IMG/VR virus record: IMGVR_UViG_3300033997_000310
Span: 50,802 to 114,801 of that record
Length of the DNA stretch: 64,000 nucleotides
Strand: one strand, 5' to 3'
Origin: a virus
In this document: positions 1-64,000 of the stretch, one piece after another
Numbering within the stretch: position 1 is the first letter of the stretch
Layout of the letters: every line of letters begins with the position of its first letter
The notes under the pieces: model-generated
What the model saw: the letters and a program-made list of their open reading frames with translations, nothing else
What the model was told of the DNA's origin: nothing
The model's database searches: none
Translations under genes and position numbers: made by a program

Positions 1-2
1 TG

Positions 3-611
3 CAGCGCAACGCCCTGCTGCCCGCCCTGACCGGTATCTTCGCCGGCCCGCTGGCCAGCACCCATGTGCTGACCAAGGCGACGGAAGACGCCAATACGGC
101 GCCGGACAGCGCCTTCATCGGCAGCGACAACGTGATCGACTGCGCCAACCTGCTGGGCGACCATTGGGAGCGCGTGACCACCCTGGTCATGCACTCCAAG
201 CCGTTCTCGCGCCTGCAGAAGCTGAAGCTGATCGAGTATGTTCCGCTGTCTGAGCAGAACATCCAGGTTCCGTTCTTCCTTGGCCGCCGCGTGATCGTCG
301 ATGACGGCTGCCCGGCCGTGAATGGCAGCGCCAGCGGCAAGAAGTACACGACCTACCTGTTTGGCGCGGGAACCATCGCCTATGGCGAGGGCACGCCGAA
401 GGTGCCGACCGAGACCGACCGCGACTCCCTGGCCGGTATCGATTATCTGGTCACCCGTCGTCACTTCTTCCTGCATCCGCGCGGCCTGAAGTGGGTCGGC
501 GCCGTCGCCGGCAAGACCCCGACCAATGCCGAGCTGGAATCCGGTTCGTCCTGGAGCCTCGTCTACGAGGCCAAGAACGTGCCGATCCTCAAGCTGGTCA
601 CCAACGGCTAA
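3..611 (+). CDS. Major capsid protein, C-terminal part (truncated by window start)
   Basis: The frame is open from position 3. Motifs FLGRRVIVDD, ETDRDSLAGIDYLVTRRHFFLHPRG and PTNAEL resemble SPP1-like siphovirus capsid C-termini. It is the first gene of the structural block. Confidence 0.85.
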   Translation, partial: QRNALLPALTGIFAGPLASTHVLTKATEDANTAPDSAFIGSDNVIDCANLLGDHWERVTTLVMHSKPFSRLQKLKLIEYVPLSEQNIQVPFFLGRRVIVDDGCPAVNGSASGKKYTTYLFGAGTIAYGEGTPKVPTETDRDSLAGIDYLVTRRHFFLHPRGLKWVGAVAGKTPTNAELESGSSWSLVYEAKNVPILKLVTNG

Positions 612-617
612 GGGCCT

Positions 618-641
618 GACGGCTCGCTTCGGCGGGCCGTC
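618..641 (+). terminator. Stem-loop after the capsid gene
   Basis: GACGGCTCGC-TTCG-GCGGGCCGTC hairpin just after the stop codon; the U-tract is weak. Confidence 0.5.
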
Positions 642-668
642 TCCTTATCGGCACAAGGAAGTCTCGCC

Positions 669-1211
669 ATGACGTACCGCAACAAGACCCTGTCCGAGCG
701 CCAGCTTGCCAATATCGAGCTGCTGACGGACTCCTCCGGTGGCACCGAGGTGACTGAAATCACCTCCAAGGTCGGCATTTATGTCGTGCCGCTGTTCATC
801 AACCTTGCCGAAGTTACCGGCAACGGCGACGTACTGACGACATACACGCCTGGACACAAGTTCAAGATCCTGGCCGTGGACTTTGCCGTTGCAAAGGCCG
901 TCACCACCGCCTCCAAGCGCGCCGACTTCAATCTGGAGATCGGCACGACGAACGTGACCGGTGGTGTCGTCAGCGTCACCAGCGCCGCTGCAACGCCGAT
1001 GGGCAAGGTCATCGCCGGCACGGCGGTCACTGCCGCCAACACCGGCAGCGCCACCGATACGATCTCGGTCGAATCGGCCAGCGTCACCGCGCACGCTGAA
1101 GGCAATGGCTGGATCCTGATCAAGCTCCAGAACATGGACACGGTCGATGCCGTCGCTGCGCTGTGCGGCAAGCTGAACGACGTGATCTACGGCGCGCAGA
1201 AGACGGCGTAA
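669..1211 (+). CDS. Virion structural protein (possible head decoration)
   Basis: AAGGAAG RBS; Thr/Ala/Val-rich, beta-type composition; follows the capsid gene. Confidence 0.55.
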   Translation: MTYRNKTLSERQLANIELLTDSSGGTEVTEITSKVGIYVVPLFINLAEVTGNGDVLTTYTPGHKFKILAVDFAVAKAVTTASKRADFNLEIGTTNVTGGVVSVTSAAATPMGKVIAGTAVTAANTGSATDTISVESASVTAHAEGNGWILIKLQNMDTVDAVAALCGKLNDVIYGAQKTA

Positions 1212-1247
1212 CCCACGCCTCCACCTCTTTCAGAAGGATACCGGGCC

Positions 1248-1655
1248 ATGGCCCTCGAAACCGAAGCCTCCCTCACCCAGGACATGCCCTACACCAACGG
1301 CGCCCACGAGCGGGCCCTGGTGCAGTTGGCGGGGTACGAGGATGTCACCGCGACCACGACCACCCAGGCGCTGCGTGTCGATATCTATCAGACGCGCATC
1401 ACCGCTGCTGCCGTGTCCAGCGTCGCCACGCTGCCCGCCGGCACGTTCCCCGGCCAGCGCAAGGTCGTGACCATGCCGGCCCGCGCCGGCAGCGTCACAT
1501 TTATCCTGACCCCGAGCGTTGGTGTGACCTGGAAGCAGGCGAACGGCACCGACGACAGCGCCAGCGTCACCTTCGACGCTGCCGGTGAGTATCTGGTGGT
1601 GCTGTGGGATGGCGCTAAGTGGGTGAACCAGTCCACCAACGCCACCGTCGCCTGA
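1248..1655 (+). CDS. Putative virion protein
   Basis: AAGGA RBS, phage-like codon use, Thr/Ala/Val-rich. Confidence 0.55.
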   Translation: MALETEASLTQDMPYTNGAHERALVQLAGYEDVTATTTTQALRVDIYQTRITAAAVSSVATLPAGTFPGQRKVVTMPARAGSVTFILTPSVGVTWKQANGTDDSASVTFDAAGEYLVVLWDGAKWVNQSTNATVA

Positions 1656-1715
1656 CCCTGAACAAGGGGCGCCACCCCAACATGGCGCCCCTGAATCCCA
1701 ACGGAGCGGAAAGCC

Positions 1716-2081
1716 ATGTCTGCCACCGGCCATAACTATCGCCGCATCATGCTCATGCGTCGTGCGGAGCAGGAGCGCCAGCGCTTGGCGCAGGAAGCTG
1801 CCGCTGCCCAGGAAACGGAGGCGAGCGACGAAGGTGCCGGCGCTCAAGGCATTCCATTGGAGGGCGCTGATCCAGGCGTGATCCCCTCTGCGCCCGTACA
1901 AAACAGCGGCGAGATTCAGGCCGCCGATGCTCCGCCATCCGTCAACTACGCCGAGTTCACGAAGGTCGAACTGAAGAAGATGGCAGACGAGCGCTTTGGC
2001 CTGAAGCTGGAGCCGGCGATGTCGAAGGGCGACATGATCGCCGCCATTGAGGCCGCGGCCTCGAAGTCTGAAGGCAACTGA
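1716..2081 (+). CDS. Small head-module protein with a C-terminal Rho-N/HeH-like helical motif
   Basis: C-terminal YAEFTKVELKKMADERFGLKLEPAMSKGDMIAAI. Confidence 0.55.
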   Translation: MSATGHNYRRIMLMRRAEQERQRLAQEAAAAQETEASDEGAGAQGIPLEGADPGVIPSAPVQNSGEIQAADAPPSVNYAEFTKVELKKMADERFGLKLEPAMSKGDMIAAIEAAASKSEGN

Positions 2082-2083
2082 TC

Positions 2084-2383
2084 ATGCCTACCGCCTACAT
2101 CGAGGAATTCGATGCCGCCTACCGGGTGAATGGGGACGTCATTCCGACCGTCCCCGGCACCCTCATGGCCAAGCAGAAGGTCGCCATCGCCGGCACGTCT
2201 GCACAGTCATCCGCGCTGGCCGCCGGCACGCGCATCGTGCATCTGTGCGCCGATACCGATTGCCTGTTCCTGGTGGGCGCCAACCCGACCGCAGACGCCA
2301 ACAGCCGCTATCTGCCGGCCAAGGTTCCGCGCCTGATCTCCGTCGCTGGCGGCGAGAAGATCGCCGTTATCAGCATCTCGTAA
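2084..2383 (+). CDS. Hypothetical phage protein
   Basis: Tightly packed ORF in the operon. Confidence 0.6.
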   Translation: MPTAYIEEFDAAYRVNGDVIPTVPGTLMAKQKVAIAGTSAQSSALAAGTRIVHLCADTDCLFLVGANPTADANSRYLPAKVPRLISVAGGEKIAVISIS

Positions 2384-2397
2384 CCTGGGAGGCCAGC

Positions 2398-2907
2398 GTG
2401 GCGTTCACCGCGGAAGACGGCACCGGAGTCACGGGAAGCAATTCCCTCGTGAGCGTTTCCGCTGCCGACACGTACTTCAGCGACCGGAACAACACGACTT
2501 GGGCCGCCAAGACGACGGCGCAGAAGCAGGCTGCACTTCTCGAAGGCACCGCCTACCTTGAAGGCACCTATGTCGGCCAATGGCCTGGCACGATCCTGAA
2601 AGAGACCCAGGGACTCTCCTGGCCGCGTGAATACGCCTATGACCGCGACCGCCGCGAACTGACCGGCGTCCCTGTTGATGTGCAGGCGGCTGTGTGCGAG
2701 TTGGCGTTCCAGTCCTTCTCCGGTGCGCTCGCACCCTCCACCAACGGCGCCAAGCGCGTGAAGCGCATCAAGGGCGGTTCGGCTGAGATCGAGTACGAGA
2801 CCAGCAGGGGCGGCACGGCCCGCGAATATCCGTTCGTGACGCGGCTGCTGTCGCGCATCCTGTCCGGTCCCGGCGGCACCTACAACATCGCGCTGCGGAG
2901 GGTCTGA
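2398..2907 (+). CDS. Head-tail adaptor (DnaT-like family)
   Basis: GTG start after GGAGG; motifs AEDGTG..SNS.VSV..AD.YF, QGLSWPR and VP.DVQAAVCELA. Confidence 0.8.
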   Translation: MAFTAEDGTGVTGSNSLVSVSAADTYFSDRNNTTWAAKTTAQKQAALLEGTAYLEGTYVGQWPGTILKETQGLSWPREYAYDRDRRELTGVPVDVQAAVCELAFQSFSGALAPSTNGAKRVKRIKGGSAEIEYETSRGGTAREYPFVTRLLSRILSGPGGTYNIALRRV

Positions 2908-3296
2908 TGGGCTTGCTTGCTGACTTCTCCGACGGCATGGCCGAACTGTTCACCGCGCTGGAAGACCTGGCATTCGTCGGCACGGTCACGCGCACGGTCC
3001 CTGGCACCTATGACCCGGACACCGGCCCGACCAGCACCACACTGACGTCGTCGTGCAAGATCGTCTTCGATACCAAGCCGGACACGAACGACACTCGCCT
3101 CGTTGGCCTGGAGATCCTTCCGACCGACGAAAAAATGCTGCTGCAGGGCCTGACCTTCAAGCCGAACGAAGGCGATACCGTCACCATCACGGCGCGCGGT
3201 GACGGCACCTCAGTCAGTGACCAGCCGGTGCGGCGCATCATCTTCGTCGATGACGTCATTCAGAGCGGCGCGCTCTATTCCGTGGTGGGGCGCTGA
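2907..3296 (+). CDS. Head closure/stopper protein
   Basis: TGATG coupling to the adaptor; GTYDPDTG motif; typical position. Confidence 0.65.
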   Translation: MGLLADFSDGMAELFTALEDLAFVGTVTRTVPGTYDPDTGPTSTTLTSSCKIVFDTKPDTNDTRLVGLEILPTDEKMLLQGLTFKPNEGDTVTITARGDGTSVSDQPVRRIIFVDDVIQSGALYSVVGR

Positions 3297-3757
3297 TGCC
3301 GGGACTGGACTTCGCATATCGCCTCGGATGGAAGGCCTACATCACCCTGGTCTGGGAAATCGTCTGGGACCGGTTCTGCTTCATGTGGTGGCGTACCGAG
3401 ACGAGGTCGGCAGAAATCGTGTTCGGGTCCGTCGCCGCGCTATGGGCTGCCCTACTGTTTCACGCGGATACCGCGTCCGCCAAGCATCTGTCGTCCTATC
3501 TGGAGACCATCGCACCGGCCGGCGTCTGGCAATGGCTGCTGTTTGTCCTGGGTGGTGCGCAGTGCGCCATCGCCTGGTTCAAGCAGCGCTCGCTGATTCC
3601 GCTGCGGCTGTTGATCTGGATGGCCAGCTTCGCGACGTGGTCCTACGTCATGCTCATCAGCTTCCTCGCTGTACCGCCAGCGCTGATTACTGCTGCCGTC
3701 GCTGCTGTGCTGGTCTTCGGCTCTTTCTGGGCTGTCACTCGAACGGGGCGTGGGTGA
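3296..3757 (+). CDS. Integral membrane protein (about 4 TM helices)
   Basis: Four hydrophobic stretches; translationally coupled to the previous gene. Confidence 0.65.
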   Translation: MPGLDFAYRLGWKAYITLVWEIVWDRFCFMWWRTETRSAEIVFGSVAALWAALLFHADTASAKHLSSYLETIAPAGVWQWLLFVLGGAQCAIAWFKQRSLIPLRLLIWMASFATWSYVMLISFLAVPPALITAAVAAVLVFGSFWAVTRTGRG

Positions 3758-3760
3758 TGC

Positions 3761-4099
3761 ATGGAAATCCTGTCGCTCTTTCAGAAGCTCGGCCCGGAAT
3801 GGCTCACCGGCGGCCTGTTCGCGGGCGTGGCCATCTTCGCCCTGGTGCTGCAACTGAAGCGCATGAGGCAGGACGACAGCCGGAACGACGCAGAGGTGCA
3901 GTTTCGGGGCGACCTGTTCAAGCAAATCGCGGAGCAACGGGCGGAAATCAAGGAACTGAAGGAGCGCGCCGATCGGTTCGCAGACGAGCGCAACAAGGCC
4001 TTGCTGGCCGCGGCCGCCATGGAAGCATCCAACAAGGAACTGGCGGCACAGGTCGGCGGCTTGCAGGCGCTGCACGACATCCGGCGGGGAGATAAGTGA
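3761..4099 (+). CDS. Protein with an N-terminal TM helix and coiled coil
   Basis: WLTGGLFAGVAIFALVL followed by a heptad-rich region. Confidence 0.65.
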   Translation: MEILSLFQKLGPEWLTGGLFAGVAIFALVLQLKRMRQDDSRNDAEVQFRGDLFKQIAEQRAEIKELKERADRFADERNKALLAAAAMEASNKELAAQVGGLQALHDIRRGDK

Positions 4100-4506
4100 T
4101 GCCGTCCGGTACTTTCGCGCTTGATGTATCTCGCTGGGTCGCCAAGGCCAATGGCAACACCGATCTGGTGTTGCGCAAGATCACTTTGGACTTGACGCGG
4201 TCGGTCGTGATGAAAACGCCTGTCGACACCGGCCGTGCCAGAGGTGCGTGGTCCGTGTCCATCGCGACCATTCCGCCATATGAGGTTAAGCCGGAAGACA
4301 AGAGCGGCGGCAACGTGCTGAGCAAGGCTGCCGGCACAATCAACAGCGAGGTGAAGGCTGGCCAGGTCATTTACCTCACCAACACGCTGCCGTACATCCT
4401 GCGCCTTGAGGAAGGCTACTCAAAGCAGGCCCCGGCCGGCATGGTTGGGCTCACGCTGCGTGAATGGCCCGGCATCGTCCGCACCAGCACGGCGGGGCTG
4501 CCATGA
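4096..4506 (+). CDS. HK97 gp10-like neck/tail completion protein
   Basis: TPVDTGRARGAW and LEEGYSKQAPAGMV motifs. Confidence 0.85.
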   Translation: MMPSGTFALDVSRWVAKANGNTDLVLRKITLDLTRSVVMKTPVDTGRARGAWSVSIATIPPYEVKPEDKSGGNVLSKAAGTINSEVKAGQVIYLTNTLPYILRLEEGYSKQAPAGMVGLTLREWPGIVRTSTAGLP

Positions 4507-4934
4507 CCGCGCTTCGCATCGCATCCGCCATGGAAAAGCGCCTCAAGAGCCTATCGCCCGCACTGCCGACGAAGTGGGAGGGCGCGCAATACACAGCGAC
4601 CGCAGGCACCGCATGGCAGCGCGCCACCGTGATGTTCTCCGACACGCGGGCCTTGGGTGTGTTCGGCGAAGCGCCTGAGGAATGGACCGGGTATCTGCAC
4701 ATCTCGCTCAACTACCCGAACGGGCAGGGCGCACAGCCGGCGCGCACGCGTGCAACGCTTCTCTGCGGAGACCGGGACAATGGCGTTCAAGGCCACTTCT
4801 ATCGCGGTCAAGTGCTGATTGAGGGCAACACCAAGGTCACGATCTATCAGCCGATCATCAAGACGGGCGATGACTCTGACCCGCTCTGGTACTCGCTGCC
4901 CGTACACATCCCTTTCCTCGCTCACACGATCTGA
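4503..4934 (+). CDS. Tail terminator protein
   Basis: ATGA overlap; lies between the gp10-like and tail tube genes; G.L.ISLNYP.G.G motif. Confidence 0.7.
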   Translation: MTALRIASAMEKRLKSLSPALPTKWEGAQYTATAGTAWQRATVMFSDTRALGVFGEAPEEWTGYLHISLNYPNGQGAQPARTRATLLCGDRDNGVQGHFYRGQVLIEGNTKVTIYQPIIKTGDDSDPLWYSLPVHIPFLAHTI

Positions 4935-4946
4935 CGGAAGGAAATC

Positions 4947-5240
4947 ATGGCCACCAAGCGCAAGCCCGTCGAGCCCGCCACCGAGATCGTCGCGCCGCCC
5001 GCCGATGTCAACATCGTCGTGAGCGCACTGAACGCTCTGTCCGAAGCGGCATCCTCCGGCAGTGCATGGACACCAGATGTAGCATCGCTGTATCAAGATG
5101 CGGTGCAACTTGCGCAGAAGCAGGCGAAGGCGCTGGAGCGTATCGCAGGTTTCGAATTTGCATCCGACGCGCCACCGGGCCCAGCCCACGCTGCGTTGAA
5201 TGCAGTCCGCAAGATCGCCAGCGACGCCCTGGGGGCGTAA
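4947..5240 (+). CDS. Hypothetical protein
   Basis: GGAAGGA RBS, in operon. Confidence 0.55.
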   Translation: MATKRKPVEPATEIVAPPADVNIVVSALNALSEAASSGSAWTPDVASLYQDAVQLAQKQAKALERIAGFEFASDAPPGPAHAALNAVRKIASDALGA

Positions 5241-5307
5241 CGGCAACCCAACCCGCCGGTGGCAGGGCCATCGGCAGCCAACACCCCCAATCTGAAGGAC
5301 GTTCGCC

Positions 5308-6519
5308 ATGACGATCGCAAAGGGCATTGCCAAGCAGCTCATCTACAAGAAGGAAACCACGTTCGGCACGCTGGCCGGCGCGTCCAGTGCGCAGCGCCTG
5401 CGCCGCACGGAATCGACGCTGAACCTGCAGAAGGACACCTACCAGTCGGCCGAAATCCGCAGCGATTATCAGATCGCCGATTTCCGCCACGGTGTGCGTC
5501 GCGTCGCCGGCAACGTGAATGGCGAGTTGAGCCTGGGGACCTATAAGGACTTCATCGCCCATGTCCTGCGCCAGGATTGGGTGGCCGGTGTCTCCAAGAC
5601 CAACAGCGATTTCACCAGCGTGACCAGCGACAGCGGCACGAAGACCTTCACTTTCGCCAGCGGCAACCCCATCACCGAGGGCTTCCGCGTGGGCGACGTG
5701 ATCCGGTGGACGGGGCTGGCGGCGACCGCCAACAACAGCCGCAACATGCGGATCACCGCGCTGACCAGCACGGCCATCACCGTGGCCGAAAGCATCACGA
5801 CCGATGCCAGCCCGGACAGCAGCTTCACGGTTGCGGTGGTCGGCAGCAAGGTCATGGTGCCTTCGACCGGCCACACCGACACCAGCTTCACGTTCGAGCA
5901 TTACTTCTCTGACCTGGACAAGACCGAGGTCTTCACGGGCGTCAAGGTCAACACCATGGAGATCGGCCTGCCGGCAACCGGCATGGCGACCATCAACATG
6001 GCGATGATGGGCCAGAACCGCACGCTGGATCCCAATGGTGACGGCTCCGCGCCGTACTTCACCAGCCCGACCTCCGAAACGACCACGGCTATCCTGGCAG
6101 CGGTTAGCGGCGTGCTGCGTGTCAACGGCGCCGACAACGCCGTCGTGACCGGCATCACCATCAACATCTCTGGCAACATCACGGGCGATCCGGTGGTCGG
6201 CTCCAACCTGATCCCGAACATGTTCACCGGTCGCGTGAACGTCACCGGCAGCTTCACCGCCTATTTCGATGGGCAGTCGCTGGACGAGGCTTTCGACGAC
6301 GAGTCCGAGGTCTCGCTGCACTTCATGCTGACCACCGCCGATGGCGAGCCGAAGCCGTTCCTGGCTGTACATCTGCCGCGAATCAAGTTGGGCGGAAACG
6401 ACAAGAACGACGGTGAGGGCGGCCTGATCCAGACCATCCCGTTCCAGGCGCTTCTGAAGCCGACGACGAGCGGTTTCGACTCTTCAACGATAATTTTCCA
6501 GGACAGCAGCGTGTCCTAA
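5308..6519 (+). CDS. Major tail tube protein
   Basis: YKKETTFG, SAEIRSDYQIADFRHG, G.VNGELS and FTFEHYFSD motifs; 403 aa; precedes chaperones and tape measure gene. Confidence 0.85.
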   Translation: MTIAKGIAKQLIYKKETTFGTLAGASSAQRLRRTESTLNLQKDTYQSAEIRSDYQIADFRHGVRRVAGNVNGELSLGTYKDFIAHVLRQDWVAGVSKTNSDFTSVTSDSGTKTFTFASGNPITEGFRVGDVIRWTGLAATANNSRNMRITALTSTAITVAESITTDASPDSSFTVAVVGSKVMVPSTGHTDTSFTFEHYFSDLDKTEVFTGVKVNTMEIGLPATGMATINMAMMGQNRTLDPNGDGSAPYFTSPTSETTTAILAAVSGVLRVNGADNAVVTGITINISGNITGDPVVGSNLIPNMFTGRVNVTGSFTAYFDGQSLDEAFDDESEVSLHFMLTTADGEPKPFLAVHLPRIKLGGNDKNDGEGGLIQTIPFQALLKPTTSGFDSSTIIFQDSSVS

Positions 6520-6616
6520 CCGAGATGCCGGCCCCAACCCGGCATGAGTGTCTGCGCAGACTTGGGGGCGGGGAGTTGGGCCCCGCCCCCTTCAACCCAC
6601 CCAACGGGAAATCATC

Positions 6617-7003
6617 ATGGCCTTCGACATTTCCGCTGCCAAGCAGCTCGACACCGCTGAATACACCGTCATCCACCCGGCGACGAAGGATGAGACGGAA
6701 TGGAAGATCACTTTCGCCGGCCCGAGCCATCCCAAGGCCGTCTCGCAGCGCAACGCCATGCTCCGCAAGGGCCTGGTGCGCAGCAAGAACGGCGGGCGCG
6801 ATCTGAAGCCGAACGTGGTCGATGAGGAAGCCGTCGACTTCATCGTCGATCGCATCATCGGCTGGACCGGCGCGTCGCAGGAGTTCGAAGAGGAATACGC
6901 CAAGTCGCTGCTGATGAAGCCGGAATATAGCTGGCTGCGTGGCCAGTTGAACGTGTTCCTGAACGACGACGCGTCTTTTATCGGCAGCTCCGCGACGAAC
7001 TGA
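6617..7003 (+). CDS. Tail assembly chaperone (gpG-like)
   Basis: Follows the tail tube gene; IHPAT, GPSHP and IIGWTG motifs. Confidence 0.75.
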   Translation: MAFDISAAKQLDTAEYTVIHPATKDETEWKITFAGPSHPKAVSQRNAMLRKGLVRSKNGGRDLKPNVVDEEAVDFIVDRIIGWTGASQEFEEEYAKSLLMKPEYSWLRGQLNVFLNDDASFIGSSATN

Positions 7004-7374
7004 TCGCCTACGCGGAGCACGAGTTTGCCCTGTCGGTGGAAACCGATGGGGCAACCCTCCGGAAGCACCTGGAGAGCGTGGAAGCGCAGACAGGCAAGCG
7101 ACCGGCACAGTTGGATGGCCCCGAGTTCCCAACCGGGGTGGAGTATCTGTGGGAGTGGTACTGGCAGCTGCGTCGCCACAACGGCGGCAATGGTTTCGGG
7201 CCCGGCCCGATATCGTGGAGTGAAATCGACGCTTGGGCGAGAAGAACCGGGGCAGACCCGGCCCCCTGGGAGTTGGAAGTGATCTCTGAACTGGACGCCG
7301 CCTATCTGAAACAGCAGGCGGTTGAACGGAAAAAGAATGACGACCGACATCGCAACGCTCGGGATCAAGGTTGA
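6976..7374 (+). CDS. Tail assembly chaperone, second part (gpT-like), likely reached by -1 frameshift
   Basis: The -1 frame is open from TTTT at 6976-6979; YLWEWYWQL and GPISWSEIDAW motifs. Confidence 0.7.
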   Translation, partial: FYRQLRDELIAYAEHEFALSVETDGATLRKHLESVEAQTGKRPAQLDGPEFPTGVEYLWEWYWQLRRHNGGNGFGPGPISWSEIDAWARRTGADPAPWELEVISELDAAYLKQQAVERKKNDDRHRNARDQG

Positions 7375-10300
7375 CACCACGCAAGCGGCACGCGGGGCCA
7401 GTGACCTTGAGCGCTTCGAGGAAAGCGCCGGGAAAGCCGGTCGGGCGGTCGACAAGATGGAGAACGAGGTCAACTCCATTCTGGGTCCGCTGCGTGCGCT
7501 CCAGGGCTTGTTGGCTGGTGTCACTGCGGCGCTTGGTATCCAGAAGCTGATCGAATATGCCGACACATGGAACCTGCTGAACGCGCGCATCAAGATCGTC
7601 AGCCGCTCAACGCAGGAGTTTGTCACGGCGCAGCGAGAACTGTTCCGCATCTCGCAGGAAACCAGAACGGCACTGGAGGGCACGGTCTCGCTCTATACCC
7701 GCGTCGCTGGCGTTGCGCAGCGAGCAGGTCGGTCGCAGGTCGAGGTGCTGAAGTTCACCGAGACCGTCAGCAAGGGACTCCAGGTCTCTGGCGCATCTGC
7801 GGCCGAGGCGCAGAACACCATTATCCAGCTTGGCCAAGCGCTGGCCAGCGGTGCCCTGCGTGGCGACGAGTTCAACTCCCTGCGTGAGAATGCGGGAGCC
7901 CTGGTGCAGGTGCTGGCTGATAACATCAAGGGCGTCGACGGCAACATGGGAAAGCTCCGTGAGTTCGCGGAGCAGGGCAAGCTGACGTTCGACGTGATTT
8001 TCAATGCGGCGCTGGGTGCTTCGGCCAAGATCAATGCCGACTATGCACAGCTTCCGGTAACTGTTGGCGCGGCTTTTACGGTTCTAGAAAACGCCTTCAT
8101 GAAGTTCGTCGGTGAGGTGGACAAGTCCACCGGCATCACGGCGGCTCTGTCGTCTGGACTGGTCTCGCTGTCAAAGAACCTGGATCTTGTTGCCGCATCC
8201 CTGGCAGGCTTGGCCGCCGCCGGCATCGTCGCCAGCCTGGGCACAATTATCGGCCTTATCCGGACAGCCACCACGGCCACCATCGCATGGACGGCGGCGC
8301 TGGCAACGAATCCAATTGGACTGCTGGCCGTGGCAATCTCAAGTGCTGTCGCGGCGCTGGTCTACTATCGAAATGAACTGGTGAATATCGGCAACCAGAC
8401 CGTTCGTGTCGGCAATGTGATCTCTGCCGTGTGGACGACCATTGCCGCCCCGATCGAGGCCGCTGTGAAGTGGCTGGCCGCAATGGTGCGCACACTTGCA
8501 GCGCTTGCGGCTTTCGACTTCAGCTCTGTTGGTCGCGGCCTTGGCGATGGCGCACAGGCCATGAAGGGCGCGGTATCAGATATCGAAAAGGCGTGGTCCC
8601 GTATGAACCTGCGGCCTGGACGCGATATGGGCCGCGACTCGGTCAACAACACGCCGACACCGGTCGCTGGTGTCGATCCTGCGGAGGTGAATGACAAAGA
8701 GCAACTGGTCAACGCCATCGAACGCATCATCGGCGCCTACGACAGGGAAAAGAAGATTGCCTTCGAGGTGGCCGACGCGCGCAAGCATCTGAACGCGGCG
8801 ATGGAGGCCGGTTCCCAGGCACTGAAGGACCAGATCGCGGCGGCCGGGGGCGTCGATTCCATCCTGAAGCGGTACGAGGCGCAGCTTCGTAGCAACACGA
8901 CTGCGGTCAAGCAGGCCGACGCCGTCACGCAGGCATTCAAGGACCAGATCGATGACGTCAATCGTTTCTTGGCGGATCAGGCCGGCGGACTGACCGAAGC
9001 CGAGAAGGCCTACCAGCCCTATGCGGCTCAGATCGAGAAGCTGAACGACCTGCTGGCCAAGAAGGGCGTCACCGACCAACAGCGCATCGCTATCCAGGAG
9101 ACGATCAACAAGCTGGAGTTGGCCGGCCGCGTCGCCATGGAAGATGCCAACGCCAAACTCCAGCGCCAGATCGATCTGCGCACCCTGGAACTGAATAGAC
9201 TGAAAGAGCGCAACGGGCTCATGTCTCGCGTCGTCGCCGGCGGCTCCGATGGACTGAAGGCTGGCGTGGAGTTGGAGGCTAAGGTCACGCAGTGGCAGAT
9301 CGACGATGCCATCCGTGGCCTCACCGATAGCCTGCGTGATGCGCGTGGGCAGATCAGCGAGACCAATCAGGCCATCATCGACGCCACCGAGGCGGAGATG
9401 AAGCGCAATGCCGTCCTTGAGCGGCAGGCGCAGATCAACGGCCTTGCACAGACCGCAGCCGACAGCCTGGGCAACATCTTCACGCGCATCCAGTCCGGCG
9501 ATTGGGGTAGCGTGGCCGAGGGCGTCGGCAAGTTCGTCACCGATTTCCAAACGCTTGAGAAGAAGACGGGCTCAACTGCCGGTGCCTTTAAGGAGTTGGG
9601 CGAAAACCTGCTGAAGTCGGCAGAGGCTGGCAACGCGCTGGGCAACATGCTGGGCAGCCTGTTCGGCCGGTCGGCGGCGGAGCAGAAGAACGCGCAGAAG
9701 GGCGGCGCCATCGGCGGCACCGTTGGCAGCTTCTTCGGAATGAAGGGGGCCGGCGCCTTCGTTGGCAACATCATCGGCGGCTTCTTCGGTACTTCCAAGG
9801 CCATGGAGCGCGCTGCGCAGAAGGCTGCCGACGTCGCCAAGCTCAACGAACAGATCGACAGCTTCCTCCAGGCCGCGTCGTCGGCCACCGATATGCAGAA
9901 GCAGCTCACGGCTTTGGATGCTCAATTCCAGTCGTTGCGGCGCGAAGCCGAGCGCTTGAAGCAGCCGGTCGACCTGCTGACGAAGGCCTATGAGGCCCAG
10001 CGCAAGAAAATCCTGGACGCCTTCGGCTCCGGCATCGACGAGCTGATCGACAAGTATTCCGGCCGGCAGGCGATGGCTGACCTGCGGGCCCTGCTGAAAG
10101 TGCAGGAGCAGCGCATCAAGGACGCGTTGGTGGCGGAATACGATCTGGGCAAGGTGCGTCGGGCCAATGCGCTGGAACTGGCTGATTTCTTCTCCAACCT
10201 GACCGAGGATCAGCTTGCCGCTTTCGGCGATCTGGTCTCCGCGCTCGACCGGGTGAAGGCCCGCATCCGCGACCTGACCACCACCATCACGGATCAACTC

Positions 10301-12385
10301 GACAAGCAGATCGACACCGCCAAGGAACTGGCGTCGGCCGCGCGCCAACAGGCGTCCGCCTTCCGTCAGCTTGCCGTGTCCCTGCGCGAACAGATCCTGG
10401 CCAACAAGACTGGTGACTTGTCGCCTCTGTCTCCGGGCGACCGCTTCTCTGCGCTCAACACCGAATTCCAGCGCCTGTTCGGCCTGGCAATGGGCGGTGA
10501 TCAGGACGCGGCCGGCAAGCTCGGTGACGCCGGGACAAGCCTTTTGGAGGCTGCCAAGGCAATGTATGCGACCGGGCCCGAGTATGTCGCCATCTTCAAC
10601 CAAGTGCAGGAAGCGCTGGCCAAGACGGCTGAGGTGGCCGATGTGCGCGCCACGGCCCTGGAGCGCATTGCCGATCTGGCGGATACGCAGGTGGTGATTC
10701 TTGAGGCCATCCGTGATGTCCTTAATACCGACCTTGGGCAGCCAACGGCCGACGCCATCGCCGCGGCGATCGCCGACGGCGTGCTGACGGTAGGGGAAAT
10801 CCAGGGTATCAACACCAAGCTGGACGAGCTTGGCCTGAAATTTGCTAACGTGACCGGCCCGGCCGCCGACGCGGTCAAGTCCGCGATCGAGACCCTGCGG
10901 CAGCAGTTGGCGCCCGGCGTGCTCACCGATGCGCAGAAGGCGGCTCTCACGACAGGTCAGCAGGCTATCGCCGACGCGCTGAACGGGTTCAAGGCCCAGC
11001 AGATCGACGAATACCGCAAGGCACTCATTGCAGCCGGCGACGCCATCGGGAAGATGCAGAACTTCCTCCTTGATCCGAACGGCAAGATCCCGGCTGCAAT
11101 CGAGGCCGCGTTCAAAGGCGCAGATATTCAAGCATCGCTGGCTACCGGCATCGAAACCCTGTTCAACGACGCCCTGGGCGATGCCTGGGAGGCGACGCCC
11201 CTCGTTGTTCGCGCCGATCAGACCTTGGCCCAGGCCGTTGGCCAGTGGACGGCGGAAAACCTGTCGACCCGCATCACCAGCCAGTTCGGGGAGGCCATCG
11301 CCAACTGGGCGACGGGTAGCGATCCGCGCACCCTGGTGCAGCGCGTGGACGAGGTATTCTCGCAGGCTATTGGTGACGAGACCGGAAATTGGCAGGGCAC
11401 GCTGAAGTCCCTGCTGGATCAACAGTCTCCGCTCGTGCTGAACCTTCAGGCGCTGACCGCACAAATTCCGCTGTTGATCGATGCCCTGAAGAATCAGGCC
11501 GCGAACGACAATGCTTCCGGCGCCTATGACGCTGCGATGCAGGCGTTCGTCAACCCGATCAAGAACGCGGCCGTCGGGGCGGTGAACAGCATCGCCAGCG
11601 TGCCGATCGACAAGCCTTCAGGCGGCAAGAACAACCGCACGGATCTGAGCGTCAATATCGCTTCCGGGCTCCAGCAGAATATCGGCGGGAACGCACAGAA
11701 CGAGGGCAGCCGCCAGCGCGCAGCAGAGCTTGGCAGCATCATGCAGACGCTTGGCCAGCAACTCGAGATGCTGACTGGCGGCACGCTGGGGACGATCCAG
11801 GTTCGCGCGGGCGAGGACACGTCCGGCTATCGCGTCGGATCGATCGACCGCATGGACGCCTATGACGGCAACGCCCATGCCCAGATCATCTCGGGGTTCA
11901 TCAACGATGCGATCAAGTCGCTGTCGGGCGGCAACGTCGAGGCGATCAAGATCCTTCAGGGCACGGACTTTACCGACATCACCGCCGGCTTCACGAACGC
12001 GGCTGCTGAAATCTACAAGCTTTTGAATCCACCAGCTTTTGCCGCTGGCGGTATGCATGCTGGCGGACTGCGTTTGGTCGGTGAAAATGGGCCCGAGTTG
12101 GAAGTCACTGGCCCTGCCCGTTATTTCAGTGCGTCGCAAACGGCATCGATGATTGATGGAGCATATGGCGCCGTAGCCGGCCGCAGCCGTGGGCAGGCGG
12201 TTACCGATCCGGCCCTGCTGTCCGAGCTGCGGGCCCTGCGCGCAAGCAACGAGGCCATGGCGGCGGAACTGTCCGCCTACCGGAAGGAGCAGGCGGAGCG
12301 AGACGGCCGGATCATCCGGAGCAACGAGGCAATGGCGGCGGACAGCAAGCGCCAAGCAGGCCAGGCAGGGGAGCGTCGCCGCTGA
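7337..12385 (+). CDS. Tail tape measure protein (~1680 aa)
   Basis: Tape-measure N-terminal motif QLGQALASGALRGDEFNS; long Ala-rich helical body; C-terminal FAAGGMHAGGLRLVGENGPELE. Confidence 0.95.
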   Translation: MTTDIATLGIKVDTTQAARGASDLERFEESAGKAGRAVDKMENEVNSILGPLRALQGLLAGVTAALGIQKLIEYADTWNLLNARIKIVSRSTQEFVTAQRELFRISQETRTALEGTVSLYTRVAGVAQRAGRSQVEVLKFTETVSKGLQVSGASAAEAQNTIIQLGQALASGALRGDEFNSLRENAGALVQVLADNIKGVDGNMGKLREFAEQGKLTFDVIFNAALGASAKINADYAQLPVTVGAAFTVLENAFMKFVGEVDKSTGITAALSSGLVSLSKNLDLVAASLAGLAAAGIVASLGTIIGLIRTATTATIAWTAALATNPIGLLAVAISSAVAALVYYRNELVNIGNQTVRVGNVISAVWTTIAAPIEAAVKWLAAMVRTLAALAAFDFSSVGRGLGDGAQAMKGAVSDIEKAWSRMNLRPGRDMGRDSVNNTPTPVAGVDPAEVNDKEQLVNAIERIIGAYDREKKIAFEVADARKHLNAAMEAGSQALKDQIAAAGGVDSILKRYEAQLRSNTTAVKQADAVTQAFKDQIDDVNRFLADQAGGLTEAEKAYQPYAAQIEKLNDLLAKKGVTDQQRIAIQETINKLELAGRVAMEDANAKLQRQIDLRTLELNRLKERNGLMSRVVAGGSDGLKAGVELEAKVTQWQIDDAIRGLTDSLRDARGQISETNQAIIDATEAEMKRNAVLERQAQINGLAQTAADSLGNIFTRIQSGDWGSVAEGVGKFVTDFQTLEKKTGSTAGAFKELGENLLKSAEAGNALGNMLGSLFGRSAAEQKNAQKGGAIGGTVGSFFGMKGAGAFVGNIIGGFFGTSKAMERAAQKAADVAKLNEQIDSFLQAASSATDMQKQLTALDAQFQSLRREAERLKQPVDLLTKAYEAQRKKILDAFGSGIDELIDKYSGRQAMADLRALLKVQEQRIKDALVAEYDLGKVRRANALELADFFSNLTEDQLAAFGDLVSALDRVKARIRDLTTTITDQLDKQIDTAKELASAARQQASAFRQLAVSLREQILANKTGDLSPLSPGDRFSALNTEFQRLFGLAMGGDQDAAGKLGDAGTSLLEAAKAMYATGPEYVAIFNQVQEALAKTAEVADVRATALERIADLADTQVVILEAIRDVLNTDLGQPTADAIAAAIADGVLTVGEIQGINTKLDELGLKFANVTGPAADAVKSAIETLRQQLAPGVLTDAQKAALTTGQQAIADALNGFKAQQIDEYRKALIAAGDAIGKMQNFLLDPNGKIPAAIEAAFKGADIQASLATGIETLFNDALGDAWEATPLVVRADQTLAQAVGQWTAENLSTRITSQFGEAIANWATGSDPRTLVQRVDEVFSQAIGDETGNWQGTLKSLLDQQSPLVLNLQALTAQIPLLIDALKNQAANDNASGAYDAAMQAFVNPIKNAAVGAVNSIASVPIDKPSGGKNNRTDLSVNIASGLQQNIGGNAQNEGSRQRAAELGSIMQTLGQQLEMLTGGTLGTIQVRAGEDTSGYRVGSIDRMDAYDGNAHAQIISGFINDAIKSLSGGNVEAIKILQGTDFTDITAGFTNAAAEIYKLLNPPAFAAGGMHAGGLRLVGENGPELEVTGPARYFSASQTASMIDGAYGAVAGRSRGQAVTDPALLSELRALRASNEAMAAELSAYRKEQAERDGRIIRSNEAMAADSKRQAGQAGERRR

Positions 12386-14733
12386 TGGCCTTCTCCCCCG
12401 CCTTCCTCGACCTCATCGCCCAGCCGAACGCCGTCCGCTCCTATCTGGTGACGGTGCAGCCCTATGCAGTCGTGCGGGCCAGCATGGCGCAGGTGGCCAG
12501 CGGCAACCGCCTGACGGCCGCTGCCGGCACCTTCAGCACGATGAAGCCATGGGACACCGGCCTGACCCTCAGCCGGCCCGCGACAGGCGATGTGACCATC
12601 GGCATCAGCGACGTGGCGGACGACGGCTCATGGGTGCAGGTCACCGGGGTGACGCTGAGCAATGTCGCCGCAGCCACCTGCACCATCAGCGGGCTGGTCG
12701 ACCGGTACTTCAGCACGGGCGGCTACAACACGACGCCCACGGACACGCCGGCCAACCGCCATTACGAGGATGGCGTTGAGAACGCGCTGTCCTTCACGCG
12801 GACGATGTACGACGGCACCAAGATCGGCGGACGCTCTATCCCCGGCCGTGGCGACATTGTTCTGCATAACCTGAATGGCCGGTTTGATGGCTATCGCTCG
12901 TGGGGCTGGGCAGGGCGCCGCGTCACGGTAGAGCTTGGCGCCACCAGCTTCGCGCGCAACGAATTTGGCGTCATCTTTGTCGGCGTGACGGCCGGCGTAT
13001 CGCTCTCCGACGATCGGTTCTCCATTTCCGTCCGCGATCTGACCGAACTGCTTAACCAGGCGCTCTATGCCCCCCGCTATCGCGGGACCGGCGGGTACGA
13101 GGGCGGCATCGACCTGCTGGATCAGGTCAAGCCGATCTGCATCGGGAAGTGCCAGAACATCGAGCCCGTGCCGCTGGGCATCATCGACGGGCGGTTTACC
13201 TACCAGTTCCACGACGGCGCTGTCGCGGCTTACGACAGCGGCTGGCATCAGGTGCGGGATGCCGGCGTGCCGCTTACCTATGTCGCCAGCAGCCCGGCGG
13301 CCGGGCAATGGACGCTCGACGCCACCAGGGGCCTGATCATCATCGGGGGCGGGGAGCCGGCACTGCTGACGGCCGACGTCATCGGCACCAGCGACGCCTC
13401 GACAGAGCCATCGGCCGCCCGAGCAATGGAATATCTGGTGCTGCGCCGGCTGGCTCTGGATAGCGGCGGGAGCATCACCAGCGTCTCCATCGGCACGGGG
13501 AGCAAGACGTTCACCGTGCGGGACACGCTGCCGTTCGGCATCGGCGGCTATGCGCTCATTTCCCGCACTGCCGCGCCCGACCAATACTGGATGCTGGGCA
13601 CGGTGACGGGCTGGACCGGCGGTTCCCTCACCGTCAACGTCACCGCGTCGGCGGGCGTCGGGACCTTCTCGGATTGGACGGTCACCAAGATCGGCCTGCT
13701 GGCGAGCGAGATCGGCCCCGGCACTGGCGGTGATGTCTTCGACGAGCTGCACACCGCCAACACCGCCCCGGTGCAAGTCTATATCCGCGACGGCGCCAAC
13801 GCGTTGGACGTGCTGGACGAGATCGCCAAAAGTATCGGGGCTTTCTACGGCTTCGACCGCGCAGGCCTGTTCGATGCCGGCCTGTTCCTGGCGCCCACCG
13901 GGACTCCCGTCCTGTCGATCGACGGCGACACCGCCATGGAGGGCCTGCAACGCGAGGACACCAGCGCCCCGGCCTGGCGCGTCTCTCTCGGCTATGGCCG
14001 GAATTTCCGCGTCGCAACCACGGACGAGTTGGCGGAAGACATCCGCAAGAACCTCGTCACCAACGGCTATTTCAATGCTGACACCGATTGGACAAAGGGC
14101 ACTGGCTGGACCATCAGCAGCGGTGCGGCGCAGGCGGTGGCAGGGTCTGCGTCGGATCTATCGCAAACCATCGCCCTCAAGGTCGGACAGGAATACGTCC
14201 TGACGGCCGACGTTACTCGCAGCGCCGGCAGCGTCCAGTTCAAGCTCGACAGCACAAATCTGGGGTCGGCGGTCAGCGCCACCGGCACGCTTGAGGTCAC
14301 CTTCATCTCCACTTCGGCCAGCATGTCGCTGAAGGCGTCGAAGGATTCATCGTTCGCCGGGTCGGTCGACAACATCTCGATCGTGACCAGCCGACTCCGG
14401 TTCTTCACGACAGAATACCGATATCCTGCCGCTGCCGCAGATATGAGCGTGCGGACCATCTATGGGCCCTACGCCACATCGGAGACACGAGACACGCTGC
14501 TGCTGCGCAAGGCAGATGCTGAGACAGAACAGGCCCGACAACTGGCGCTCTATGGGGCTGCCCGCGATGTCTTCACCGTGCCTGCGAAGACGGAGCCATT
14601 CCAGGTCGACATCGGAAATGTAGTCGAGTTGACCGATTCGCGGTACGGTCTATCCGCAGGGAAACTGATGACTGTACTGGGCATCATTGAGGACGCGAGC
14701 ACCAATCGCGTCACGCTGACGCTGTGGGGTTGA
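12385..14733 (+). CDS. Tail tip/hub protein with inserted beta domains
   Basis: Follows the tape measure gene; KPICIGKCQNIEPV motif; a carbohydrate-binding-like segment starts LVTNGYFNADTDWTKGTGW. Confidence 0.75.
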   Translation: MAFSPAFLDLIAQPNAVRSYLVTVQPYAVVRASMAQVASGNRLTAAAGTFSTMKPWDTGLTLSRPATGDVTIGISDVADDGSWVQVTGVTLSNVAAATCTISGLVDRYFSTGGYNTTPTDTPANRHYEDGVENALSFTRTMYDGTKIGGRSIPGRGDIVLHNLNGRFDGYRSWGWAGRRVTVELGATSFARNEFGVIFVGVTAGVSLSDDRFSISVRDLTELLNQALYAPRYRGTGGYEGGIDLLDQVKPICIGKCQNIEPVPLGIIDGRFTYQFHDGAVAAYDSGWHQVRDAGVPLTYVASSPAAGQWTLDATRGLIIIGGGEPALLTADVIGTSDASTEPSAARAMEYLVLRRLALDSGGSITSVSIGTGSKTFTVRDTLPFGIGGYALISRTAAPDQYWMLGTVTGWTGGSLTVNVTASAGVGTFSDWTVTKIGLLASEIGPGTGGDVFDELHTANTAPVQVYIRDGANALDVLDEIAKSIGAFYGFDRAGLFDAGLFLAPTGTPVLSIDGDTAMEGLQREDTSAPAWRVSLGYGRNFRVATTDELAEDIRKNLVTNGYFNADTDWTKGTGWTISSGAAQAVAGSASDLSQTIALKVGQEYVLTADVTRSAGSVQFKLDSTNLGSAVSATGTLEVTFISTSASMSLKASKDSSFAGSVDNISIVTSRLRFFTTEYRYPAAAADMSVRTIYGPYATSETRDTLLLRKADAETEQARQLALYGAARDVFTVPAKTEPFQVDIGNVVELTDSRYGLSAGKLMTVLGIIEDASTNRVTLTLWG

Positions 14734-14734
14734 G

Positions 14735-16933
14735 ATGGCGCTGACGGGACGCAGCCGGAATGTGGTGCTGGCATGGCAGAACTTCGTGGACGAGAGCATC
14801 ACAGTTCTGACCAGCCCGACATCGTTTGTTTCTGGCATGCCGCTGAGCAACGTCAAGAACGACAGGCTCAAGAAGGTGGCGCGCACCACCGGCAACTCCG
14901 TGATTTTCGACTTCGACTTCGGCCAGGCCGTGCCCATCAGCATGGCCGCGATCCTGGGGCACAATCTCACCGAAAACGCGACCATGCGCATCCAGGCGGC
15001 AAACGCTCGCAGCGGCACGGCCAGCGCGCCGGGCGGCTACACGCTTGCATTGCCTGATCTGGTCTACGACACGCGTCAGACCCTGCGTAGCGGCACCGCG
15101 CGCGGGGCCTACACCTGGACCAGCAGCATGCTGGACCATGATTTCACGACGGGCACACTGCCGGCCGGGTCCAGCTTCAGCCGGGCCAGCCCGGCGACCT
15201 ATTTCGACTATACCGGCACCATGCGCACGGCGGCGACCGGGGAGCCGCGGTACGACTACGACCCGGTGACCAAGACGGCGCGCGGCATCCTGATCGAGGA
15301 GGCGCGGACGAACCTGCTGCTGAACAGCGAGGCGCTGTCCACCCAGAGCGTCGTGGTCACCGCGCAGGCATACACGCTGTCATTCTACGGGACTGGTACG
15401 ATTACGCTGTCTGGTGCATCTACCGCGGGCCCGCTGGTGGGGGGCGGCGCCTTTCCGGCGCGCACCACGCTGACCTTCACGCCGGCCGCCGGCACGCTGA
15501 TGCTGACCGTCACCGGCACGGTGCAATATGCCCAGCTGGAAGCCGGTGCTTTCCCGACCAGCTACATCCCAACCACAGCCACCACCGTCACTCGGGCCAC
15601 AGATTTCCTGAATATGCCGACCAGCGTGCTGCCTTTCAATTCGGCGGCAGGCACGTTGTTGACCTCATTCAAAATGCCATATGTGGGCGGCGCCGGTTAT
15701 CCAGGTGCGGCCTTTTTCGATGATGGAACCGTAAACAATTACATTGGCTCGTTCGTGGCTGATGCCGCATCCGATGCGACGTATTTTGAGGTAAAGACGG
15801 GCGGGGTACAGCAATTTTACGGCTCGGTAGGAACATATGTGGCGGGTACGTCTGTTACCGTAGGCGGGGCGTGGTCTGCCGCAAATTTTGCCGCATCCCT
15901 AAATGGTTCTACACCGGCGACGTCATCATCAGGGACAATTCCGACTGTGAACGTGCTCCGCGTCGGCACGTTGTTGGCAAACCTGGCCCCCCTCAACGGC
16001 TGGATCAGTCGCCTGACCTATATCGCCTCCCGCGTCAGCAATGCCGACCTCCAGACCCTGACCAATCCCGCCACGTCGGCAGCCACGCGCGCGGCCACGC
16101 TGGCGCCCTATGCCGGCACGGCCGGCACGGCGGCCATCACCCTGGGCACTGGCAGCAAGACCGTCTATGTCGACGACGCTGACATGCGCTTCTATGCCGG
16201 CACGACCGTGCGGCTGTCTATCGACGACAGCAACTATATGTCCGGCACGGTGACCTCCTATTACCGCCCCTCGCGCCGCTTGGTCATCAACTCGACCACC
16301 GTCGTCGGGTCCGGCTCTGCAACGACCATGGCCGTCACTCGCGAGACCGACGACATCAAGGTCTGGCCGGATGTGACTCCTTTTGGTGAGGGCGGGTATT
16401 GGGGGCGGTTCACGTGGGGTGGCCTGCTGTCGCTCGTCGGGAGGGATTACCTCCCGCCTGGCATCCACATGCCGGCGCTATTCACAGGCGATGACGAGCC
16501 GATCTACGCGCGGTATCTGAAGCTGGAAATCACCGACACCAGCCTGAGCTATATCGACATCGGCCGGCTGTTCCTGTCGGCCGCATATCAGCCGACGCGG
16601 AACCTGGAGTTTGATTGGTCGCTTACCCAGGTCGACCCCAGCCCCAAGGAGCGGTCACGGGGTGGGCAGGTCTATGTCGACGGCCGTCCGCAGTATCGAC
16701 GCATCGCACTTCGGCTGTCCGGCATCTCCCGCGACGAAATCATGTCACAGGTCTACGAGATGCAGCGCGAGCTTGGCGTGCGCCGGCCCTTCCTGCTGAT
16801 CGTCGATCCCACGGACCCCATCAACCTGCATCGCCTTACGCTTTATGGCTCGCGGCCAGACGATGCACCCATCAGCAACCCGCTGACCAACAACTATTAC
16901 GCCGTCGAAATCGTCTCAGAGGAGTGGCTGTAA
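14735..16933 (+). CDS. Tail protein with an inserted LamG/ConA-like domain
   Basis: FSRASPATYFD, GILIEEARTNLL and QLEAGAFPTSYIPT motifs typical of phage fibre/lectin modules; C-terminal YIDIGRLF. Confidence 0.75.
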   Translation: MALTGRSRNVVLAWQNFVDESITVLTSPTSFVSGMPLSNVKNDRLKKVARTTGNSVIFDFDFGQAVPISMAAILGHNLTENATMRIQAANARSGTASAPGGYTLALPDLVYDTRQTLRSGTARGAYTWTSSMLDHDFTTGTLPAGSSFSRASPATYFDYTGTMRTAATGEPRYDYDPVTKTARGILIEEARTNLLLNSEALSTQSVVVTAQAYTLSFYGTGTITLSGASTAGPLVGGGAFPARTTLTFTPAAGTLMLTVTGTVQYAQLEAGAFPTSYIPTTATTVTRATDFLNMPTSVLPFNSAAGTLLTSFKMPYVGGAGYPGAAFFDDGTVNNYIGSFVADAASDATYFEVKTGGVQQFYGSVGTYVAGTSVTVGGAWSAANFAASLNGSTPATSSSGTIPTVNVLRVGTLLANLAPLNGWISRLTYIASRVSNADLQTLTNPATSAATRAATLAPYAGTAGTAAITLGTGSKTVYVDDADMRFYAGTTVRLSIDDSNYMSGTVTSYYRPSRRLVINSTTVVGSGSATTMAVTRETDDIKVWPDVTPFGEGGYWGRFTWGGLLSLVGRDYLPPGIHMPALFTGDDEPIYARYLKLEITDTSLSYIDIGRLFLSAAYQPTRNLEFDWSLTQVDPSPKERSRGGQVYVDGRPQYRRIALRLSGISRDEIMSQVYEMQRELGVRRPFLLIVDPTDPINLHRLTLYGSRPDDAPISNPLTNNYYAVEIVSEEWL

Positions 16934-18280
16934 ATGCCTGTCGTCAATGGAAACGAATACACCGCAGACGGCAACTTCAATGGCAACAAATACGCCGACT
17001 CTGCACTGGGGCTGATCCCGGCGCTGACGGACGTGGTTGCGCACTGCGAAGGCATCTTCCGCGGCACCAGCACCAGCAGTGTGACGGTGGGCAATGGCAC
17101 CAAGACGCTGACCATCAGCCTGAACCGGCCGATCTACATCGGCTCGTGGGTGCGCATTGAGGCGCAGGCGAACAGCGCCATCTCGATGGAGGGTACGGTC
17201 ACCGCCTACGACAGCGGCACCGGGGTGCTGTCCGTCTCGGTTGACCCCTCTGACGTCAGCGGAGCCGGCACGCTGGCGGCCTGGTACATCTTCACGATGG
17301 GCCGGCGCGGCAAGGACGGCAATGCGGGAACTTTGGCGACGAACAGCGTGGCGGGCGTGGCTGCGCTGGCAACGCAGGCGGAGGTGGACGGCCGCACCAT
17401 CACGGGCAAGATCGTGGCCCCGTCCACGCTGGCGGAAGGGCTGGGCCTGAAGGGCACCGACATCGCCAGCGCATCCACGCTGACGCTGCCCACCATCGGC
17501 GACTATTTTAACGTGACTGGCACCACTGGCATCACCGCCATCAGCACCAGGGCAGCCGGGCGGGACGTTACCCTGGTGTTTGCCGCATCCCTGACTGTGA
17601 CACATAACGGCACCTCGCTGATCCTGCCGGGCGGCGCAAACATCACTGTCGCGGCCGGTGATGTCATGCGCCTGAAGTCCGAGGGAAGTGGAAATTGGAG
17701 GTGCGTCAGCTTCAATAGGGCAAGCCTTGCTGCTGGAGCGCCGGCCCCCGGTGAGTATCTCCTGTCCTATCAGGCCGTGACCGGCTCCCCGTCCCAGATC
17801 GATATCACTTCAGGAATCACCTCGGCGTATGATCTTTATGTGGTGCGGTTCCTTCTGGTAACGTTTAACAGCATCGTGTCAATCGGGTTGCAGATCGGAA
17901 GCGGCTCTTTCACCACCACGAACTATTTGTATGGCTCCAGTATCAGCCGTAGTTCTTCCGGATCAGTCAGCGCCGCCAATTCAACTTCAGCGTCGGCAAT
18001 TATGTTGACCGCTGCGGGTGACGTTGTGAGCGGTCGTGACGTGATTGGCGAGGTGATTATCAACCGTGCTGATAGCGGGTCTAGTTCCGGTGTGCTTGCG
18101 CGATTCTGGAGCATGTATAGCTATACAGCGGCATCACCAGCGGAAATTGTGCATGTCGTAGGCGCTGGTTGGCGCGCGCCGACACCGATCACTGTCATCG
18201 ACCGAATCCGCCTTCTTCCTTCGTCCGGCACATTCCAGAACGCTGGTTACGTCAACCTCTATGGCATCAGGAAGTCGTAA
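16934..18280 (+). CDS. Tail fibre / receptor-binding protein
   Basis: GVAALATQAEV fibre repeat and KGTDIASASTLTL module; lower-GC C-terminal domain. Confidence 0.75.
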   Translation: MPVVNGNEYTADGNFNGNKYADSALGLIPALTDVVAHCEGIFRGTSTSSVTVGNGTKTLTISLNRPIYIGSWVRIEAQANSAISMEGTVTAYDSGTGVLSVSVDPSDVSGAGTLAAWYIFTMGRRGKDGNAGTLATNSVAGVAALATQAEVDGRTITGKIVAPSTLAEGLGLKGTDIASASTLTLPTIGDYFNVTGTTGITAISTRAAGRDVTLVFAASLTVTHNGTSLILPGGANITVAAGDVMRLKSEGSGNWRCVSFNRASLAAGAPAPGEYLLSYQAVTGSPSQIDITSGITSAYDLYVVRFLLVTFNSIVSIGLQIGSGSFTTTNYLYGSSISRSSSGSVSAANSTSASAIMLTAAGDVVSGRDVIGEVIINRADSGSSSGVLARFWSMYSYTAASPAEIVHVVGAGWRAPTPITVIDRIRLLPSSGTFQNAGYVNLYGIRKS

Positions 18281-18733
18281 ATGAACGATATTGAAGACAC
18301 CCAGGCCCCTGGCGAGCTACAGAATGCAACGCCAGATGCCAGCGAAAATGATCCGGAGATCTTCACATTCCCGGAAGGTGCGATCACTGTGTTGGAGAAC
18401 GGTATTCCGCGGCTTGCTACGCCGGATGAGGAAGCCGAAATCCTGGCCCGCCAGCAGCCCGCACCGCCGGTCAAGCTCCCGAACATCAGCAAGCTGGCGT
18501 TTCTGGAGTTGTTGGTGGCTGCCCTTGGCGAACACAGGGCGTTGGCGCTATTGCAACCAACGACGCGCTTCGGTCTGATCTTCCTGGCGGCATCGCAGGT
18601 CGATTATGACGACCTGTTCATCGGCATCGACGGAGATCCGGAGCAGGCGTGCTACACGGCCCAGCTTCTTGCGGCCGAAGTGGTGACGCAGGCCGAAATT
18701 GAGGCCCTGGAAGAATCATGGCCAACGACCTGA
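18281..18733 (+). CDS. Putative tail fibre chaperone
   Basis: Small acidic ORF directly after the fibre gene. Confidence 0.5.
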   Translation: MNDIEDTQAPGELQNATPDASENDPEIFTFPEGAITVLENGIPRLATPDEEAEILARQQPAPPVKLPNISKLAFLELLVAALGEHRALALLQPTTRFGLIFLAASQVDYDDLFIGIDGDPEQACYTAQLLAAEVVTQAEIEALEESWPTT

Positions 18734-19008
18734 TGCACGAAACCATCCGGCGGGCGAAGGAGGTGCTGTCTCTTTTGTCCTGCGCCGCCAACGTCATCGT
18801 CGGCACAGGTGATCGAGAGGTCACCCTGTCCGCCGGAAGCTGGGAATTGCGCGTGAACGGGCGCAACAGGGCCGTCCGCTGCTATGGCGTTGCCTTGGTC
18901 ACTGTAATCGACGCCATGAATCTGCCATTCGACGGGCGAAATCACTGTTCACGAGCCTGGATAGAGCACGCGCCCATTTGGGCAAAGGTCGCGGACGACC
19001 GCGCCTGA
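18733..19008 (+). CDS. Hypothetical protein
   Basis: TGATG overlap with the previous ORF. Confidence 0.4.
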   Translation: MHETIRRAKEVLSLLSCAANVIVGTGDREVTLSAGSWELRVNGRNRAVRCYGVALVTVIDAMNLPFDGRNHCSRAWIEHAPIWAKVADDRA

Positions 19009-19094
19009 GTTGTCCATTTTCCTTTGGAAATTGGACAAGAAACAAATCCGATTTCCAGTACCATGTACGCACAAAATCCCGCTGGAGGTGCGAC

Positions 19095-19391
19095 ATGGCA
19101 TATGCCCTTGTGTCTGGCGGCACGGTCGTCAACGTCACCGTGGTCGAGCTTGATGATCCTGAGGCCGATGGCTGGATAGAAATTCCAGACGGCCTACCCG
19201 TGGTTCCGGGCTGGACTTACGCCGATGACACATTCACCGCACCAATTCCATCGCAGGATCAGATAGACGCGCGCAACGCCCCGCTGGTGAAGCAGCAGGT
19301 GAACGCGCGCTTGGAACGTCGGGCTAAGGCCCTGGCTGCTGACGGGGACCGCATCGGTGCCCTTGAACTTCGCATCCAGAAGGAGACATGA
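19095..19391 (+). CDS. Small tail-associated protein
   Basis: GGAGG RBS; YALVSGGTVVN..GWTY..FTAP motif common next to fibre genes. Confidence 0.6.
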   Translation: MAYALVSGGTVVNVTVVELDDPEADGWIEIPDGLPVVPGWTYADDTFTAPIPSQDQIDARNAPLVKQQVNARLERRAKALAADGDRIGALELRIQKET

Positions 19392-19392
19392 C

Positions 19393-19677
19393 ATGGCAAC
19401 GGGATACCGCCGCCTCAATGACGGTGATGGCGCAACGCTGGCCAAGGACGCATGCGCCTTGCTGCTGGCGGCACAGAGCAAGCTGGCCCAGGCCGCAGCG
19501 ATGGCTGGTGCCGTCCTGGCGCGCGGAACGGCCGCCGAACTGGAGGGCGCTGAATTCGGCGCACAGTCTGGTGAAGGGCAGGCCGTGCATGACGAGATCG
19601 CTGGCCTGAGCAGCGCGCTTGACACCTTCATGTCCACCAATGCGACCAACATCGCCCGGTACAATCCGGGCGGCTGA
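19393..19677 (+). CDS. Hypothetical protein
   Basis: AGGAG RBS; last + strand gene before the terminator. Confidence 0.6.
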   Translation: MATGYRRLNDGDGATLAKDACALLLAAQSKLAQAAAMAGAVLARGTAAELEGAEFGAQSGEGQAVHDEIAGLSSALDTFMSTNATNIARYNPGG

Positions 19678-19693
19678 TCCAGCTATGAAAGAC

Positions 19694-19730
19694 AAAGGCG
19701 CTCACGGTCAAAAGCCGTAGAGCGCCTTTT
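19694..19730. terminator. Bidirectional intrinsic terminator
   Basis: AAAGGCGCTCACGG...CCGTAGAGCGCCTTTT between convergent genes. Confidence 0.8.
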
Positions 19731-20354
19731 CTATTCTTCGTAAGCAGTCATCGAGAAAGCCAGCGTTTTCGCGGCCCCGGCGCGGTTTGTCATGCGGATC
19801 AGGTAATTGGTCGATGCCTTGAAAATGATTTCGTTGTCGAACCGGAAGTCACCACCAACGGCAGACGATTTCGTCCCGCCTGGATTGAAGCCGGAGTAAA
19901 GCAACGTGCCCGTGGCTGATATGGTCGGTGTGTAAAATGTGTCCGTATCAGGCATGGCCGCGCTGGAGCGGTTGCGATTATGCACCGTCACTGCCGTGCC
20001 ATCACCGCTCACTGTAGTGCCTTCGTAGATCAGAATTTCAAAGTTTCCACCGCCGACAACGTCGCAAATGGCGTGGCACTCAATTCCAGCCGGCACCTTG
20101 ATCAGGATGTCGGCGTTCGCGTCATCGGCAACCGAAGAAAATACATGGCTGAAGGTGAAGACCTGACCCAGATGGATCCGCTGGTGCACGATCGGCATCG
20201 TGACCAGGGAAGCGCCGATGGCGTCGCTGCCGTTGCGCGATTCGGAGTTGGTTAACTCCACCGGCATTGGCGTAGCCGGCTTGACGACTGTCCGGTTCCC
20301 GCCGGCACTGGCGAACGCGGCAACGTGGATTGGTTCAACGAGCGGTTCGGTCAT
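19731..20354 (-). CDS. Hypothetical beta-rich phage protein
   Basis: Clean 207-aa ORF on the same strand as the cas locus and downstream of it. Confidence 0.65.
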   Translation of the reverse strand: MTEPLVEPIHVAAFASAGGNRTVVKPATPMPVELTNSESRNGSDAIGASLVTMPIVHQRIHLGQVFTFSHVFSSVADDANADILIKVPAGIECHAICDVVGGGNFEILIYEGTTVSGDGTAVTVHNRNRSSAAMPDTDTFYTPTISATGTLLYSGFNPGGTKSSAVGGDFRFDNEIIFKASTNYLIRMTNRAGAAKTLAFSMTAYEE

Positions 20355-20467
20355 GGCGGCTCACCGGGCTTGAGGTGAGCGCATAATACCGCATCCGGTC
20401 GATTGCAGGAATGGCCAACCTATAAGCATGACTTACAGGTTGCTATCGGCCCGCTGGTCAAGTGCTA

Positions 20468-20634
20468 TTTTTCGTCCACGCTCATTTGCGTGGTGAGTGA
20501 ATCCAGCCCCAGGTAAACGAGATTCTGCCCCTCATTGCCGCTCCCACTAAGTGCGGGGTGAGTGATCCAGCGCGATGCCATTCATATAAGGCTGTCATGT
20601 TGTCACCCCCGCCCAAATGCGGGGTATGTGAACC
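20468..20634 (-). CRISPR. Mini-array: 3 divergent ~36-nt repeats and 2 ~30-nt spacers
   Basis: Repeats start at about 20468, 20534 and 20599 (period 65-66). The 20599 copy GTTGTCACCCCCGCCCAAATGCGGGGTATGTGAACC closely matches the main-array repeat at 23876. Confidence 0.75.
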
Positions 20635-20692
20635 GATCCAGCCACAAAGCACTGACATGGAAAGAAAACCAGCGCCTGTGACCAGGGAAAAA

Positions 20693-22906
20693 TCACGCTG
20701 CGACCTCCTGTTTCACCGCATACGGGAACACTTCCGCGTAACCGTACACATCATCAAACCCCGACCGGAACCGTTCCGGGATGCAGTCGGAGAAGCCGGC
20801 GAACGAGGCGTCGTTGTAAGCCCGCGCCCGGCGGTTGCTGGTGATGCTCTGCGGCAGCGGGAACCGTGGATCGAGCATCCAAACCCGCACGTCGTCGCTG
20901 GCCTGACGGATGCCGCGACCGAAGCCCTGTTTCAGCCGCTTCTTGGCCCCCAGGGCGACGCTGGAGAAGTCGATAGCCCGGATGGCATCTTCCGACAGCC
21001 CGCGCGCACGCAGGGCCGCCGCACGGGCCCCAGAGCGGGCATTATCGAGCGATCCGAACGGCAGTCGGGTGACGACGAGGTTCTGCACCATGCCGGGCAG
21101 ATCGACGCCTTCCCATGCCGCCGGGGAAATCAGCAGAGCGTTCGGCGTTTCGCGGTACTTGGCCAGCGCATCAACCAGCTTCGTGCCGCGCACATGCTCA
21201 ATCACGTCAACCCCAGCCGCACGGACGCAAGCGGCAATTGCCTGCGTGTCGACATAGCTCGTGGTCAGCACCAGCGTGCGCCCGCCGGCGGCATGGGCCG
21301 CAACGACGCCATCAGCGGCATATTCAACCCAGGCCGGGTTGGTGGTGACGATTTCCTCATCGTCGACCTTGGCCGTGGGGCGGGGAGCGGCGCGATCCGC
21401 CAAATGCAGGGAAGACCAGCGCCCGAACACTTCCGGCGCGAACCGCTGGCACCGATCCGGCGACACGTTCTTGACCTTCTCCGGGTTGGACCGGTCGTAA
21501 TAGATGCCGACCTCGCTGCGGAACGACCGGAAGTCGGCATCGCTTTCCGACTGGCTCCGAGCCGGCGCGTCCAGGGTGGCGCTGGTGAAGACCAGCGAAC
21601 GCAGGAACGGCGCATATTCCGTGCCGTCCGACGACTTGCCGGGCTTGAACAGGCGCGCGGCCAGCCGGCCAGGATAGACCGGCACGATGCTGAGGGACGG
21701 ATAGGAGCGTACCGGAGACCAGCGCAGCAGCGGGCACTGAATGGCCGAATGCTCGCCTTCCTTGGCGTCCAGCGTGCCGTTGGCGAAGCTGCGCAGTTCC
21801 TCCACCATGTCACGCATCTCCGCGACGACACCGGCATCAACGCCGGCTTTCTTGCCGCGCGTGGAAGCCTCCAGCAGCAGACCGCTGAGATAGACCGCGT
21901 GCCCCACGGCTTCCTTGCGCAGATCGGCCATGTTCGGGGCCGAAAGCAGGACATGCCCGCCACGATCATCGCGCGTGAAGCCGGGGCGATGCTCCATCTT
22001 CTCGAAGGTGGCCCCCATCCATGCTTCCCAATCCTTCAGGGCGGCGAACGCCTTGATGGTGTCGATACCGGCGTCACTGACGGCGGTGAGCGTGCGGCGC
22101 ATCATCGGGGCAGAGACGCGAGTGTCAAAAACCGATTCGGCGGCGTGCGGGATGCGGTCGGCCTCATCGATCACGCCGATATCGAATCCGTCGCTTTCAC
22201 CGGCCAGCAGCCGGTTCCACCGGATGGCGGAAATCATGGTCAGGGCATGGTTGGTGACGACGATATCGGCGGTATGACTGCCAACAACGTGGTCCTTGTA
22301 CCGCTGCTGGTCATCGTCGCTGCACACGGCGGTGAGGCACACGTCTGCCTCGGAAATGCCGCACGGCAGCGGGCCGAACGTCTCTTTCCACTCCGCGATA
22401 TCGCCGCTGGCCTCTGCGAAGCTGCGCAGCGCCTCCAGGCTGATCCGGGCATCGTCCGTGAGCGCGCCATCGGTGGCCATGGCAGCCATCAGTGCAACGA
22501 TGCGGGACGGTGACAGGAAGTTGCGGCGACCCTTGCGCACGGCGGCGCTGATCTGGATTCCGGTGATGGCCTTGGCGACCGCGATGGCGACCGGCACGTC
22601 CTTGCCCATCAACTGCGTCTGCAGATTGATGGTGTATGTGCTGACCAAGCCGCGCTGCCCGGTGCGGGCGCAATGCACGGCCATGGGAACCAGATAGCCC
22701 AGCGACTTGCCGACGCCGGTTTCGGCTTCATAGAGCGACACTTCGCCGATGCCGGGTGTGGCGTTCTCGAAGCTGTTGGCAACCGCCTTGGCGTAGGCGA
22801 TTTGCTGGGGATTGGGGCGATACGCCTTGCCCAGCTTCTTCATTTCGGCATCAACGGGACCGCCAGCGGCGAACGCGGCGGCGACGATTTCAGAGAGAGT
22901 CGGCAT
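20693..22906 (-). CDS. csf4: CRISPR-associated DinG helicase (type IV-A)
   Basis: EAETGVGKS, IDEAD, SAT, EGVD and QGFGRGIR SF2 motifs; flanked by arrays; next to csf2. Confidence 0.9.
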   Translation of the reverse strand: MPTLSEIVAAAFAAGGPVDAEMKKLGKAYRPNPQQIAYAKAVANSFENATPGIGEVSLYEAETGVGKSLGYLVPMAVHCARTGQRGLVSTYTINLQTQLMGKDVPVAIAVAKAITGIQISAAVRKGRRNFLSPSRIVALMAAMATDGALTDDARISLEALRSFAEASGDIAEWKETFGPLPCGISEADVCLTAVCSDDDQQRYKDHVVGSHTADIVVTNHALTMISAIRWNRLLAGESDGFDIGVIDEADRIPHAAESVFDTRVSAPMMRRTLTAVSDAGIDTIKAFAALKDWEAWMGATFEKMEHRPGFTRDDRGGHVLLSAPNMADLRKEAVGHAVYLSGLLLEASTRGKKAGVDAGVVAEMRDMVEELRSFANGTLDAKEGEHSAIQCPLLRWSPVRSYPSLSIVPVYPGRLAARLFKPGKSSDGTEYAPFLRSLVFTSATLDAPARSQSESDADFRSFRSEVGIYYDRSNPEKVKNVSPDRCQRFAPEVFGRWSSLHLADRAAPRPTAKVDDEEIVTTNPAWVEYAADGVVAAHAAGGRTLVLTTSYVDTQAIAACVRAAGVDVIEHVRGTKLVDALAKYRETPNALLISPAAWEGVDLPGMVQNLVVTRLPFGSLDNARSGARAAALRARGLSEDAIRAIDFSSVALGAKKRLKQGFGRGIRQASDDVRVWMLDPRFPLPQSITSNRRARAYNDASFAGFSDCIPERFRSGFDDVYGYAEVFPYAVKQEVAA

Positions 22907-23020
22907 GTTTGAGTTCCTGTTTGCAGATGGTGATGGGAAAGGTACATCATGGCGGGCAATGAGAAAAGTGCATAATTTGACCGGCCCCGGCAGGCGGGGG
23001 GATTTTTGCGTTCATCACTC

Positions 23021-24307
23021 AGTTGACGGACCCGCAGCGGCGGGTGGCGGCATGAACGAGAAGCCGCAGTTGCGCACCTCTTTTTCGTCCCCGCGCTGGC
23101 GGGGAAAGGGGCGTTGCCGAATCCGTCCTTTATCAATTTCCATACCCGCAACTGCGTGGTCGCTTGGTCGGCGGTCGTGACCGCTCCACCACCGAGTTTT
23201 CACCCCCGCGTGTGCGGGGAAGGCCACGGCTGTCTTGCGCGTCGGTCTACGGAGCCATTTTTCATCCCCGCGCGTGCGGAGCAGCATTGGCGCTGGATAT
23301 CATCGCGGACCTGAACCAATTTCCGTCCCCGCACGTGCGGGGGAGGCCTGGACGGCAGAGACCTACCAGCGCCTCGATTGTTTTCGTCCCCGCGCGTGCG
23401 GGGGATACCCCGCCACCTATCGCCGCAATGGCGTGTTCCTGTTTTCGTCCCCGCGCGTGCGGGGGAGGAATGAACATCCAATCAATGTGCAAGCCCTGCC
23501 ACTTTCCGCCCCCGCCCATGCAAGGCTTCCCATTTTATCAAGCAGTCGTCATTGGCCGCTCTTTCCACCCCCGCCATGCAGGGAACCGTCCGCCCGATGT
23601 TGGCTCCATCCATCTGGTTGTCGTCCCAACGAGTGCTGGGAAAGTGATTCTGCCACGGGTTGAAATGGTGGCGTCGATATTTTCACCCCCACTGGATTGC
23701 GGGGTAGGTGAGGCATCGTATCGGTTTCGTCAGACCCGGCCAAGTTTCCGTCCCCACCAGAATGCGGGGCAAGAGAGACGAAGGCTGGCACGTTCAAGGT
23801 GGTGTTCGTGTTTCCGTCCCCACCAGAATGCGGGGTAAGCAAAACGCTGTCCTTGCCGCTGGTACGTCGCCTCACGTTTCCGGCCCCGCCCAAATGCGGG
23901 GTATGTGAACCCTCATTTTTCCGATTTCGTACCCATCAAACGTTTTCGTCCCCGCCCAAATGCGGGGTAAGAGAGACACATGCACAAGGCTGGCCTGATA
24001 ACCGGTTGTTTCCGTCCCCACCTAAATGCGGGGTAAGAGAGACCGGCGCCCGGGTGAAGCGGATGGCCCGCCAGTTGTCGTCCCCACCTAAATGCGGGGT
24101 AAGAGAGACACATCGGGGGGTGAATCCGAACAGCGATCTGTTGTCGTCCCCACCTAAATGCGGGGTAAGAGAGACGCTCGTCATCGCTCAGAAGATCCCG
24201 CTCCAGTTGTCGTCCCCACCTAAATGCGGGGTAAGAGAGACTCCCGCCGACGGCCATCGGGCGCGGTATAGGTTGTCGTCCCCACCTAAATGCGGGGTAA
24301 GAGAGAC
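23021..24307 (-). CRISPR. Main CRISPR array, about 21 repeats of two classes
   Basis: Ten 36-nt repeats start at 23679, 23744, 23810, 23876, 23942, 24008, 24074, 24140, 24206 and 24272; the last four are identical (GTTGTCGTCCCCACCTAAATGCGGGGTAAGAGAGAC). About 11 shorter repeats start at 23021, 23081, 23136, 23196, 23258, 23319, 23380, 23441, 23502, 23561 and 23617 (e.g. GTTTTCGTCCCCGCGCGTGCGGGGGATAC). Confidence 0.95.
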
Positions 24308-24408
24308 TGATCCTAACACAACTCATTGCAATCAAATACGAATTACGCATTCGCATTTGAAAAAAACCATGATGTACTTGTTCAAGAACCGGTGAAAATG
24401 CGCGCTTT
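24308..24408 (-). promoter_or_regulatory. CRISPR leader
   Basis: AT-rich non-coding stretch abutting the most conserved repeats. Confidence 0.7.
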
Positions 24409-25470
24409 TTACGGCGCGCGGAAGTTCAGGCTGGTCACGTCGGTGGCATCCCAGGCCGCCAGCGCGGAAGCGATGATGCCGGTATCCAGCAACTCCAGGC
24501 CACCGAACGGTTCGATCTGGACGCTGCCGACATTTGCGAAGCCGTCACCTTCCCGCACCGTCACCGTCCAGGTGCCGCTGATCACCCCGCAGCCGTGATT
24601 CGCGTGCGCCCCGACAACCGGGTCCAGCGCCAACTCACGCAGCGCGGCCAAGAACAGGCCCAACTCCAGCTTGGTCACGTTCCGCAGAACCATGCGCTGG
24701 TTCAGCACCTTACCCTGCGGGATCACCTCGTAACCGCCCAACACCTGCTTGATGTTGACGCCGGCGGCCTCGACCTGCCCCTTCAGCGCGTCACGCTTGG
24801 CGGACAGTTCCGCGACTTCAGCAGCCGCATCGGCATTGCCCTTGGCGTTCTTCACGGCCTTGCGCAGGGCCGTCTCGATGTTCTTCAGTTCGGCCTTGGC
24901 CTTGCTGTTGCTGGCACCTTCCTCCGACATGGACAGCCACTTGTCGCGCTCGCCATCAGCCAGGGTATTGAGCGTGTCCGGGGTGCGTTCCATGTCATCG
25001 CTGCGGATGCCAGCGATCTTATCCGGTTCGGTCGGCTGTTCCGGCACGGCATGGCTCACCATCAGCTTGCCGGCGGTATGCGCGGCCATGCTGCCGAAAA
25101 GCGAGATCAGCGGGTTCGCGGCACGCAGATTGGCCGCCGCGATGATATCGGCCTTGCTGTCGCTGCCCTTGTCCTTGATGCCGCCGACCACGTTGAAATA
25201 GTGGTCATCCAGGGTGAAGACGGGAGCGCCATCACCCTGCACCGCGCGGCGAACGACGGTGAGCGCGTGCCGACGCAGCTTTCCGCGCAAGCCGGAGCCA
25301 GGGAAATAGACGGTCTCGGCATTGCCCACGGTCATGCGGGGCAGACGCGACGGCGGGTTCTTCTCGCGTTCGGCGCGCTTCTCGGTCTCGGTCTTCGGCG
25401 GGCAGGTGGCCAGAGGCGATTCGGTGGTGATGGTGCCGTTCAGGACGACGGTATAGGTCTGGGTGTTCAT
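24409..25470 (-). CDS. csf2: Type IV CRISPR backbone subunit Cas7
   Basis: Motifs GTITTESPL, FPGSGLRGKLRR, NPLISLFGS, GKLMVSH and VGAHANHGCG. Start moved to ATG 25470 because the longer ORF runs through repeats. Confidence 0.9.
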   Translation of the reverse strand: MNTQTYTVVLNGTITTESPLATCPPKTETEKRAEREKNPPSRLPRMTVGNAETVYFPGSGLRGKLRRHALTVVRRAVQGDGAPVFTLDDHYFNVVGGIKDKGSDSKADIIAAANLRAANPLISLFGSMAAHTAGKLMVSHAVPEQPTEPDKIAGIRSDDMERTPDTLNTLADGERDKWLSMSEEGASNSKAKAELKNIETALRKAVKNAKGNADAAAEVAELSAKRDALKGQVEAAGVNIKQVLGGYEVIPQGKVLNQRMVLRNVTKLELGLFLAALRELALDPVVGAHANHGCGVISGTWTVTVREGDGFANVGSVQIEPFGGLELLDTGIIASALAAWDATDVTSLNFRAP

Positions 25471-25520
25471 GTTCGTGTTCCATGTTGGGTAGGTGCGGGG
25501 TGGCCCGCGATCGAGTGTGT

Positions 25521-25858
25521 TTTGTCGGCCCCGCGTGGGCGGGGCATGAGCAGAAACCCACTCGACCTCTGGGCGGTGACTTTTCGCCCCCGCGTGTGCG
25601 GGGCGAGAGTCGGTCGGGATGTGGCCAATCACCTTCTCGTTATCGTACCCGCGCGGGTGCGGGTTTTGGTCTTGACTGTCACTGAACTTCGCAATCTCCA
25701 TCCTCTTGCCGTCCCCGTGCTCGTGCGGGGTGAGGGGTGCGTCGTTCGATTACTCGGATGACAACGAAGTCCTTACCGTCCCCGCGCACGTGCGAGGCAT
25801 CGGCTGTTGTGCTTTCGGATCAAGACCAGCCCTTTCCATCCCCACTCACGCCGGGAAC
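25521..25858 (-). CRISPR. Degenerate array between cas6 and csf2 (6 repeats)
   Basis: Handle plus CCCCGC..GCGGGG hairpin units start at 25521, 25580, 25639, 25705, 25772 and 25832 (periods 59, 59, 66, 67, 60). Confidence 0.75.
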
Positions 25859-26421
25859 AGCCGCAACATCCCCATGCCATAGCTCTTGGCCGGGCCGATG
25901 CCGATCTTCATCGCATCCGTCAGTGCATCGGCATCGGTAACGCGCAACGCGCCGGTGAAGGTGGTGAAATCTAAGCCGTCCTTGCCGATCTTCGCCTCGT
26001 TGCGCATGACATGGCGGAACTCTGTGCGGAGCGCGACTTGCTCGACCACGAAGCCGTGCTTCAGCCCGCGCGCCTTGAGCCAGTCCATCCGGCCCTCATC
26101 GTCCCCACGACGCAGCATCACGCGCTTGCCGCGCTGCCCGCCGTTGCGCTGATCCACGCGGATGCACCGCGTCGGATGCGCCGTCAGCACGAAGCGGTAC
26201 GTGCAGCCTTCGACTGGCAATGCCACGTCGTCGGCGTGCTGGGCAACTGTATCGGGCAGGTTGTCTGAGCGAATCACGATGCCAGGCGCGGCCTCGTCAA
26301 TCGCAAACAGGAAATCCCGCGTCTTGTCGCTGCCTTCACCAAGCATGAAGGCATAGGCCATTTCATGCAGAGCATAGCGGTTGTGGGGCAGGGCGGGCAG
26401 TTGGATGGAGACTTCACGCAT
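25846..26421 (-). CDS. cas6: Cas6e-like crRNA endoribonuclease
   Basis: C-terminal G-loop GIGPAKSYGMGML; YRFVLTAHPT, WL....KHGF and FTGALRVTD motifs. Confidence 0.9.
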   Translation of the reverse strand: MREVSIQLPALPHNRYALHEMAYAFMLGEGSDKTRDFLFAIDEAAPGIVIRSDNLPDTVAQHADDVALPVEGCTYRFVLTAHPTRCIRVDQRNGGQRGKRVMLRRGDDEGRMDWLKARGLKHGFVVEQVALRTEFRHVMRNEAKIGKDGLDFTTFTGALRVTDADALTDAMKIGIGPAKSYGMGMLRLFPA

Positions 26422-26424
26422 TTT

Positions 26425-27114
26425 TCAGCCCTCGTTCTTCTCGCGGTCACCGCACAGCAGCGACAGCATGTTGAAATCATCGCTGCCCACGGCGGGCAGG
26501 CGGTCGATAACGGCGTCCAGCGCCGGGCACTTGACGATCATGGCGTCGATTTCTGCGTCGATCGATTCCGCCTCTGAGTGATTGCGCTTACGGCGCTCCA
26601 GGGCGCGGGCGGCGGCCCGCCATTGCATCGGCGCGATGCCGTCCAGATCGGCATAAAGGCCTGCAACCAGGGCGCGGTTGATGGTTGCGGTCTCGACGCC
26701 GGAAAGGCTGATCACATCGCTGCCGTAATTGATCCGCCAGTTGTGGATCGTGTTCCAGTCCTTGCCATGGATGACGACCATGAACGGGCTGGCCGGCGGC
26801 GACAGGACGATTTCGGCAATCCAGTTGGGAATAGTGCGCCAAGATCCATCATGGATCACAGTGCTGGCCGGCGGCTGGCGGCACGGCTTGATATCGGCCA
26901 TCAGCACGCAGCCGGTCTCAGTGACCAGCGACATGGCCTTGCCGCCACCCAGGCGAACCGCAGAACCGGCATTGGCCGCGTGCGCGTGGTTGCGGGACAG
27001 GGCAACGATGGCCGGATTGCTTTCATTACTCACGGCAGAATGAAGGTACTGGCCAATGCCGCGATACCAGAAATCCAGCGGGTCAAGGTTGATGATGTCC
27101 ATTGCTTGCCTCAT
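26425..27114 (-). CDS. csf1: Type IV large subunit (Csf1/Cas8-like, no zinc finger)
   Basis: Position between csf3 and cas6; LSPPASPFMVV resembles the Csf1 L.PP.PPF motif; no CxxC pairs. Confidence 0.6.
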   Translation of the reverse strand: MRQAMDIINLDPLDFWYRGIGQYLHSAVSNESNPAIVALSRNHAHAANAGSAVRLGGGKAMSLVTETGCVLMADIKPCRQPPASTVIHDGSWRTIPNWIAEIVLSPPASPFMVVIHGKDWNTIHNWRINYGSDVISLSGVETATINRALVAGLYADLDGIAPMQWRAAARALERRKRNHSEAESIDAEIDAMIVKCPALDAVIDRLPAVGSDDFNMLSLLCGDREKNEG

Positions 27115-27797
27115 GCGGCCAGAAAGCGCGGGGAAATCACGGCGTCGCCAACCGGATTAGGCACGGCGCACAGTGCGTAGTCGCCTTGCCAATACGGCGG
27201 CTGAAATCGCTCCGCATTCAGCGCGGCGCGCTGATTGGACAGCTTCCCCCAGATGCTGACGGGGACAGGCCGGGCCGGACTGCCATCAGCCAGGGCCAAG
27301 CCGACGTGGTGGCCAGTCACTTCCCGCACATCAATGCGGGACACCTGACCATATCCGACGGAACGCTTGGTTCCGATGCCAGATGCGTCGGACAGCAAAT
27401 CCTTGACGGCGGCAACGTCTCCGGTTCCGCAGAACCAGACGGCATCGGCATTGATGCTGGTGTATTCCGACAGGCTGTTCTGGTAATCGCCCCGCGCGCT
27501 GTCGATGCGCGGGAGCGCCTTGCGCCCGCCGTTCGGCCGGATCATGTCCGGCGTAATTTCCATGTCGGCACGGATTGAGCCGACGATCATCACGCCGCGC
27601 AATGGAGAATTGCCATCGATGAAAGCCTGCGAACCAGCCCAGACGCCGCTGCTGCGATCCAGCGGGATTTCTGCGTGTGCGCGTTCAACGCTGCCGGTGC
27701 GCTCATAAATCAGCGCCGCAAGCAGTCCATCAAGCAGCAGCCGACGACCCGGAATGACCGGTGTTGCCATGCTGATCTTGATCACAAACGGGGTCAT
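27111..27797 (-). CDS. csf3: Type IV CRISPR Cas5 subunit
   Basis: Motifs LLDGLLAA, IPL, WFCGTGD, GIGTKRSVGYGQV, ARPVP and PPYW. Start uncertain (27797 or 27854). Confidence 0.85.
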   Translation of the reverse strand: MTPFVIKISMATPVIPGRRLLLDGLLAALIYERTGSVERAHAEIPLDRSSGVWAGSQAFIDGNSPLRGVMIVGSIRADMEITPDMIRPNGGRKALPRIDSARGDYQNSLSEYTSINADAVWFCGTGDVAAVKDLLSDASGIGTKRSVGYGQVSRIDVREVTGHHVGLALADGSPARPVPVSIWGKLSNQRAALNAERFQPPYWQGDYALCAVPNPVGDAVISPRFLAA

Positions 27798-27962
27798 CCG
27801 ACCTCCTGTTGTCTGCGTTTCGATGGGCTGATATTGATAAATTCCATTACGCAACGCAAGCAGGAAAATGAGAAAAGTTCATTATATTGCTGCGAGGCAT
27901 GAGATTGGACGTTTTCCAGATTCGCGGTATGATGGCGCGACTCGGGAAGCAATGGGGCCGCC

Positions 27963-28616
27963 ATGTCGATCATCACGCTTTCGCTGCTGGCAGCCGCCAT
28001 GCCGGACTCCACTACACAGAACCGCGAGCGATATGCCGATCCGCTGGGCGACGCCTGCGTTCGCTTCGGAATCACGTCCCCCAAGCAAATCGCCATGTTC
28101 ATTGCCCAAGTCGGGCATGAGAGCGGCTATCTCCGTAGCGTTCAGGAAAGCCTGAACTACCGGGCCGAGGCGCTGGTTCCGACCTTCGGTTCGCATCGCA
28201 TCACCGCTGAACAGGCGGCCCGGCTTGGCCGTTCCGGTGATCGTCCGGCTGATCAACAGGGCATCGCCAACGTCGTGTATGGCGGAAGGTTCGGCCAGGA
28301 CATTCTTGGCAACACCGAACCAGGCGACGGCTGGCGGTTCCGCGGCCGCGGGCTGATCCAGACGACGGGCCGGAAGAACTATGCGACGTGCGGGGCTGGT
28401 ATCGGCCTCGACCTGATCAGCAATCCTGACTTGCTTCTTGAGCCTGAACATGCCGCCGCGTCAGCCGGTTGGTTCTGGTCATCGCGTGGTCTGAACCGGT
28501 TCGCGGACGCTGGAGACCTTGAAGGTTGCACCAAGAAGGTCAACGGCGGACTGAAGGGCTTGGATGATCGCCGGGCCATCTATGACCGCGCCCGGAAAGT
28601 GTTCGGGTTGCCATGA
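27963..28616 (+). CDS. Endolysin, glycoside hydrolase family 19
   Basis: FIAQVGHESG, ESLNY, GDGWRFRGRGLIQTTGRKNY and VNGGLKGLDDR motifs. Confidence 0.93.
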   Translation: MSIITLSLLAAAMPDSTTQNRERYADPLGDACVRFGITSPKQIAMFIAQVGHESGYLRSVQESLNYRAEALVPTFGSHRITAEQAARLGRSGDRPADQQGIANVVYGGRFGQDILGNTEPGDGWRFRGRGLIQTTGRKNYATCGAGIGLDLISNPDLLLEPEHAAASAGWFWSSRGLNRFADAGDLEGCTKKVNGGLKGLDDRRAIYDRARKVFGLP

Positions 28617-28888
28617 CCGATTCCGCTTACACACACACCGAAGGCGCTTTCCCGAACACCCCGCGCTGGTCTGCTCGGCGCTTTGGCATGATCCTGGCCC
28701 TGTTTATGTCCGGCGTCATCATGATCGGCCTTGGCGTGCATCCAGGTATTGCGGAAGCGCGGGCACTCCGCCTGATCGACGCCGGAACGGAATGCCTCAT
28801 GTTTTCGTCGCTTGGCTTTGCGTTTGCCGCGTCGGCTGAGCGCATCGGCGGGTGGTGGACTGCCAAGCGACCGGTGGCGGCATCATGA
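28613..28888 (+). CDS. Putative holin
   Basis: 91 aa with two TM segments; overlaps the endolysin stop. Confidence 0.6.
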   Translation: MTDSAYTHTEGAFPNTPRWSARRFGMILALFMSGVIMIGLGVHPGIAEARALRLIDAGTECLMFSSLGFAFAASAERIGGWWTAKRPVAAS

Positions 28889-29163
28889 AGCTGCTGTTCT
28901 GCCGGGAATGCGGCGATGTCCGCAAGCTGCATGTCAATCGTGAATTGCATGCGTGCGCCTGTGGTGCGTCCGCTGGCCGGTATGTCGATGGGCTGAACGC
29001 CGAAGTGACCGGCCCGTGCCTCGCTCTTGGCATCGACAACAACTCGCTGCGCCTGGCTCTCACAAACCACGAGCGGTCACCACGTATGGACGGCCTGGGT
29101 CACCGCATCGAGGCGTTCATCATCCCTGAAACGGCCCCAACCCTTCGGAGGGTGCAAAGATGA
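28885..29163 (+). CDS. Small Cys-rich hypothetical protein
   Basis: MKLLFCRECGD..CACG; ATGA-coupled at both ends. Confidence 0.65.
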   Translation: MKLLFCRECGDVRKLHVNRELHACACGASAGRYVDGLNAEVTGPCLALGIDNNSLRLALTNHERSPRMDGLGHRIEAFIIPETAPTLRRVQR

Positions 29164-29666
29164 TTCCGTTCATTGCGCCACTGCTGGCCGGGCGCGGCCT
29201 AAAGCTGCTGCTGATCGGCGGCGCTGTCGCTGCCGTTGGCTTCGCCGGCTTCCTGGCATACCGCTACGTGGACGGCCTGACCGAAAAGGTCGCCATCCTG
29301 TCGGCCAACAACGCCAAGCTGGAACTGGCATTCCAAGAGGCACAGGCCCGTGGCGATGCGCTGCGGGACCATATCCAGCGCGTGGCCATCGAGGTGGAGG
29401 AAAACAACAAGCGCCTGTCCGATCTGGCGGTTGAAGCCGCCACCGCCCGCGCCGAAGCCAAGGCCACCGCCAACCTTTTCGCCAAGCACGACTTCAAGGG
29501 GCTCGTCAATGCCAAGCCGGAACTTCTGGAGAAGCGCATCAATGCTGGCACTGCTCGCGTGCAGCGCCTGCTCGAACAAGCCAGCACCGTTGGAGGTGAA
29601 GCTGGCTCCGGAGCCGCCGCCGGCCAAGGTGCAACTGGCGCTGCCTCCGGTTCCGGACCCCGTTGA
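29160..29666 (+). CDS. Inner-membrane spanin (Rz-like)
   Basis: N-terminal TM helix, coiled coil and AKPELLEKRIN motif. Confidence 0.8.
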   Translation: MIPFIAPLLAGRGLKLLLIGGAVAAVGFAGFLAYRYVDGLTEKVAILSANNAKLELAFQEAQARGDALRDHIQRVAIEVEENNKRLSDLAVEAATARAEAKATANLFAKHDFKGLVNAKPELLEKRINAGTARVQRLLEQASTVGGEAGSGAAAGQGATGAASGSGPR

Positions 29667-29838
29667 CCTGCCTGCCGTCAACTGGCGCGTGATTCAGACA
29701 CCGGAAGGCAACATGATTGCCCTGGAGCCCAGCGCCTATGAGGCGCTGAGCCTGGGCTTAGCCGACGTTCTGCGGTGGATGCGGGAAGCACGATCGCAGA
29801 TCCTATACTATCGGCGCCTGGAACTCGAAGGCCAATAG
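29509..29838 (+). CDS. Outer-membrane spanin lipoprotein (Rz1-like), overlapping
   Basis: ATG 29509 after AAGGGG; signal peptide and lipobox (LALLACSAC); Pro-rich; +1 frame over the Rz 3' end. Confidence 0.8.
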   Translation: MPSRNFWRSASMLALLACSACSNKPAPLEVKLAPEPPPAKVQLALPPVPDPVDLPAVNWRVIQTPEGNMIALEPSAYEALSLGLADVLRWMREARSQILYYRRLELEGQ

Positions 29839-30444
29839 CGTCGCTGCCGCCGAAACAGCGACCTTGGTCACCTTGTCGGCAACAATACCGGCTTTCTCCC
29901 ACAGAGCGCTGCGCATTCTGTCAATCCTGCGTTCGACGTCGACCGGAAAGTCTAGAAACGCCCCATCTGAGGGGTTGTTGCCGCGCCCTACCGTTCTTGC
30001 CCTGGCCCTGGCCAGGAAATGCCTGTGGATTTCAGGGGTGACCACGGTGGCCTCCCCATACTCACGCTGCTCCCGCACAAACGCGATCATGCGTGCGGCG
30101 CCTTCTTTGCCAAGACGACCAAAAAGCGGATGCTGGCTCCAGGGCGACAGCTTGTCGTTCCACGATCGCTCGACATGCTTGGATGCGCGCTGTACACGCG
30201 TCTCGAAATCTGGGTCCGAAATAATGGTGGTTCCGATCGGCGGGATGTAATACTTGGCCCTCACCGAAGCCGACCCCATCACCGGGAACATCATCCTGCC
30301 TGCAATGCCGGTGATGTGACTTGGAATCCCACCATCTCTACTGTTCCAAACTATTTCCGCATCTCCGTCGTTGTTGGCATAGGGTATCAAGCAGTAAGCA
30401 AGATGATGACTGAATTCCTCTCTGTATTTTGCACTCAAGATCAA
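29803..30444 (-). CDS. Hypothetical accessory protein downstream of the integrase
   Basis: 213-aa ORF with a lower-GC 5' half; start uncertain. Confidence 0.55.
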   Translation of the reverse strand: MILSAKYREEFSHHLAYCLIPYANNDGDAEIVWNSRDGGIPSHITGIAGRMMFPVMGSASVRAKYYIPPIGTTIISDPDFETRVQRASKHVERSWNDKLSPWSQHPLFGRLGKEGAARMIAFVREQREYGEATVVTPEIHRHFLARARARTVGRGNNPSDGAFLDFPVDVERRIDRMRSALWEKAGIVADKVTKVAVSAAATLLAFEFQAPIV

Positions 30445-30473
30445 GCCACAAGTTTGTTGCTCATTAATCTGTA

Positions 30474-31748
30474 TTACTTGATGGCGATTTTGACAATGGT
30501 ACTGACTTGACCATCGAAGCCAAACTTTGGCGCGTGGTTTTCTACCATCTCATCTTTGTACGATTGCAGCAGATGGCCGTAGTGCTTCTCCACCATGCGG
30601 GTGTCCGTATGCCCAAGGTTCTGCGCCAGCACCAGCATCGGCATGCCGTTCATCAGGCTGAGGCTGGCATAGGTGTGTCGCAGCTCGTGGAAAGTGCAGC
30701 GCGGCTCGATCCGGCCATTCACGCATGCGGCTTCCACCCGGCGTGATTGGTGGTTTGGCCCCCACGGGTCGCCGTCCGGCCTGGGTAGCATCGGCGTCGT
30801 TTTATGTCGGCCGGCAACCTGTGCATCGAAGAACGCACGGCCTTCTGCTGTGAGGCTGATCCAGCGCGACTTGCCGTCTTTCGTGTCGCCAAAGAACAGC
30901 CGGCCCTGCTGATAATCGCCCACCCGCAACCGGCATAGCTCGCTGTATCGCGCGCCCGTGTGCAGGCCCGCAATGATCATGGGGCGGAAATCAGGATCGC
31001 AGGCATTCACCAGTCGGCGGGCCTCGTCCGGCTCCAGAAAACGGATGCGCGCGGCGTCGACGCCCTCAAACGGCTCGATGCGATCCCAGGCCGCGGTGCT
31101 GATGGCCTCGTTCTCGCGTGCGGCATGGTTCAGCAGCGCCTTCAACGTCGTCAGCACACCGTTCGCAGTGCTGCGCCGGGCCCTGATCTCGTCCTTCGTC
31201 TGCGGCGGCGGGGCAAATTTCTGCGCCTCACCCTTGCGCGTGCGCAGCCGGCGGCCGGAGCTGGCCACCTTGTTGAGCCATGTTCGGATCTGACGACTGG
31301 TCAGTTCGCGCACCACCAGCTTGCCCAGGTCGGGCAGGATGTGCGCGTCGATCGTTTTCTGGAACTGCTGCACCGACTTCCGCTGCGTGCGGAACCAGGC
31401 CATGTAGTCGTCCGCGGCCTCTTTCACAGTGAGGTCGGCCCGGCCCCGGCCGGCCAGCTCGTGCGCGCGGGCCTCGAACCAATCGCGCGCCGCGCCCTGC
31501 GCCTGCTGCCAGGACAGGACATGCACGCCGTCCGCGTCCAGCGTGTCGTCTGCGGCGCCAAGGCGGCGCTCCTCGTGCTTCTTGTCGCCCAGATACATGC
31601 GGGCGATCCAGGCCCCGCCGGTGGCCGTCTTGCGGTAGCCAATGCTCCGGCCATGCTCCAGGGTATGCCAGTAGGGTTTCTTCGAGGCGGAAAGCCGCTC
31701 ACGGCCCTTGCGGGTCTCCAAGCGGCTGTCGCGGGTTAGCCGTGCCAT
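30474..31748 (-). CDS. int: Tyrosine integrase
   Basis: TGARYSEL, FHELRHTYAS and LGH..MVEKHY catalytic motifs; arm-binding N-terminus. Confidence 0.95.
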   Translation of the reverse strand: MARLTRDSRLETRKGRERLSASKKPYWHTLEHGRSIGYRKTATGGAWIARMYLGDKKHEERRLGAADDTLDADGVHVLSWQQAQGAARDWFEARAHELAGRGRADLTVKEAADDYMAWFRTQRKSVQQFQKTIDAHILPDLGKLVVRELTSRQIRTWLNKVASSGRRLRTRKGEAQKFAPPPQTKDEIRARRSTANGVLTTLKALLNHAARENEAISTAAWDRIEPFEGVDAARIRFLEPDEARRLVNACDPDFRPMIIAGLHTGARYSELCRLRVGDYQQGRLFFGDTKDGKSRWISLTAEGRAFFDAQVAGRHKTTPMLPRPDGDPWGPNHQSRRVEAACVNGRIEPRCTFHELRHTYASLSLMNGMPMLVLAQNLGHTDTRMVEKHYGHLLQSYKDEMVENHAPKFGFDGQVSTIVKIAIK

Positions 31749-31796
31749 GGATCCTCCTTTTGAGGGTGACGGCCGCGTTTTGCGGCCCGGTGAAGG

Positions 31797-32051
31797 TCAG
31801 GTGCGGGCAATCATGCCAGCGAATGCCAGCGCCGCGGCCCGGCCCTGGATAACAATTACGTCCGAGTGAGCCGCCATCTGATCGACCACTCGGGCAGCGT
31901 GGAACTGCTTGCATTCGATCTGCACACCGCTGGGGAGCGCGAAATCAAGCTGGCCCGGCCGCTCGTTCCCCTTGCTATGGTGGCAATAGGGGATGCGTGC
32001 TGCATCAAGTGCCTCGGCGATGATGCGCTCTATGGGATCGGAAATTCTCAC
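31797..32051 (-). CDS. Small PD-(D/E)XK-like protein
   Basis: LDF..VQIECKQ motif. Confidence 0.5.
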   Translation of the reverse strand: MRISDPIERIIAEALDAARIPYCHHSKGNERPGQLDFALPSGVQIECKQFHAARVVDQMAAHSDVIVIQGRAAALAFAGMIART

Positions 32052-32263
32052 GGACCAGCTTCCACAACATGGGTTGGGCGGAATGGCATGGTGATTCCAG
32101 TTGGACCAGGACTGAGCCAGTAGCCCTTGTCAGGGCCGGTCGGCACCCACATGCGCACCTCGTTCACGGCCATTCCGGACTGCGTGGTGCCGAACAGGTG
32201 ACGGACGGCGCGGGGCGCGTGGTCGGTGTCTGTGATGGGGCGGATGGTCACCGCTTCCTCCAC
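32048..32263 (-). CDS. Hypothetical protein
   Basis: Overlap-coupled ORF in operon. Confidence 0.45.
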   Translation of the reverse strand: MEEAVTIRPITDTDHAPRAVRHLFGTTQSGMAVNEVRMWVPTGPDKGYWLSPGPTGITMPFRPTHVVEAGP

Positions 32264-32733
32264 ATGTCCTTGGCCTGGCGGTTCTGCCGGCGGATGTCGT
32301 GCTTGGAGAGCTTGGGGGCGCGATGCCGGGGATTCTGGGCCTGGGCGACCGCATCAGCAAGCTGGTTAAACTCGTCCACTGTCAGCGGTGTCGGTGGCTC
32401 ACGGACTGACTCCATCCGCAGCACGACGTCTCCGGCTTCGTGGGCAACGGACAGGATGCGCATCGGCCCTTCGTCGTTGAACTGCAACACCGTTCCGGGT
32501 GCAGCATCCCCTCCGAATGGATCACCGGTCAGCCGGATGGTCTTGATGCCGGCAGCCTCGTCGCGACGGCGCTGGTGTTCTGCTTCGTCGGCATGCTGCA
32601 TGGCCTGGAGAGGCGGGCCCGCCATAGTCTGTCCTGCCAGCAACGCTTTCTGCGCTGGCGTCATCTCGGCCCACTGCTGGCGCAATCTGGCGGCCGTTTC
32701 TGTGATCAGGGCGTCGATTTTCTGGTCAATCAT
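32248..32733 (-). CDS. Hypothetical protein
   Basis: ATGA-coupled ORF. Confidence 0.55.
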   Translation of the reverse strand: MIDQKIDALITETAARLRQQWAEMTPAQKALLAGQTMAGPPLQAMQHADEAEHQRRRDEAAGIKTIRLTGDPFGGDAAPGTVLQFNDEGPMRILSVAHEAGDVVLRMESVREPPTPLTVDEFNQLADAVAQAQNPRHRAPKLSKHDIRRQNRQAKDMWRKR

Positions 32734-33224
32734 TTCGACCCCAGCACGTCATGCACGATCTGTTCGATCGGCATCAGGTGTTCTTGGACGATATCCGCAA
32801 TGGCCCGGCCGTCCAGCGTGACCTTCTGCATCTGGTGCAGCAGCCCAGCCCGCACCGCGGCCCCGAAACACTCGCCGATCTGGTCCAGAGCCTTGCCGGC
32901 CGGCGTGTCGACCAGGGCGGGCTGTGCCGCCGGCGGGTCAATGGTATCTGCCAGGGTGCGCAAGAGCGACGCCATGGCCCGCATGTGCATGTCGCCGGGG
33001 TTGGACCGGTAGGCGGCGGCGAAGATGTGCCGGCCCATCAGCGCCTCAAGCTGGGCGCGCAGCAGCGGGGAATTCCAGCAGGACACCTCCTGGTCGTCGG
33101 CCACCCCGACCGCGTTGCAGCCGATCATGGTCTCCACAACCGACTTGGCGGCCTGGAAATCCGGGAAATGAAAGGTGGGTGTTTCCGGCTTGCTGATCGC
33201 GTTCACGTCGTTCCTCCGTCCCAA
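32730..33224 (-). CDS. Hypothetical protein (start probably GTG 33206)
   Basis: GGAGG precedes GTGAAC; first gene after the AT-rich att region. Confidence 0.55.
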   Translation of the reverse strand: MGRRNDVNAISKPETPTFHFPDFQAAKSVVETMIGCNAVGVADDQEVSCWNSPLLRAQLEALMGRHIFAAAYRSNPGDMHMRAMASLLRTLADTIDPPAAQPALVDTPAGKALDQIGECFGAAVRAGLLHQMQKVTLDGRAIADIVQEHLMPIEQIVHDVLGSK

Positions 33225-33429
33225 TCAGATGCCCATCACGAGCAACATATTGATGTATATGAGTGATTTACATATTCTCATATGGAAAACGGAAATGCAA
33301 GGGAATAATGGGAAAAATCCATAAGAGGCGTTGATATGATGAGATTTCTGGAATTGGCCTTGTGGATCAACGATTGACAAATTATGAGTTTAATATAGAT
33401 TAACAGCGCCAAGTAACGACGAAGTAAAA

Positions 33430-33473
33430 CTCTCACGCTGAAAACGAGGATTCGAATTCCTCTGGGGTCGCCA
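33430..33473 (+). other. attP core: 3' half of tRNA-Glu(CTC)
   Basis: Anticodon loop CTCTCAC, T-arm GAGGA-TTCGAAT-TCCTC and acceptor strand ending CCA. No 5' half; AT-rich flanks; integrase nearby. Confidence 0.8.
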
Positions 33474-33535
33474 ATACTTAGCTTGTTTTTGCTGAGTCCG
33501 TCCCAATCATTTCTCAATCATCTATGTTATAAGCG

Positions 33536-33574
33536 AATGGCGCGGACTATTGTGAAAAAATCCGTCCGCGCCAT
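33536..33574. terminator. Inverted repeat, probable terminator of the leftward operon
   Basis: AATGGCGCGGAC...GTCCGCGCCATT. Confidence 0.6.
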
Positions 33575-33588
33575 TAGCATTAAGGGCT

Positions 33589-34062
33589 TCAGGTTTTAGC
33601 TTGGTCCCGCACAGTCGCCCTAAACCAAGCCGTCACGCTCACATACCCGCAAACCTCCCGGCACGCAGCGGACCACACGCTTTTCCACCCCCGGTCTTGC
33701 TGCATCCTCACCGTCTCCCGGTGCAGCTCCGTGCCCTGCATGCGTTCCAGGAGGGCTTGTAGCCCAGCCGGGCCGGGCGTGATGGCCTCCAGCGCCGGGA
33801 CCGCATCCACGCGCTTCTGGCGCCTGCTTTTGGGCCTGCTGGACTTCGGACGGGCGCCGCTGGCCCCGATCATGCGCCGTATGTCGGACAGGGCATTCTT
33901 CACCCCGCGAAAGCTGTCCGACCCGCTGCTGGGCACGACGTAGAACTGCTCCTTGCCCTGGTGCGTGAAATAGATGCGCGGGTGGTTCTTGGACCGGACG
34001 ACGCGGCCCCGGATGCCGTGCCGCTCCAACTCGGCAAGCACGGCTTGGATTTGGTCGGTCAT
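33589..34062 (-). CDS. Protein with a HicA-like N-terminal domain
   Basis: L..HG...RSKNHPRI..VVPSSGSD.RGVKNALSDIRR pattern. Confidence 0.5.
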   Translation of the reverse strand: MTDQIQAVLAELERHGIRGRVVRSKNHPRIYFTHQGKEQFYVVPSSGSDSFRGVKNALSDIRRMIGASGARPKSSRPKSRRQKRVDAVPALEAITPGPAGLQALLERMQGTELHRETVRMQQDRGWKSVWSAACREVCGYVSVTAWFRATVRDQAKT

Positions 34063-34070
34063 GCTGCACC

Positions 34071-34595
34071 TCAGAACGGGATCAAGTCGTCGTCGATCGC
34101 ATCGGTGGCCGGTGCGGGGCGCCCACCGCCACTCCCGCCGCCGCGCCCGCCTCTGTCGGCAGCATACCCACCACCGCTGCGTTGATTGCCGCCCCGCTGC
34201 CCGCCGCCATACCCCGCATCGCCCGGATCGTAGGCGTCACCGCCCTGGCTCTCGCGCCCGCCCAGCAGGAGGAGCTTGGCATCGAACTGCAGAACGACCT
34301 CTGTCGTGTACCGGTCCTGGCCCTGCTGGTCGGTCCACTTCCTCGTCTTCAGCTTGCCCTCGACCAGCAGCTTCGTGCCCTTTTTGACGAAGCGTTCGAT
34401 GACGCCCACCAGGCCCTCGTTCCAGACGACGACGTTATGCCAGTCGGTGGATTCCTTCTTTTCGCCGCTCCTGTCCTTCCACGTCTCCGTGGTGGCGACG
34501 CTGAATGTGGCGACCTTCTGGCCGCCCTGGGTATTCCGGATTTCGGGATCCTTCCCGACATTTCCGATCAGGGTGACGCGATTGAGTGATGACAT
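34071..34595 (-). CDS. ssb: Single-stranded DNA-binding protein
   Basis: LNRVTLIGNVGKDPE, TDWHNVV, Gly-rich linker and DDDLIPF tail. Confidence 0.97.
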   Translation of the reverse strand: MSSLNRVTLIGNVGKDPEIRNTQGGQKVATFSVATTETWKDRSGEKKESTDWHNVVVWNEGLVGVIERFVKKGTKLLVEGKLKTRKWTDQQGQDRYTTEVVLQFDAKLLLLGGRESQGGDAYDPGDAGYGGGQRGGNQRSGGGYAADRGGRGGGSGGGRPAPATDAIDDDLIPF

Positions 34596-34605
34596 GGTGT
34601 TCTCC

Positions 34606-34953
34606 TCAGTTGACGGTGGCAGCCTTCGCCTCTTGCGCCTCGCCAAGCGTGGGCAAGGGCAGGGCTGCAGTGCAGGTTTCGATGATGGCAGCCAGCAGAT
34701 CGTCACGATCCGCTTCGGGCTGTTCCAGCGCCTGACGGCAAACCTGGCGGATGGCGGCCAGGGACCGGAACATCTCGTTCGATCCGGCCATGAGTTGGGC
34801 CATCAGTTCGCCGTCAGGGACCATCGGCGCTATCTGGGCGACGACGGGCGCGTATTCGTGATCCATGCCCATCACGAACTTGCCCTTGGCCGCCATGTGC
34901 CCGTCTTTGGGCCTGCGCAGGGCATCGCGCCATTCGGTGGGGATCTTGGTCAC
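34606..34953 (-). CDS. Hypothetical protein
   Basis: Coupled ORF in operon. Confidence 0.55.
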   Translation of the reverse strand: MTKIPTEWRDALRRPKDGHMAAKGKFVMGMDHEYAPVVAQIAPMVPDGELMAQLMAGSNEMFRSLAAIRQVCRQALEQPEADRDDLLAAIIETCTAALPLPTLGEAQEAKAATVN

Positions 34954-36107
34954 TGCTTACCCTCCAGGCGGTCGGCTTCGGCGCGGGCGAGCGTTACGGC
35001 AGCATGGCCAATGCCGTAGCGCGCCTCAATAGCATCAGCATGCGCTCGCAGCGCCTTCGCCCCGGCCTGCGCTTCGGTGAGCAGCGGGGCCGGTGGGGCG
35101 GCGGCAACGGCATCGGAATAAGCAATAGCCAGTGAATAGATACGCTCGACTTCCTGCCCGGCGACATCGCACCACTGAACGCCGCTTCCCGCCCATGCCG
35201 CTTCATTCATTTCATCGGTCAGCGTCTCCGGCAGCAACCTGTACCCCGCCGGCACGACCGCTACGGGCCTTTCCGCAATCTCTTGCCGCAATTGATGCAC
35301 TACCGTGATTGCATCCGCAGCGGCCTTTTCCAACCCGTGCGCATCCTGGTAATGGCCGCCGTCGCCGTGGATCACGGCCAGCAGGTTGCCGACGGACCGC
35401 GGCACGACCTCCACGGGCGCGGGCTGATCTTTGCGCTCAATTGCTATGTCGATTTCGTGGCCCAGCATGAACAGGCCAAGATCGTTCAGCGCATCAGCCG
35501 GCCCGGACGGTTTAAGCGTCATGCCATCGCTTTGCGTCCACTTCAGTCGCCGAAGAATTGACAGCAGCCGGTGAAGACGGGCCGCGTGGCTTGGGTCAAT
35601 GGAAGCCGGCTTGACCCGCACGGCCCCGGCAAGCGCCGCATCCCGTTCGGCTTGCATTCCCGCAAGAAGTGCCTGCCCACGACCGTGCGCTTGCAAAAGC
35701 GCCGCGTCCCGTTCGGCGGTTAGACTCTCGACCTGGGCGCGCAGGGTTCCCAGTATGTCCGCCAGTTTATCGCCGGCATCTCGTAACACTTCTATGTCCC
35801 CGGAGTCCCTGGCTCCATAGTCAGGTGAGTTTTTAGCGCCATACCAAAGTGCGATCATGTCTTCCGCCGCCCGCTCCACCAGAATATGGTCCGGCACCAT
35901 CTTCCCGGCGTCGGGAGAAAGGTCATTGACCGGCTCGAATCGCCCATCATCGAATTCACCTGCTGGCCGGACGAAAACCCGCCCTTCGGCGTCGTCATAG
36001 ACCACGACGGCGGTCGCGGGGTAATCGGCCTCCATATGCCCGCGCGTGATGACGCGGTACAGGCCACCAGATTTCAGATGGCGATGGGTTGGCGCAAAAG
36101 TCAGCAT
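34950..36107 (-). CDS. Mosaic phage protein with a DUF1653-like N-terminus
   Basis: RHLKSGGLYRVI..VVY..VFVRP..EF motif; Ead/Ea22-like composite body. Confidence 0.6.
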   Translation of the reverse strand: MLTFAPTHRHLKSGGLYRVITRGHMEADYPATAVVVYDDAEGRVFVRPAGEFDDGRFEPVNDLSPDAGKMVPDHILVERAAEDMIALWYGAKNSPDYGARDSGDIEVLRDAGDKLADILGTLRAQVESLTAERDAALLQAHGRGQALLAGMQAERDAALAGAVRVKPASIDPSHAARLHRLLSILRRLKWTQSDGMTLKPSGPADALNDLGLFMLGHEIDIAIERKDQPAPVEVVPRSVGNLLAVIHGDGGHYQDAHGLEKAAADAITVVHQLRQEIAERPVAVVPAGYRLLPETLTDEMNEAAWAGSGVQWCDVAGQEVERIYSLAIAYSDAVAAAPPAPLLTEAQAGAKALRAHADAIEARYGIGHAAVTLARAEADRLEGKQ

Positions 36108-36151
36108 GATGGTCTCGCAGGTGAGGGGTGGTCAGGCGGGGCGAGCCATGA

Positions 36152-37093
36152 TCAGCGCGCGAACCGCGCTTCATCCTCTGGCTTTTTGATCGGCCAGTTG
36201 CTGCCCTGAAAAAAGTAGAGCCCGATGCGCTCAAAGCTGATGCCGAAGGCGCGGAATGGCACAACGGCGCGAAAGGATTCCCCGCCGCTTTTCCACTTCC
36301 ACCGTACCCACAGTTCGGAGCCGTTGAGCGTGCCGCCGCTGGCCGGCGCCAGGAGTGTCGGCCTCCACAGCAGGCCACGGCGGATACGGTACTGCACGTC
36401 ACTGATCTCCCGCCGGAACCAGCGCCATGCACGATGCCAGCGCGGCTCGTGGTGCAGCATGGTGGCTGCCCATATCTGCACCGCTTCGTAGGCCCACCGG
36501 CCCTTGGGCGGATAGGACTCGTCGATCATGCTGTACCACTCGTCGATATCATCGAACATGCGGGCCATCTTGTCCGGGCACAAGTCGCCATCTTCACGCA
36601 GGCCCTTGGCGGCCTTCATCTGCACGGCGCCGCTACGGTGGTTGCCACTGCCCCACTCGTATTTCTCGACCAGTGCCTTCCAGATAGGCAGGTCTTCGTC
36701 CTTATCGCGCCACTTCATTTCGTCATCGGCCTGAGACAGGATGCGCTTGACGGTCTTTTCGCGGTCGAACTCGCGGCTGAGGTTGGACTTCTCCATCAGG
36801 TAACAGAAGTCAGCTCGGTGCGCCCACAGGATGGCATGCCAGAGGGTGGGGCAGGCCTGATAGTGCCGGAACACCACCGTGTCGAAGCCGCCATGCACCA
36901 TGATGCAGCCGGGCGTGTAGGTGATGCGGAATCCATCGCGATGGCCGTTGTAGACGCGCCATGTTCCGGGCGCGACTTTCTGCATGGTGGCGTCGGCATA
37001 AGAGGTGCGCGCCATCCTCGCGATATCCTGGTGATCCCCGTACTCGTTGATCGGCGGCATGATCGCCGGCCGCCGCCGGCGCAGCGCCATCAT
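36152..37093 (-). CDS. Hypothetical protein
   Basis: 313-aa coupled ORF, Trp-rich. Confidence 0.6.
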   Translation of the reverse strand: MMALRRRRPAIMPPINEYGDHQDIARMARTSYADATMQKVAPGTWRVYNGHRDGFRITYTPGCIMVHGGFDTVVFRHYQACPTLWHAILWAHRADFCYLMEKSNLSREFDREKTVKRILSQADDEMKWRDKDEDLPIWKALVEKYEWGSGNHRSGAVQMKAAKGLREDGDLCPDKMARMFDDIDEWYSMIDESYPPKGRWAYEAVQIWAATMLHHEPRWHRAWRWFRREISDVQYRIRRGLLWRPTLLAPASGGTLNGSELWVRWKWKSGGESFRAVVPFRAFGISFERIGLYFFQGSNWPIKKPEDEARFAR

Positions 37094-37497
37094 TGGTGGA
37101 TGTCCGGCGATTCCACGCCGGACAGGTTCTCGACCAACTGGCCGGTGTTGAACACGACCTGAACAGCTCGGTCGTCGTAGAGACGCAACATTGCTACGTC
37201 CTTCTGGTTGGTGACCGGCAGGCGGACGCCGAAATACTTCTCCGTCCAGTCCTGAATGATTCGCACCATGCGCTCGACGTCCTGGAGGATTTCGGCGCTT
37301 GGCAAGCCCATGGCCTTACTGCCGACGCCGCCATCGACGCGGGCCGTGAAGATGCGCACTTCCTGGCCATCGGCGATCCACTGGCGCACCCGGTCGGCCA
37401 TGGCCGGCACAGGCTCTCCGATGTGTTCCTCGCCTCGCCACACGTCATACTGTGCCAGCGTCCCGTCGAGATCGACGCCGATCCATCCGTTTTTCAT
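37090..37497 (-). CDS. HAD-family phosphatase-like protein
   Basis: WIGVDLDGTL, IFTAR and YDDRA motifs. Confidence 0.8.
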   Translation of the reverse strand: MKNGWIGVDLDGTLAQYDVWRGEEHIGEPVPAMADRVRQWIADGQEVRIFTARVDGGVGSKAMGLPSAEILQDVERMVRIIQDWTEKYFGVRLPVTNQKDVAMLRLYDDRAVQVVFNTGQLVENLSGVESPDIHQ

Positions 37498-37549
37498 GTA
37501 ATCCCCCGGTGGTGCCCGCCCAGCCGAAGCCGGGCGGGGGTGATGATGA

Positions 37550-39154
37550 TCAGAGATGTTCGGCCAGGGCGGCGCGGATGTCGGCCAGCGTCTGATGACG
37601 CTTCATCTGGCCATTCTCGAATACGACCTCCAGCACGCCGGCGTTGGCCTGCTCGCGCGTCTGCCGATCCAGCAGATGGAAGCCGAAGCCGGTCTTCTCG
37701 ACACGGATCAGGCCAGCGGCCGACTTCTTCACGCCACTGTCGGTCTTCGGGTCCTTCTGCAGGACGCGCTCCTCGCCGTTGACGACGCCATAGGTGGCCT
37801 TGATCGCCGTGCCGAAGGTATCGCGGGTGACGTACTGGTAGGTGTAACTGCCGATGCCCAGCACCACGTTCGTGCTGGCAAATCCCTTGGCGGCCAGGCG
37901 CTTCAAGATGCGCTCCGCCCGATCCAGGGTGATGCTGTCGCCGTAGATCAGGCCGACGTGGCTGTCCAACTGCCGGTGACCTGTGCTTGTCTCGGTGCCG
38001 CCGAACACGTCCCACAGGCACTGGATAGCGCCGCGCTGGGCCGGAGTTGGCTCCCATATCCGATGCGTCGAAATGCTGGGCCCGTGCGCGGCACCGGTGT
38101 TGTGGGCCTCGACTTTGTAGAAGTGGCCGTCCTGGTGGAACACATCCACCCCAGCCTGCAGCATGTCCATCAGGCTGACGAACTCGCTGCGATCCGGCAC
38201 GCCGCAGATGATGTCGACCGGGTCGCCGCTATCGGGCCGGAACACCACCTTGCCGTCGCGCGCCAGGATCTCATCCTTTAGCTTGACCGTGAACTCGGTC
38301 ATCACCTTCCAGAAATCCCAGGTGTCGCTGACGATGCTGACGATACCGGACGGGTAGGTGTGGATCAGGCGGCGGAAGGTTTCGACTTCGTCATCATGCC
38401 CGCCCATGCACATGACGCTGTGCTCCGTGGCCGGCACGGACCCGCCGACGAAGGTCTCGGCGCCGCTGTAATATTCCTCCAGGAAGTCGATGGCGGGGAT
38501 GGTATCGGTTCCGGTGAAGCTCAGCAGGTGGGCCGCGCCGCTCGACATGGCGTCGTGAATGCCGCTCATGCCCCGGAAGCTGAAATCGTGGCCCTGCCAC
38601 AGCGCGAAGGCGGGATCACCGCCGGTCTCGACCGCCATGCGATGGAACAGCCGGCGATACTCAAAGGCGGTAGTCGCCGTCGTCATCGGCTTCCACAGTT
38701 CGGCGCTCAGTTGCGTCTCGACATAGTTTGTCAGCCACGCGAAATCTGGGTGTGTGTTCTCGATCGTGAACATGGGCACGCGGATGTCGACGCGACTGCC
38801 TTCCGGCACGGCCTTGATGCGCAGCGGCAGATAGCCCAGGTCATGCAGCGCCGCGATGTGATCCGCGCCGACCGCTCCGGCGCCCAGATAGCCGTCCATG
38901 CGACGCGTGTAACGGGCGACGACCGTATCCCGAGACAAGCCGAAGAACGAGCGGTCCCAGGTGTCGATCAGGAGCCACTGACACACGGCCTGGAGACCGA
39001 AGAACACGACCTTGTGGTCGAAGTCAGACAGCATCTTGGCGTGCGCATCACCGCGGCACGTCCAGTTGCTGTAGACCAGTTGGGTGCCGGGCGGATACTG
39101 CTTGCGATGCCCGGTCTTATAGCCATCGGTGGCGTGGGGTGCGAAGATGTTCAT
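37550..39154 (-). CDS. Nicotinamide phosphoribosyltransferase-like protein (NAMPT/Namat)
   Basis: TDGYKTGH, HDFSFRG, SVPATEHSVM, SIVSDTWD, RPDSGDP, IYGDSIT and KDPKTD motifs. Confidence 0.93.
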   Translation of the reverse strand: MNIFAPHATDGYKTGHRKQYPPGTQLVYSNWTCRGDAHAKMLSDFDHKVVFFGLQAVCQWLLIDTWDRSFFGLSRDTVVARYTRRMDGYLGAGAVGADHIAALHDLGYLPLRIKAVPEGSRVDIRVPMFTIENTHPDFAWLTNYVETQLSAELWKPMTTATTAFEYRRLFHRMAVETGGDPAFALWQGHDFSFRGMSGIHDAMSSGAAHLLSFTGTDTIPAIDFLEEYYSGAETFVGGSVPATEHSVMCMGGHDDEVETFRRLIHTYPSGIVSIVSDTWDFWKVMTEFTVKLKDEILARDGKVVFRPDSGDPVDIICGVPDRSEFVSLMDMLQAGVDVFHQDGHFYKVEAHNTGAAHGPSISTHRIWEPTPAQRGAIQCLWDVFGGTETSTGHRQLDSHVGLIYGDSITLDRAERILKRLAAKGFASTNVVLGIGSYTYQYVTRDTFGTAIKATYGVVNGEERVLQKDPKTDSGVKKSAAGLIRVEKTGFGFHLLDRQTREQANAGVLEVVFENGQMKRHQTLADIRAALAEHL

Positions 39155-39159
39155 GGTGT

Positions 39160-39966
39160 TCAGGCCTTGATGATGGTGACGAAATCGCCCGGCACCTGGC
39201 CGAACGGGTTGGCGGTGTAGATATGATCGATGTGCTTGCTCAGCTCATCGAAGCCGGCACTGAAGATGCTGTGGGTGATGTAGAGCAGCACGCGACCATC
39301 GGTGAGCGGCTGCAGCACCTTCGCCAACTCGATGAAGGTGCGGCCGCCGTCACAGATATCGTCCACGACCAGGAAGTCAGCCTTGCCGACGTGCTCGCTG
39401 TACGCGACCGTGCCGGTGATGCTGCCGTCCCTCGGGTCACGCGTCTTGTCGGCGCGGACCATGGGACAGCCCAGCGCCTTGGCGATGCCGCTGACCTTCT
39501 TGATCGCGCCCGCGTCCGGCGCCACCAGCACGCAGTTGCCGACGTCCAGATAGCGCAGGAAGTCGAGTGCCGGCTTGTTGATGCACCGGTCCAGCAGCGC
39601 CGGACCAACATCGCTGTGGCAGTCCCAGACCGTCACGCTGGCATAGCGCTGCGCGTTGATCAGGTCGCACATCACCCGCAGCGACAGAGCCTCACCTGGC
39701 GCGCAGACGCGGTCCTGACGGGCATAGGGCAGATAGGGGCAGGTGAGATGGACCGGGATGTCTCCGAACTGGCGGCGGGCCGCATCGGTCAGCAGCAGCA
39801 GCCGCATGATGTCGGATGCGTCCGTCATCATCGCTGAGATGTACAGGTCCTTGGCAATGTGCCGGAAAGGAAACGGATTGATCCGGCAGTGAGCCTCACC
39901 GCCGCTGAAGTTGTGCCAGACCACGTCGGCGGCATAGATGTCGACGCAGAGGGTGATGTTACCCAT
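39160..39966 (-). CDS. PRPP synthetase-like protein (Adps candidate)
   Basis: FSGGE, PYLPYARQDR, APDAGA, VVDDICDGGRTF and THSIFS motifs. Confidence 0.92.
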   Translation of the reverse strand: MGNITLCVDIYAADVVWHNFSGGEAHCRINPFPFRHIAKDLYISAMMTDASDIMRLLLLTDAARRQFGDIPVHLTCPYLPYARQDRVCAPGEALSLRVMCDLINAQRYASVTVWDCHSDVGPALLDRCINKPALDFLRYLDVGNCVLVAPDAGAIKKVSGIAKALGCPMVRADKTRDPRDGSITGTVAYSEHVGKADFLVVDDICDGGRTFIELAKVLQPLTDGRVLLYITHSIFSAGFDELSKHIDHIYTANPFGQVPGDFVTIIKA

Positions 39967-40014
39967 GGGGGACCTCCGGTGGTGTGGGCCAGGAGTTGGA
40001 CCTGACCCGTGGTG

Positions 40015-41805
40015 TCATGCCGCCTTGGCACCCATCTGCTTCATGGCATCGGCGCGGGTGTATGCCACCCCGTCGTCGAGCCAGTAGGTGGCCCCCATGC
40101 CAGCCGGCCCGATGTCAGGCACCTTGTCCGGCGTCGGCACCATCAGCGACACGATCCAGTGCAGGCCGGTCCCGTGCAGCATCTGGATGAAGTTGCCGCG
40201 CTCCTCAGCCGGGAGACGGTCGAAGTTGTCCACCACCACCAGGGCGGAGCCGTCCACCTTGGCGATGGCGGTCTGCATGATAATGCGGACCTTGGCGCGC
40301 TCGCCTTCCGACAGCAGGATGGACCGGCCGCCATATTCGATGCCCAGCTCATCGTTCAGCGTGACGGGCCGAACCTTCGCCGCCCGGCACAGCGGCGCCA
40401 GGACATCGCGGTTGAAGGCTTCGATGCCCTCCACCAGCTTCGTGCGGCGCACGCCCTTGTTCTCGTCCAGCAGCTCGACGATGCCGGCATTGACGACGAT
40501 GCTCTCGTGCTTGGCACGGGCCTCGTGGAACGCCTTGAACGCGGCCAGACGGTCGCGGGCGACGGTCATGGCGGCCTCGGCATCTGCCACAGACATGGTG
40601 CTGGCGGCTACAGCCTGCAGTTCGTTCAGGCGCGTCTGGGCAGCCCGTACGGACATGGCGTCGCGTTCGGCCACCTGCAGGGCATCGTAGGCATCGCGGA
40701 ACTCCTTGTCGGCGGCGGCGCGGTCCCGCTCGAAAGCCGCACGCGCGGCCTTGGCGGCTTCGATGGTGGCCTCGTCGATATGCTGCGCCTTCTCCAGGCG
40801 CGGCCCGGCCAGATCGGAGACAATGCTGACACTGCCGGCGCAGTGCGGGCAGGGCGTGCCACTGGACGGGATGGCCGGCGGCGTCTTGATCTTGAACGGC
40901 TGGTCTGCCTCGCGTGCCTTGTCCATGCGCCGCTTGGCAGTGACCAGGGTGCGCTCCAGATCGGGCAGGGCGTCGACCTTGGCCTTCAGTTCCGCGATGA
41001 TCGCCTCGGAAGCGCCTTCGGCCTTGGCGGCGGCGATCTTGGCGGCGTCGGCGCGATGCACAGCACCTTCCAGATCGGAAAGGCTGGTAGCAGCCAGTTC
41101 ATCATCCCAGATGGCCGGCTTCCACGATTCGGCCAACGCAGGCCCGTAATTGCCGCTGTGCCGCGTGATGGCCTTCCATTCGGCCTTCAGATCAACGCCC
41201 TTGGCGGCGGCGTCCTTGTGGGCGGTGTTCCAGCCCTTGTCGGTGATGGTTTTCCACAGCGATTTCAGAAGCCGATACAGGCCGCGGTCATTGTCATCGT
41301 CGTCATTCAGGCCGATGGTGCGCATGTCGGCAACGGCATCTATGTCAAGAGCTGCATCGCTCGGCTTGTGCAGATTGGCCTCCCGCAGAGCGGCCAGCAC
41401 GTCATCGCGCGTCGGTTCGATCTTCAGCAGCGGACCCAGGATGGCCGGGCGCTTCTTGGCATCAACCTCGGTGATGCATTCCAGGCCGGCGGCGAAGGCG
41501 GACACGGCCGGCGGCGAACCGCTGCCCTTCTCCAGCTTCATTTCGGCCTTGGGGTAGGCCACGGAGACGGCATATCCCTCGCCTTCCCAGCGGACGGAAC
41601 CTTTCTCCGCACCGCTCTTGACCAGGCGCAGGGCCTCACCCTTCTTCACCTCGCCAGTGGGCACGGTGTTACCCGTGACGGCGGCGCGCACGCACAGCAC
41701 GATGCTGCTCTTGCCCTGACCGCTGGTGCCGGCCAGGATGGCGCCACGGCTGACCTGGATATCGGCGGCGCGGCAGCCGCCCATGTTACTCACCTCGAAA
41801 CGCAT
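40015..41805 (-). CDS. SbcC/Rad50-like ABC ATPase
   Basis: Walker A GTSGQGKSS, coiled coil with CPHC hook, signature LSEGE and Walker B VVVDNFD. Confidence 0.8.
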   Translation of the reverse strand: MRFEVSNMGGCRAADIQVSRGAILAGTSGQGKSSIVLCVRAAVTGNTVPTGEVKKGEALRLVKSGAEKGSVRWEGEGYAVSVAYPKAEMKLEKGSGSPPAVSAFAAGLECITEVDAKKRPAILGPLLKIEPTRDDVLAALREANLHKPSDAALDIDAVADMRTIGLNDDDDNDRGLYRLLKSLWKTITDKGWNTAHKDAAAKGVDLKAEWKAITRHSGNYGPALAESWKPAIWDDELAATSLSDLEGAVHRADAAKIAAAKAEGASEAIIAELKAKVDALPDLERTLVTAKRRMDKAREADQPFKIKTPPAIPSSGTPCPHCAGSVSIVSDLAGPRLEKAQHIDEATIEAAKAARAAFERDRAAADKEFRDAYDALQVAERDAMSVRAAQTRLNELQAVAASTMSVADAEAAMTVARDRLAAFKAFHEARAKHESIVVNAGIVELLDENKGVRRTKLVEGIEAFNRDVLAPLCRAAKVRPVTLNDELGIEYGGRSILLSEGERAKVRIIMQTAIAKVDGSALVVVDNFDRLPAEERGNFIQMLHGTGLHWIVSLMVPTPDKVPDIGPAGMGATYWLDDGVAYTRADAMKQMGAKAA

Positions 41806-41923
41806 AGATGTCTCCTTTGCAGATGGTGATGGAAGCCTATTCCCGATGATGGAAAAAGACAATAAGCAATAATGGGAAAATCACATGGAACGGGGCGCGC
41901 GAAACGCCCCGCGCCGATGGTGA

Positions 41924-42340
41924 TCAGGCAGCCTGCTTCTTGCCCAGACCGTAGCTCTTCGCCAGACCGGAACGCACGGCCGCATAGTTCGGGGCCGTCA
42001 TCGGATAATCCACGGGCAAGCCCCACTTGCGCCGGTATTCATCCGGCGTCATGCCAAGCTTCGCCAGATGCCGCTTGAGCATCTTCAGCTTCTTCCCGTC
42101 ATCCAGGCAGACGATGTAGTCCGGCGTCACCGACTTGCGGATCGGCACTGCGGGCTCCAGCTTGGCCGGCTCGGGCGGGCTGGTGGCGGCGGGCGGTTCC
42201 GAAGTCAGATCACTCAGCGTGGAATAAATGGTCTTCAGCAGGGCGGGCAGGTAGTCCATCGGCGTGTTGGCCGGATTGGCGGCGATGAACGCCGTGGCGA
42301 CAGCCGTAGTGCTGGCCAGCAACTCGGAGTGCGTATGCAT
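41924..42340 (-). CDS. mucR: MucR/Ros family nucleoid-associated regulator
   Basis: PAVPIRKSVTPDYIVCLDDGKKLKMLKRHL..MTPDEYRRKWGLP.DYPMTAPNYA. Confidence 0.93.
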   Translation of the reverse strand: MHTHSELLASTTAVATAFIAANPANTPMDYLPALLKTIYSTLSDLTSEPPAATSPPEPAKLEPAVPIRKSVTPDYIVCLDDGKKLKMLKRHLAKLGMTPDEYRRKWGLPVDYPMTAPNYAAVRSGLAKSYGLGKKQAA

Positions 42341-42395
42341 GCTCTTGTCCTTGGTTGGGAGTGGTGCAGCGGCGGTTGGGGCGCCGCTGCGTTGA

Positions 42396-43544
42396 TCAGC
42401 CGAAATTCAGGCCGTCGCCAGTGTGCGGCGGGGCACCGTCTTCGTAAATCTCACCGGTCTGCGGATCGTGCGCGGGAGGCGGCTCCGTCCGCTGGGCCTG
42501 CGCAGCCTTGCCGCCGCGCGGGCGCGTGGTGGCCTCGACCGGGCCGGCGCTGCCGCTGGCAACGACTGGTGCGGCTTCGCGCTGGTGCGTGCCTTCGACC
42601 ACAAAGGGCTTCTCGGTGGGGGAAGGCAGGGCGGCGGCCTGGGGAGATTCATCCTCATGCTCGACCGTCGGCACGCCGTCGCCGTCCTTCAGGCTCTGCG
42701 CCACGGACACGTCCTGCATCGCCGCGAAGTCGATGGTGCCGCTCTCCGCCGCCTCATCGGCCGCCGCCGCGGAGGCGAAGTTGCCGCCGATCGGCAGCAC
42801 CTTGGACAGCTTGCGGATGGCGGTCTTGGCCGCCATGTCGTCTTCCCACATCACCCAGGGCGTCTCGGCCAGCTTCTTCTCGGCCGATTCCTTCTTCCAC
42901 CCGGAATCCGCTTCGGCCGCCTGCTTGACCAGGAAGTTGTATGTCTCGGACTTGGACCGGGCCTTGTGGACTTCCTCCAGGGGCAGGACGCAGGCCAGCG
43001 TCGCCTCGGCGCCGGCGGCCGTGCGATACCGGGCGATGGCATAGGCACCGATCAGCGGGCCACGATCCGTCATGGCCGGCTGCCAGCGCAGATGCGCGTC
43101 ATAGTCCTCGAAATACTCGAACTTGTCGTTCTGGTGGATCGCATGCGCCCGGAGACTGACGATGTTCGGGTTGCGATAGGCCAGTTCGATCAGGCCGCGA
43201 TAGCCGATGACCAGTTGGCATTCTGTGCCGACGACGCCCCACTTGCCGGTCTGGGGATCCTTGCCACGCTTCTGATAGGGGATCAGATAAGCGTGACCCT
43301 GCGGGGTGTTCGGCTCCAGCTCCAGGCTGGCCAGCGTCATAACGGCACCCAGGAACGACTGCTTGTCGCACTGACCGAGGGCCGGAACCTTGCGCAGGCA
43401 GTTGATGACGATCTTCAGCAGGCGCTCGGGGCGCAGGTACTTGCCGGCAACGGCGCTGATGCCGGAGACGACGGTGGGCGAACTGAGATATTCAGCCAGC
43501 TCACGGGGCTTCTGCGTTGCCGGCACTGCGGCGGGGGTGTTCAT
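42396..43544 (-). CDS. recT: RecT-family single-strand annealing protein
   Basis: LEPNTPQGHAYLIPY, CQLVIGYRGLIELA and MAAKTAIRKLSK motifs. Confidence 0.92.
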   Translation of the reverse strand: MNTPAAVPATQKPRELAEYLSSPTVVSGISAVAGKYLRPERLLKIVINCLRKVPALGQCDKQSFLGAVMTLASLELEPNTPQGHAYLIPYQKRGKDPQTGKWGVVGTECQLVIGYRGLIELAYRNPNIVSLRAHAIHQNDKFEYFEDYDAHLRWQPAMTDRGPLIGAYAIARYRTAAGAEATLACVLPLEEVHKARSKSETYNFLVKQAAEADSGWKKESAEKKLAETPWVMWEDDMAAKTAIRKLSKVLPIGGNFASAAAADEAAESGTIDFAAMQDVSVAQSLKDGDGVPTVEHEDESPQAAALPSPTEKPFVVEGTHQREAAPVVASGSAGPVEATTRPRGGKAAQAQRTEPPPAHDPQTGEIYEDGAPPHTGDGLNFG

Positions 43545-44050
43545 TACTCATCTCCTTTGAAGGAAAGTGGCATGTTGGGAAAGTTGAGTGTTGCGTACTC
43601 ACCGAAGAATGAAACTGCCGCAAGGTCATAAGCTCTCGCCGCCAACCTTGGAGATGCAAAGTTTCCAAGCCAAATGCGTTTGCGATTTACGGTTATCTGG
43701 GCAATGTAATTCGGTGACTTGTTCTCAGGCTGAACGCCTCTGTAGCCAGTTTGGCTTTTGCACCTGCGACGGCTTGCGTTGTTCTTGCTGCGAGTGCAAA
43801 TGCGCAAATTTTCTTTTCTGTTATCAAGGCCGTCGCCATTTATATGGTCGACATCTAATCCGTCCGGTGCATTCATGATGACTCTGTGCATCATCAGGCA
43901 TTTCCGGTTCTTTCTCCCTCCGTGGTTTTTATGCGCATACCAAACGTGAAGCGATCTGGAGCAATTCCATGCGCCGAACGACATGATGCGGTCGTAGTCA
44001 TCGTCGTCAACGATGGCGCTAATGCCATTCGGCAGCGGTATCGTCTTCAA
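43544..44050 (-). CDS. HNH-AP2 homing endonuclease
   Basis: TTG start after AAGGAG; MHRVIM, VDHINGDGLDNRKENLR, YRGV and WLGNF..AARAYD motifs; lower GC. Confidence 0.9.
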   Translation of the reverse strand: MKTIPLPNGISAIVDDDDYDRIMSFGAWNCSRSLHVWYAHKNHGGRKNRKCLMMHRVIMNAPDGLDVDHINGDGLDNRKENLRICTRSKNNASRRRCKSQTGYRGVQPENKSPNYIAQITVNRKRIWLGNFASPRLAARAYDLAAVSFFGEYATLNFPNMPLSFKGDE

Positions 44051-44964
44051 TTTGAATGCTCCTTGAACTTCCACTCCGCACAGCCGTCCGTGCCCCACAG
44101 AGGGCAGGTCCGCTCCGCGCAAAGGAAACTGGACGGCGAACAATCGAAGGCGTTGATCGGGTCCGCGCTTCCGACTGAAACCAGCCGCCGGAACTCCGTC
44201 ACGTCCTGCTTGACGCGGCGGATTCGGTTGAACGTGATGGGTTCGATGTCCCACAGTTCGTAATTTGTGACGACTGGCGGCGGCACGTCCTTATCCGCCG
44301 CCACGCGCTTGATGAAGCGTGTCCGCGCCAGCTTGATCGGTCGGCCATGCGCGCGATGGATCGTGCTGTAGGCGCCGAGCTGCGCCGCGTGCGTGCGGCT
44401 GACGACTCCAGTTTTTACATCTTCGATAGCGTCCGGCCCCATGGCGATGATATCGGTCTGGCCGGACAGGATGAACCCGTCACCAAGGTCAACGGTCAGT
44501 CGCTCCTCCAGCGACAGCGGCTCGATCTCCGGCACTGACCAATGAGCGAACACCTTCGCCATCTTGGCGATCTGCTTCTCGGCCGACGATGTGTTCGGGC
44601 TGGTCTTGTCGAACACCACGCCCTGGATCAGCAACTCACGGAACCGCTCCACCGCGCCATCGGTGGCCATGGAAACAGAACCGGTTCCGTAGCGCCCATG
44701 CATCTTATCCAGCAGCATCAATTCGGTCCCGCGATGCACGGATGTGCCAACGGTCGATGCAACGGTGTTGGCAAAGTCGCGGATTTCATATCCGGCTGCC
44801 TTGATTTCGTCCCGCAGTATCGACGCTGCCGCCGTCCGCCGCGCCGTATCCCCATAACTGGACAGCGACGAAGGTCGAATGATCGTGCGGCCTTCCTCGT
44901 CTTTCACCTGCACCTCCTTGCGATGGCCCAATCCCGAAGCGCTGCCGCTGTCATGCTGTGACAC
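44047..44964 (-). CDS. PD-(D/E)XK exonuclease (RecT partner)
   Basis: IRPSSL, GTSVH, LSGQTD..IEDVKTG, QLGAY and C-terminal Cys cluster. Confidence 0.8.
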   Translation of the reverse strand: MSQHDSGSASGLGHRKEVQVKDEEGRTIIRPSSLSSYGDTARRTAAASILRDEIKAAGYEIRDFANTVASTVGTSVHRGTELMLLDKMHGRYGTGSVSMATDGAVERFRELLIQGVVFDKTSPNTSSAEKQIAKMAKVFAHWSVPEIEPLSLEERLTVDLGDGFILSGQTDIIAMGPDAIEDVKTGVVSRTHAAQLGAYSTIHRAHGRPIKLARTRFIKRVAADKDVPPPVVTNYELWDIEPITFNRIRRVKQDVTEFRRLVSVGSADPINAFDCSPSSFLCAERTCPLWGTDGCAEWKFKEHSN

Positions 44965-45275
44965 AGGTCAATGACCCGCTGGCATTGCCACTGATTGAAG
45001 AACCGGATGTGCGCTTCGTCGCGATCCAGCCCCATCTGTTCCGCCAGCCAGGCATAGGCCCTGCGTCGCGCCGAATTGGCAATTCGACATCTGGCCTTGC
45101 GCGCCGCCGGCCCACGTCCGCGCATGACTGCCTCGTGACACGGCAGATGGATGGCATCCCTCCACAGCGGGTCGAATGCATCATGAGCCTGTGCCCTGGC
45201 AATCAGCACGGATTGCGCCACCAAGATCGGCTGGCGGTCGGGAAGCGTCAGCATGACATTTAGCTGAAGCGCCAT
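44904..45275 (-). CDS. DUF3268-like protein
   Basis: AHDAFDPLW..AYAWLAEQMG..HI..F...QC motif. Confidence 0.6.
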   Translation of the reverse strand: MALQLNVMLTLPDRQPILVAQSVLIARAQAHDAFDPLWRDAIHLPCHEAVMRGRGPAARKARCRIANSARRRAYAWLAEQMGLDRDEAHIRFFNQWQCQRVIDLCHSMTAAALRDWAIARRCR

Positions 45276-45368
45276 TGCGCCCTCCGTTATTGGTTATATG
45301 CATCAGCATTATGGAAGAATGTCATTATTCTGCGCAAGAGAAAATCGCCACCGGAGCAGCGTTTTTCT

Positions 45369-46013
45369 TCAGTCGTCAGTCGTTTGCAGGTTCCTGCGCA
45401 CCCAGACGATAGGCGCGCACCATGAAATCGCCACGTCGTGGATTTCCGGGGCGTTGTAGCTGGCCAGCGTGTAGAGGCCACGCCGGCTGCCTGACATGAC
45501 ACGCTTGACCAGGGTGGCGCCGCCGTCCACCTGGACAACGCACTCAGTTCCCAGCATGTCGCTGGGCTTCCCCTTGCCTTGCTCTGAATAGAACAGGATG
45601 TCGCCGTCCCGGTAGACGGGCCACATGGAATTGCCCCTGACAACCAGGGCGGCAGTCGGCTCCGGTTGATCCGGATCCATCTGCGGCGGTGACGGTGTTT
45701 CCTGCATCAGCTTCTTGCCGATGTGCTTCACTTCATTGCCGGCCATCACGAACCCGACGACCGGAACCGATCTTGGCACATATCCCGTCGATTCGGGCGG
45801 CTTGTTGCCATAGCGAAGAAATTCCGGTGATAGGAAAAGAACCGTTGCCAGTTGCGCCAGGGTGTCCTCCCGCGGCGTCGTCCTGTCCATTTCCCACAGG
45901 GCCACCGTGGACTGATCCACGGCGACCAGATTCGCCAACGCCTGCTGACTGAGGTTCATCGCCTTACGGGCTTCCTTGATTCGGATTCCCATCGTCTGGT
46001 GCTTTTGCTTCAT
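45369..46013 (-). CDS. cI: CI-like repressor (HTH + S24 peptidase)
   Basis: Xre HTH (LSQQALA..VDQSTVALWE), VRGNSM serine and LVKR lysine. Start uncertain (45992-46061). Confidence 0.9.
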   Translation of the reverse strand: MKQKHQTMGIRIKEARKAMNLSQQALANLVAVDQSTVALWEMDRTTPREDTLAQLATVLFLSPEFLRYGNKPPESTGYVPRSVPVVGFVMAGNEVKHIGKKLMQETPSPPQMDPDQPEPTAALVVRGNSMWPVYRDGDILFYSEQGKGKPSDMLGTECVVQVDGGATLVKRVMSGSRRGLYTLASYNAPEIHDVAISWCAPIVWVRRNLQTTDD

Positions 46014-46062
46014 CGGTGCCCTTTTGGCGTCGTCAGCAGCCTTGTGCCGCTCATCGCGCATA

Positions 46063-46125
46063 ATGGCAAATTTCCATTGACACGGCAAGACCGCACAGGC
46101 ATTGCTTTTAATGAGGAAAGTTCAT
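46063..46125. promoter_or_regulatory. Two ATG-N9-CAT operator-like sites in the cI/cro interval
   Basis: ATGGCAAATTTCCAT (46063) and ATGAGGAAAGTTCAT (46111); related sites recur in other intergenic regions. Confidence 0.65.
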
Positions 46126-46161
46126 ATGGTCGAATGTGGTTGGATAATGAGGACCACAGTT

Positions 46162-46443
46162 ATGCCCTTCAAGCCTATCACCGATCTGAACGAATCTCAG
46201 CGCATCGTCTCCGCTGTCGTCGCCGCATTCGGCATGTCCCAGCAGAAGCTGGGTGAACTGCTTGAGTGCGACCAGTCCACCATTTCGGGGTGGATCGTGC
46301 GCGGCACGGTGACTGACCGGCGCCAGAAGCAGCTCATCGCGCTGTCGAAGGAGCTGGTTGTCCAGGGGAAGATGACTCGGCCCATCGAGCCGAACGACTT
46401 CCACGAGCTGCGCGACAATCGCGACATGCAACAGGCGGCCTGA
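46162..46443 (+). CDS. Cro-like HTH protein
   Basis: Divergent from cI; SQQKLGELLECDQSTISGW. Confidence 0.8.
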   Translation: MPFKPITDLNESQRIVSAVVAAFGMSQQKLGELLECDQSTISGWIVRGTVTDRRQKQLIALSKELVVQGKMTRPIEPNDFHELRDNRDMQQAA

Positions 46444-46469
46444 CCGTCGCCGACATCGAGGGGAACATC

Positions 46470-46733
46470 ATGACCGAGACGGCAACGTCAACGGATGTGG
46501 GTGGTATTGCCGCCGAACGGCTCAAAAGCTTCATTGAGAGAATCGAAAGATTGTCGGAGGAAGCCAAGGGTATTCAGGACGACATACGCGACATCTATGC
46601 CGAAGCGAAAGGCACAGGATTCCAAGTTCCGATCATGCGGCAGATCATCCGCCTGCGGAAGATGAACAAGGAAGATCGGCAGGAACAAGAGGCGCTTCTC
46701 GACCTCTATCGTGCGGCGATTGGCCTGGAATGA
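46470..46733 (+). CDS. GapR/DUF2312 DNA-binding protein
   Basis: ERLKSFIERIERL.EE..DIRDIYAEAKGTGF..IIRLRKM. Confidence 0.9.
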   Translation: MTETATSTDVGGIAAERLKSFIERIERLSEEAKGIQDDIRDIYAEAKGTGFQVPIMRQIIRLRKMNKEDRQEQEALLDLYRAAIGLE

Positions 46734-46999
46734 TGCAGGCCGCTACCGAAACCGCGCCCACCACCGAGCGCCGCAGGCCCAGCGCTACCCACATGTGGGT
46801 TGTCCTGCAGAAGCGCCTGCGCGTTGCCCGCGCCGCTCAGCAGAAATCCCAGCTTGCGGTGGCAACCTATATCGGCGTCACCCGCCAAGCCTTCAGCCTC
46901 TGGGAAAACGGGCAGACCATCCCGCCGGCCGACAAGCTCTGCGCCTGGTGCGCGTTCCTCCACCTCACTCTGGGCGTGACCGATGCAGACGGCACTTGA
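46730..46999 (+). CDS. Xre-family HTH protein
   Basis: SQLAVATYIGVTRQAFSLWENG. Confidence 0.8.
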   Translation: MMQAATETAPTTERRRPSATHMWVVLQKRLRVARAAQQKSQLAVATYIGVTRQAFSLWENGQTIPPADKLCAWCAFLHLTLGVTDADGT

Positions 47000-47522
47000 C
47001 CTTGGAGCGCCTTCTGCGCTCCCGCCTATTGAGCAGATGCAGAACACAGCGGTGTTTTCTGCCTGCGAGACCTATCGCTATTACCTGCGACGCGTATGGT
47101 ATCACAGCAAGCCGGTGATGGCATGGGTGTGCCTGAATCCTAGCACAGCCACAGAAGCGGTCAATGACCCGTCCGTGCGTCGGATGGCCGGTTACGCCTG
47201 GGAATGGGGATATGGCGGCTTCATCGTCGGCAACGCTTTCGCGCTGCGCAGCACAGATCCGGCCGGTCTGAAACAGATCGACGACCCGGTTGGGCCTGAG
47301 AACGACGAATGGCTTCGGCGCATCTGCGAGGAAGCGGCGCTCGTTGTCTGCGGCTGGGGCAATCATGGCTTGCTCTGGGGGCGCGGCGGCATCGTTCTGC
47401 GCCTGATCCGCTCCACCGGCAAGGTGCCGCATGCGCTGGCGATCACCGGCCAGGGGCAGCCGAACCATCCGCTCTATCTAAAATCCGACCTGCGTCCGCA
47501 GCCGATGCCGGAGGCCGCGTGA
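46983..47522 (+). CDS. DUF1643 protein
   Basis: YRYYLRRVW, LNPSTA, NAFALRSTDP, WG and HPLY motifs. Confidence 0.88.
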   Translation: MQTALDLGAPSALPPIEQMQNTAVFSACETYRYYLRRVWYHSKPVMAWVCLNPSTATEAVNDPSVRRMAGYAWEWGYGGFIVGNAFALRSTDPAGLKQIDDPVGPENDEWLRRICEEAALVVCGWGNHGLLWGRGGIVLRLIRSTGKVPHALAITGQGQPNHPLYLKSDLRPQPMPEAA

Positions 47523-47944
47523 TGGGCGTTCCGGCCTTCATCGTCCGCCTGATGCACCGGCCCGCTCTTTCGCCCTACGCAAAGCTGGGACCGGAAGACC
47601 GCATCAGCATCGAGTTTGCCAACCAGCTCCGCGCCTGGACGCTGGAGGGCAGGCTGAAGGCCGTCTTCTTCCACGCTGCGAATGAAGTCGGCGGCGGCAC
47701 CAAGAACGCGGCCATCCGCTATGCCGTTGCCAAGGCGCTCGGGCTGATCACTGGCACATACGATTTCACTTTTCTCAGTGACCGCGGCGCCTGGGTGATC
47801 GAGATGAAGGCCGGCAAGAACCGCCCCACCGACGGCCAGAAGGATTTCGCCGCGTGGTGCGACATGCACGGCGTCAAGAATGCCGTCTGCTACAGCGCTG
47901 GAGAGGCTGAAATCAAGCTGAAGGAATGGGGAGTGCTGGTCTGA
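47522..47944 (+). CDS. VRR-NUC nuclease
   Basis: H.ANE, G..D, IEMKAGK...T..QK.F motifs. Confidence 0.8.
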   Translation: MGVPAFIVRLMHRPALSPYAKLGPEDRISIEFANQLRAWTLEGRLKAVFFHAANEVGGGTKNAAIRYAVAKALGLITGTYDFTFLSDRGAWVIEMKAGKNRPTDGQKDFAAWCDMHGVKNAVCYSAGEAEIKLKEWGVLV

Positions 47945-48621
47945 TGGATGGCGGGACTTCGATCACGATTGCCGAGATGCCGGCCAGTGGCGCGGATGAT
48001 GCGCAAGCCGTAATTGCCGGGAAGAAGCAGCGCGTGGTCGAGCGCCCGCCGAGCGATCATTACCCCAGCCCTCCGGAAGCGACGCGGGCACTGCTGAGTG
48101 TAGAGCGGTTCGCTGGCGGCATCTGGGAGTGCTGCGCGGGCCGTGGCGACATGGCAGCGGAACTGCGCATGGCTGGCTATACCGTGGCCGCCACGACCAT
48201 TGAGGAGGGCCGCCACGAGCGGGCCTTCCCAAAGCACATGGTCACAGGCGGCGTCGACGTCCTAAAAGAGACTCGGCGCCGGCACGACACCGCGATCACC
48301 AACCCGCCATATAAGCTCACGGAGGAGATCATCCGTCACCTTATCTGCCTGGGCTGCGTGAACATCGCCATGCTGCTCAACATTAAGTTCCTGTCGAGCG
48401 AGGGGCGGTCTGAATTCTTTGAAAAGTACCCGCCGGCGAACATTTGGGTGTTCCGGGATCGGATCACGATGTATCCGCACGGATATGAGGGGCCCAAAGG
48501 CAGCACCACAGAGACTTTCGCTTGGTTTGTCTGGAGGTCGCCGTTCCATAGTCGGCCGCCGCAGATCGGATGGATCACCGCCAAGCACTTCAGGGATAAG
48601 CGCGATGACAGCCAAGCCTGA
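47944..48621 (+). CDS. Small amino-DNA methyltransferase
   Basis: DHYPSP, WECCAGRG, ITNPPY and AWFVW motifs. Confidence 0.8.
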   Translation: MDGGTSITIAEMPASGADDAQAVIAGKKQRVVERPPSDHYPSPPEATRALLSVERFAGGIWECCAGRGDMAAELRMAGYTVAATTIEEGRHERAFPKHMVTGGVDVLKETRRRHDTAITNPPYKLTEEIIRHLICLGCVNIAMLLNIKFLSSEGRSEFFEKYPPANIWVFRDRITMYPHGYEGPKGSTTETFAWFVWRSPFHSRPPQIGWITAKHFRDKRDDSQA

Positions 48622-49498
48622 CCCGCTGCTTCCCGCCCACATCGACCTGCGCGATTTTCCGTTCATGCCTATGGAGGTGGCCCGGCTGCGGAAGTCTCGG
48701 GCCTGGAGCGTCATCGCCAAGCGCGATCCGCGTCTGGGCTTCTACATGCAGAACCTGTGGTGCGAGTCCTGGCACGAGCGGCCGGCCGGGAGCATGCCGG
48801 ACGATGACGACCTGCTGTGCGAGTTGGCGATGTGCAGCGACATCGAGACGTGGAAAGCGGTCAAGGCCAAGGTCATGCACGGATGGATCCTGTGCAGCGA
48901 CGGGCGCTGGTATCACCCCACGGTCTGCGAGAAGGCAGAGGAAGCGTGGAGCCGCAAGCAGGCGCAGCGTGACCGCACCGCAGCCGCCAGAGAAGCCAGG
49001 GCTGCACAGCGCCGCGGCGAGCAACCAACTACACCCAGCCCGCCGGCGGCGCCGTCTCCGCCACCACCGCCTCCGAAGGCCAAGCCCAAGCAGCAGGAAG
49101 CGCCGCACCAGACATCGTTCCTGCCTGACCCTACCGCAGAAGCAGTCGATCTATACAACGCGGCCGCAGAGCGGGCCGGCCTGCCCAAGGCGATGAAGAT
49201 CAACGACACGAGAAAGACCAAGCTGAAGCAGCGCATCAACGACGCTGGCGGGCTGGAAGGATGGAAAGCGGCGCTGGCGAAGTTGGAGGCATCACCGCAC
49301 TGTACCGGCAACAACGACCGGGGATGGCGTGCGGACCTGGATTTCCTGCTCCATGACAAGAGCTTCACGCGGCTGATGGAGGGCAGTTACGACGCGCGCA
49401 AGCCCGCCGGCGGCCCATCACATGTCAAAGGACAAACAGGCCTGGATCGGGGTTTCAGCAACGTCGTCCGGCTGATGGAAAGGGAAGGAAATGGCTGA
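48605..49498 (+). CDS. Replication initiator (DUF1376-like)
   Basis: DLRDFPFMP, SMPDDD, GRWYHP and GWRADLDFLL..MEGSY motifs. Confidence 0.8.
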   Translation: MTAKPDPLLPAHIDLRDFPFMPMEVARLRKSRAWSVIAKRDPRLGFYMQNLWCESWHERPAGSMPDDDDLLCELAMCSDIETWKAVKAKVMHGWILCSDGRWYHPTVCEKAEEAWSRKQAQRDRTAAAREARAAQRRGEQPTTPSPPAAPSPPPPPPKAKPKQQEAPHQTSFLPDPTAEAVDLYNAAAERAGLPKAMKINDTRKTKLKQRINDAGGLEGWKAALAKLEASPHCTGNNDRGWRADLDFLLHDKSFTRLMEGSYDARKPAGGPSHVKGQTGLDRGFSNVVRLMEREGNG

Positions 49499-50186
49499 GG
49501 ATTACAAGGGCGGGCTGCCTGCGATCGTGGTGGATAACATACCCAGCATGATCAGGCACGACGCTATGCCGACGGCTTACCTGCACAGGCACGCCCTGTC
49601 TGACACCGCAAGCGTCAACGAGTATACGCGCCTCGTCCCGCGTGATGCGTGCTTGGCCGTGATACCGGAAATTGAGCGGTGTTTGGTGCCTTTGGATCGT
49701 GAAGTCGCCACCGCCAAGGCCCGTATCCTGCTGGGCTGCTATCCGCCATCGCAGACCGACCGGCTGGAGAATCAGAACGTCTACATCCGTGGCATCATTG
49801 CCGTGTTTCAGGAAGTGCCGCGCGATATCGCGGACCAGGCCATCGACTATATCAGCAGCGAGGTCAAATGGCTGCCGACGCGGGCTGAGGTTACCCAGGT
49901 TTGCCGGCGCATGCTGAACGAGCGCAAGCGCATGCTGAACAATGCCAAGGCTCACCTCGCAGAACATGACCGCCGCGCCCTGGCCAAGCCGCCGGCAAAG
50001 AGCTATTCGGACTTGACGGACGAAGAAAAAGCCGCACACGACGATCGCATGCGGCTGTTTCGGGAAACCATTGCCAACCTGTCTGCCGGCATGCGGACGG
50101 CGCATGCAGAGCCCAACGAGCGGCTTCGTGAGCGCATCTTGTCCGAGACCGGCGAGCGCCAATCAGACGACGAAGACGCGGCCTAG
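49491..50186 (+). CDS. Replication-associated protein (initiator partner)
   Basis: Follows the initiator; KWLPTRAEV motif. Confidence 0.55.
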   Translation: MAEDYKGGLPAIVVDNIPSMIRHDAMPTAYLHRHALSDTASVNEYTRLVPRDACLAVIPEIERCLVPLDREVATAKARILLGCYPPSQTDRLENQNVYIRGIIAVFQEVPRDIADQAIDYISSEVKWLPTRAEVTQVCRRMLNERKRMLNNAKAHLAEHDRRALAKPPAKSYSDLTDEEKAAHDDRMRLFRETIANLSAGMRTAHAEPNERLRERILSETGERQSDDEDAA

Positions 50187-50707
50187 TCCGCGTCGATCTC
50201 CACCACCTCAGCTTCACCGCGCTGTTCACGCACCCGGTATTCAGCCACTGCAATCACCTGCTGGATTGCTGCCATCGCCTGCCGTCCGCGCTGCGCTATC
50301 GCAGCCAATTGATCAATGGTCAGGCTGTCCGCCTTCGATGAAGTCGACTCCTGAATGCATCGCGCGAACGAACCGACATCAGCGGTTGCCATAGTCATGC
50401 ATGCATTCAAGTCGAGAGACGCAAACTTCTGGTAGCGGCCCGTGGCGCGCAAAATTGCGCTGAAATATTCAATTTTATCAGGCGGCTTGCCGCGTCCGTG
50501 ATGGCGCTGGCTCTTTTGCATATGAACTAACTTCACTACTTGACTCCAAAGTGGGTCAGGCAGTGTCCTTGTCTGGTTTGGCCCTGTGGCCTTGTACAGC
50601 AGCGCATCCGACACACCTAAGACTTTGGCGACGCGCTTTGCCCCAAGGTTTTCCATGGCGTGTCGAACCGCAAATTCTAAGGTGCCTGGGTAGTTGAGGT
50701 TTGCCAT
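50183..50707 (-). CDS. CII-like HTH regulatory protein
   Basis: GGAG RBS; GAKRVAKVLGVSDALLYK. Confidence 0.5.
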   Translation of the reverse strand: MANLNYPGTLEFAVRHAMENLGAKRVAKVLGVSDALLYKATGPNQTRTLPDPLWSQVVKLVHMQKSQRHHGRGKPPDKIEYFSAILRATGRYQKFASLDLNACMTMATADVGSFARCIQESTSSKADSLTIDQLAAIAQRGRQAMAAIQQVIAVAEYRVREQRGEAEVVEIDAD

Positions 50708-50795
50708 GTCCAAACTCCGTGAAAAACAGGACAACACGTTTCGCGTCTGGAAACCTATTCTTCCGATCAGGCACACCCCGAACTGAGGTGGCGAG

Positions 50796-51008
50796 ATGCA
50801 AGAAAAAATCGCTGATGGGTTCCCGCCCGGAAGCCCCTTGTCGTACCGGATGCAGGCAGCACGCTTGCGGCATGAGGTCAATAACAACCCTTCACGCGAC
50901 GAAGGCCTGCTTCGTCATGCGGAGGCTCTTGACCACGTCGCGGATGTGCTGGGCGCAATCCCTGAACATCTTCGGGGTGTGCCGCAGAATGTACGCCTGA
51001 CTGCGTAA
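50796..51008 (+). CDS. Hypothetical protein
   Basis: GAGG RBS, 70 aa. Confidence 0.4.
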   Translation: MQEKIADGFPPGSPLSYRMQAARLRHEVNNNPSRDEGLLRHAEALDHVADVLGAIPEHLRGVPQNVRLTA

Positions 51009-51104
51009 AGTCGCAATGAGAAAAGTTCATGACGTAAACGGGAGAGATACATCTTCCGGGTCATGCAAGAACCAGAAGCCGCGATCAAGCGGACGGAGTG
51101 ACAT

Positions 51105-51695
51105 ATGGGCAAGAACGCCGGCGCCATCGAGCGCCTGACGATGGCTGTCGACCAACTGGTCGAGAACCCGCGCAATCCGCGAAAGCATCCGCAGGAACAG
51201 ATCGACCGTCTGGTCGCCAGCTATAAGCGATTTGGCCAGACCAAGCCCATCCTGGTTCGCAAGGCGGATCGGGTGATCATTGCCGGGCACGGCATGCTCA
51301 GGGCCATGAAACAGGCGGGGGCTGCACAGGTCGACGTCCTGGCATGGGAAACCGACCAGGCAACCGCCGATCAATACATGCTCGCCGACAACCGCCATGG
51401 CGAGCTGTCCAGCCCCGACACCGACCGCGTCGCTGCGATCCTGCGCGAGATCGACAAGGCCGACTACATGGCCGTCGGCTTCAGCGATGACGAGGTTTCC
51501 AAGCTGCTGGCTGATCTGGACGCCAGCGATATCGTGGTCGCGGAGGTCGACACCTCTGCCGTCGATGACCGCGCCTGGGTCTCCATCCGCTGCCCGCTCG
51601 CGCGCCAAGCCGAGATGCTGCAACGGCTGACTGAGGTGATGGCCGACTATCCAGACGTGGAGGTCGACCTGGGAACCGTGGCGGTGGCATCGTGA
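51105..51695 (+). CDS. ParB/Srx N-terminal domain protein
   Basis: NPRNPRKH, FGQTKPILV, IIAGHG and LADNR motifs. Confidence 0.85.
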   Translation: MGKNAGAIERLTMAVDQLVENPRNPRKHPQEQIDRLVASYKRFGQTKPILVRKADRVIIAGHGMLRAMKQAGAAQVDVLAWETDQATADQYMLADNRHGELSSPDTDRVAAILREIDKADYMAVGFSDDEVSKLLADLDASDIVVAEVDTSAVDDRAWVSIRCPLARQAEMLQRLTEVMADYPDVEVDLGTVAVAS

Positions 51696-52321
51696 AGGGG
51701 CGGAAGGGGTTTTCGGCATCCCTCAAGGCAGGAGGCAAGGTTAACAACCATCCTGCCGCCGCTAAAGCCAAAGCGGAACTGCGCAACCTGGTGCTGGACG
51801 AGATCGGAGGCGACGGGGCGACCGTCTTCGACGCCTTCGCCGGCGCCGGTCTGATGTATCAGCAGGTATGGCACCGGGCGGCCAGCTATGTCGGGTGCGA
51901 TCTTGTCTGGTACAGGGATCAGCGCCGCGCCTTTGTGGCCGACAATCGCCGCGTCCTGCGCGCAATCGACCTCGCCAGCTTCAACATCTTCGACCTGGAC
52001 GCCTACGGTAGCCCCTGGGAACAGGCATTGATCGTCGCCGACCGCCGGCCGGTGCAGCCCGGCGAGCGCATCGGCATCCTGCTGACAGAGGGATCCAGCC
52101 TCAACATGAAGCTGGGCGGCATGGCCGCTGGCCTGCGCATCCTGGCCGGCATGAAGGCCGGGGTGGCCGGGGCCAGCCGTCAGCAGGACGCCATCATCGA
52201 CAGGGCCATTGGGGGGCTATGTTCGCGCATGCGGGCCCGCGTGGTACGGCGCTGGCAGGCGAACGGAAAGACCGGCAGCAACATGAAGTACATTGGACTC
52301 GTCATGGAGGGAGTTTCGTGA
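51692..52321 (+). CDS. SAM-dependent methyltransferase-like protein
   Basis: VFDAFAGAG and FDLDAYGSPW motifs. Confidence 0.7.
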   Translation: MKGRKGFSASLKAGGKVNNHPAAAKAKAELRNLVLDEIGGDGATVFDAFAGAGLMYQQVWHRAASYVGCDLVWYRDQRRAFVADNRRVLRAIDLASFNIFDLDAYGSPWEQALIVADRRPVQPGERIGILLTEGSSLNMKLGGMAAGLRILAGMKAGVAGASRQQDAIIDRAIGGLCSRMRARVVRRWQANGKTGSNMKYIGLVMEGVS

Positions 52322-52614
52322 CCAAGAAAATCACATCGCAGGGCAGGCGTGATATTGCAGGTGCCATCAAATCGCTCCGCGGCACCGGCATGTCCAAAGA
52401 GGCGATGCGCGCTGTTTTTCCGACGCGACAGGCGGTCAAGGAATACGTCGGCGGCTATGCGAAGGCTTCAAGCCGCGTGCGATCCACGGCATCATCAAAG
52501 GCCGCACAGACGAAAGCGTCGGCAAAGGCGGATACCGGTTCGGCCAAGTCCTCCAGCCGTTCGGAAGCGGCCAGGAAAGCGAATGCGACCCGAAAGGCCA
52601 AGGGCAAGCGGTAA
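52318..52614 (+). CDS. Small very basic Lys/Ala/Ser-rich protein
   Basis: GTG start after GGAG; histone-like tail. Confidence 0.55.
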   Translation: MTKKITSQGRRDIAGAIKSLRGTGMSKEAMRAVFPTRQAVKEYVGGYAKASSRVRSTASSKAAQTKASAKADTGSAKSSSRSEAARKANATRKAKGKR

Positions 52615-52742
52615 AGGCAGAACGCCGCCCCGAAACCGGAGCGGCGCCCATCTGCAACAGGACTGATAAGGCTGCCTCATCAGGCCGCAGGCACCACCCA
52701 CACGGCGACCATTCTCCCGGTATCGGGAAAATGGTTTCGGCT

Positions 52743-52946
52743 TCAGAACATGCCGAGTTGACCTCCTCCATCCTGGGTGGATCGTGGCTTCAGGTCTCGC
52801 CTACGCGCCTCAGCGTCCAGCTTTTCTGCCATATCGGTGAGGCACAGACGGCGAGCGCCGTCAGATATCGGGCTGGAGGCCGCCGCCTCATCACGGAGCA
52901 TCTGCGCCGCGTGCAGGATGCCGGCGCGGAATTCCTTGCTCGTCAT
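52743..52946 (-). CDS. Hypothetical protein ending in QLGMF
   Basis: GAGGAG RBS. Confidence 0.55.
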   Translation of the reverse strand: MTSKEFRAGILHAAQMLRDEAAASSPISDGARRLCLTDMAEKLDAEARRRDLKPRSTQDGGGQLGMF

Positions 52947-52955
52947 GTGATCTCC

Positions 52956-53816
52956 TCAGAACATGCTCAACTGCATGGACCCAGCAGTCGCCGGCTTCTT
53001 GGGCGGCATCTCCTTCTGGGTCTTTGCAGGCGTGGGCAATGGGGCCTGGATCAGCAGTGGTTGCTCGGGCTGCGCGGGATCTGGCTTGAAGACGCTGGTC
53101 CGCCGCCACTCCAACCAAGAGTCCTTATGCTCATCAAGGAACAATTCCATCGGTGGCGTGAACTGCACCTCCCACTGTTCCAGCGAGATGGCGTTCCCTC
53201 TGGTGACCTTTGCCGGGATGCCGCGCAGAGAGAACTGGAGATAGGCCATCTGGAACGCTGTGTTCGAGATGTCCATGGCCTCGACATACATGCTGGTGGC
53301 TGGGTCGTATCCCAACTCCTCCAGGTACTCGGCCGCAGCGATGATCTGCGCACCGCCGCCGACGGCTGGCTCATGAACGCTGATCCAGCCCTGGCTTTCC
53401 AGGATCGGCTCGACCTCGCCCATGCTCATGCGGGCCATTAGCCGGCACACCTCGAAGGGCGTAAAATACTGGCCCAGGTATTCGTTTAGACCGCCGATCT
53501 CAGCCGCACACTTGCCGATGAAATCGCCGTGCTCCTGAACGCCGGCAGCCACAATGCCCAGCATCTCCGGCATCCGCCGGATATAGGCGTCATCCTTCGC
53601 GCGCCGGACTACGGCCATGTACCGCTCCTCCAGCGCTTCAGCCTGGGGTGAGGTCGGGAAGTGCGTCTTCTTGGCGACAGCGCAATAGGCCATCTCAAGA
53701 AAGTCGTTCAGCACCTCGCCATGCCGGCGGTGACGCGCGAGCTCGTCGACCAGCTTGATGAAGTCGCGCTCAGTCCCCGCCTTCCCCGAATAGGGATGCT
53801 TCTTGATCTTGCCCAT
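52956..53816 (-). CDS. N6-methyltransferase-like protein ending in QLSMF
   Basis: GQYFTP, EPAVGGG and GNAIS motifs; no canonical NPPY/F. Confidence 0.75.
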   Translation of the reverse strand: MGKIKKHPYSGKAGTERDFIKLVDELARHRRHGEVLNDFLEMAYCAVAKKTHFPTSPQAEALEERYMAVVRRAKDDAYIRRMPEMLGIVAAGVQEHGDFIGKCAAEIGGLNEYLGQYFTPFEVCRLMARMSMGEVEPILESQGWISVHEPAVGGGAQIIAAAEYLEELGYDPATSMYVEAMDISNTAFQMAYLQFSLRGIPAKVTRGNAISLEQWEVQFTPPMELFLDEHKDSWLEWRRTSVFKPDPAQPEQPLLIQAPLPTPAKTQKEMPPKKPATAGSMQLSMF

Positions 53817-53819
53817 GGT

Positions 53820-54616
53820 TCACCTGCCATTCGCCAGCAGGTCGATGAACCACTGCGGTTCCTTGATCTTGCTTAGGTCGATGGCGGCGGCGTTGTTGAT
53901 GACGAATTCACGGAAGTGCTTCCGATGAATCCACCAAATATCGCCGCCCTGGGCTTCGACACGGTTGGTGCCGCGCCGCTTCGCCTGCAGGCCCAGCTTG
54001 GTGATCCAGCGCTCAACGGTGCTGGCGTCCACGCCCATGCAGGCGGCCAGCGCGCGGGCGGTGAAATGGTCGATGTCGGTGCGGTCGAAGTCGCCACGCT
54101 TCAGCTTGATCGCAATGGCTGCCTCAGTTCGGTTGAAGCCGGCCTTCTTCAGGCGACGCTGGATCGCCTTTGGTTGGAGGTGCGCGACCGCTTCCAGGAT
54201 TTGAAGTTCAGCATCCGACCACTTCGGCTCCTTCTCGCGCGCAACAGCCACACCCAGCGCCAGCGCCCGGCGGCGCACCCAATACCGGGGCCGTTGCACC
54301 TTGCGACACAGAGCAGCGCCAGTTGCCCTTTGGTCGGGTCACTCTGATAGACGCGGATGATGGCAGCGTCGATCTGTTCGGTCGTCGTCCACGATTGCCG
54401 CGCTGGCTTCGATTTGCCGTGCTTGATCTTCAATGCAGCAGCTTGGTTGTAGATGCTCGAAAGCGAGCGATACGGCATCACTTCCTGGCATCCAGGGGCG
54501 CCGCTCATGGGATATGTGCGCCGGATGATGGCAATCTCCTGATCCGTCCAGCGTTCCTTTACTTGGGTTTGGCGTGGCGGAATTTCCGCCTGTGCCGGCA
54601 TCATCATGCCGTCCAT
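53820..54616 (-). pseudogene. Myb/HTH-repeat DNA-binding protein split by a 2-nt frameshift near 54306
   Basis: WTDQE, WTTTE and WSDAE repeats lie in two frames; removing one GT from TGTGT joins them. Confidence 0.6.
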
Positions 54617-54709
54617 GTTCTTCTCCAATTGCAGATGGATGCGGGTGGTGAATCCGCGACGCTGCTGGTGGAGGGCAGCGTTTCGGCCCGGCACCACTGC
54701 CGGGCCTCA

Positions 54710-56588
54710 TCAGGCGGAAAGCTCTTTGTCGATCCTCTTGAAAATCCACTCAACAACCGGCACGCACCAGCTATTGCCGAAGCCCTTGTAGCGCGGCCCG
54801 TCGGCCATGGCGTTGGTCAGCCAGCGGCCGTCATCGCCCTGCATCACCTCGGCACCCTGCGCGGCCAGATAGGCGGCTTCGTCGGCATCAATGCGGCGCC
54901 ATTTGGCGTTTCCCTGGCGGGTGACGGTGGGGATCAGGGTGTAGCCGTCCGGGAAGCCCTGAAGCCGGCTGCATTCCAGCGGGGTCAGGCGACGAACGGA
55001 CATGGTGCCCGCCAGCAGCGTTTCATTTTTGGCGTCGCCGCGTCGGATAGCTGATTGTGATCCAGCGATATCCATGAGGCGCAGTTCGTTGCGCTGGTTC
55101 TCCGCAAAAGCCACAGCCACCTGGCCGCCGGCGTTGGGGTGACTCCCGGCATGGCCCATTGCACGCAGGGTGGGAGAAATGACTCCCACGTCGGCCCCGT
55201 GATCCTTGGCACTGAAAGCCAGCAGGTGGCTTCCCTGATCCGTGCCCGTGGTCAGGGCATCAACCCGTTCTCCCGTTTCCGATGCCCCGCAGTTTCCGCT
55301 GGTGCGGTACGCAACCCCATGCTGCGCGCCCGCCTGGAGGATGAACATCGGATCAACATCGCTGCCGATACCAATCCCAGCACGCACATCAGTCGTGCTG
55401 GCACCCGTTCGCTTGCCCACCTCTTGGATGGGGTAGACGATGGTGGGCACACCGCGCCCGGTGCCGTCTTCGCTGCAGCCATTGCCGTTGTTGGCGGTGT
55501 TCAGGGCGTGGGTGATGTCGCCGGTGATGCACACTGGCACCAACGTGTCGGTGCAGTCGCTATCGACGCCCTTGGCCCCGTCGCGGGCGCGCAAAGCCTG
55601 TGCGATATCCGGAGCAACCGTCGCCACGAACGTCTCGCTCTCGAAATCCATGCGCCCGCACGGGCCACCATGGGCATTCACGGCGGTGGCAACCTCAATT
55701 GCCCCCCCCCGTGTTGTTGCCGCCGAATGCGAGGACGTGGGGCTTGTCTCCTCCTCCTCCTCCGGTTCGCAGGGCTGGCATGACGTTTCCGGTGATTTCG
55801 GCTGTGCCGCCTCCCTCTCGACCACGGAGCGCAACGCCAACGACAGCATCGCTGGCAACTCCCGCCCCCGCGCTTCCGCCCGGCGCAGGATGCCCGCGCA
55901 GGCCTTGGCGCTCAGGGAATAGCGGGCCGGCACCGGCCCTGTCTCCAAGATGTCGGAGAGCTTCGGCTTCTGTTTCGTGAAGCACACGGCTGGGATCGAC
56001 CCCGCAACGATGCCGTGTTGCGACCACAAAAACTCGGCGTCGACGCTGCGGGACAAAGCCTTGAGCATCAATGATACGCCAGGCGACTTTCCGTTGCGGT
56101 CCAACAACCATACCCGCGTTTGTCCATTTACCCCGTGGAGGAACGATGGCGGTGTCTTCTCCCACCAAGGCCGCAAGGAAGCATCCAAATGCGTTTCCTT
56201 TGTCGGACAGCACGCCTGGGACGTTTTCCCAGAAGATAACATCGACAGGTTCGCCAGCAGGTCCAACTGCATCACATATCTCCACGAAGCGCAGGGTCAG
56301 GTTGCCGCGGTCGTCGTTAAGGCCCTTGCGCAGGCCCGCTAAGCTGAATGGCTGACAAGGACTTCCGCCAACAACCATGTCAACGCCGCCTAATTCGGCA
56401 ACGCGATCAATGAAATCATGGGCGGTAACATCCCCAAGGTTTGGAACTTTAGGCCAATGATTAGCAGTAACTGCTGATGGCGCGGCCTCAATCTCAGCCA
56501 GCGCCACACAGCGCCACCCAAGACCCTTGCTTGCTTCATGAGCAGCACCAATGCCATCAAACAACGAAAGGTAACGAATATCGGTCAT
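54710..56588 (-). CDS. C5-cytosine DNA methyltransferase in two overlapping frames (55695-56588 and 54710-56275)
   Basis: Motifs I (SLFDGIG), IV (GSPCQ), VI (ENV) and VIII (QRRRRVF) are in one frame; IX (RRLTPLECSRLQGFP) and X (GNS) are in the other. G9 tract at 55702-55710. Confidence 0.85.
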
Positions 56589-56794
56589 GGCGGCAATGAT
56601 CCAGTCTCATGATCATGGGAAAATAAAAGAGGCGCGGCATCGTTCTGAACCGATGAATTCGCCCACATCTCGAAGAAATCGAGCTGGGCGTAATAGGTCG
56701 CGCAGACCGGCCCGATCCCGATAGCGATGCTGGCCGGGTTCTTCAGGCGCCGGCCGCAGCACCGGCATCGTTCCGATCTGCGCGGGTCCATCAT
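56585..56794 (-). CDS. DUF6011-like zinc-ribbon protein
   Basis: CRCCGRRLKNPASIAIGIGPVC. Confidence 0.75.
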   Translation of the reverse strand: MMDPRRSERCRCCGRRLKNPASIAIGIGPVCATYYAQLDFFEMWANSSVQNDAAPLLFSHDHETGSLPP

Positions 56795-57519
56795 TCGACA
56801 TTGGCCGCTATGTCGATGGTTTCGGTAGTGCCGTCCGGGCTGGTCACCTCGAACACCGTGGCGGTGGTGTCAGGCGCAAGCTGGAATTGCCGCGCCTTCT
56901 TCACCGCTTCCTCGGGGCTGTCGGCCTCGATGTCGATGCGCCAAGCGACGGCGTAGGTGTTGGGCCGGGTCGGGTCGAACAGCAGATCATTCTGAAAAGG
57001 CAGTCTCCAGACGCGACCGTTATAACTGACCTTGGCGATGGGGCCGCCGTCATCTTCGGTCACCATCCCGCCGGCCCAATTGCCGCCGCCCAGGTTGTAC
57101 TTCTCAATGTAGGCGCGGCACGCGGCCGACGCTTCGGCGAATGAGCCGACCTCTTTCACCTCGCTCGGCACGCCGGGCAGCGGATCGGGGCTTTGTCCGT
57201 GATCCGGATTGCCACAGGCTGCAAGTTTTACCTTCATGATGGCGGTCGGCACGGGCGGCAAAGCAAACCAATATTCTGGTTCGCGCCCCGCCAATATCAC
57301 CCCATATCGGTCGTTCTTAGGATCATAGATTGCCCAGGGCGAATCATCCGACATCAGACCGCCTTGCGTGTTGTAGATGCCCTTGAACCACCCGGTTTTA
57401 TCCCAGGCCATCATCACGTCGATCTGATTCTGGCCGTCTGGTCCGGCAGCTGGCACCTCCTGGGCCGTTTTCTTGATGTTCATCTTGTTCTCCATTGCAG
57501 AGGATTCTTGAACAGCCAT
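56791..57519 (-). CDS. Hypothetical mosaic protein
   Basis: GNPDHGQ, LGGGNW and SYNGRVW segments; start uncertain. Confidence 0.6.
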   Translation of the reverse strand: MAVQESSAMENKMNIKKTAQEVPAAGPDGQNQIDVMMAWDKTGWFKGIYNTQGGLMSDDSPWAIYDPKNDRYGVILAGREPEYWFALPPVPTAIMKVKLAACGNPDHGQSPDPLPGVPSEVKEVGSFAEASAACRAYIEKYNLGGGNWAGGMVTEDDGGPIAKVSYNGRVWRLPFQNDLLFDPTRPNTYAVAWRIDIEADSPEEAVKKARQFQLAPDTTATVFEVTSPDGTTETIDIAANVE

Positions 57520-57520
57520 C

Positions 57521-58261
57521 TCATCCCCAATCGGAAGAAAAGTGAGTCGTGCTATTGCCGTTCGGCCATTCGATGCGAACACCGCCCTTACGAACGGCGG
57601 GGCCACAATGACCAAGCGGCATCAGCACGCGAGCGCCCTGGTCGACATACTCGACCATTCTCACCTCTCGACGTTCGAGGTGGTTGAGAGAGCGGCGCAG
57701 AATCCGTTCGATGGCATTCAACTTGCGTCGGTCAGTTTCGGCCGTACACCACGCATGCATGGTGCTGTCGCGACCGAACCGCCAATCACCACCAGCCCAG
57801 GACTCGAAATGCCAAGTGCCGCGCATGGCGGTTCTCACTTCCCGATAATCCATGAGAAATGGGTATTTCTTGGTCCAGAAGATGGTCCAGACAATTCCAG
57901 GGCATAACGTCGGGATCATCGCCCGTGTGCATCCTGTGTCGATACTGCCGGTGAAGTCGATACAACTGCCATATCGGATAAGTTCGAGATCCCTGGCATC
58001 ATATCGCTCCAGATCGCGACGACGACGTGCAACACGGGCGGTCGTGAAGTCGGAAACGCGATTCATCCATGACCGAACAGAGGGATGGTGATCGTATCGC
58101 TTCATCATTCCGCGCTCGCGGATGAGCCTGGATTCGACTTTCCCATACTTGTCGGGATCGCCAGCGATCAGGATCAACGGCGGCGGGTGCCTTGTGCTTC
58201 TCGTTTTCAGCTCGAAGACCCGGCCGGCGGCCAGTTCTCCGATCCATTTCTTGCCTGCCAT
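57521..58261 (-). CDS. Hypothetical protein
   Basis: GAGG RBS preceded by the CCATCTGCAA motif; lower GC. Confidence 0.55.
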   Translation of the reverse strand: MAGKKWIGELAAGRVFELKTRSTRHPPPLILIAGDPDKYGKVESRLIRERGMMKRYDHHPSVRSWMNRVSDFTTARVARRRRDLERYDARDLELIRYGSCIDFTGSIDTGCTRAMIPTLCPGIVWTIFWTKKYPFLMDYREVRTAMRGTWHFESWAGGDWRFGRDSTMHAWCTAETDRRKLNAIERILRRSLNHLERREVRMVEYVDQGARVLMPLGHCGPAVRKGGVRIEWPNGNSTTHFSSDWG

Positions 58262-58350
58262 GTCTCAACCTCTTGCAGATGGTGCGGTGGCTTCCGCGAC
58301 CAGCAGTCAAGGAATCCTTGACCACTGGTTTCGGCCTTGCCAGGGCCTCG

Positions 58351-58569
58351 TCAGACGGATTTATTTTCGGCTGGCGGGCGAACATAAATGCGGTCGCCGA
58401 CACAGAATGAATCGCCAGGAAGCAAGCTCCCGTCACCACATAGAACCCTGTCGTGCTTCCACTTTCCGCGACCATTTGCGGCGCGAGCATAATCGCGATG
58501 ATGGACTTTAGGCGTCACGACCTCCCAATTAGGGTGTTCATCCATCCATTTTTCTTGCTGCGGCGTCAT
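58351..58569 (-). CDS. Hypothetical protein
   Basis: 72-aa ORF in operon. Confidence 0.5.
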   Translation of the reverse strand: MTPQQEKWMDEHPNWEVVTPKVHHRDYARAANGRGKWKHDRVLCGDGSLLPGDSFCVGDRIYVRPPAENKSV

Positions 58570-58581
58570 GATGATGTCCGA

Positions 58582-64000: not shown

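What the first reader, a model, noticed from the sequence alone, without database searches (positions are those of the whole stretch)
20468..27854. Complete type IV-A CRISPR-Cas locus in a temperate phage, between tail-fibre and lysis genes
Seen: csf3, csf1-like, cas6e, csf2 and dinG lie antisense to the late genes, with no cas1, cas2 or cas3. Known: type IV-A is mostly on plasmids/ICEs and acts by DinG-dependent silencing without cleavage; Cas6e with a divergent large subunit is the IV-A3 pattern. Inference: the phage uses RNA-guided repression against competing elements or host genes. Four identical leader-proximal repeats suggest recent acquisition.
Basis: partly seen in the sequence, partly recalled or inferred. 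Interest (0 to 1): 0.85.

Follow-up and report, generated by a model that had tools for sequence, protein, structure and literature searches.

The report
Type IV-A CRISPR-Cas on temperate phage

Summary
PADLOC/Pfam profiles identify Csf3/Cas5, Cas6e, Csf2/Cas7 and CasDinG on the minus strand. The unnamed 225-229-aa gene between csf3 and cas6e folds most like the type IV-A large subunits. There are three arrays on the same strand: 20, 6 and 3 repeats, 26 spacers in all. The whole 114.8-kb circular record has no Cas1 or Cas2.

The record is a real tailed phage: terminase, portal, major head, tape measure, endolysin, spanin, integrase. An independent assembly joins the locus to tail genes on one side and lysis/integrase genes on the other at equal depth. 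Two other IMG/VR contigs keep the same cas genes beside an 81%-identical integrase.

The "IV-A3" label is only partly right. Cas6e, Csf2 and DinG are closest to Klebsiella IV-A3, at about 29% identity. But the gene order differs (cas5-cas8like-cas6e-array-cas7-array-dinG). The large subunit has no zinc-finger cysteines. The newest repeats are 36 nt with 30-nt spacers. In a Csf2 tree the phage clade falls outside Klebsiella IV-A3.

No spacer target was found, so a role in competition between mobile elements is inferred. Reviews already say type IV occurs in some (pro)phages. This scan had noted phage-borne IV-B on other DNA, but no other IV-A among the notes listed.

The parts
27111..27797 (-). 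csf3 (cas5), 228 aa; first gene of the operon
   Evidence: PADLOC Csf3_0_IV E 2.4e-37. PDB Csf3 chains 8rc3_F and 7xfz_B at about 1e-5. ATG at 27797 behind GGAGG. 56% identical in L003/L004 and 46% in L014.
26425..27114 (-). Large-subunit candidate (cas8/csf1-like), 225-229 aa, with no zinc-finger cysteines
   Evidence: No HMM or PDB sequence match. Same position in L003, L004, L014 and L011; hhalign against the Methylobacter protein gives prob 97%, E 1e-10. AF2 model has pLDDT 67. Its three best PDB matches are the IV-A large subunits: 8rc2_G Z 6.7, 7xg1_A Z 5.9, 8rc3_G Z 4.9; unrelated rows score 4.0 or less. No invariant Cys in alignment A2.
25846..26421 (-). cas6e, 191 aa, the pre-crRNA endoribonuclease
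   Evidence: PF08798 E 9e-26; PADLOC Cas6e 2.5e-24; E. coli CasE 4e-10. In the printed alignment a His lies opposite the His of the CasE YQLHQ motif, and the GIGPAKS loop is kept.
25517..25855 (-). Internal degenerate array of 6 repeat-like units (5 spacers) between cas6e and csf2; the first unit overlaps the cas6e stop codon
   Evidence: L014 has about 12 repeats in the same gap.
24409..25470 (-). csf2 (cas7), 353 aa, the backbone subunit
   Evidence: PADLOC Csf2_0_IV 1.2e-52 and Csf2_1_IVA3 1e-33. Best PDB match is 8rc2_A at 8e-39, which is Klebsiella IV-A3 Cas7. Gene-called length 353 aa.
24308..24408 (-). A+T-rich leader between the csf2 stop codon and the newest repeat
   Evidence: Sequence. 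It adjoins the identical repeats. L003 has an 84-nt gap at the same place.
23081..24307 (-). Main CRISPR array: 20 repeats and 19 spacers. The ten leader-proximal units are a 36-nt repeat plus a 29-30-nt spacer (period 65-66). The distal units are about 29 + 32 nt (period 55-62) and degenerate.
   Evidence: Hairpins are more stable on the minus strand: -10.9 against -6.4 kcal/mol for the newest repeats, summed -325 against -272. The repeat layout of 5-10 nt + stem-loop + 8-nt handle ACGACAAC matches the I-E/IV-A3 layout only on the minus strand.
20693..22906 (-). CasDinG (csf4), 737 aa
   Evidence: PADLOC Csf4_0_IVA 2e-140; Helicase_C_2; best PDB match is IV-A3 DinG 8s35_M at 1e-32. Walker A (TGVGKS), DEAD box (VIDEADR) and QGFGRGIR motifs are present and are invariant in alignment A4.
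20468..20634 (-). Mini-array of 3 repeats (2 spacers of 30 nt) just downstream of dinG
   Evidence: One unit carries a compensatory stem change (CCACGC...GCGTGG).
27798..27962 (.). Divergent intergenic region between csf3 and the endolysin gene; the likely cas promoter region
   Evidence: Sequence: TTGCGT-17 nt-CAATAT on the minus strand, read by eye. The consensus scan was uninformative.
16934..18280 (+). Last large tail gene upstream (weak tail-fibre match), following tail genes from 12385
   Evidence: phrog_910 E 4.5e-6; phrog_5939 tail protein for 14735-16933; tape measure 7322-12385.
27963..29666 (+). Lysis cassette: endolysin 27963-28616 and Rz-like spanin 29160-29666
   Evidence: phrog_181 E 2.9e-82; phrog_739 E 1.3e-11.
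30474..31748 (-). Tyrosine integrase
   Evidence: phrog_1 E 7e-55. 81% identical in L003/L004, where it sits in the same position relative to the cas genes.

Best explanation
This is an intact type IV-A CRISPR-Cas interference module, carried as an accessory gene block by a 115-kb integrase-bearing tailed phage.

Inferred steps:
1. The block is transcribed on the minus strand, against the late genes, from the csf3-endolysin intergenic region and from the leader after csf2. It is probably expressed in the lysogen.
2. Cas6e cuts the pre-crRNA at the 3' base of each repeat hairpin and leaves the 8-nt 5' handle ACGACAAC.
3. Cas5, the zinc-finger-less Cas8-like protein, a Cas7 filament and Cas6e assemble on each crRNA.
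4. The complex forms an R-loop on matching double-stranded DNA and recruits CasDinG.
5. DinG's helicase activity blocks transcription or replication without cutting the target, as shown experimentally for IV-A1 and IV-A3.
6. The likely payoff is exclusion of competing plasmids or phages from the lysogen.
7. New spacers must come from a host Cas1-Cas2 acting in trans.

Shown here: gene identities, intact motifs, array structure and strand, phage context, contiguity, and conservation in related phage contigs. Everything else is inferred: expression, complex assembly, targets, PAM and source of spacers.
For: Profile matches for four Cas proteins. Fold match of the fifth to the three solved IV-A large subunits.

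DinG helicase motifs are intact. Cas6e keeps a His opposite the His of E. coli CasE's YQLHQ motif, and the Gly-rich loop.

The repeats fold as hairpins on the minus strand with G-U pairs that would be A-C mismatches on the plus strand. There are four identical leader-proximal repeats next to an A+T-rich leader. All 19 main-array spacers differ, and their pairwise identity is no higher than in shuffles.

No Cas1 or Cas2 in the whole record.

Phage hallmark genes are present. The contig is circular with a 127-bp end overlap.

An independent assembly of run X1 gives a 95.9-kb contig spanning tail genes-dinG-array and an 18.5-kb contig spanning array-csf2...csf3-lysis-integrase. Both have about 88x depth, and the only break is inside the identical repeats.

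The same cas genes sit next to an 81%-identical integrase in IMG/VR contigs L003 and L004, with Cas proteins 41-70% identical. That implies retention under selection within this phage group.

The mechanism of IV-A interference and of in-trans acquisition comes from PMC11519345 and bioRxiv 10.1101/2023.06.23.546257.
Against: No spacer has a detectable target, so neither function nor PAM is shown. Two of the three arrays and the distal half of the main array are degenerate. The large subunit lacks the zinc finger used for PAM reading in IV-A1 and IV-A3, and its model is only of moderate confidence (pLDDT 67). The host is unknown, and so is any Cas1-Cas2 that would fit 36-nt repeats with 30-nt spacers.
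Confidence: 0.75

Rival explanations
1. The system is used mainly to control host genes, or to switch off a host defence or satellite element, rather than to exclude competing plasmids or phages. Precedents are the Pseudomonas oleovorans IV-A1 crRNA against pilN and the phage ICP1 type I-F system against PLE.
For: IV-A acts by silencing and is known to regulate a chromosomal gene (PMC11551745; PMC11656645). No spacer matched any phage or plasmid in large collections, which leaves host DNA as a possible target pool. One sub-threshold 25/27 match of spacer 4 falls in a Ralstonia MATE transporter gene, but at E = 4 it counts as chance.
Against: There is no significant host match and the host is unidentified. 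Spacers of environmental CRISPR arrays usually lack database matches whatever they target.
Confidence: 0.15
2. The locus is a decaying relic: the genes are still open, but the arrays are no longer updated or used.
For: The distal main-array units, the internal array and the dinG-distal mini-array are degenerate. The phage has no adaptation genes. No targets were found.
Against: All five reading frames are intact with catalytic motifs. Four repeats are identical and adjoin a leader. The same genes are kept at 41-70% protein identity in related phage contigs, and at 34-46% in L014. Degenerate trailer repeats are normal in working arrays.
Confidence: 0.08
3. The phage context is an artefact: either an assembly chimera, or a plasmid or integrative element mislabelled as a virus.
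For: IMG/VR records are metagenome contigs. Type IV-A is typical of plasmids. The nearest cultured relative with the same operon order lies on a Methylobacter plasmid.
Against: A second assembly gives two contigs of equal depth that add up to about 114.5 kb and break only within the identical repeats. Terminase, portal, head, tape-measure, tail, lysis and integrase genes are present. L003 and L004 show the same junction with the integrase and spanin.
Confidence: 0.02

Closest known systems
Type IV-A3 CRISPR-Cas of Klebsiella pneumoniae IncHI1B/IncFIB plasmids (PDB 8RC2, 8S35-8S37; PMC11519345; PMC7434947)
   Same: Same parts list: Cas5, a Cas8-like large subunit, Cas6e, Cas7, CasDinG and an array with an I-E-like hairpin repeat and 8-nt handle; no Cas1/2 and no nuclease. 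It is the best solved match for Csf2 (8e-39), for DinG (1e-32) and for the large-subunit fold (Z 6.7).
   Different: Csf2 is only about 29% identical. The Klebsiella order is cas8-cas6e-dinG-cas5-cas7-array; here it is cas5-cas8like-cas6e-array-cas7-array-dinG-array. The large subunit shares no detectable sequence with Klebsiella Cas8 and has no zinc-finger cysteines. The newest repeats are 36 nt with 30-nt spacers, against 29 + 32. The carrier is a tailed phage, not a conjugative plasmid. The Csf2 tree puts Klebsiella outside the 135-tip clade that holds the phage.
Unnamed IV-A loci with the same operon order: Methylobacter sp. YRD-M1 plasmid NZ_CP091425 (L011), metagenome contig L014, Chromatiales MAG JAKRWE010000023 (L002)
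   Same: They share the order csf3-large subunit-cas6e-csf2-(array)-dinG. L011 and L014 have an array between csf2 and dinG, and L014 also has one between cas6e and csf2. The large-subunit family is shared.
   Different: Proteins are 23-46% identical. Their repeats are the ordinary 28-29 nt with a period of about 61. No phage structural genes were seen in the stretches held.
IMG/VR contigs L003 and L004 (UViG_3300042295_001486, UViG_3300042564_004864)
   Same: The closest relatives. The integrase is 81% identical; csf3 56%, the large subunit 64%, cas6e 41% and csf2 60-70%, all in the same order and neighbourhood. L003's array also has a 66-nt period, a 36-nt repeat and the handle ACGACAAC.
   Different: They are short fragments that end in the array or in csf2, so dinG and the tail genes are not seen. 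There are only 60 nt between cas6e and csf2, so no internal array. The spacers differ and do not target this phage.
Type IV-A1 of Pseudomonas oleovorans and P. aeruginosa (PDB 8RC3, 7XFZ-7XG4)
   Same: Same subtype and mechanism. Csf3 matches at about 1e-5, and the Csf1 folds match at Z 4.9-5.9.
   Different: Csf2 matches only at 1e-5. IV-A1 uses a Csf5/Cas6f-type Cas6 and a zinc-finger Csf1.

Membership tests
CRISPR-Cas subtype IV-A | Csf2 (Cas7) and Csf3 (Cas5) of the type IV families | tested here: met
   Csf2_0_IV 1.2e-52 and Csf3_0_IV 2.4e-37; solved IV-A chains are the best PDB matches.
CRISPR-Cas subtype IV-A | CasDinG (Csf4) helicase in the locus, with intact helicase motifs | tested here: met
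   Csf4_0_IVA 2e-140. Walker A, DEAD box and motif VI are present and invariant in A4.
CRISPR-Cas subtype IV-A | No adaptation module (Cas1, Cas2) and no effector nuclease | tested here: met
   PF01867 and PF09827 find nothing in the 114.8-kb record, while the control genomes ring. DinG carries no extra Pfam nuclease domain. Cas3 and Cas10 were not searched as families.
CRISPR-Cas subtype IV-A | Large subunit (Csf1/Cas8-like) | tested here: inconclusive
   No sequence match. Right position and size. The top three structural matches are IV-A large subunits, but at middling Z (6.7, 5.9, 4.9) from a model with pLDDT 67.
CRISPR-Cas subtype IV-A | Associated CRISPR array and a Cas6 for processing | tested here: met
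   Three arrays lie on the cas strand. Cas6e keeps a His opposite the His of the CasE YQLHQ motif.
Variant IV-A3 (Pinilla-Redondo et al., PMC7038947) | Cas6 of the Cas6e kind | tested here: met
   PF08798 9e-26; E. coli CasE 4e-10.
Variant IV-A3 (Pinilla-Redondo et al., PMC7038947) | Cas8-like protein with a zinc-finger domain | tested here: not met
   There is no invariant Cys in the five-member family alignment, and His41 is the only invariant His. hhalign against Klebsiella Cas8 gives prob 0.4%.
Variant IV-A3 (Pinilla-Redondo et al., PMC7038947) | Groups with IV-A3 in a Csf2 tree | tested here: inconclusive
   In the FastTree of 159 Csf2 sequences, the phage clade of 4 has support 100. The Klebsiella and Aeromonas IV-A3 sequences lie outside a 135-tip clade (support 86) that contains the phage clade and Cas6f-bearing loci. 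Intermediate nodes have support 26-79, the root is at the midpoint, and no IV-A1 outgroup was included.
Temperate tailed phage (Caudoviricetes) | Terminase, portal, major head, tail and lysis genes plus an integrase on one closed molecule | tested here: met
   127-bp terminal overlap. IMG/VR completeness 100. Integration itself was not shown.

The most novel reading that the evidence does not exclude
This is a distinct, so far unnamed IV-A variant that phages have adopted. Its arrays sit inside the cas operon, so Cas6e cutting of the long transcript would tie crRNA supply to the expression of cas7 and dinG. Its large subunit reads the PAM without a zinc finger. In the phage branch the array has switched from 29-nt repeats with 32-nt spacers to 36-nt repeats with 30-nt spacers, which would mean that it now borrows a different, non-I-E adaptation machine from its host.
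Probability: 0.25. Interest if true: 0.75.

Novelty: new variant of a known kind. Interest (0 to 1): 0.6.

Why it matters
Type IV-A is the CRISPR type that silences rather than cuts, and it has been studied only on plasmids and integrative elements.

A closed genome of a temperate tailed phage with an apparently intact system gives a concrete case for asking whether phages use RNA-guided silencing against rival plasmids, rival phages or host genes. The system sits in the classic accessory-gene slot between tail and lysis genes and is conserved in related phage contigs.

It is rare. Csf2 found no relative in 50,697 GenBank phage records, and CasDinG found only partial matches to generic helicases. 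Pattern-limited scans found only three other IMG/VR contigs.

The zinc-finger-less large subunit, the arrays inside the operon and the 36/30 repeat-spacer design are testable departures. They bear on PAM recognition, on control of Cas stoichiometry and on how systems without Cas1-Cas2 obtain spacers.

Tried and rejected
Spacer targets. blastn-short of all 26 spacers against the phage's own genome found nothing of 18 nt or more. The array against GenBank phages gave only E = 4 noise. Against PLSDB plasmids it matched I-E-like repeats in Streptomyces and Acetobacter arrays, plus a 25/27 match of spacer 4 to a Ralstonia MATE gene at E = 4, which I treat as chance. Spacers 1, 2, 3 and 5, with every sixth base free, had no exact match in IMG/VR. 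Spacers of this phage and of L003 do not target each other's DNA in hand. No PAM could therefore be derived.

Repeat search. The newest repeat, as a degenerate pattern, was not found in the metagenome or viral collections. No Rfam family matched.

Plus-strand transcription of the arrays was rejected. It would put A-C mismatches in the stems and the 8-nt handle on the wrong side, and the degenerate units would lie next to the leader.

TRF's 132-nt period suggested duplicated two-unit blocks. This was rejected, because spacer pairs are no more alike than shuffled ones.

I first read PDB 8RC2 and 8S35 as IV-A1. A search with the Klebsiella Csf2 showed that they are IV-A3.

Host. In a sample of 400 genomes of the Chromatiales MAG's class, integrases were at most 45% identical and no taxonomy was given. 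The host remains unknown.

Megablast of the locus against phages and plasmids found no match.

No RNA holder was listed among the sequencing runs.

The promoter and terminator scan was no better than shuffles.

Full report
**What is there.** Window 20468-27854 holds five minus-strand genes and three repeat arrays.
- PADLOC and Pfam profiles identify CasDinG at 20693-22906 (Csf4_0_IVA, E 2e-140), Csf2/Cas7 within 24409-25701 (Csf2_0_IV, 1.2e-52), Cas6e at 25846-26421 (PF08798, 9e-26) and Csf3/Cas5 within 27111-27854 (Csf3_0_IV, 2.4e-37).
- The 229-aa ORF at 26425-27114 matches nothing by sequence.
- Two gene models needed correcting. Csf2 is 353 aa (24409-25470), and the rest of the 430-aa ORF is repeat DNA. 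csf3 starts at the ATG at 27797 behind a GGAGG.
- DinG keeps its Walker A, DEAD box and QGFGRGIR motifs.
- Cas6e has a His aligned opposite the His of E. coli CasE's YQLHQ motif, and it keeps the GIGPAKS loop.
- Cas1 and Cas2 profiles find nothing in the whole record.

**The arrays.**
- The main array (23081-24307) has 20 repeats and 19 spacers. It sits between csf2 and dinG, behind a 100-nt A+T-rich leader.
- Six degenerate units (25517-25855) fill the gap between cas6e and csf2. The first one overlaps the cas6e stop codon.
- Three units (20468-20634) follow dinG.
- On the minus strand every repeat reads as a short 5' flank, a CCCCGC...GYGGGG hairpin and an 8-nt handle (ACGACAAC or ACGAAAAC). 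That is the I-E/IV-A3 layout, as seen in the Klebsiella array.
- The stems contain G-U pairs on the minus strand that would be A-C mismatches on the plus strand. Predicted hairpin energies favour the minus strand: -10.9 against -6.4 kcal/mol for the newest repeats, and -325 against -272 in sum.
- The arrays are therefore co-oriented with the cas genes.
- The four leader-proximal repeats are identical 36-mers with 30-nt spacers. The distal units are about 29 + 32 nt and degenerate.
- The spacers are all different, and no more alike than shuffled controls.

**The unnamed protein.** It forms a small family that always lies between csf3 and cas6e.
- Identity to this protein is 64% in L003/L004, 37% in L014 and 23% in the Methylobacter plasmid. 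The hhalign probability against the Methylobacter protein is 97%.
- An AlphaFold model built from five sequences is of moderate quality: pLDDT 67, with a confident C-terminal helical bundle.
- Among 350,542 PDB chains, Foldseek's top match is the Klebsiella IV-A3 Cas8 (8rc2_G, prob 0.92, E 0.07).
- On re-alignment the top three matches are the three solved IV-A large subunits (Z 6.7, 5.9, 4.9), against 4.0 or less for unrelated chains.
- I read it as the large subunit. It has no sequence similarity to Klebsiella Cas8 and no conserved cysteines for the zinc finger that IV-A1 and IV-A3 use at the PAM (PMC11519345).

**The carrier.** The window is the last 64 kb of a 114,801-bp IMG/VR record with a 127-bp terminal overlap, which indicates a circular assembly.
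- It encodes a large terminase, portal, head-morphogenesis and major head proteins.
- It encodes a 1,687-aa tape measure, tail proteins, endolysin, Rz-like spanin and tyrosine integrase.
- It also encodes RecT, an O-like replication protein and an anti-repressor.
- The cas block lies between the last tail genes (up to 18280, plus a few small ORFs) and the endolysin (27963), antisense to both.

Logan's independent assembly of run X1, a subsurface metagenome that is probably the source sample, gives two contigs.
- A 95,945-bp contig covers 15001-24042.
- An 18,523-bp contig covers 24279-33000.
- Both have about 88x depth. The only break is inside the identical repeats, where a de Bruijn graph must break.
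- A soil sample from the same study holds short identical pieces of csf2, cas6e, the large-subunit gene and csf3.
- Two other IMG/VR contigs, L003 and L004, carry csf3, the large subunit, cas6e and csf2 in the same order next to an 81%-identical integrase and a spanin.

**Which IV-A?**
- The best solved matches for Csf2 (8rc2_A, 8e-39) and for DinG (8s35_M, 1e-32) are the Klebsiella IV-A3 proteins. I confirmed that label by searching with the Klebsiella plasmid Csf2. IV-A1 Csf2 matches only at 1e-5.
- Identity to Klebsiella Csf2 is nevertheless only about 29%.
- The Klebsiella order is cas8-cas6e-dinG-cas5-cas7-array. Here it is cas5-cas8like-cas6e-[array]-cas7-array-dinG-[array].
- That order recurs in a metagenome contig (L014, with arrays in both gaps), in a Methylobacter plasmid (L011, array between csf2 and dinG) and in a Chromatiales MAG (L002).
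- In a FastTree of 159 Csf2 sequences, the phage proteins form a four-member clade with support 100. The Klebsiella and Aeromonas IV-A3 sequences fall outside a 135-tip clade that holds the phage clade together with Cas6f-bearing loci. Deep nodes are weak, and the root is only a midpoint.
- The 36-nt repeat with a 29-30-nt spacer is shared with L003. L014, L011 and Klebsiella use about 29 + 32.
- My conclusion: a member of subtype IV-A, IV-A3-like in parts, but not IV-A3 in the strict sense.

**How it most likely works.** The mechanism is taken from published work on IV-A1 and IV-A3 (PMC11519345; bioRxiv 10.1101/2023.06.23.546257; PMC11656645).
- Cas6e processes the minus-strand transcript at the hairpins.
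- Cas5, the large subunit, a Cas7 filament and Cas6e assemble on each crRNA.
- R-loop formation on a matching DNA recruits CasDinG, and helicase-dependent interference silences the target without cleaving it.
- Its position as a counter-oriented block with its own intergenic region fits expression from the prophage.
- The benefit would be exclusion of rival plasmids or phages. Control of host genes is the main alternative.
- None of this was observed here. No spacer has a match in the phage itself, in 50,697 GenBank phages, in PLSDB or, for four spacers, in IMG/VR. The host could not be identified.

**How new.**
- Reviews already state that type IV systems occur in some phages and prophages, and that CRISPR systems are rare in phages under 200 kb (PMC11656645; PMC7038947).
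- Csf2 found no relative in the GenBank phage collection, and CasDinG found only partial matches to generic helicases.
- In IMG/VR, pattern-limited scans found only L003, L004 and one further IV-A3-like locus, L019.
- Csf2 has just three relatives at or above 60% identity in the searches made: P0002, P0003 and the Csf2 fragment of L004; L003's Csf2 lies in the same 60-62% range as P0003.
- Earlier notes of this scan list several phage-borne type IV-B cassettes on other genomes, but no other IV-A. Other first-stage notes on this same genome describe the array switch and the internal array, which I confirm.
- I rate it a new variant of a known kind, of moderate to good interest. It is limited by the lack of any target or expression evidence.

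Noticed in passing
window 23081-24307: Within one array the unit design changes. The distal units are about 29-nt repeats with 32-nt spacers (period 55-62). The ten leader-proximal units are 36-nt repeats with 29-30-nt spacers (period 65-66). The related contig L003 has the 36/30 design throughout. This suggests a change of adaptation partner.
   Followed up: partly
window 25517-25855; L014 3292-4006: Repeat units lie between cas6e and csf2 inside the operon, and one overlaps the cas6e stop codon. L014 has a well-kept array of about 12 repeats in the same gap, so Cas6e may cut the polycistronic mRNA there.
   Followed up: partly
window 37550-39966 (minus strand): There is an adjacent gene pair: a nicotinamide phosphoribosyltransferase-like gene (phrog_448, E 5e-192) and a ribose-phosphate pyrophosphokinase-like gene (phrog_619, 2e-74). 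From memory, this resembles the phage NAD+-reconstitution pathway that counters NAD-depleting defences. Not checked.
   Followed up: no
L019 5081-9899 (IMGVR_UViG_3300037336_000242, 60.5 kb): This is another IMG/VR contig with a IV-A-like locus, in the order cas5-csf2-cas8like-...-dinG. It is closer to Klebsiella IV-A3 (Csf2 35%, Cas8 28%). TRF saw no array in the 17.9 kb held. Whether the contig is a phage was not checked.
   Followed up: partly
L011 (Methylobacter sp. YRD-M1 plasmid NZ_CP091425, 215102-228082): It has the same operon order as the phage, with arrays upstream of csf3 and between csf2 and dinG. Just upstream are an antA/antB anti-repressor gene and an integrase-domain gene, so it may be a phage-derived insert or a phage-plasmid.
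   Followed up: no
genome 8942-51412 (L005-L007): The head genes are spread over about 42 kb: terminase at 8.9 kb, portal at 10.4 kb, head morphogenesis at 34.7 kb and major head at 50.4 kb, with many unrelated genes between them. That is unusual for a siphovirus-like late region.
   Followed up: no
window 19194-20354 (minus strand): Two further minus-strand ORFs (156 and 207 aa; the second matches phrog_5335, function unknown) lie between the dinG-distal mini-array and the tail genes. They may belong to the same accessory block. They are not found next to dinG in L011 or L014.
   Followed up: partly

What the first reader, a model, noticed from the sequence alone, without database searches (positions are those of the whole stretch)
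23021..24307. One CRISPR array switches architecture: ~29-nt IV-A-like repeats change to 36-nt type VI-A-like repeats with 30-nt spacers
Seen: leader-distal units have a 55-62 bp period and repeats such as (transcribed strand) GTATCCCCCGCACGCGCGGGGACGAAAAC. From 23679 to the leader the period is 65-66 bp, with 36-nt repeats converging on GTCTCTCTTACCCCGCATTTAGGTGGGGACGACAAC. Both classes keep a CCCC/GGGG stem followed by an 8-nt handle. Known: ~29+32 is the type I-E/IV-A geometry, whereas 36+30 is typical of type II/VI. As recalled from memory, the Leptotrichia wadei Cas13a repeat (GATTTAGACTACCCCAAAAACGAAGGGGACTAAAAC) shares TACCCC...GGGGAC.A.AAC. Type IV-A lacks Cas1-Cas2 and borrows them. 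Inference: this phage locus changed the host adaptation machinery it uses, moving to a class 2-type Cas1-Cas2 while staying cleavable by Cas6. Alternatively it makes crRNAs usable by two effectors.
Basis: partly seen in the sequence, partly recalled or inferred. Interest (0 to 1): 0.92.

Follow-up and report, generated by a model that had tools for sequence, protein, structure and literature searches.

The report
Phage type IV-A array changes geometry
A phage-borne type IV-A CRISPR array, which has no spacer-acquisition genes of its own, changes along its length from the repeat and spacer sizes of type I-E arrays to those of type II-C arrays, so it probably borrowed two different host acquisition machines in turn; the proposed link to Cas13a (type VI-A) does not hold.

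Summary
The array at 24307->23022 (minus strand) has 10 leader-proximal 36-nt repeats, with eight 30-nt spacers and then one of 29 and one of 28 nt. A messy transition of 3 units follows, then 29-nt repeats with 32-33-nt spacers. A second assembly bridges the junction without differences.

The locus is type IV-A (csf3, cas6e-like, csf2, dinG) on a complete 115-kb tailed-phage record that has no cas1 and no cas9.

The old repeat class has the hairpin of bona fide alphaproteobacterial type I-E arrays. The 36+30 class is not VI-A-like. The motif shared with the LwaCas13a repeat is matched at least as well by the old class.

36+30 is not unique to this array. I found it in 3 of 11 other IV-A loci: Bosea sp. 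ANAM02, Sulfuricystis, and one alphaproteobacterial genome. It is also the geometry of all 19 type II-C arrays sampled from Alphaproteobacteria. The Bosea ANAM02 plasmid carries a II-C cas9 with a 36+30 array beside its IV-A locus.

Best reading, at about 45%: acquisition in trans switched from a type I-E integrase to a type II-C integrase, while the Cas6e hairpin and 8-nt handle were kept. The donor is inferred from geometry only.

Earlier notes of this scan concern this genome only. No look-alike was noted on other DNA.

The parts
27111..27854 (-). csf3 (type IV Cas5)
   Evidence: PADLOC Csf3_0_IV, E 2.4e-37
26425..27114 (-). 229-aa ORF between csf3 and cas6; candidate csf1 (large subunit) by position only
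   Evidence: No Pfam, PADLOC or PHROG match. The Methylobacter IV-A locus has a similar ORF at this position.
25846..26421 (-). cas6e-like endoribonuclease
   Evidence: Pfam PF08798, E 9e-26; PADLOC Cas6e
25521..25858 (-). Degenerate mini-array A, about 6 units with 16-nt hairpins; the first unit overlaps the cas6 stop codon
   Evidence: The 430-aa ORF first taken as csf2 runs through it; the true Csf2 is 353 aa.
24409..25470 (-). csf2 (type IV Cas7), 353 aa
   Evidence: PADLOC Csf2_0_IV, E 1e-52; relatives at 70, 62 and 43% identity are all about 355 aa
24308..24408 (-). AT-rich leader, preceded by a csf2 terminator hairpin
   Evidence: Sequence read. Identical repeats abut this end.
23679..24307 (-). 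New class R1-R10: 36-nt repeats; spacers S1-S8 of 30 nt and S9 of 29 nt lie between them, and S10 (28 nt) follows R10
23502..23650 (-). Transition R11-R13: a 34-nt intermediate and two repeats of 28-29 nt, with spacers of 28-30 nt
23196..23469 (-). Old class R14-R18: 29-nt type I-E-like repeats with 32-33-nt spacers
   Evidence: blastn matches to I-E arrays.
23022..23165 (-). Degenerate tail R19-R21
20693..22906 (-). dinG (csf4) helicase
   Evidence: PADLOC Csf4_0_IVA, E 2e-140; Pfam Helicase_C_2
20468..20634 (-). Mini-array C: three repeats of 35-37 nt with spacers of 29-30 nt; its first repeat has the flank and hairpin of main-array R7

Best explanation
This is one genuine composite array of a phage-borne type IV-A CRISPR-Cas system. 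It is transcribed on the minus strand from a leader just downstream of csf2. Every repeat keeps a 6-bp G+C hairpin followed by an 8-nt handle (ACGRMAAC). From this I infer that the Cas6e-like nuclease can cut every unit at the base of the hairpin, and that the Csf2/Csf3 complex can load every crRNA. DinG-dependent silencing would follow, as shown for IV-A3. The locus has no cas1 or cas2, so spacers must come from a host integrase acting in trans, which is established for IV-A3 with type I-E. The leader-distal units have exact I-E geometry (29+32) and the I-E hairpin, so they were made by a Cas1-Cas2e. The leader-proximal units have a fixed 36-nt repeat and a fixed 30-nt spacer. This is the geometry of the type II-C arrays that are common in Alphaproteobacteria. 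They were most likely made by a II-C-type Cas1-Cas2, probably with Cas9, in a later host or in a host that carries both systems. The repeat grew by 5 nt between the old 5' flank and the stem and by 2 nt in the loop, which leaves the parts read by Cas6 and the effector unchanged. Shown: the anatomy, the gene content, the I-E identity of the old class, the II-C geometry of the new class, and its recurrence in other IV-A loci. Inferred: processing, loading, and the identity of the second integrase.
For: The locus is IV-A, and the 114.8-kb record has no cas1 or cas9. The flank and hairpin of the old class are identical to the Bosea sp. RAC05 I-E repeat, which lies next to cas1e and cas2e. They also match I-E arrays of Acetobacter, Paracoccus, Roseomonas and Frigidibacter, all with a period of 61. 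Cas9 is found in 30 of 151 sampled alphaproteobacterial genomes, and all 19 adjacent arrays recovered have 36-nt repeats with a period of 66. 36+30 recurs in IV-A loci of Bosea sp. ANAM02 (32 units detected, handle CCGACAAC), Sulfuricystis, and genome G014. Their Csf2 proteins are only about 28% identical to ours and the tree does not resolve them as a clade. The ANAM02 plasmid also carries a II-C cas9 with its own 36+30 array. The two IV-A plasmids with 61-nt periods that were tested carry cas1 and no cas9. In the E. coli I-E system, an insertion upstream of the first inverted repeat is copied, but rulers of 16 and 8 nt fix the far cut. That predicts 33+33 or 35+33, not a conserved 36 with 30 (PMC5039180). 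There is a precedent: type VI-B arrays use the II-C Cas1 in trans, share 36-bp repeats and a leader-distal GTTGT, and are transcribed away from the leader (PMC8092290). Our R1-R4, the ANAM02 repeat and the Sulfuricystis repeat all read GTTGT at the leader-distal end. A GcrA-domain protein hints at an alphaproteobacterial host.
Against: The link to II-C rests on geometry and one co-residence. Beyond GTTG, our repeat is no more similar to the 19 II-C repeats than chance (6-18 of 36 positions). No host array with this repeat was found. No protospacer was found, so the side of the acquisition motif is unknown. The host is not identified. The transition units (34-nt repeat, 28-29-nt spacers) fit neither integrase. 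The Sulfuricystis plasmid and genome G014 show no cas9 or cas1, and the ANAM02 plasmid has no cas1. IV-A interference needs its own target motif, which in IV-A3 matches the I-E acquisition motif. Compatibility with a II-C motif is only argued here. Repeat variants are out of age order, so part of the pattern may come from recombination.
Confidence: 0.45

Rival explanations
1. The 36+30 units were made by an unrecognised class 1 integrase: an I-E-derived or other Cas1-Cas2 with a shorter spacer ruler, serving a sublineage of IV-A arrays. The match to II-C geometry is a coincidence.
For: The hairpin and handle architecture is class 1 throughout. The Sulfuricystis plasmid and genome G014 have 36+30 IV-A arrays without a detectable cas9. 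There is no sequence similarity to II-C repeats beyond GTTG. The intermediates R11-R13 suggest gradual change.
Against: No class 1 array with 36+30 was seen. The I-E arrays have a period of 61, the I-C-like arrays are about 32+34, and the I-G-like arrays have a period of 72-73. In 401 alphaproteobacterial genomes, no array carries this hairpin-plus-handle pattern.
Confidence: 0.22
2. The junction was made by recombination. A leader plus a block of 36-nt units from another IV-A array was joined to an old, decaying I-E-type array. The array is then a mosaic and not a linear record of acquisitions in this lineage.
For: Repeat variants are out of age order. R7 differs from its neighbour R6 at 5 of 10 flank positions but has the flank and hairpin of mini-array repeat C1. 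R9 is closer to R1 than R7 or R8 are. The locus holds three arrays, and dinG sits between two of them.
Against: The handle and stem are continuous across the junction, and an intermediate form (R11) sits exactly there. This reading does not explain where 36+30 comes from, so it complements the integrase question and does not replace it.
Confidence: 0.15
3. A canonical type I-E Cas1-Cas2e made all units. The repeat simply drifted, with a 5-nt insertion upstream of the first inverted repeat and 2 nt added in the loop.
For: I-E integrases copy insertions upstream of the first inverted repeat, and the 16-nt ruler would give a period of 61+5 = 66, as observed.
Against: That model puts the cut inside the handle, so the invariant AA before the last base would have to come from every spacer. 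With the 8-nt ruler the period would be 68. Spacers are 30 nt and not 32-33. The junction bases TCA do not match the AGA (AGT in Frigidibacter) shared by the 8 I-E and IV-A leaders, and leader similarity is not above chance.
Confidence: 0.08
4. One reading: the new repeats are type VI-A-like, so the crRNAs are made with a VI-A adaptation module or are usable by a host Cas13a as well.
For: The recalled LwaCas13a repeat is correct, is 36 nt long, and shares a TACCCC stem start and the GGGGAC.A.AAC motif.
Against: The shared motif fits the old 29-nt class better (11 of 12 against 10 of 12). Overall identity is 18 of 36. No Rfam repeat family matches. The phage has no gene of Cas13 size.
Confidence: 0.02
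5. Assembly chimera joining two unrelated arrays.
For: Repeats are hard to assemble, and Logan's assembly breaks within the identical repeats R1-R4.
Against: One 95,945-bp Logan contig covers 22900-24042 with no differences, and depth is equal on both sides at 87.7 and 88.7. The handle and stem are continuous across the junction.
Confidence: 0.02

Closest known systems
Type IV-A3 CRISPR-Cas of Klebsiella plasmids, which acquires spacers in trans through host I-E Cas1-Cas2e (Benz et al.; Pinilla-Redondo et al.)
   Same: It has Cas6e-type processing, csf2, csf3 and dinG, and no adaptation genes. Its repeats carry the I-E hairpin with 29+32 geometry, like the old part of this array.
   Different: Csf2 here is at most 34% identical to any plasmid relative. 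The gene order is csf3, an unassigned ORF, cas6, csf2, array, dinG. The element is a tailed phage. The handle is ACGRMAAC and not the I-E-like AACCG end. The newer units are 36+30.
Type IV-A loci with 36+30 arrays found here: Bosea sp. ANAM02 plasmid pANAM02, Sulfuricystis multivorans plasmid pSTJ2, and alphaproteobacterial genome G014
   Same: They have 36-nt repeats with an internal hairpin and an 8-nt handle, 30-nt spacers, and a period of 65-67. The handle ends in ACAAC in Bosea and Sulfuricystis.
   Different: Their repeat sequences, apart from the handle, and their Csf2 proteins (about 28% identity) are unrelated to ours. Their arrays are uniform in geometry, with no I-E-type segment.
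Flavobacterium columnare type VI-B arrays, which use the type II-C Cas1 in trans (Hoikkala et al. 2021)
   Same: An array without its own cas1 or cas2 has the 36-bp repeat and spacer size of a co-resident II-C system. It shares only the leader-distal GTTGT and is transcribed away from the leader.
   Different: That case is class 2 borrowing from class 2, and it was shown by a cas1 deletion. Here a class 1 effector would borrow from class 2, and this is only inferred.
Type II-C CRISPR arrays of Alphaproteobacteria
   Same: They have exactly 36-nt repeats and 30-nt spacers (19 of 19 arrays), and 9 of the 19 repeats start with GTTG.
   Different: They lack a Cas6-type hairpin plus handle, and they have cas9 and a tracrRNA alongside. 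The phage has neither.
Type VI-A (Cas13a) direct repeats
   Same: They are 36 nt long, with a CCCC/GGGG stem and an 8-nt tail ending in AAAC.
   Different: The resemblance is generic and is shared by the old 29-nt class. There is no cas13.

Membership tests
Type IV-A CRISPR-Cas | Csf2 (Cas7), Csf3 (Cas5) and a Cas6 together with a DinG (Csf4) helicase | tested here: met
   PADLOC matches: Csf2 1e-52, Csf3 2e-37, Cas6e 2.5e-24, Csf4_0_IVA 2e-140; Pfam
Type IV-A CRISPR-Cas | No cas1, cas2 or cas3 in the locus | tested here: met
   No Cas1 (PF01867) match anywhere in the complete 114.8-kb record. cas2 and cas3 were not searched by profile, and none was seen among the ORFs scanned.
Type IV-A CRISPR-Cas | Csf1 (Cas8-like large subunit) | tested here: inconclusive
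   The 229-aa ORF at 26425-27114 is in the right place but matches no profile.
Type I-E-type repeat (old class R14-R18) | 29-nt repeat with 32-33-nt spacers and a period of 61 | tested here: met
Type I-E-type repeat (old class R14-R18) | The inverted repeats CCCCGC and GCGGGG that anchor Cas1-Cas2e | tested here: met
   Identical hairpin to the Bosea RAC05 I-E repeat beside cas1e and cas2e. The anchor motifs are defined in PMC5039180.
Type I-E-type repeat (old class R14-R18) | I-E 3' handle ending in AACCG | tested here: not met
   The handle is ACGAAAAC here, against ATGGACC or ATGAACCG in the I-E arrays.
Type II-C CRISPR array (new class R1-R10) | 36-nt repeat with 30-nt spacer | tested here: met
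   R1-R10 are 36 nt and S1-S8 are 30 nt. 19 of 19 II-C arrays have the same geometry.
Type II-C CRISPR array (new class R1-R10) | cas9 and a tracrRNA with an anti-repeat nearby | tested here: not met
   No Cas9 match in the whole phage record. The new class is therefore not a II-C array; it only has II-C geometry.
Type II-C CRISPR array (new class R1-R10) | Repeat sequence related to II-C repeats | tested here: not met
   6-18 of 36 identities to the 19 II-C repeats; only the leader-distal GTTG is shared.
Type VI-A (Cas13a) direct repeat | A cas13a gene with the array | tested here: not met
   The only ORF above 800 aa in the record is the tape measure protein. No Cas13 profile search was run.
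Type VI-A (Cas13a) direct repeat | Sequence similarity specific to VI-A repeats | tested here: not met
   Ungapped identity to the LwaCas13a repeat is 18 of 36. The shared 12-nt 3' motif matches the old class 11 of 12 and the new class 10 of 12 (direct reading; repeat verified). No Rfam match.

The most novel reading that the evidence does not exclude
A class 1 effector system (type IV-A) has remodelled its repeat so that a class 2 (type II-C) Cas1-Cas2 can feed it spacers in trans. This phage array preserves the switch from I-E to II-C donors in one piece. The IV-A arrays with 36+30 geometry in Bosea, Sulfuricystis and other genomes would be the same adaptation, arisen more than once.
Probability: 0.4. 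Interest if true: 0.78.

Novelty: new variant of a known kind. Interest (0 to 1): 0.6.

Why it matters
Type IV systems have no adaptation genes. The only demonstrated source of their spacers is a co-resident type I-E integrase, and a type I-F source has been inferred. If a subset of IV-A arrays is shaped for a type II-C integrase, in-trans adaptation would cross the class 1 / class 2 divide. Repeat geometry would then be a readable marker of which host machinery a mobile CRISPR system exploits. A single array holding both geometries would be a natural record of such a switch. It also gives a ready test substrate: one leader, one Cas6, two repeat classes. The case further shows that the hairpin and handle, which the effector side reads, and the length and ends, which the integrase side reads, can evolve separately. 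If the II-C link fails, what remains is a modest but real curiosity: a minority 36+30 geometry among IV-A arrays, and a composite array in a phage.

Tried and rejected
The contigs of the three close Csf2 relatives (70, 62 and 43% identity) could therefore not be read. This was the biggest loss.
- Both metagenome scans with Csf2 found nothing. A viral-contig scan with Csf2 also found nothing.
- Exact and degenerate searches for the 36-nt repeat gave nothing or single chance hits in IMG/VR and GTDB genomes.
- blastn of the new units against plasmids and phages found no match.
- Rfam found no CRISPR repeat family.
- A pattern search in 401 alphaproteobacterial genomes gave only 4 single chance hits.
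- Protospacers: whole-array blastn against phages and plasmids gave only chance hits, such as a 27-nt match at E = 4 in Ralstonia. Cores of spacers S1, S2 and S6 had no hit in IMG/VR. There is no self-target in the phage. No target was found for the Bosea ANAM02 array either. No PAM could be derived.
- Leader comparison with 8 I-E and IV-A leaders: my eye saw a CAATG..TT..TAGGA resemblance, but 24% of shuffles scored as well, so I rejected it.
- Host identification through phage relatives failed: the only hit was at 29% identity to an EBPR siphovirus. The protein atlas gave only Pseudomonadota.
- No RNA holder was listed among the sequencing runs.
- The Csf2 tree is unresolved.
- The literature search found no description of 36+30 IV-A arrays or of natural arrays that change geometry.
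- Locus L140, from the unpublished genome G043, was not used.

Full report
**What is there.** The window is the second half of a 114,801-bp IMG/VR virus record with direct terminal repeats, rated complete. The record encodes a tape measure protein (PF20155, E 6e-57), a tail tube protein (PF18906), an integrase (PF00589), and a protein with a GcrA domain. It is therefore a tailed, probably temperate phage. GcrA is, to my knowledge, an alphaproteobacterial regulator, so the host may be an alphaproteobacterium.

A type IV-A CRISPR-Cas locus lies on the minus strand:
- csf3 at 27111-27854
- an unassigned 229-aa ORF at 26425-27114
- a cas6e-like gene at 25846-26421
- csf2 at 24409-25470
- dinG at 20693-22906

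The record has no Cas1 and no Cas9 match. Csf2 is 353 aa, not the 430-aa ORF. The extra part of that ORF is a degenerate mini-array at 25521-25858. A third mini-array follows dinG at 20468-20634.

All coordinates below are read on the minus strand from the leader at 24308-24408.
- R1-R10 are 36 nt: a 10-nt flank (GTCTCTCTTA in R1-R6), stem CCCCGC, a 6-nt loop, stem GYGGGG, and an 8-nt handle (ACGACAAC in R1-R4).
- Spacers S1-S8 are exactly 30 nt. S9 is 29 and S10 is 28.
- R11 is a 34-nt intermediate with a 10-nt flank and a 16-nt hairpin.
- R12 and R13 are 28-29 nt, with spacers of 28-30 nt.
- R14-R18 are 29 nt: a 5-nt flank, CCCCGC, a 4-nt loop, GCGGGG, and the handle ACGAAAAC. Their spacers are 32-33 nt.
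- R19-R21 are decayed.

The 6-bp stem pairs in 18 of the 21 main-array repeats and is the predicted fold in all five repeats folded. R11 and mini-array repeat C3 carry compensatory double changes.

A Logan contig of 95,945 bp, from a subsurface metagenome run, covers 22900-24042 with no difference. Depth is the same as on the contig that resumes at 24279. That assembly breaks only inside the four identical repeats. The junction is therefore not a chimera in a second assembly. The run may be the source sample.

First, the shorter spacers (S9-S12) begin before the longer repeats. Second, repeat variants are not in age order. R7 differs from R6 at five of ten flank positions, yet it has exactly the flank and hairpin of mini-array repeat C1. 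R9 is nearer to R1 than R7 or R8 are. Some exchange between arrays has therefore occurred.

**The old class is type I-E-like.** blastn of the array against plasmids matched only the 29-nt part. The hits were arrays with a period of 61. In Bosea sp. RAC05 the hit lies directly after cas1e and cas2e, and its repeat shares the flank and hairpin CTCCCCCGCACGCGCGGGG with ours. Acetobacter, Paracoccus, Roseomonas and Frigidibacter give the same picture. This fits the published rule that type IV repeats resemble those of co-occurring type I systems (PMC7038947). It also fits the demonstration that IV-A3 acquires spacers through host Cas1-Cas2e. Only the handle differs from the I-E handle, and it stays nearly constant through both classes here. 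I infer that the handle is set by the IV-A effector and not by the integrase.

**The new class is not VI-A-like.** The recalled LwaCas13a repeat is correct. However, ungapped identity is 18 of 36. The shared 3' motif GGGGAC.AAAAC matches the old class 11 of 12 and the new class 10 of 12. Nothing converges on VI-A. Rfam gives no repeat family. The phage has no ORF of Cas13 size apart from the tape measure protein.

**What 36+30 is.** Three results bear on this.

1. In a sample of 151 alphaproteobacterial genomes, 30 carry cas9. All 19 arrays recovered next to cas9 have 36-nt repeats and a period of 66.

2. 36+30 is not unique to this phage. I examined eleven other IV-A loci. Eight have periods of 60-61: two I-F-type loci, plus Methylobacter, Bosea RAC05, Acinetobacter, Shewanella, Methylorubrum and Alteromonas. 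Three have periods of 65-67 with 36-nt hairpin repeats: Bosea sp. ANAM02 (32 units detected, handle CCGACAAC), Sulfuricystis multivorans (handle ATTACAAC), and alphaproteobacterial genome G014. Their Csf2 proteins are about 28% identical to ours, and the tree does not resolve them as a clade. The geometry may therefore have arisen more than once.

3. The Bosea ANAM02 plasmid also carries a type II-C cas9 with a 7-unit 36+30 array and no cas1. The two tested IV-A plasmids with a period of 61 carry cas1 and no cas9.

**Mechanistic constraints.** In the E. coli I-E system, the first cut is set by the leader-repeat junction. The second cut is set by rulers of 16 and 8 nt from the two inverted repeats. 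Insertions upstream of the first inverted repeat are copied, and insertions between the two are corrected (PMC5039180). A Cas1-Cas2e could therefore carry the 5-nt flank insertion. However, it predicts a 33-nt segment plus 33, or a 35-nt segment plus 33. The first would require the invariant AA of the handle to come from every spacer. The second gives a period of 68. The observed conserved 36 with 30 fits neither, so a different integrase is needed.

Type VI-B arrays of Flavobacterium use the II-C Cas1 in trans (PMC8092290). They have the same 36-bp repeat length as the II-C arrays and share only a leader-distal GTTGT. [quoted passage not shown] Our R1-R4, the ANAM02 repeat and the Sulfuricystis repeat also read GTTGT at the leader-distal end. 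Transcription away from the leader would place a II-C acquisition motif where a type I or IV effector reads its PAM. This last point is inference.

**Limits.**
- The II-C link rests on geometry and one co-residence.
- Our repeat is no closer to II-C repeats than chance beyond GTTG.
- The leader shows no significant similarity to I-E leaders, and I could not define a II-C leader motif.
- No host array, protospacer or PAM was found.
- The Sulfuricystis plasmid and genome G014 show neither cas9 nor cas1. The Sulfuricystis chromosome was not available, and G014 may be incomplete.
- The transition units fit no model.

**Verdict.** The VI-A label and the dual-effector idea are rejected. I found no description of 36+30 IV-A arrays or of a natural array that changes geometry in the searchable literature. 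I rate this a new variant of a known kind, with interest 0.6.

Noticed in passing
window 25521-25858 (minus strand): A degenerate mini-array lies between cas6 and csf2, and its first unit overlaps the cas6 stop codon. Cas6 could therefore cut the cas operon mRNA upstream of csf2.
   Followed up: partly
window 20468-20634 and 23876-23911: Mini-array repeat C1 has the same 10-nt flank (GGTTCACATA) and the same hairpin as main-array repeat R7, and only the handle differs. This points to exchange between the arrays, or to dinG having been inserted into an older array.
   Followed up: partly
L182:8160-11901 (Bosea sp. ANAM02 plasmid NZ_AP022849.1, 496159-499900): A type II-C cas9 sits with a 7-unit 36+30 array directly downstream and a tracrRNA-like anti-repeat upstream. 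No cas1 was found anywhere on the 692-kb plasmid, so this is a II-C locus without adaptation genes next to a IV-A locus.
   Followed up: partly
L180:10100-10161 and L178:10060-10120: The leaders of the 36+30 IV-A arrays of Bosea ANAM02 and Sulfuricystis share the motif TTTAGTTKGG, ending 3-5 nt before the first repeat. Our leader has only a loose GTTAGG. In Bosea the array starts about 10 nt after the dinG stop codon.
   Followed up: no
L133:6079-6600, 10158-10683 and 11677-11772 (Methylobacter sp. YRD-M1 plasmid): The closest plasmid locus with the same gene order (cas6e, csf2, array, dinG) also has three arrays, each with a different repeat variant. All have a period of 59-62.
   Followed up: partly
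window 22975-23010: A G+C hairpin followed by a T run, reading as an intrinsic terminator on the plus strand, lies between the end of the array and the dinG start. Its role there is unclear.
   Followed up: no
L135:6545-7885 (G000:C1:26544-27884): A phage protein carries a DnaA-type helix-turn-helix domain and a GcrA cell-cycle regulator domain. This hints at an alphaproteobacterial host and possibly at manipulation of the host cell cycle.
   Followed up: no
window 37550-39154 (minus strand): The phage encodes a nicotinamide phosphoribosyltransferase (phrog_448, E 5e-192).
   Followed up: no
window 24044-24278: Logan's assembly of run X1 has no contig across the four identical repeats R1-R4. 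The number of newest units therefore rests on the IMG/VR assembly alone.
   Followed up: partly

Follow-up and report, generated by a model that had tools for sequence, protein, structure and literature searches.

A decayed, leaderless CRISPR array between cas6 and csf2 in the type IV-A operon of a temperate phage

Introduction

CRISPR arrays normally lie beside cas operons, each behind its own leader. In engineered operons, Cas6f (Csy4) sites have reportedly been used as gene insulators. The natural systems closest to the locus described here are of three kinds. The Cas6e-processed arrays of types I-E and IV-A3 combine a repeat of ~29 nt with an 8-nt 5′ handle and a 3′ hairpin (PMC7038947). 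Mini-arrays with degenerate repeats, such as CreA/CreTA and CreR, occur among cas genes, and the survey passages on which we rely describe them as established in types I, II and V and list no type IV system as a carrier (bioRxiv 10.1101/2023.03.03.530964). In type I-B, mini-arrays are found near cas6. Their crRNA-like RNAs are cut by the system's own Cas6, and a regulatory mini-array holds one, usually shortened, spacer that is conserved among related loci and combines a seed match to a cas or toxin promoter with a PAM. Finally, degenerate I-E-like arrays of prophages (Cracr) have been shown to silence host cas promoters (bioRxiv 10.1101/2024.10.29.618823), and single viral repeat units have been proposed, and partly shown, to act as RNA anti-CRISPRs (review PMC11656645).

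Here, we describe a phage-borne, nuclease-free type IV-A locus in which repeat units interleave with the effector genes. The window analyzed is a stretch of 64,000 nucleotides, positions 50,802 to 114,801 of the IMG/VR record IMGVR_UViG_3300033997_000310, a virus record from a subsurface metagenome. In common with I-E and IV-A3 arrays, the array at its cas6-csf2 junction places an 8-nt handle after a G+C hairpin, has a period that is in part ~60 bp and unique spacers, and is accompanied by a gene for a CasE-type Cas6. Unlike those arrays, it lacks both leader and promoter, its repeats all differ, periods of ~60 and ~66 bp are mixed, and it is located between two effector genes, where its first unit overlaps the cas6 stop codon. 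Like the CreA/CreTA and CreR mini-arrays, it places degenerate repeats among cas genes, but it has five spacers of normal length, for which neither a target nor conservation was found. The Csy4 insulators resemble it in that a Cas6 hairpin stands between two cistrons and cutting would uncouple the mRNAs, although those are engineered single sites, whereas this is a natural, array-derived set that would be cut by the product of the upstream cistron. With the phage Cracr arrays and solitary units it has in common that degenerate I-E-like repeats are carried by a phage, several in a row. Cracr arrays, however, rely on host Cas proteins and act on host cas promoters, whereas this phage has its own effector and Cas6, and the units are inside the operon.

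Results and Discussion

The type IV-A locus

We found csf2, csf3, a DinG-family helicase gene, cas6 and an array on this temperate phage, and assigned the locus to type IV-A. The cas genes are encoded on the minus strand in the order csf3, csf1-like, cas6e, csf2, leader and main array, and dinG (Table 1). The locus contains neither cas1 nor cas2, which is typical of type IV-A. Residues 13-190 of Cas6e align to E. coli CasE (4qyz_K), and the histidine of the Y-x-L-H motif is conserved. The csf1-like protein had no match in Pfam, PADLOC, NCBIfam, PDB sequences or the ESM Atlas; the gene at the same position in the related locus L001 encodes a protein 64% identical to it. P0002, among the closest Csf2 homologues, showed 70% identity.

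Two gene models were rejected. An open frame continues csf2 back to 25701, which would give an N-terminally extended protein of 430 aa, but the extension is not conserved, and this start was rejected because homologues align from the Met at 25470. As the longer frame hides units 4-6 of the array described below, it calls for caution in annotation. A minus-strand ORF at 27882-28451 was dropped as the first gene of the operon in favor of the plus-strand GH19 endolysin gene. The candidate -10 box between the endolysin gene and csf3 was not listed by the consensus scanner because its -35 element is weak.

Table 1. Positions and supporting matches of the genes, repeat units and candidate signals at the locus, in the order in which the minus strand is read. 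R1 is the covariance model described in the text.
Feature	Position	Strand	Basis and remarks
GH19 endolysin gene		+	PF00182 4e-9; divergent from csf3, with a 108-bp region between
Candidate cas operon promoter, perfect -10 box TATAAT	27881..27886	-	in the csf3/endolysin divergent region
csf3 (Cas5 of type IV)	27111..27854	-	PADLOC Csf3_0_IV 2.4e-37; TIGR03116 under its cut-off
Putative csf1/cas8-like gene, 229-aa protein	26425..27114	-	large-subunit position
cas6e (CasE-type crRNA endonuclease)	25846..26421	-	PF08798 9e-26; TIGR01907 1e-19, over cut-off; PADLOC Cas6/Cas6e
Unit 1, weak hairpin and handle ATGGAAAG	25832..25857	-	R1 13.0 bits, E 0.096; marginal
Unit 2, CCTCGC/GCGGGG and handle ACGGTAAG	25772..25797	-	R1 22.1 bits, E 1e-4; -10.1 kcal/mol
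Unit 3, CCCCG/CGGGG and handle ACGGCAAG	25705..25730	-	R1 18.0 bits, E 2e-3; -9 kcal/mol
Unit 4, ACCCGC/GCGGGT and handle ACGATAAC	25639..25664	-	R1 21.2 bits, E 2e-4; -11.2 kcal/mol, z -3.3
Unit 5, CCCCGC-ACAC-GCGGGG and handle GCGAAAAG	25580..25605	-	R1 32.7 bits, E 4e-8; -16.5 kcal/mol
Unit 6, GCCCCGC/GCGGGGC and handle CCGACAAA	25521..25546	-	R1 30.6 bits, E 2e-7; -15.4 kcal/mol
csf2 (Cas7 of type IV), 353 aa	24409..25470	-	PADLOC Csf2_0_IV 6e-53
Terminator-like hairpin, GCGCGC-N8-GCGCGC then ATTTT	24419-24400	-	overlaps csf2 stop; candidate, not listed by the scanner
Putative A+T-rich leader of the main array, after the terminator-like hairpin	both within 24309..24419	-	read directly
Main CRISPR array, 21 units	23022..24307	-	between the csf2-side leader and dinG
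dinG/csf4 helicase	20693..22906	-	PADLOC Csf4_0_IVA 2e-140
Three post-dinG repeat units	20468..20634	-	R1 E 8e-5 (20599), 8e-4 (20468), 4 (20534)

Six repeat-derived units between cas6 and csf2

Between the cas6e stop at 25846 and the csf2 start at 25470, six repeat-derived units fill the whole gap in the same orientation as the genes. Each consists of a CCCC...GGGG hairpin of ~18 nt with an 8-nt handle, N-Y-G-R-N-A-A-N, directly after it. The handles end, at their 3′ sides, at 25832, 25772, 25705, 25639, 25580 and 25521, which puts neighboring units 60, 67, 66, 59 and 59 bp apart, and all six repeats differ from one another, so that the near-identity of a canonical array is not seen here. These observations bear out the original prediction, which had described six dissimilar units with mixed periods of ~60 and ~66 bp, the first of them over the cas6 stop codon and none behind a leader. 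The TGA of cas6 (25848-25846) indeed falls within the loop of unit 1, this overlap leaves no room for a leader, and a promoter scan of 25470-25860 returned no promoter-like site.

To score the units, we used a covariance model, R1, built from eight leader-distal units of the main array and from no unit of the cas6-csf2 interval; an ungapped alignment of all repeat classes was structurally inconsistent and was left out of model building. All R1 matches in the interval were on the minus strand and full-length to the model. The best match outside the three array regions of the locus (the cas6-csf2 interval, the main array and the post-dinG units) reached 13.4 bits. Because the model contains no interval unit and nevertheless matched units 2-6 with E values of 4e-8 to 2e-3, these five units are solid. 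Unit 1 is marginal on its own, with a score at background level, and its main support is that it lies in phase. Folded alone, it forms a longer stem that extends into the handle (-10.7 kcal/mol), and the unit does not form in the full-length fold.

The units also stand out by motif and by folding. A strict motif, defined as the handle preceded by a stem of 5 bp or more that includes four or more G-C pairs, occurred five times in 25480-25880; 2000 dinucleotide shuffles contained it 0.09 times on average and twice at most. Single-unit folds ranged from -9 to -16.5 kcal/mol, against -10.9 and -13.1 kcal/mol for canonical repeats, and the fold of the 411-nt interval had a z-score of -3.8, with five hairpins present in the minimum free energy structure. 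An Rfam scan of 20300-28000 with E up to 1 returned no CRISPR repeat family and no relevant RNA.

Conservation among the units is uneven. In all six, the arms of the stem are kept, as are G3, A6 and A7 of the handle, while the loops, flanks and spacers vary. In three units of the locus, namely unit 4 (whose closing pair has become A-U), main-array unit 21 and post-dinG unit 3, pairing is kept by changes on both sides. This uneven conservation and the kept pairing are more in keeping with a hairpin and handle that have stayed under selection than with decay at an even rate. We conclude that the interval holds a real but decayed CRISPR array of six units.

The sequence was reproduced without differences, and with no variants seen, by independent Logan contigs from two runs of one study (X1 record 4, covering 24279-29500, and X2 record 12, covering 25630-25877), which excludes an assembly artefact. 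Three public runs are listed, all from this study and recorded as probable DNA, and two of them contain the stretch. Tandem Repeats Finder at a score of 30 reported the main array and nothing in the cas6-csf2 interval, and a repeat-family search of the interval split the units into a 3-copy and a 2-copy family. Standard array finders would therefore probably miss the interval, as had been anticipated.

Repeat classes across the locus

The main array is composed of two classes of repeat: units 1-10 carry a 36-nt repeat with a period of 65-66 bp, and units 11-21 carry degenerate, I-E-like repeats with a period of 55-62 bp. The six junction units belong to the same I-E-like class as this leader-distal half, with which they share the consensus TCCCCCGCACGCGCGGGG+ACGAAAAC, and the stem-loop of unit 5 is that of main-array unit 18. 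In the canonical repeat, exactly 8 nt follow the stem, as in I-E. The I-E-like part of the main array matched unannotated stretches of Streptomyces and Acetobacter plasmids, which we take to be I-E-type arrays; no feature is listed under the matches. Since three further units lie beyond dinG, arrays are interleaved through the whole operon. Together with the related loci described below, the locus preserves stages of array turnover, from fresh 36-nt repeats through old I-E-like repeats to the solitary repeat of relatives, and these stages may help explain how arrays are gained, moved and lost in systems without Cas1-Cas2.

Related loci

Viral scans with the Csf2 protein, a Csf2 alignment and an alignment of the csf1-like protein recovered just two close relatives, the IMG/VR contigs L001 and L002 (62-68% identity in Csf2), together with distant systems. 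When the main repeat pattern was used in a viral scan, it returned none, and a megablast search of the locus against phage and plasmid collections gave no match. Further searches yielded one relative at 44% among genome contigs and five at 28-31% among metagenome contigs, and no relative was present in 400 genomes of the class to which the L003 metagenome-assembled genome belongs.

L001 and L002 have the same gene order as the window, namely csf3, csf1-like, cas6, csf2, leader and array. A single repeat-like unit (21.3 bits, E 0.003) separates their cas6 stop from the csf2 start; it was scored with a model of L001's own array and was the sole match to that model outside the array. R1 misses this unit because it gives L001's own array just 12-13 bits. 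Over the region read, the two contigs are nearly identical and so represent one independent lineage. In the more distant L003 and L005-L007, cas6 abuts or overlaps csf2 with no hairpin between them, and the system thus works without one. The array most likely originated in an ancestor that this phage shares with L001/L002, and it may either have grown from a single junction repeat or have collapsed to one in L001/L002.

Spacers of the junction array

The junction spacers are unique and, at 30-38 nt for an assumed repeat of 29 nt, have a normal length. The original prediction regarded them as fixed regulatory guides and proposed looking for seed-plus-PAM matches to promoters and for the same spacers in related phages; neither search favored it. 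Against the 114.8-kb phage genome, the spacers gave nothing above chance (BLAST E at least 1.9), no 9-12 nt seed with an AAG flank occurred in that genome, and no spacer matched the divergent promoter region at 27855-27962. Neither the junction spacers nor those of the main array had a convincing protospacer among INPHARED phages or PLSDB plasmids. L001 and L002, the only close relatives found, have no spacers at the junction, so the junction spacers are not conserved in this one lineage, which is only 62-68% identical in Csf2. Such a lack of conservation was one half of what the original prediction had named as its refutation. Comparisons of the window's spacers with loci L001-L008, and of the L001 spacers with the window's genome, were at chance level only. 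Spacer 2 matched 11 nt of the L001 handle region in reverse (E 0.5), and this too was put down to chance.

One match within the locus deserves description. Positions 2-14 of spacer 1 match 12 of 13 nucleotides within the first 85 nt of csf3 (27771-27783), with a mismatch at position 6. The match has a BLAST E of 8, a CCA flank and a further mismatch at position 1, and about ten such matches occur genome-wide. The view that the released RNAs are dedicated regulators or fixed regulatory guides is therefore unsupported.

An array within the effector operon

In the reading that we favor, with a probability of roughly 0.55, the interval is an old, leaderless array inside the effector operon that is read through and cut by Cas6, and its spacers are ordinary. 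Because this one set of units fills the junction between cas6 and csf2 (cas7), the crRNA endonuclease probably cuts its own operon transcript there. The original prediction had also expected Cas6 to cut its polycistronic mRNA upstream of csf2; this would follow from the anatomy of the locus, and it gains some weight because L001/L002 keep a repeat-like unit at the same junction. As the array has no room for a promoter of its own, the operon promoter upstream of csf3 would drive its transcription by read-through. The CasE-type Cas6 would bind each hairpin and cut at its 3′ base, freeing up to five crRNA-like RNAs of 59-67 nt, each of which would begin with a variant 8-nt handle and end in a hairpin. 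The csf3-csf1-cas6 message, ending in a Cas6-bound hairpin, would be split from a csf2 message that starts with a handle-like 5′ end. The spacers would simply be old and unmatched, and any change in the csf2:cas6 expression ratio would be a consequence of the architecture and not of a guide-directed circuit. A one-base deletion impaired repeat processing by Cas6e in another system (bioRxiv 10.1101/2024.10.29.618823); Cas6e can thus be sensitive to stem and loop, and some of the six units may not be cut.

If cutting is real, the junction would be a natural counterpart of the Cas6-site operon insulators of synthetic biology and a simple means of setting the Cas7:Cas6 ratio, which is undescribed for type IV in the literature searched. 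If the array is just decaying, it would be a curiosity of locus architecture, together with the annotation caution raised by the falsely extended csf2.

A selected role of the units in operon processing is possible. It would mean that cutting the mRNA between cas6 and csf2 is itself useful and the spacers irrelevant, since the stability and translation of csf2, whose product is needed in several copies per complex, would be uncoupled from those of csf3, csf1 and cas6, whose products are needed once each. In addition, Csf3 and Csf2 could nucleate on the handle of the csf2 message and occlude its ribosome-binding site, providing feedback on Cas7 dosage. Such a processing site could explain why L001/L002 have kept one repeat-like unit precisely here; its handle stops 22 nt short of the csf2 start codon, so that a GGAG ribosome-binding site and the AUG fall within a guide-length stretch. 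The pairing preserved by changes on both sides and the position of the last window unit within the csf2 5′ UTR point the same way, as does the terminator-like hairpin after csf2, which suggests that csf3-csf2 is one transcription unit containing this array only. However, one site would suffice, whereas six are present, array-like and with spacers of normal length; the more distant relatives lack the hairpin; L001/L002 count as a single lineage; and the csf2 AUG of the window is 49 nt past the handle of unit 6, beyond a guide of 30-32 nt. We therefore hold this explanation only tentatively and consider it rather unlikely. Still more doubtful is its extension to a conserved self-processing and feedback module of this phage lineage, in which Cas6 would cut its own mRNA and surplus Csf3/Csf2 on the handle of the csf2 message would stop Cas7 translation, and/or crRNAs with handles ending in the PAM-like AAG could return the nuclease-free complex to the array's own DNA, as a roadblock to transcription of csf2 and of what follows it. 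In either case, the phage would have co-opted a CRISPR array to autoregulate the stoichiometry of its effector.

The remaining explanations give the units either no role or a role directed elsewhere. Repeats too diverged for Cas6 would leave the interval as an inert, structured intercistronic spacer, and all six repeats do differ, with none of the identical pairs that would mark recent acquisition; unit 1 is at background score, and no targets were found for the spacers. Yet the loops and flanks have diverged far more than the stem arms and the core of the handle, compensatory pairs are present, hairpin energies equal those of canonical repeats, and Cas6 must already accept two loop classes in the main array, which makes an inert relic quite improbable. 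Slightly less credible again are fixed guides of the CreR, CreA or Cracr kind, which would pair partially with phage or host promoters and repress them through either the type IV-A complex, which has no nuclease, or the Cascade of a host I-E system, or repress the array's own DNA through the AAG-ending handles. Both the degenerate mini-arrays and the prophage arrays cited above provide precedents, type IV-A acts by repression, and four of the six junction handles end in AAG, the target PAM of IV-A1 (PMC11519345), which may not be that of this system. Even so, the 12/13 match of spacer 1 in early csf3 is of low significance, has a non-AAG flank and is mismatched at position 1, and the phage genome offers no AAG-flanked seed. 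Known regulatory spacers measure 21-24 nt (bioRxiv 10.1101/2024.10.29.618823), whereas the junction spacers are not shortened; they are absent from the only close relatives found, and they have no match in INPHARED or PLSDB. It is very improbable that the units act as RNA anti-CRISPR decoys that mimic the repeats of a host I-E system and soak up host Cas6e and Cascade subunits: they are phage-borne and I-E-like, and single viral repeat units have been proposed, and partly shown, to act in this way, but the phage's own matching Cas6e and effector adjoin them, and they are inside the cas operon and not in an early anti-defence region.

The AAG ending is enriched at the junction, where four of six handles have it, against two of the 24 other units (hypergeometric p about 0.007, computed post hoc). 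If the units are plain relics, this enrichment is left unexplained. The AAG-ending handles may simply mark an old repeat variant, because distal units of L001 also end in AAG.

Genomic context of the type IV-A locus

The virus record is 114.8 kb long, and the window represents part of it. Because the window encodes a tape-measure protein, tail proteins, RecT, NAMPT and an integrase, the virus is a tailed temperate phage. The NAMPT gene matched phrog_448 (5e-192). A type IV-A CRISPR-Cas locus lies on the minus strand, flanked by tail-fibre genes and a GH19 endolysin gene, and no cas1, cas2 or cas3 was seen at the locus. Type IV systems are known from some phages and prophages, and are known to employ Cas6e-like enzymes and the adaptation machinery of the host (PMC7038947; PMC11656645; PMC8175902).

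Features of the type IV-A locus and other loci discussed in the text (window coordinates)
Feature	Position	Strand	Remark
NAMPT gene	37550-39154	-	
GH19 (chitinase-class) endolysin gene	27963-28616	+	PF00182; divergent from the cas operon
csf3/endolysin gap	27855-27962		108 bp
TATAAT	27886-27881	-	perfect; weak -35; likely cas operon promoter
csf3	27854-27111	-	
229-aa gene, csf1-like	27114-26425	-	large-subunit position
cas6, CasE-type	26421-25846	-	
Handles of junction units 1-6	25521-25839	-	between cas6 and csf2
csf2	25470-24409	-	followed by a terminator-like hairpin, then an A+T-rich leader
GCGCGC-N8-GCGCGC hairpin, then ATTTT	24400-24419	-	overlaps the csf2 stop
Main (long) array	24307-23022	-	
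dinG	22906-20693	-	
Three further repeat units	20634-20468	-	directly after the dinG stop

The TATAAT falls inside the csf3/endolysin gap. The hairpin at the csf2 stop, just ahead of the leader, may be a partial terminator that divides the locus into two transcription units, which suggests one unit running from csf3 to csf2 and another comprising the leader, the array and dinG.

For the 229-aa csf1-like protein, neither a family nor a solved relative nor a confident Atlas model could be detected. It was 64% identical to its counterpart in L001, a closely related IMG/VR contig (L001 6619-7278), and may represent a small Csf1/Cas8-like subunit of a new kind. Weak repeat-model hits (10.6 bits) occurred at 26421-26450 (-) and at L001 7242-7269 (+), where the conserved C-terminal codons of this protein (LLCGDREKN) read as GGGGACCGCGAAAAG-like sequence, probably a coincidence of coding sequence with the 3'-arm-plus-handle motif.

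A degenerate array between cas6 and csf2

The original observation of a degenerate array inside the cas operon was borne out; five of its units are firm and one is marginal. Each of the six minus-strand units consists of a hairpin, with one C-rich and one G-rich arm, directly followed by an 8-nt handle (N-Y-G-R-N-A-A-N), and the handle-to-handle spacings are 60, 67, 66, 59 and 59 bp. The canonical main-array repeat has the matching layout of 10 nt, an 18-nt stem-loop and the 8-nt ACGACAAC, which is the Cas6e geometry.

The units were assessed by two tests that were both independent of the junction units themselves. A strict structural motif occurred five times in 25480-25880, compared with a mean of 0.09 and a maximum of 2 in dinucleotide shuffles (n=2000). 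A covariance model trained only on eight leader-distal main-array units recovered all six junction units at full length on the gene strand (E = 4e-8, 2e-7, 1e-4, 2e-4, 2e-3 and 0.096), and its top match outside the three array regions scored 13.4 bits. Together, the motif count and these E-values make five units secure. Unit 1, whose loop contains the cas6 TGA and whose 5' arm is formed by the final cas6 codons, scored at background (E 0.096) and is marginal, its main support being its in-phase position. Folded singly, the units reached -9 to -16.5 kcal/mol, comparable to canonical repeats, and the minimum-energy fold of the whole interval contained five of these hairpins (z = -3.8). Independent Logan contigs (two runs, one study) reproduced the junction sequence exactly; no RNA run was found among the public runs that contain it.

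As anticipated, standard finders would probably overlook the array: TRF misses the interval, and a repeat search splits the units into separate families. An open frame at 24409-25701 (-) lengthens csf2 upstream by 77 codons and spans units 4-6. A csf2 start at 25701 was ruled out, as homologues begin at 25470; a gene caller choosing the upstream start would conceal half of the junction array within a "coding" region.

Repeat classes and descent

The main array switches repeat class midway. Its ten leader-adjacent units recur every 65-66 bp, with 30-nt spacers between 36-nt repeats that are mostly identical, four of them to each other; the following eleven units are degenerate and I-E-like. Aligned by their handles, junction units 1-6 belong to the same class as main units 11-21 (consensus TCCCCCGCACGCGCGGGG+ACGAAAAC; period in the main array 55-62 bp), unlike units 1-10, and the junction array is thus similar to the main array's old end. 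The two arrays had no spacer in common. In a distant BLAST search, the I-E-like part matched sequence without annotation in Streptomyces and Acetobacter plasmids, taken here to be I-E-type arrays.

Both main-array classes retain the hairpin and the 8-nt handle. Across the junction units, the stem arms and three handle positions (G3, A6 and A7) do not vary, while loops, 5' flanks and spacers do. Two-sided changes preserve pairing: the closing pair is A-U in junction unit 4 and main unit 21, and the third stem pair is A-U in the third post-dinG unit. These patterns, drawn from few units that are related by descent, suggest ongoing selection on the hairpin and the handle in all three array regions. 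The first post-dinG unit has a variant 5' flank, GGTTCACATA, in common only with main unit 7 (23876-23911), suggesting copying or a repeat-mediated rearrangement around dinG.

Distribution among related systems

The branch in which the Csf2 of this phage falls is rare, numbering 16 proteins among 5.8 billion clusters. Pattern scans led to two IMG/VR contigs, L001 and L002, which are near-identical across the cas6-csf2 region read and were therefore counted as one lineage. Their proteins are 62-68% (Csf2), 64% (csf1-like) and 41% (Cas6) identical to those of the window. The gene order is the same (csf3, csf1-like, cas6, csf2, leader, array with a 66-bp period), and an integrase-sized ORF lies further upstream. 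Only 44 nt separate the cas6 stop from the csf2 start, and this gap holds one hairpin, CCCCGCATCTGGGG followed by ATGATGAT, compared with six units in the window. A model trained on the array units of L001 itself scored this unit at 21.3 bits (E 0.003) and found it as the sole non-array match in both contigs.

In more distant systems (Csf2 identity 44% and about 30%), cas6 overlaps or abuts csf2 and no hairpin is present. The array lies outside the gene cluster in L004, L005/L006 and L008, and cas6-csf2-dinG is uninterrupted in L005-L007. The unit in L001/L002 and its absence from the distant systems identify the junction repeats as a feature of the lineage comprising the window and L001.

Predicted processing of the operon mRNA

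The gap between cas6 and csf2 is occupied by sense-orientation, repeat-derived hairpin-plus-handle units, directly downstream of a gene for a CasE-type Cas6 that keeps the His of the conserved Y-x-L-H motif. No promoter-like sites were found inside the gap. The junction units would be co-transcribed with the operon, and Cas6 would cleave at the 3' base of each hairpin, freeing up to five 59-67-nt RNAs with variant handles. The csf3-csf1-cas6 message would then end at a Cas6-bound hairpin, and the csf2 message would start with a handle-like 5' end. That Cas6 cuts its own operon mRNA can soundly be inferred, with some comparative support.

We consider the best explanation, at a probability of roughly 55%, to be that this is an ordinary old array and that the Cas6 cut at the junction is merely tolerated. 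Retention of a single unit in L001/L002 favours a selected cut site, one that would set Csf2 dosage; we regard such a dosage function as unlikely. That the window has six units of normal appearance and the distant relatives have none speaks for an ordinary old array. The array is a canonical element in a non-canonical place, with a plausible predicted consequence.

Regulatory mini-arrays inside cas loci are described for types I, II and V, and type IV is not named among the mini-array systems in the survey passages concerned (bioRxiv 10.1101/2023.03.03.530964). Neither the 2025 classification update nor the type IV reviews searched mention an array located between type IV-A effector genes. Phage arrays of degenerate I-E-like repeats have been reported to silence host cas promoters (2026 preprint version, bioRxiv 10.1101/2024.10.29.618823).

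Spacer targets and handle ends

The interpretation that came with the original observation is supported in part: an array does lie inside the operon; the further suggestion that it encodes fixed regulatory guides is not supported. We compared the five junction spacers and the csf2 5' UTR "pseudo-spacer" with the whole phage genome. The best matches were 13/14 or 12/13 (BLAST E at least 1.9); exact 9-12-nt seeds occurred once or twice each, none flanked by AAG; and a seed score skipping every sixth position found only the spacers themselves. Positions 2-14 of spacer 1 match 12/13 at 27771-27783 (+), a site that falls in the first 85 nt of csf3, with the mismatch at position 6, a CCA flank, spacer position 1 mismatched and a BLAST E of 8. 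About ten matches genome-wide are as good, and the location near the operon start has a post hoc p of about 0.03-0.04; we treated this match as chance. No protospacer for any spacer emerged when 22980-25860 was compared by distant BLAST with 72,556 plasmids and 50,697 phages. Characterised regulatory spacers are 21-24 nt long (bioRxiv 10.1101/2024.10.29.618823), and the junction spacers are not shortened. Nor are they conserved in close relatives, the single L001/L002 lineage having no spacers at the junction.

Handles ending in AAG are found in four of the six junction units, as against two of the window's 24 other units (hypergeometric p about 0.007, post hoc). AAG is also a PAM used with type I-E targets. 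The PAM for IV-A1 targets is AAG, and IV-A3 reads AAN (PMC11519345). If the phage system read AAG as well, crRNAs with such handles would find a PAM beside the matching sequence in their own array, and for a nuclease-free system the outcome would be self-repression rather than damage. The old distal units of the L001 array likewise end in AAG, and these ends may therefore mark only an ancestral repeat variant.
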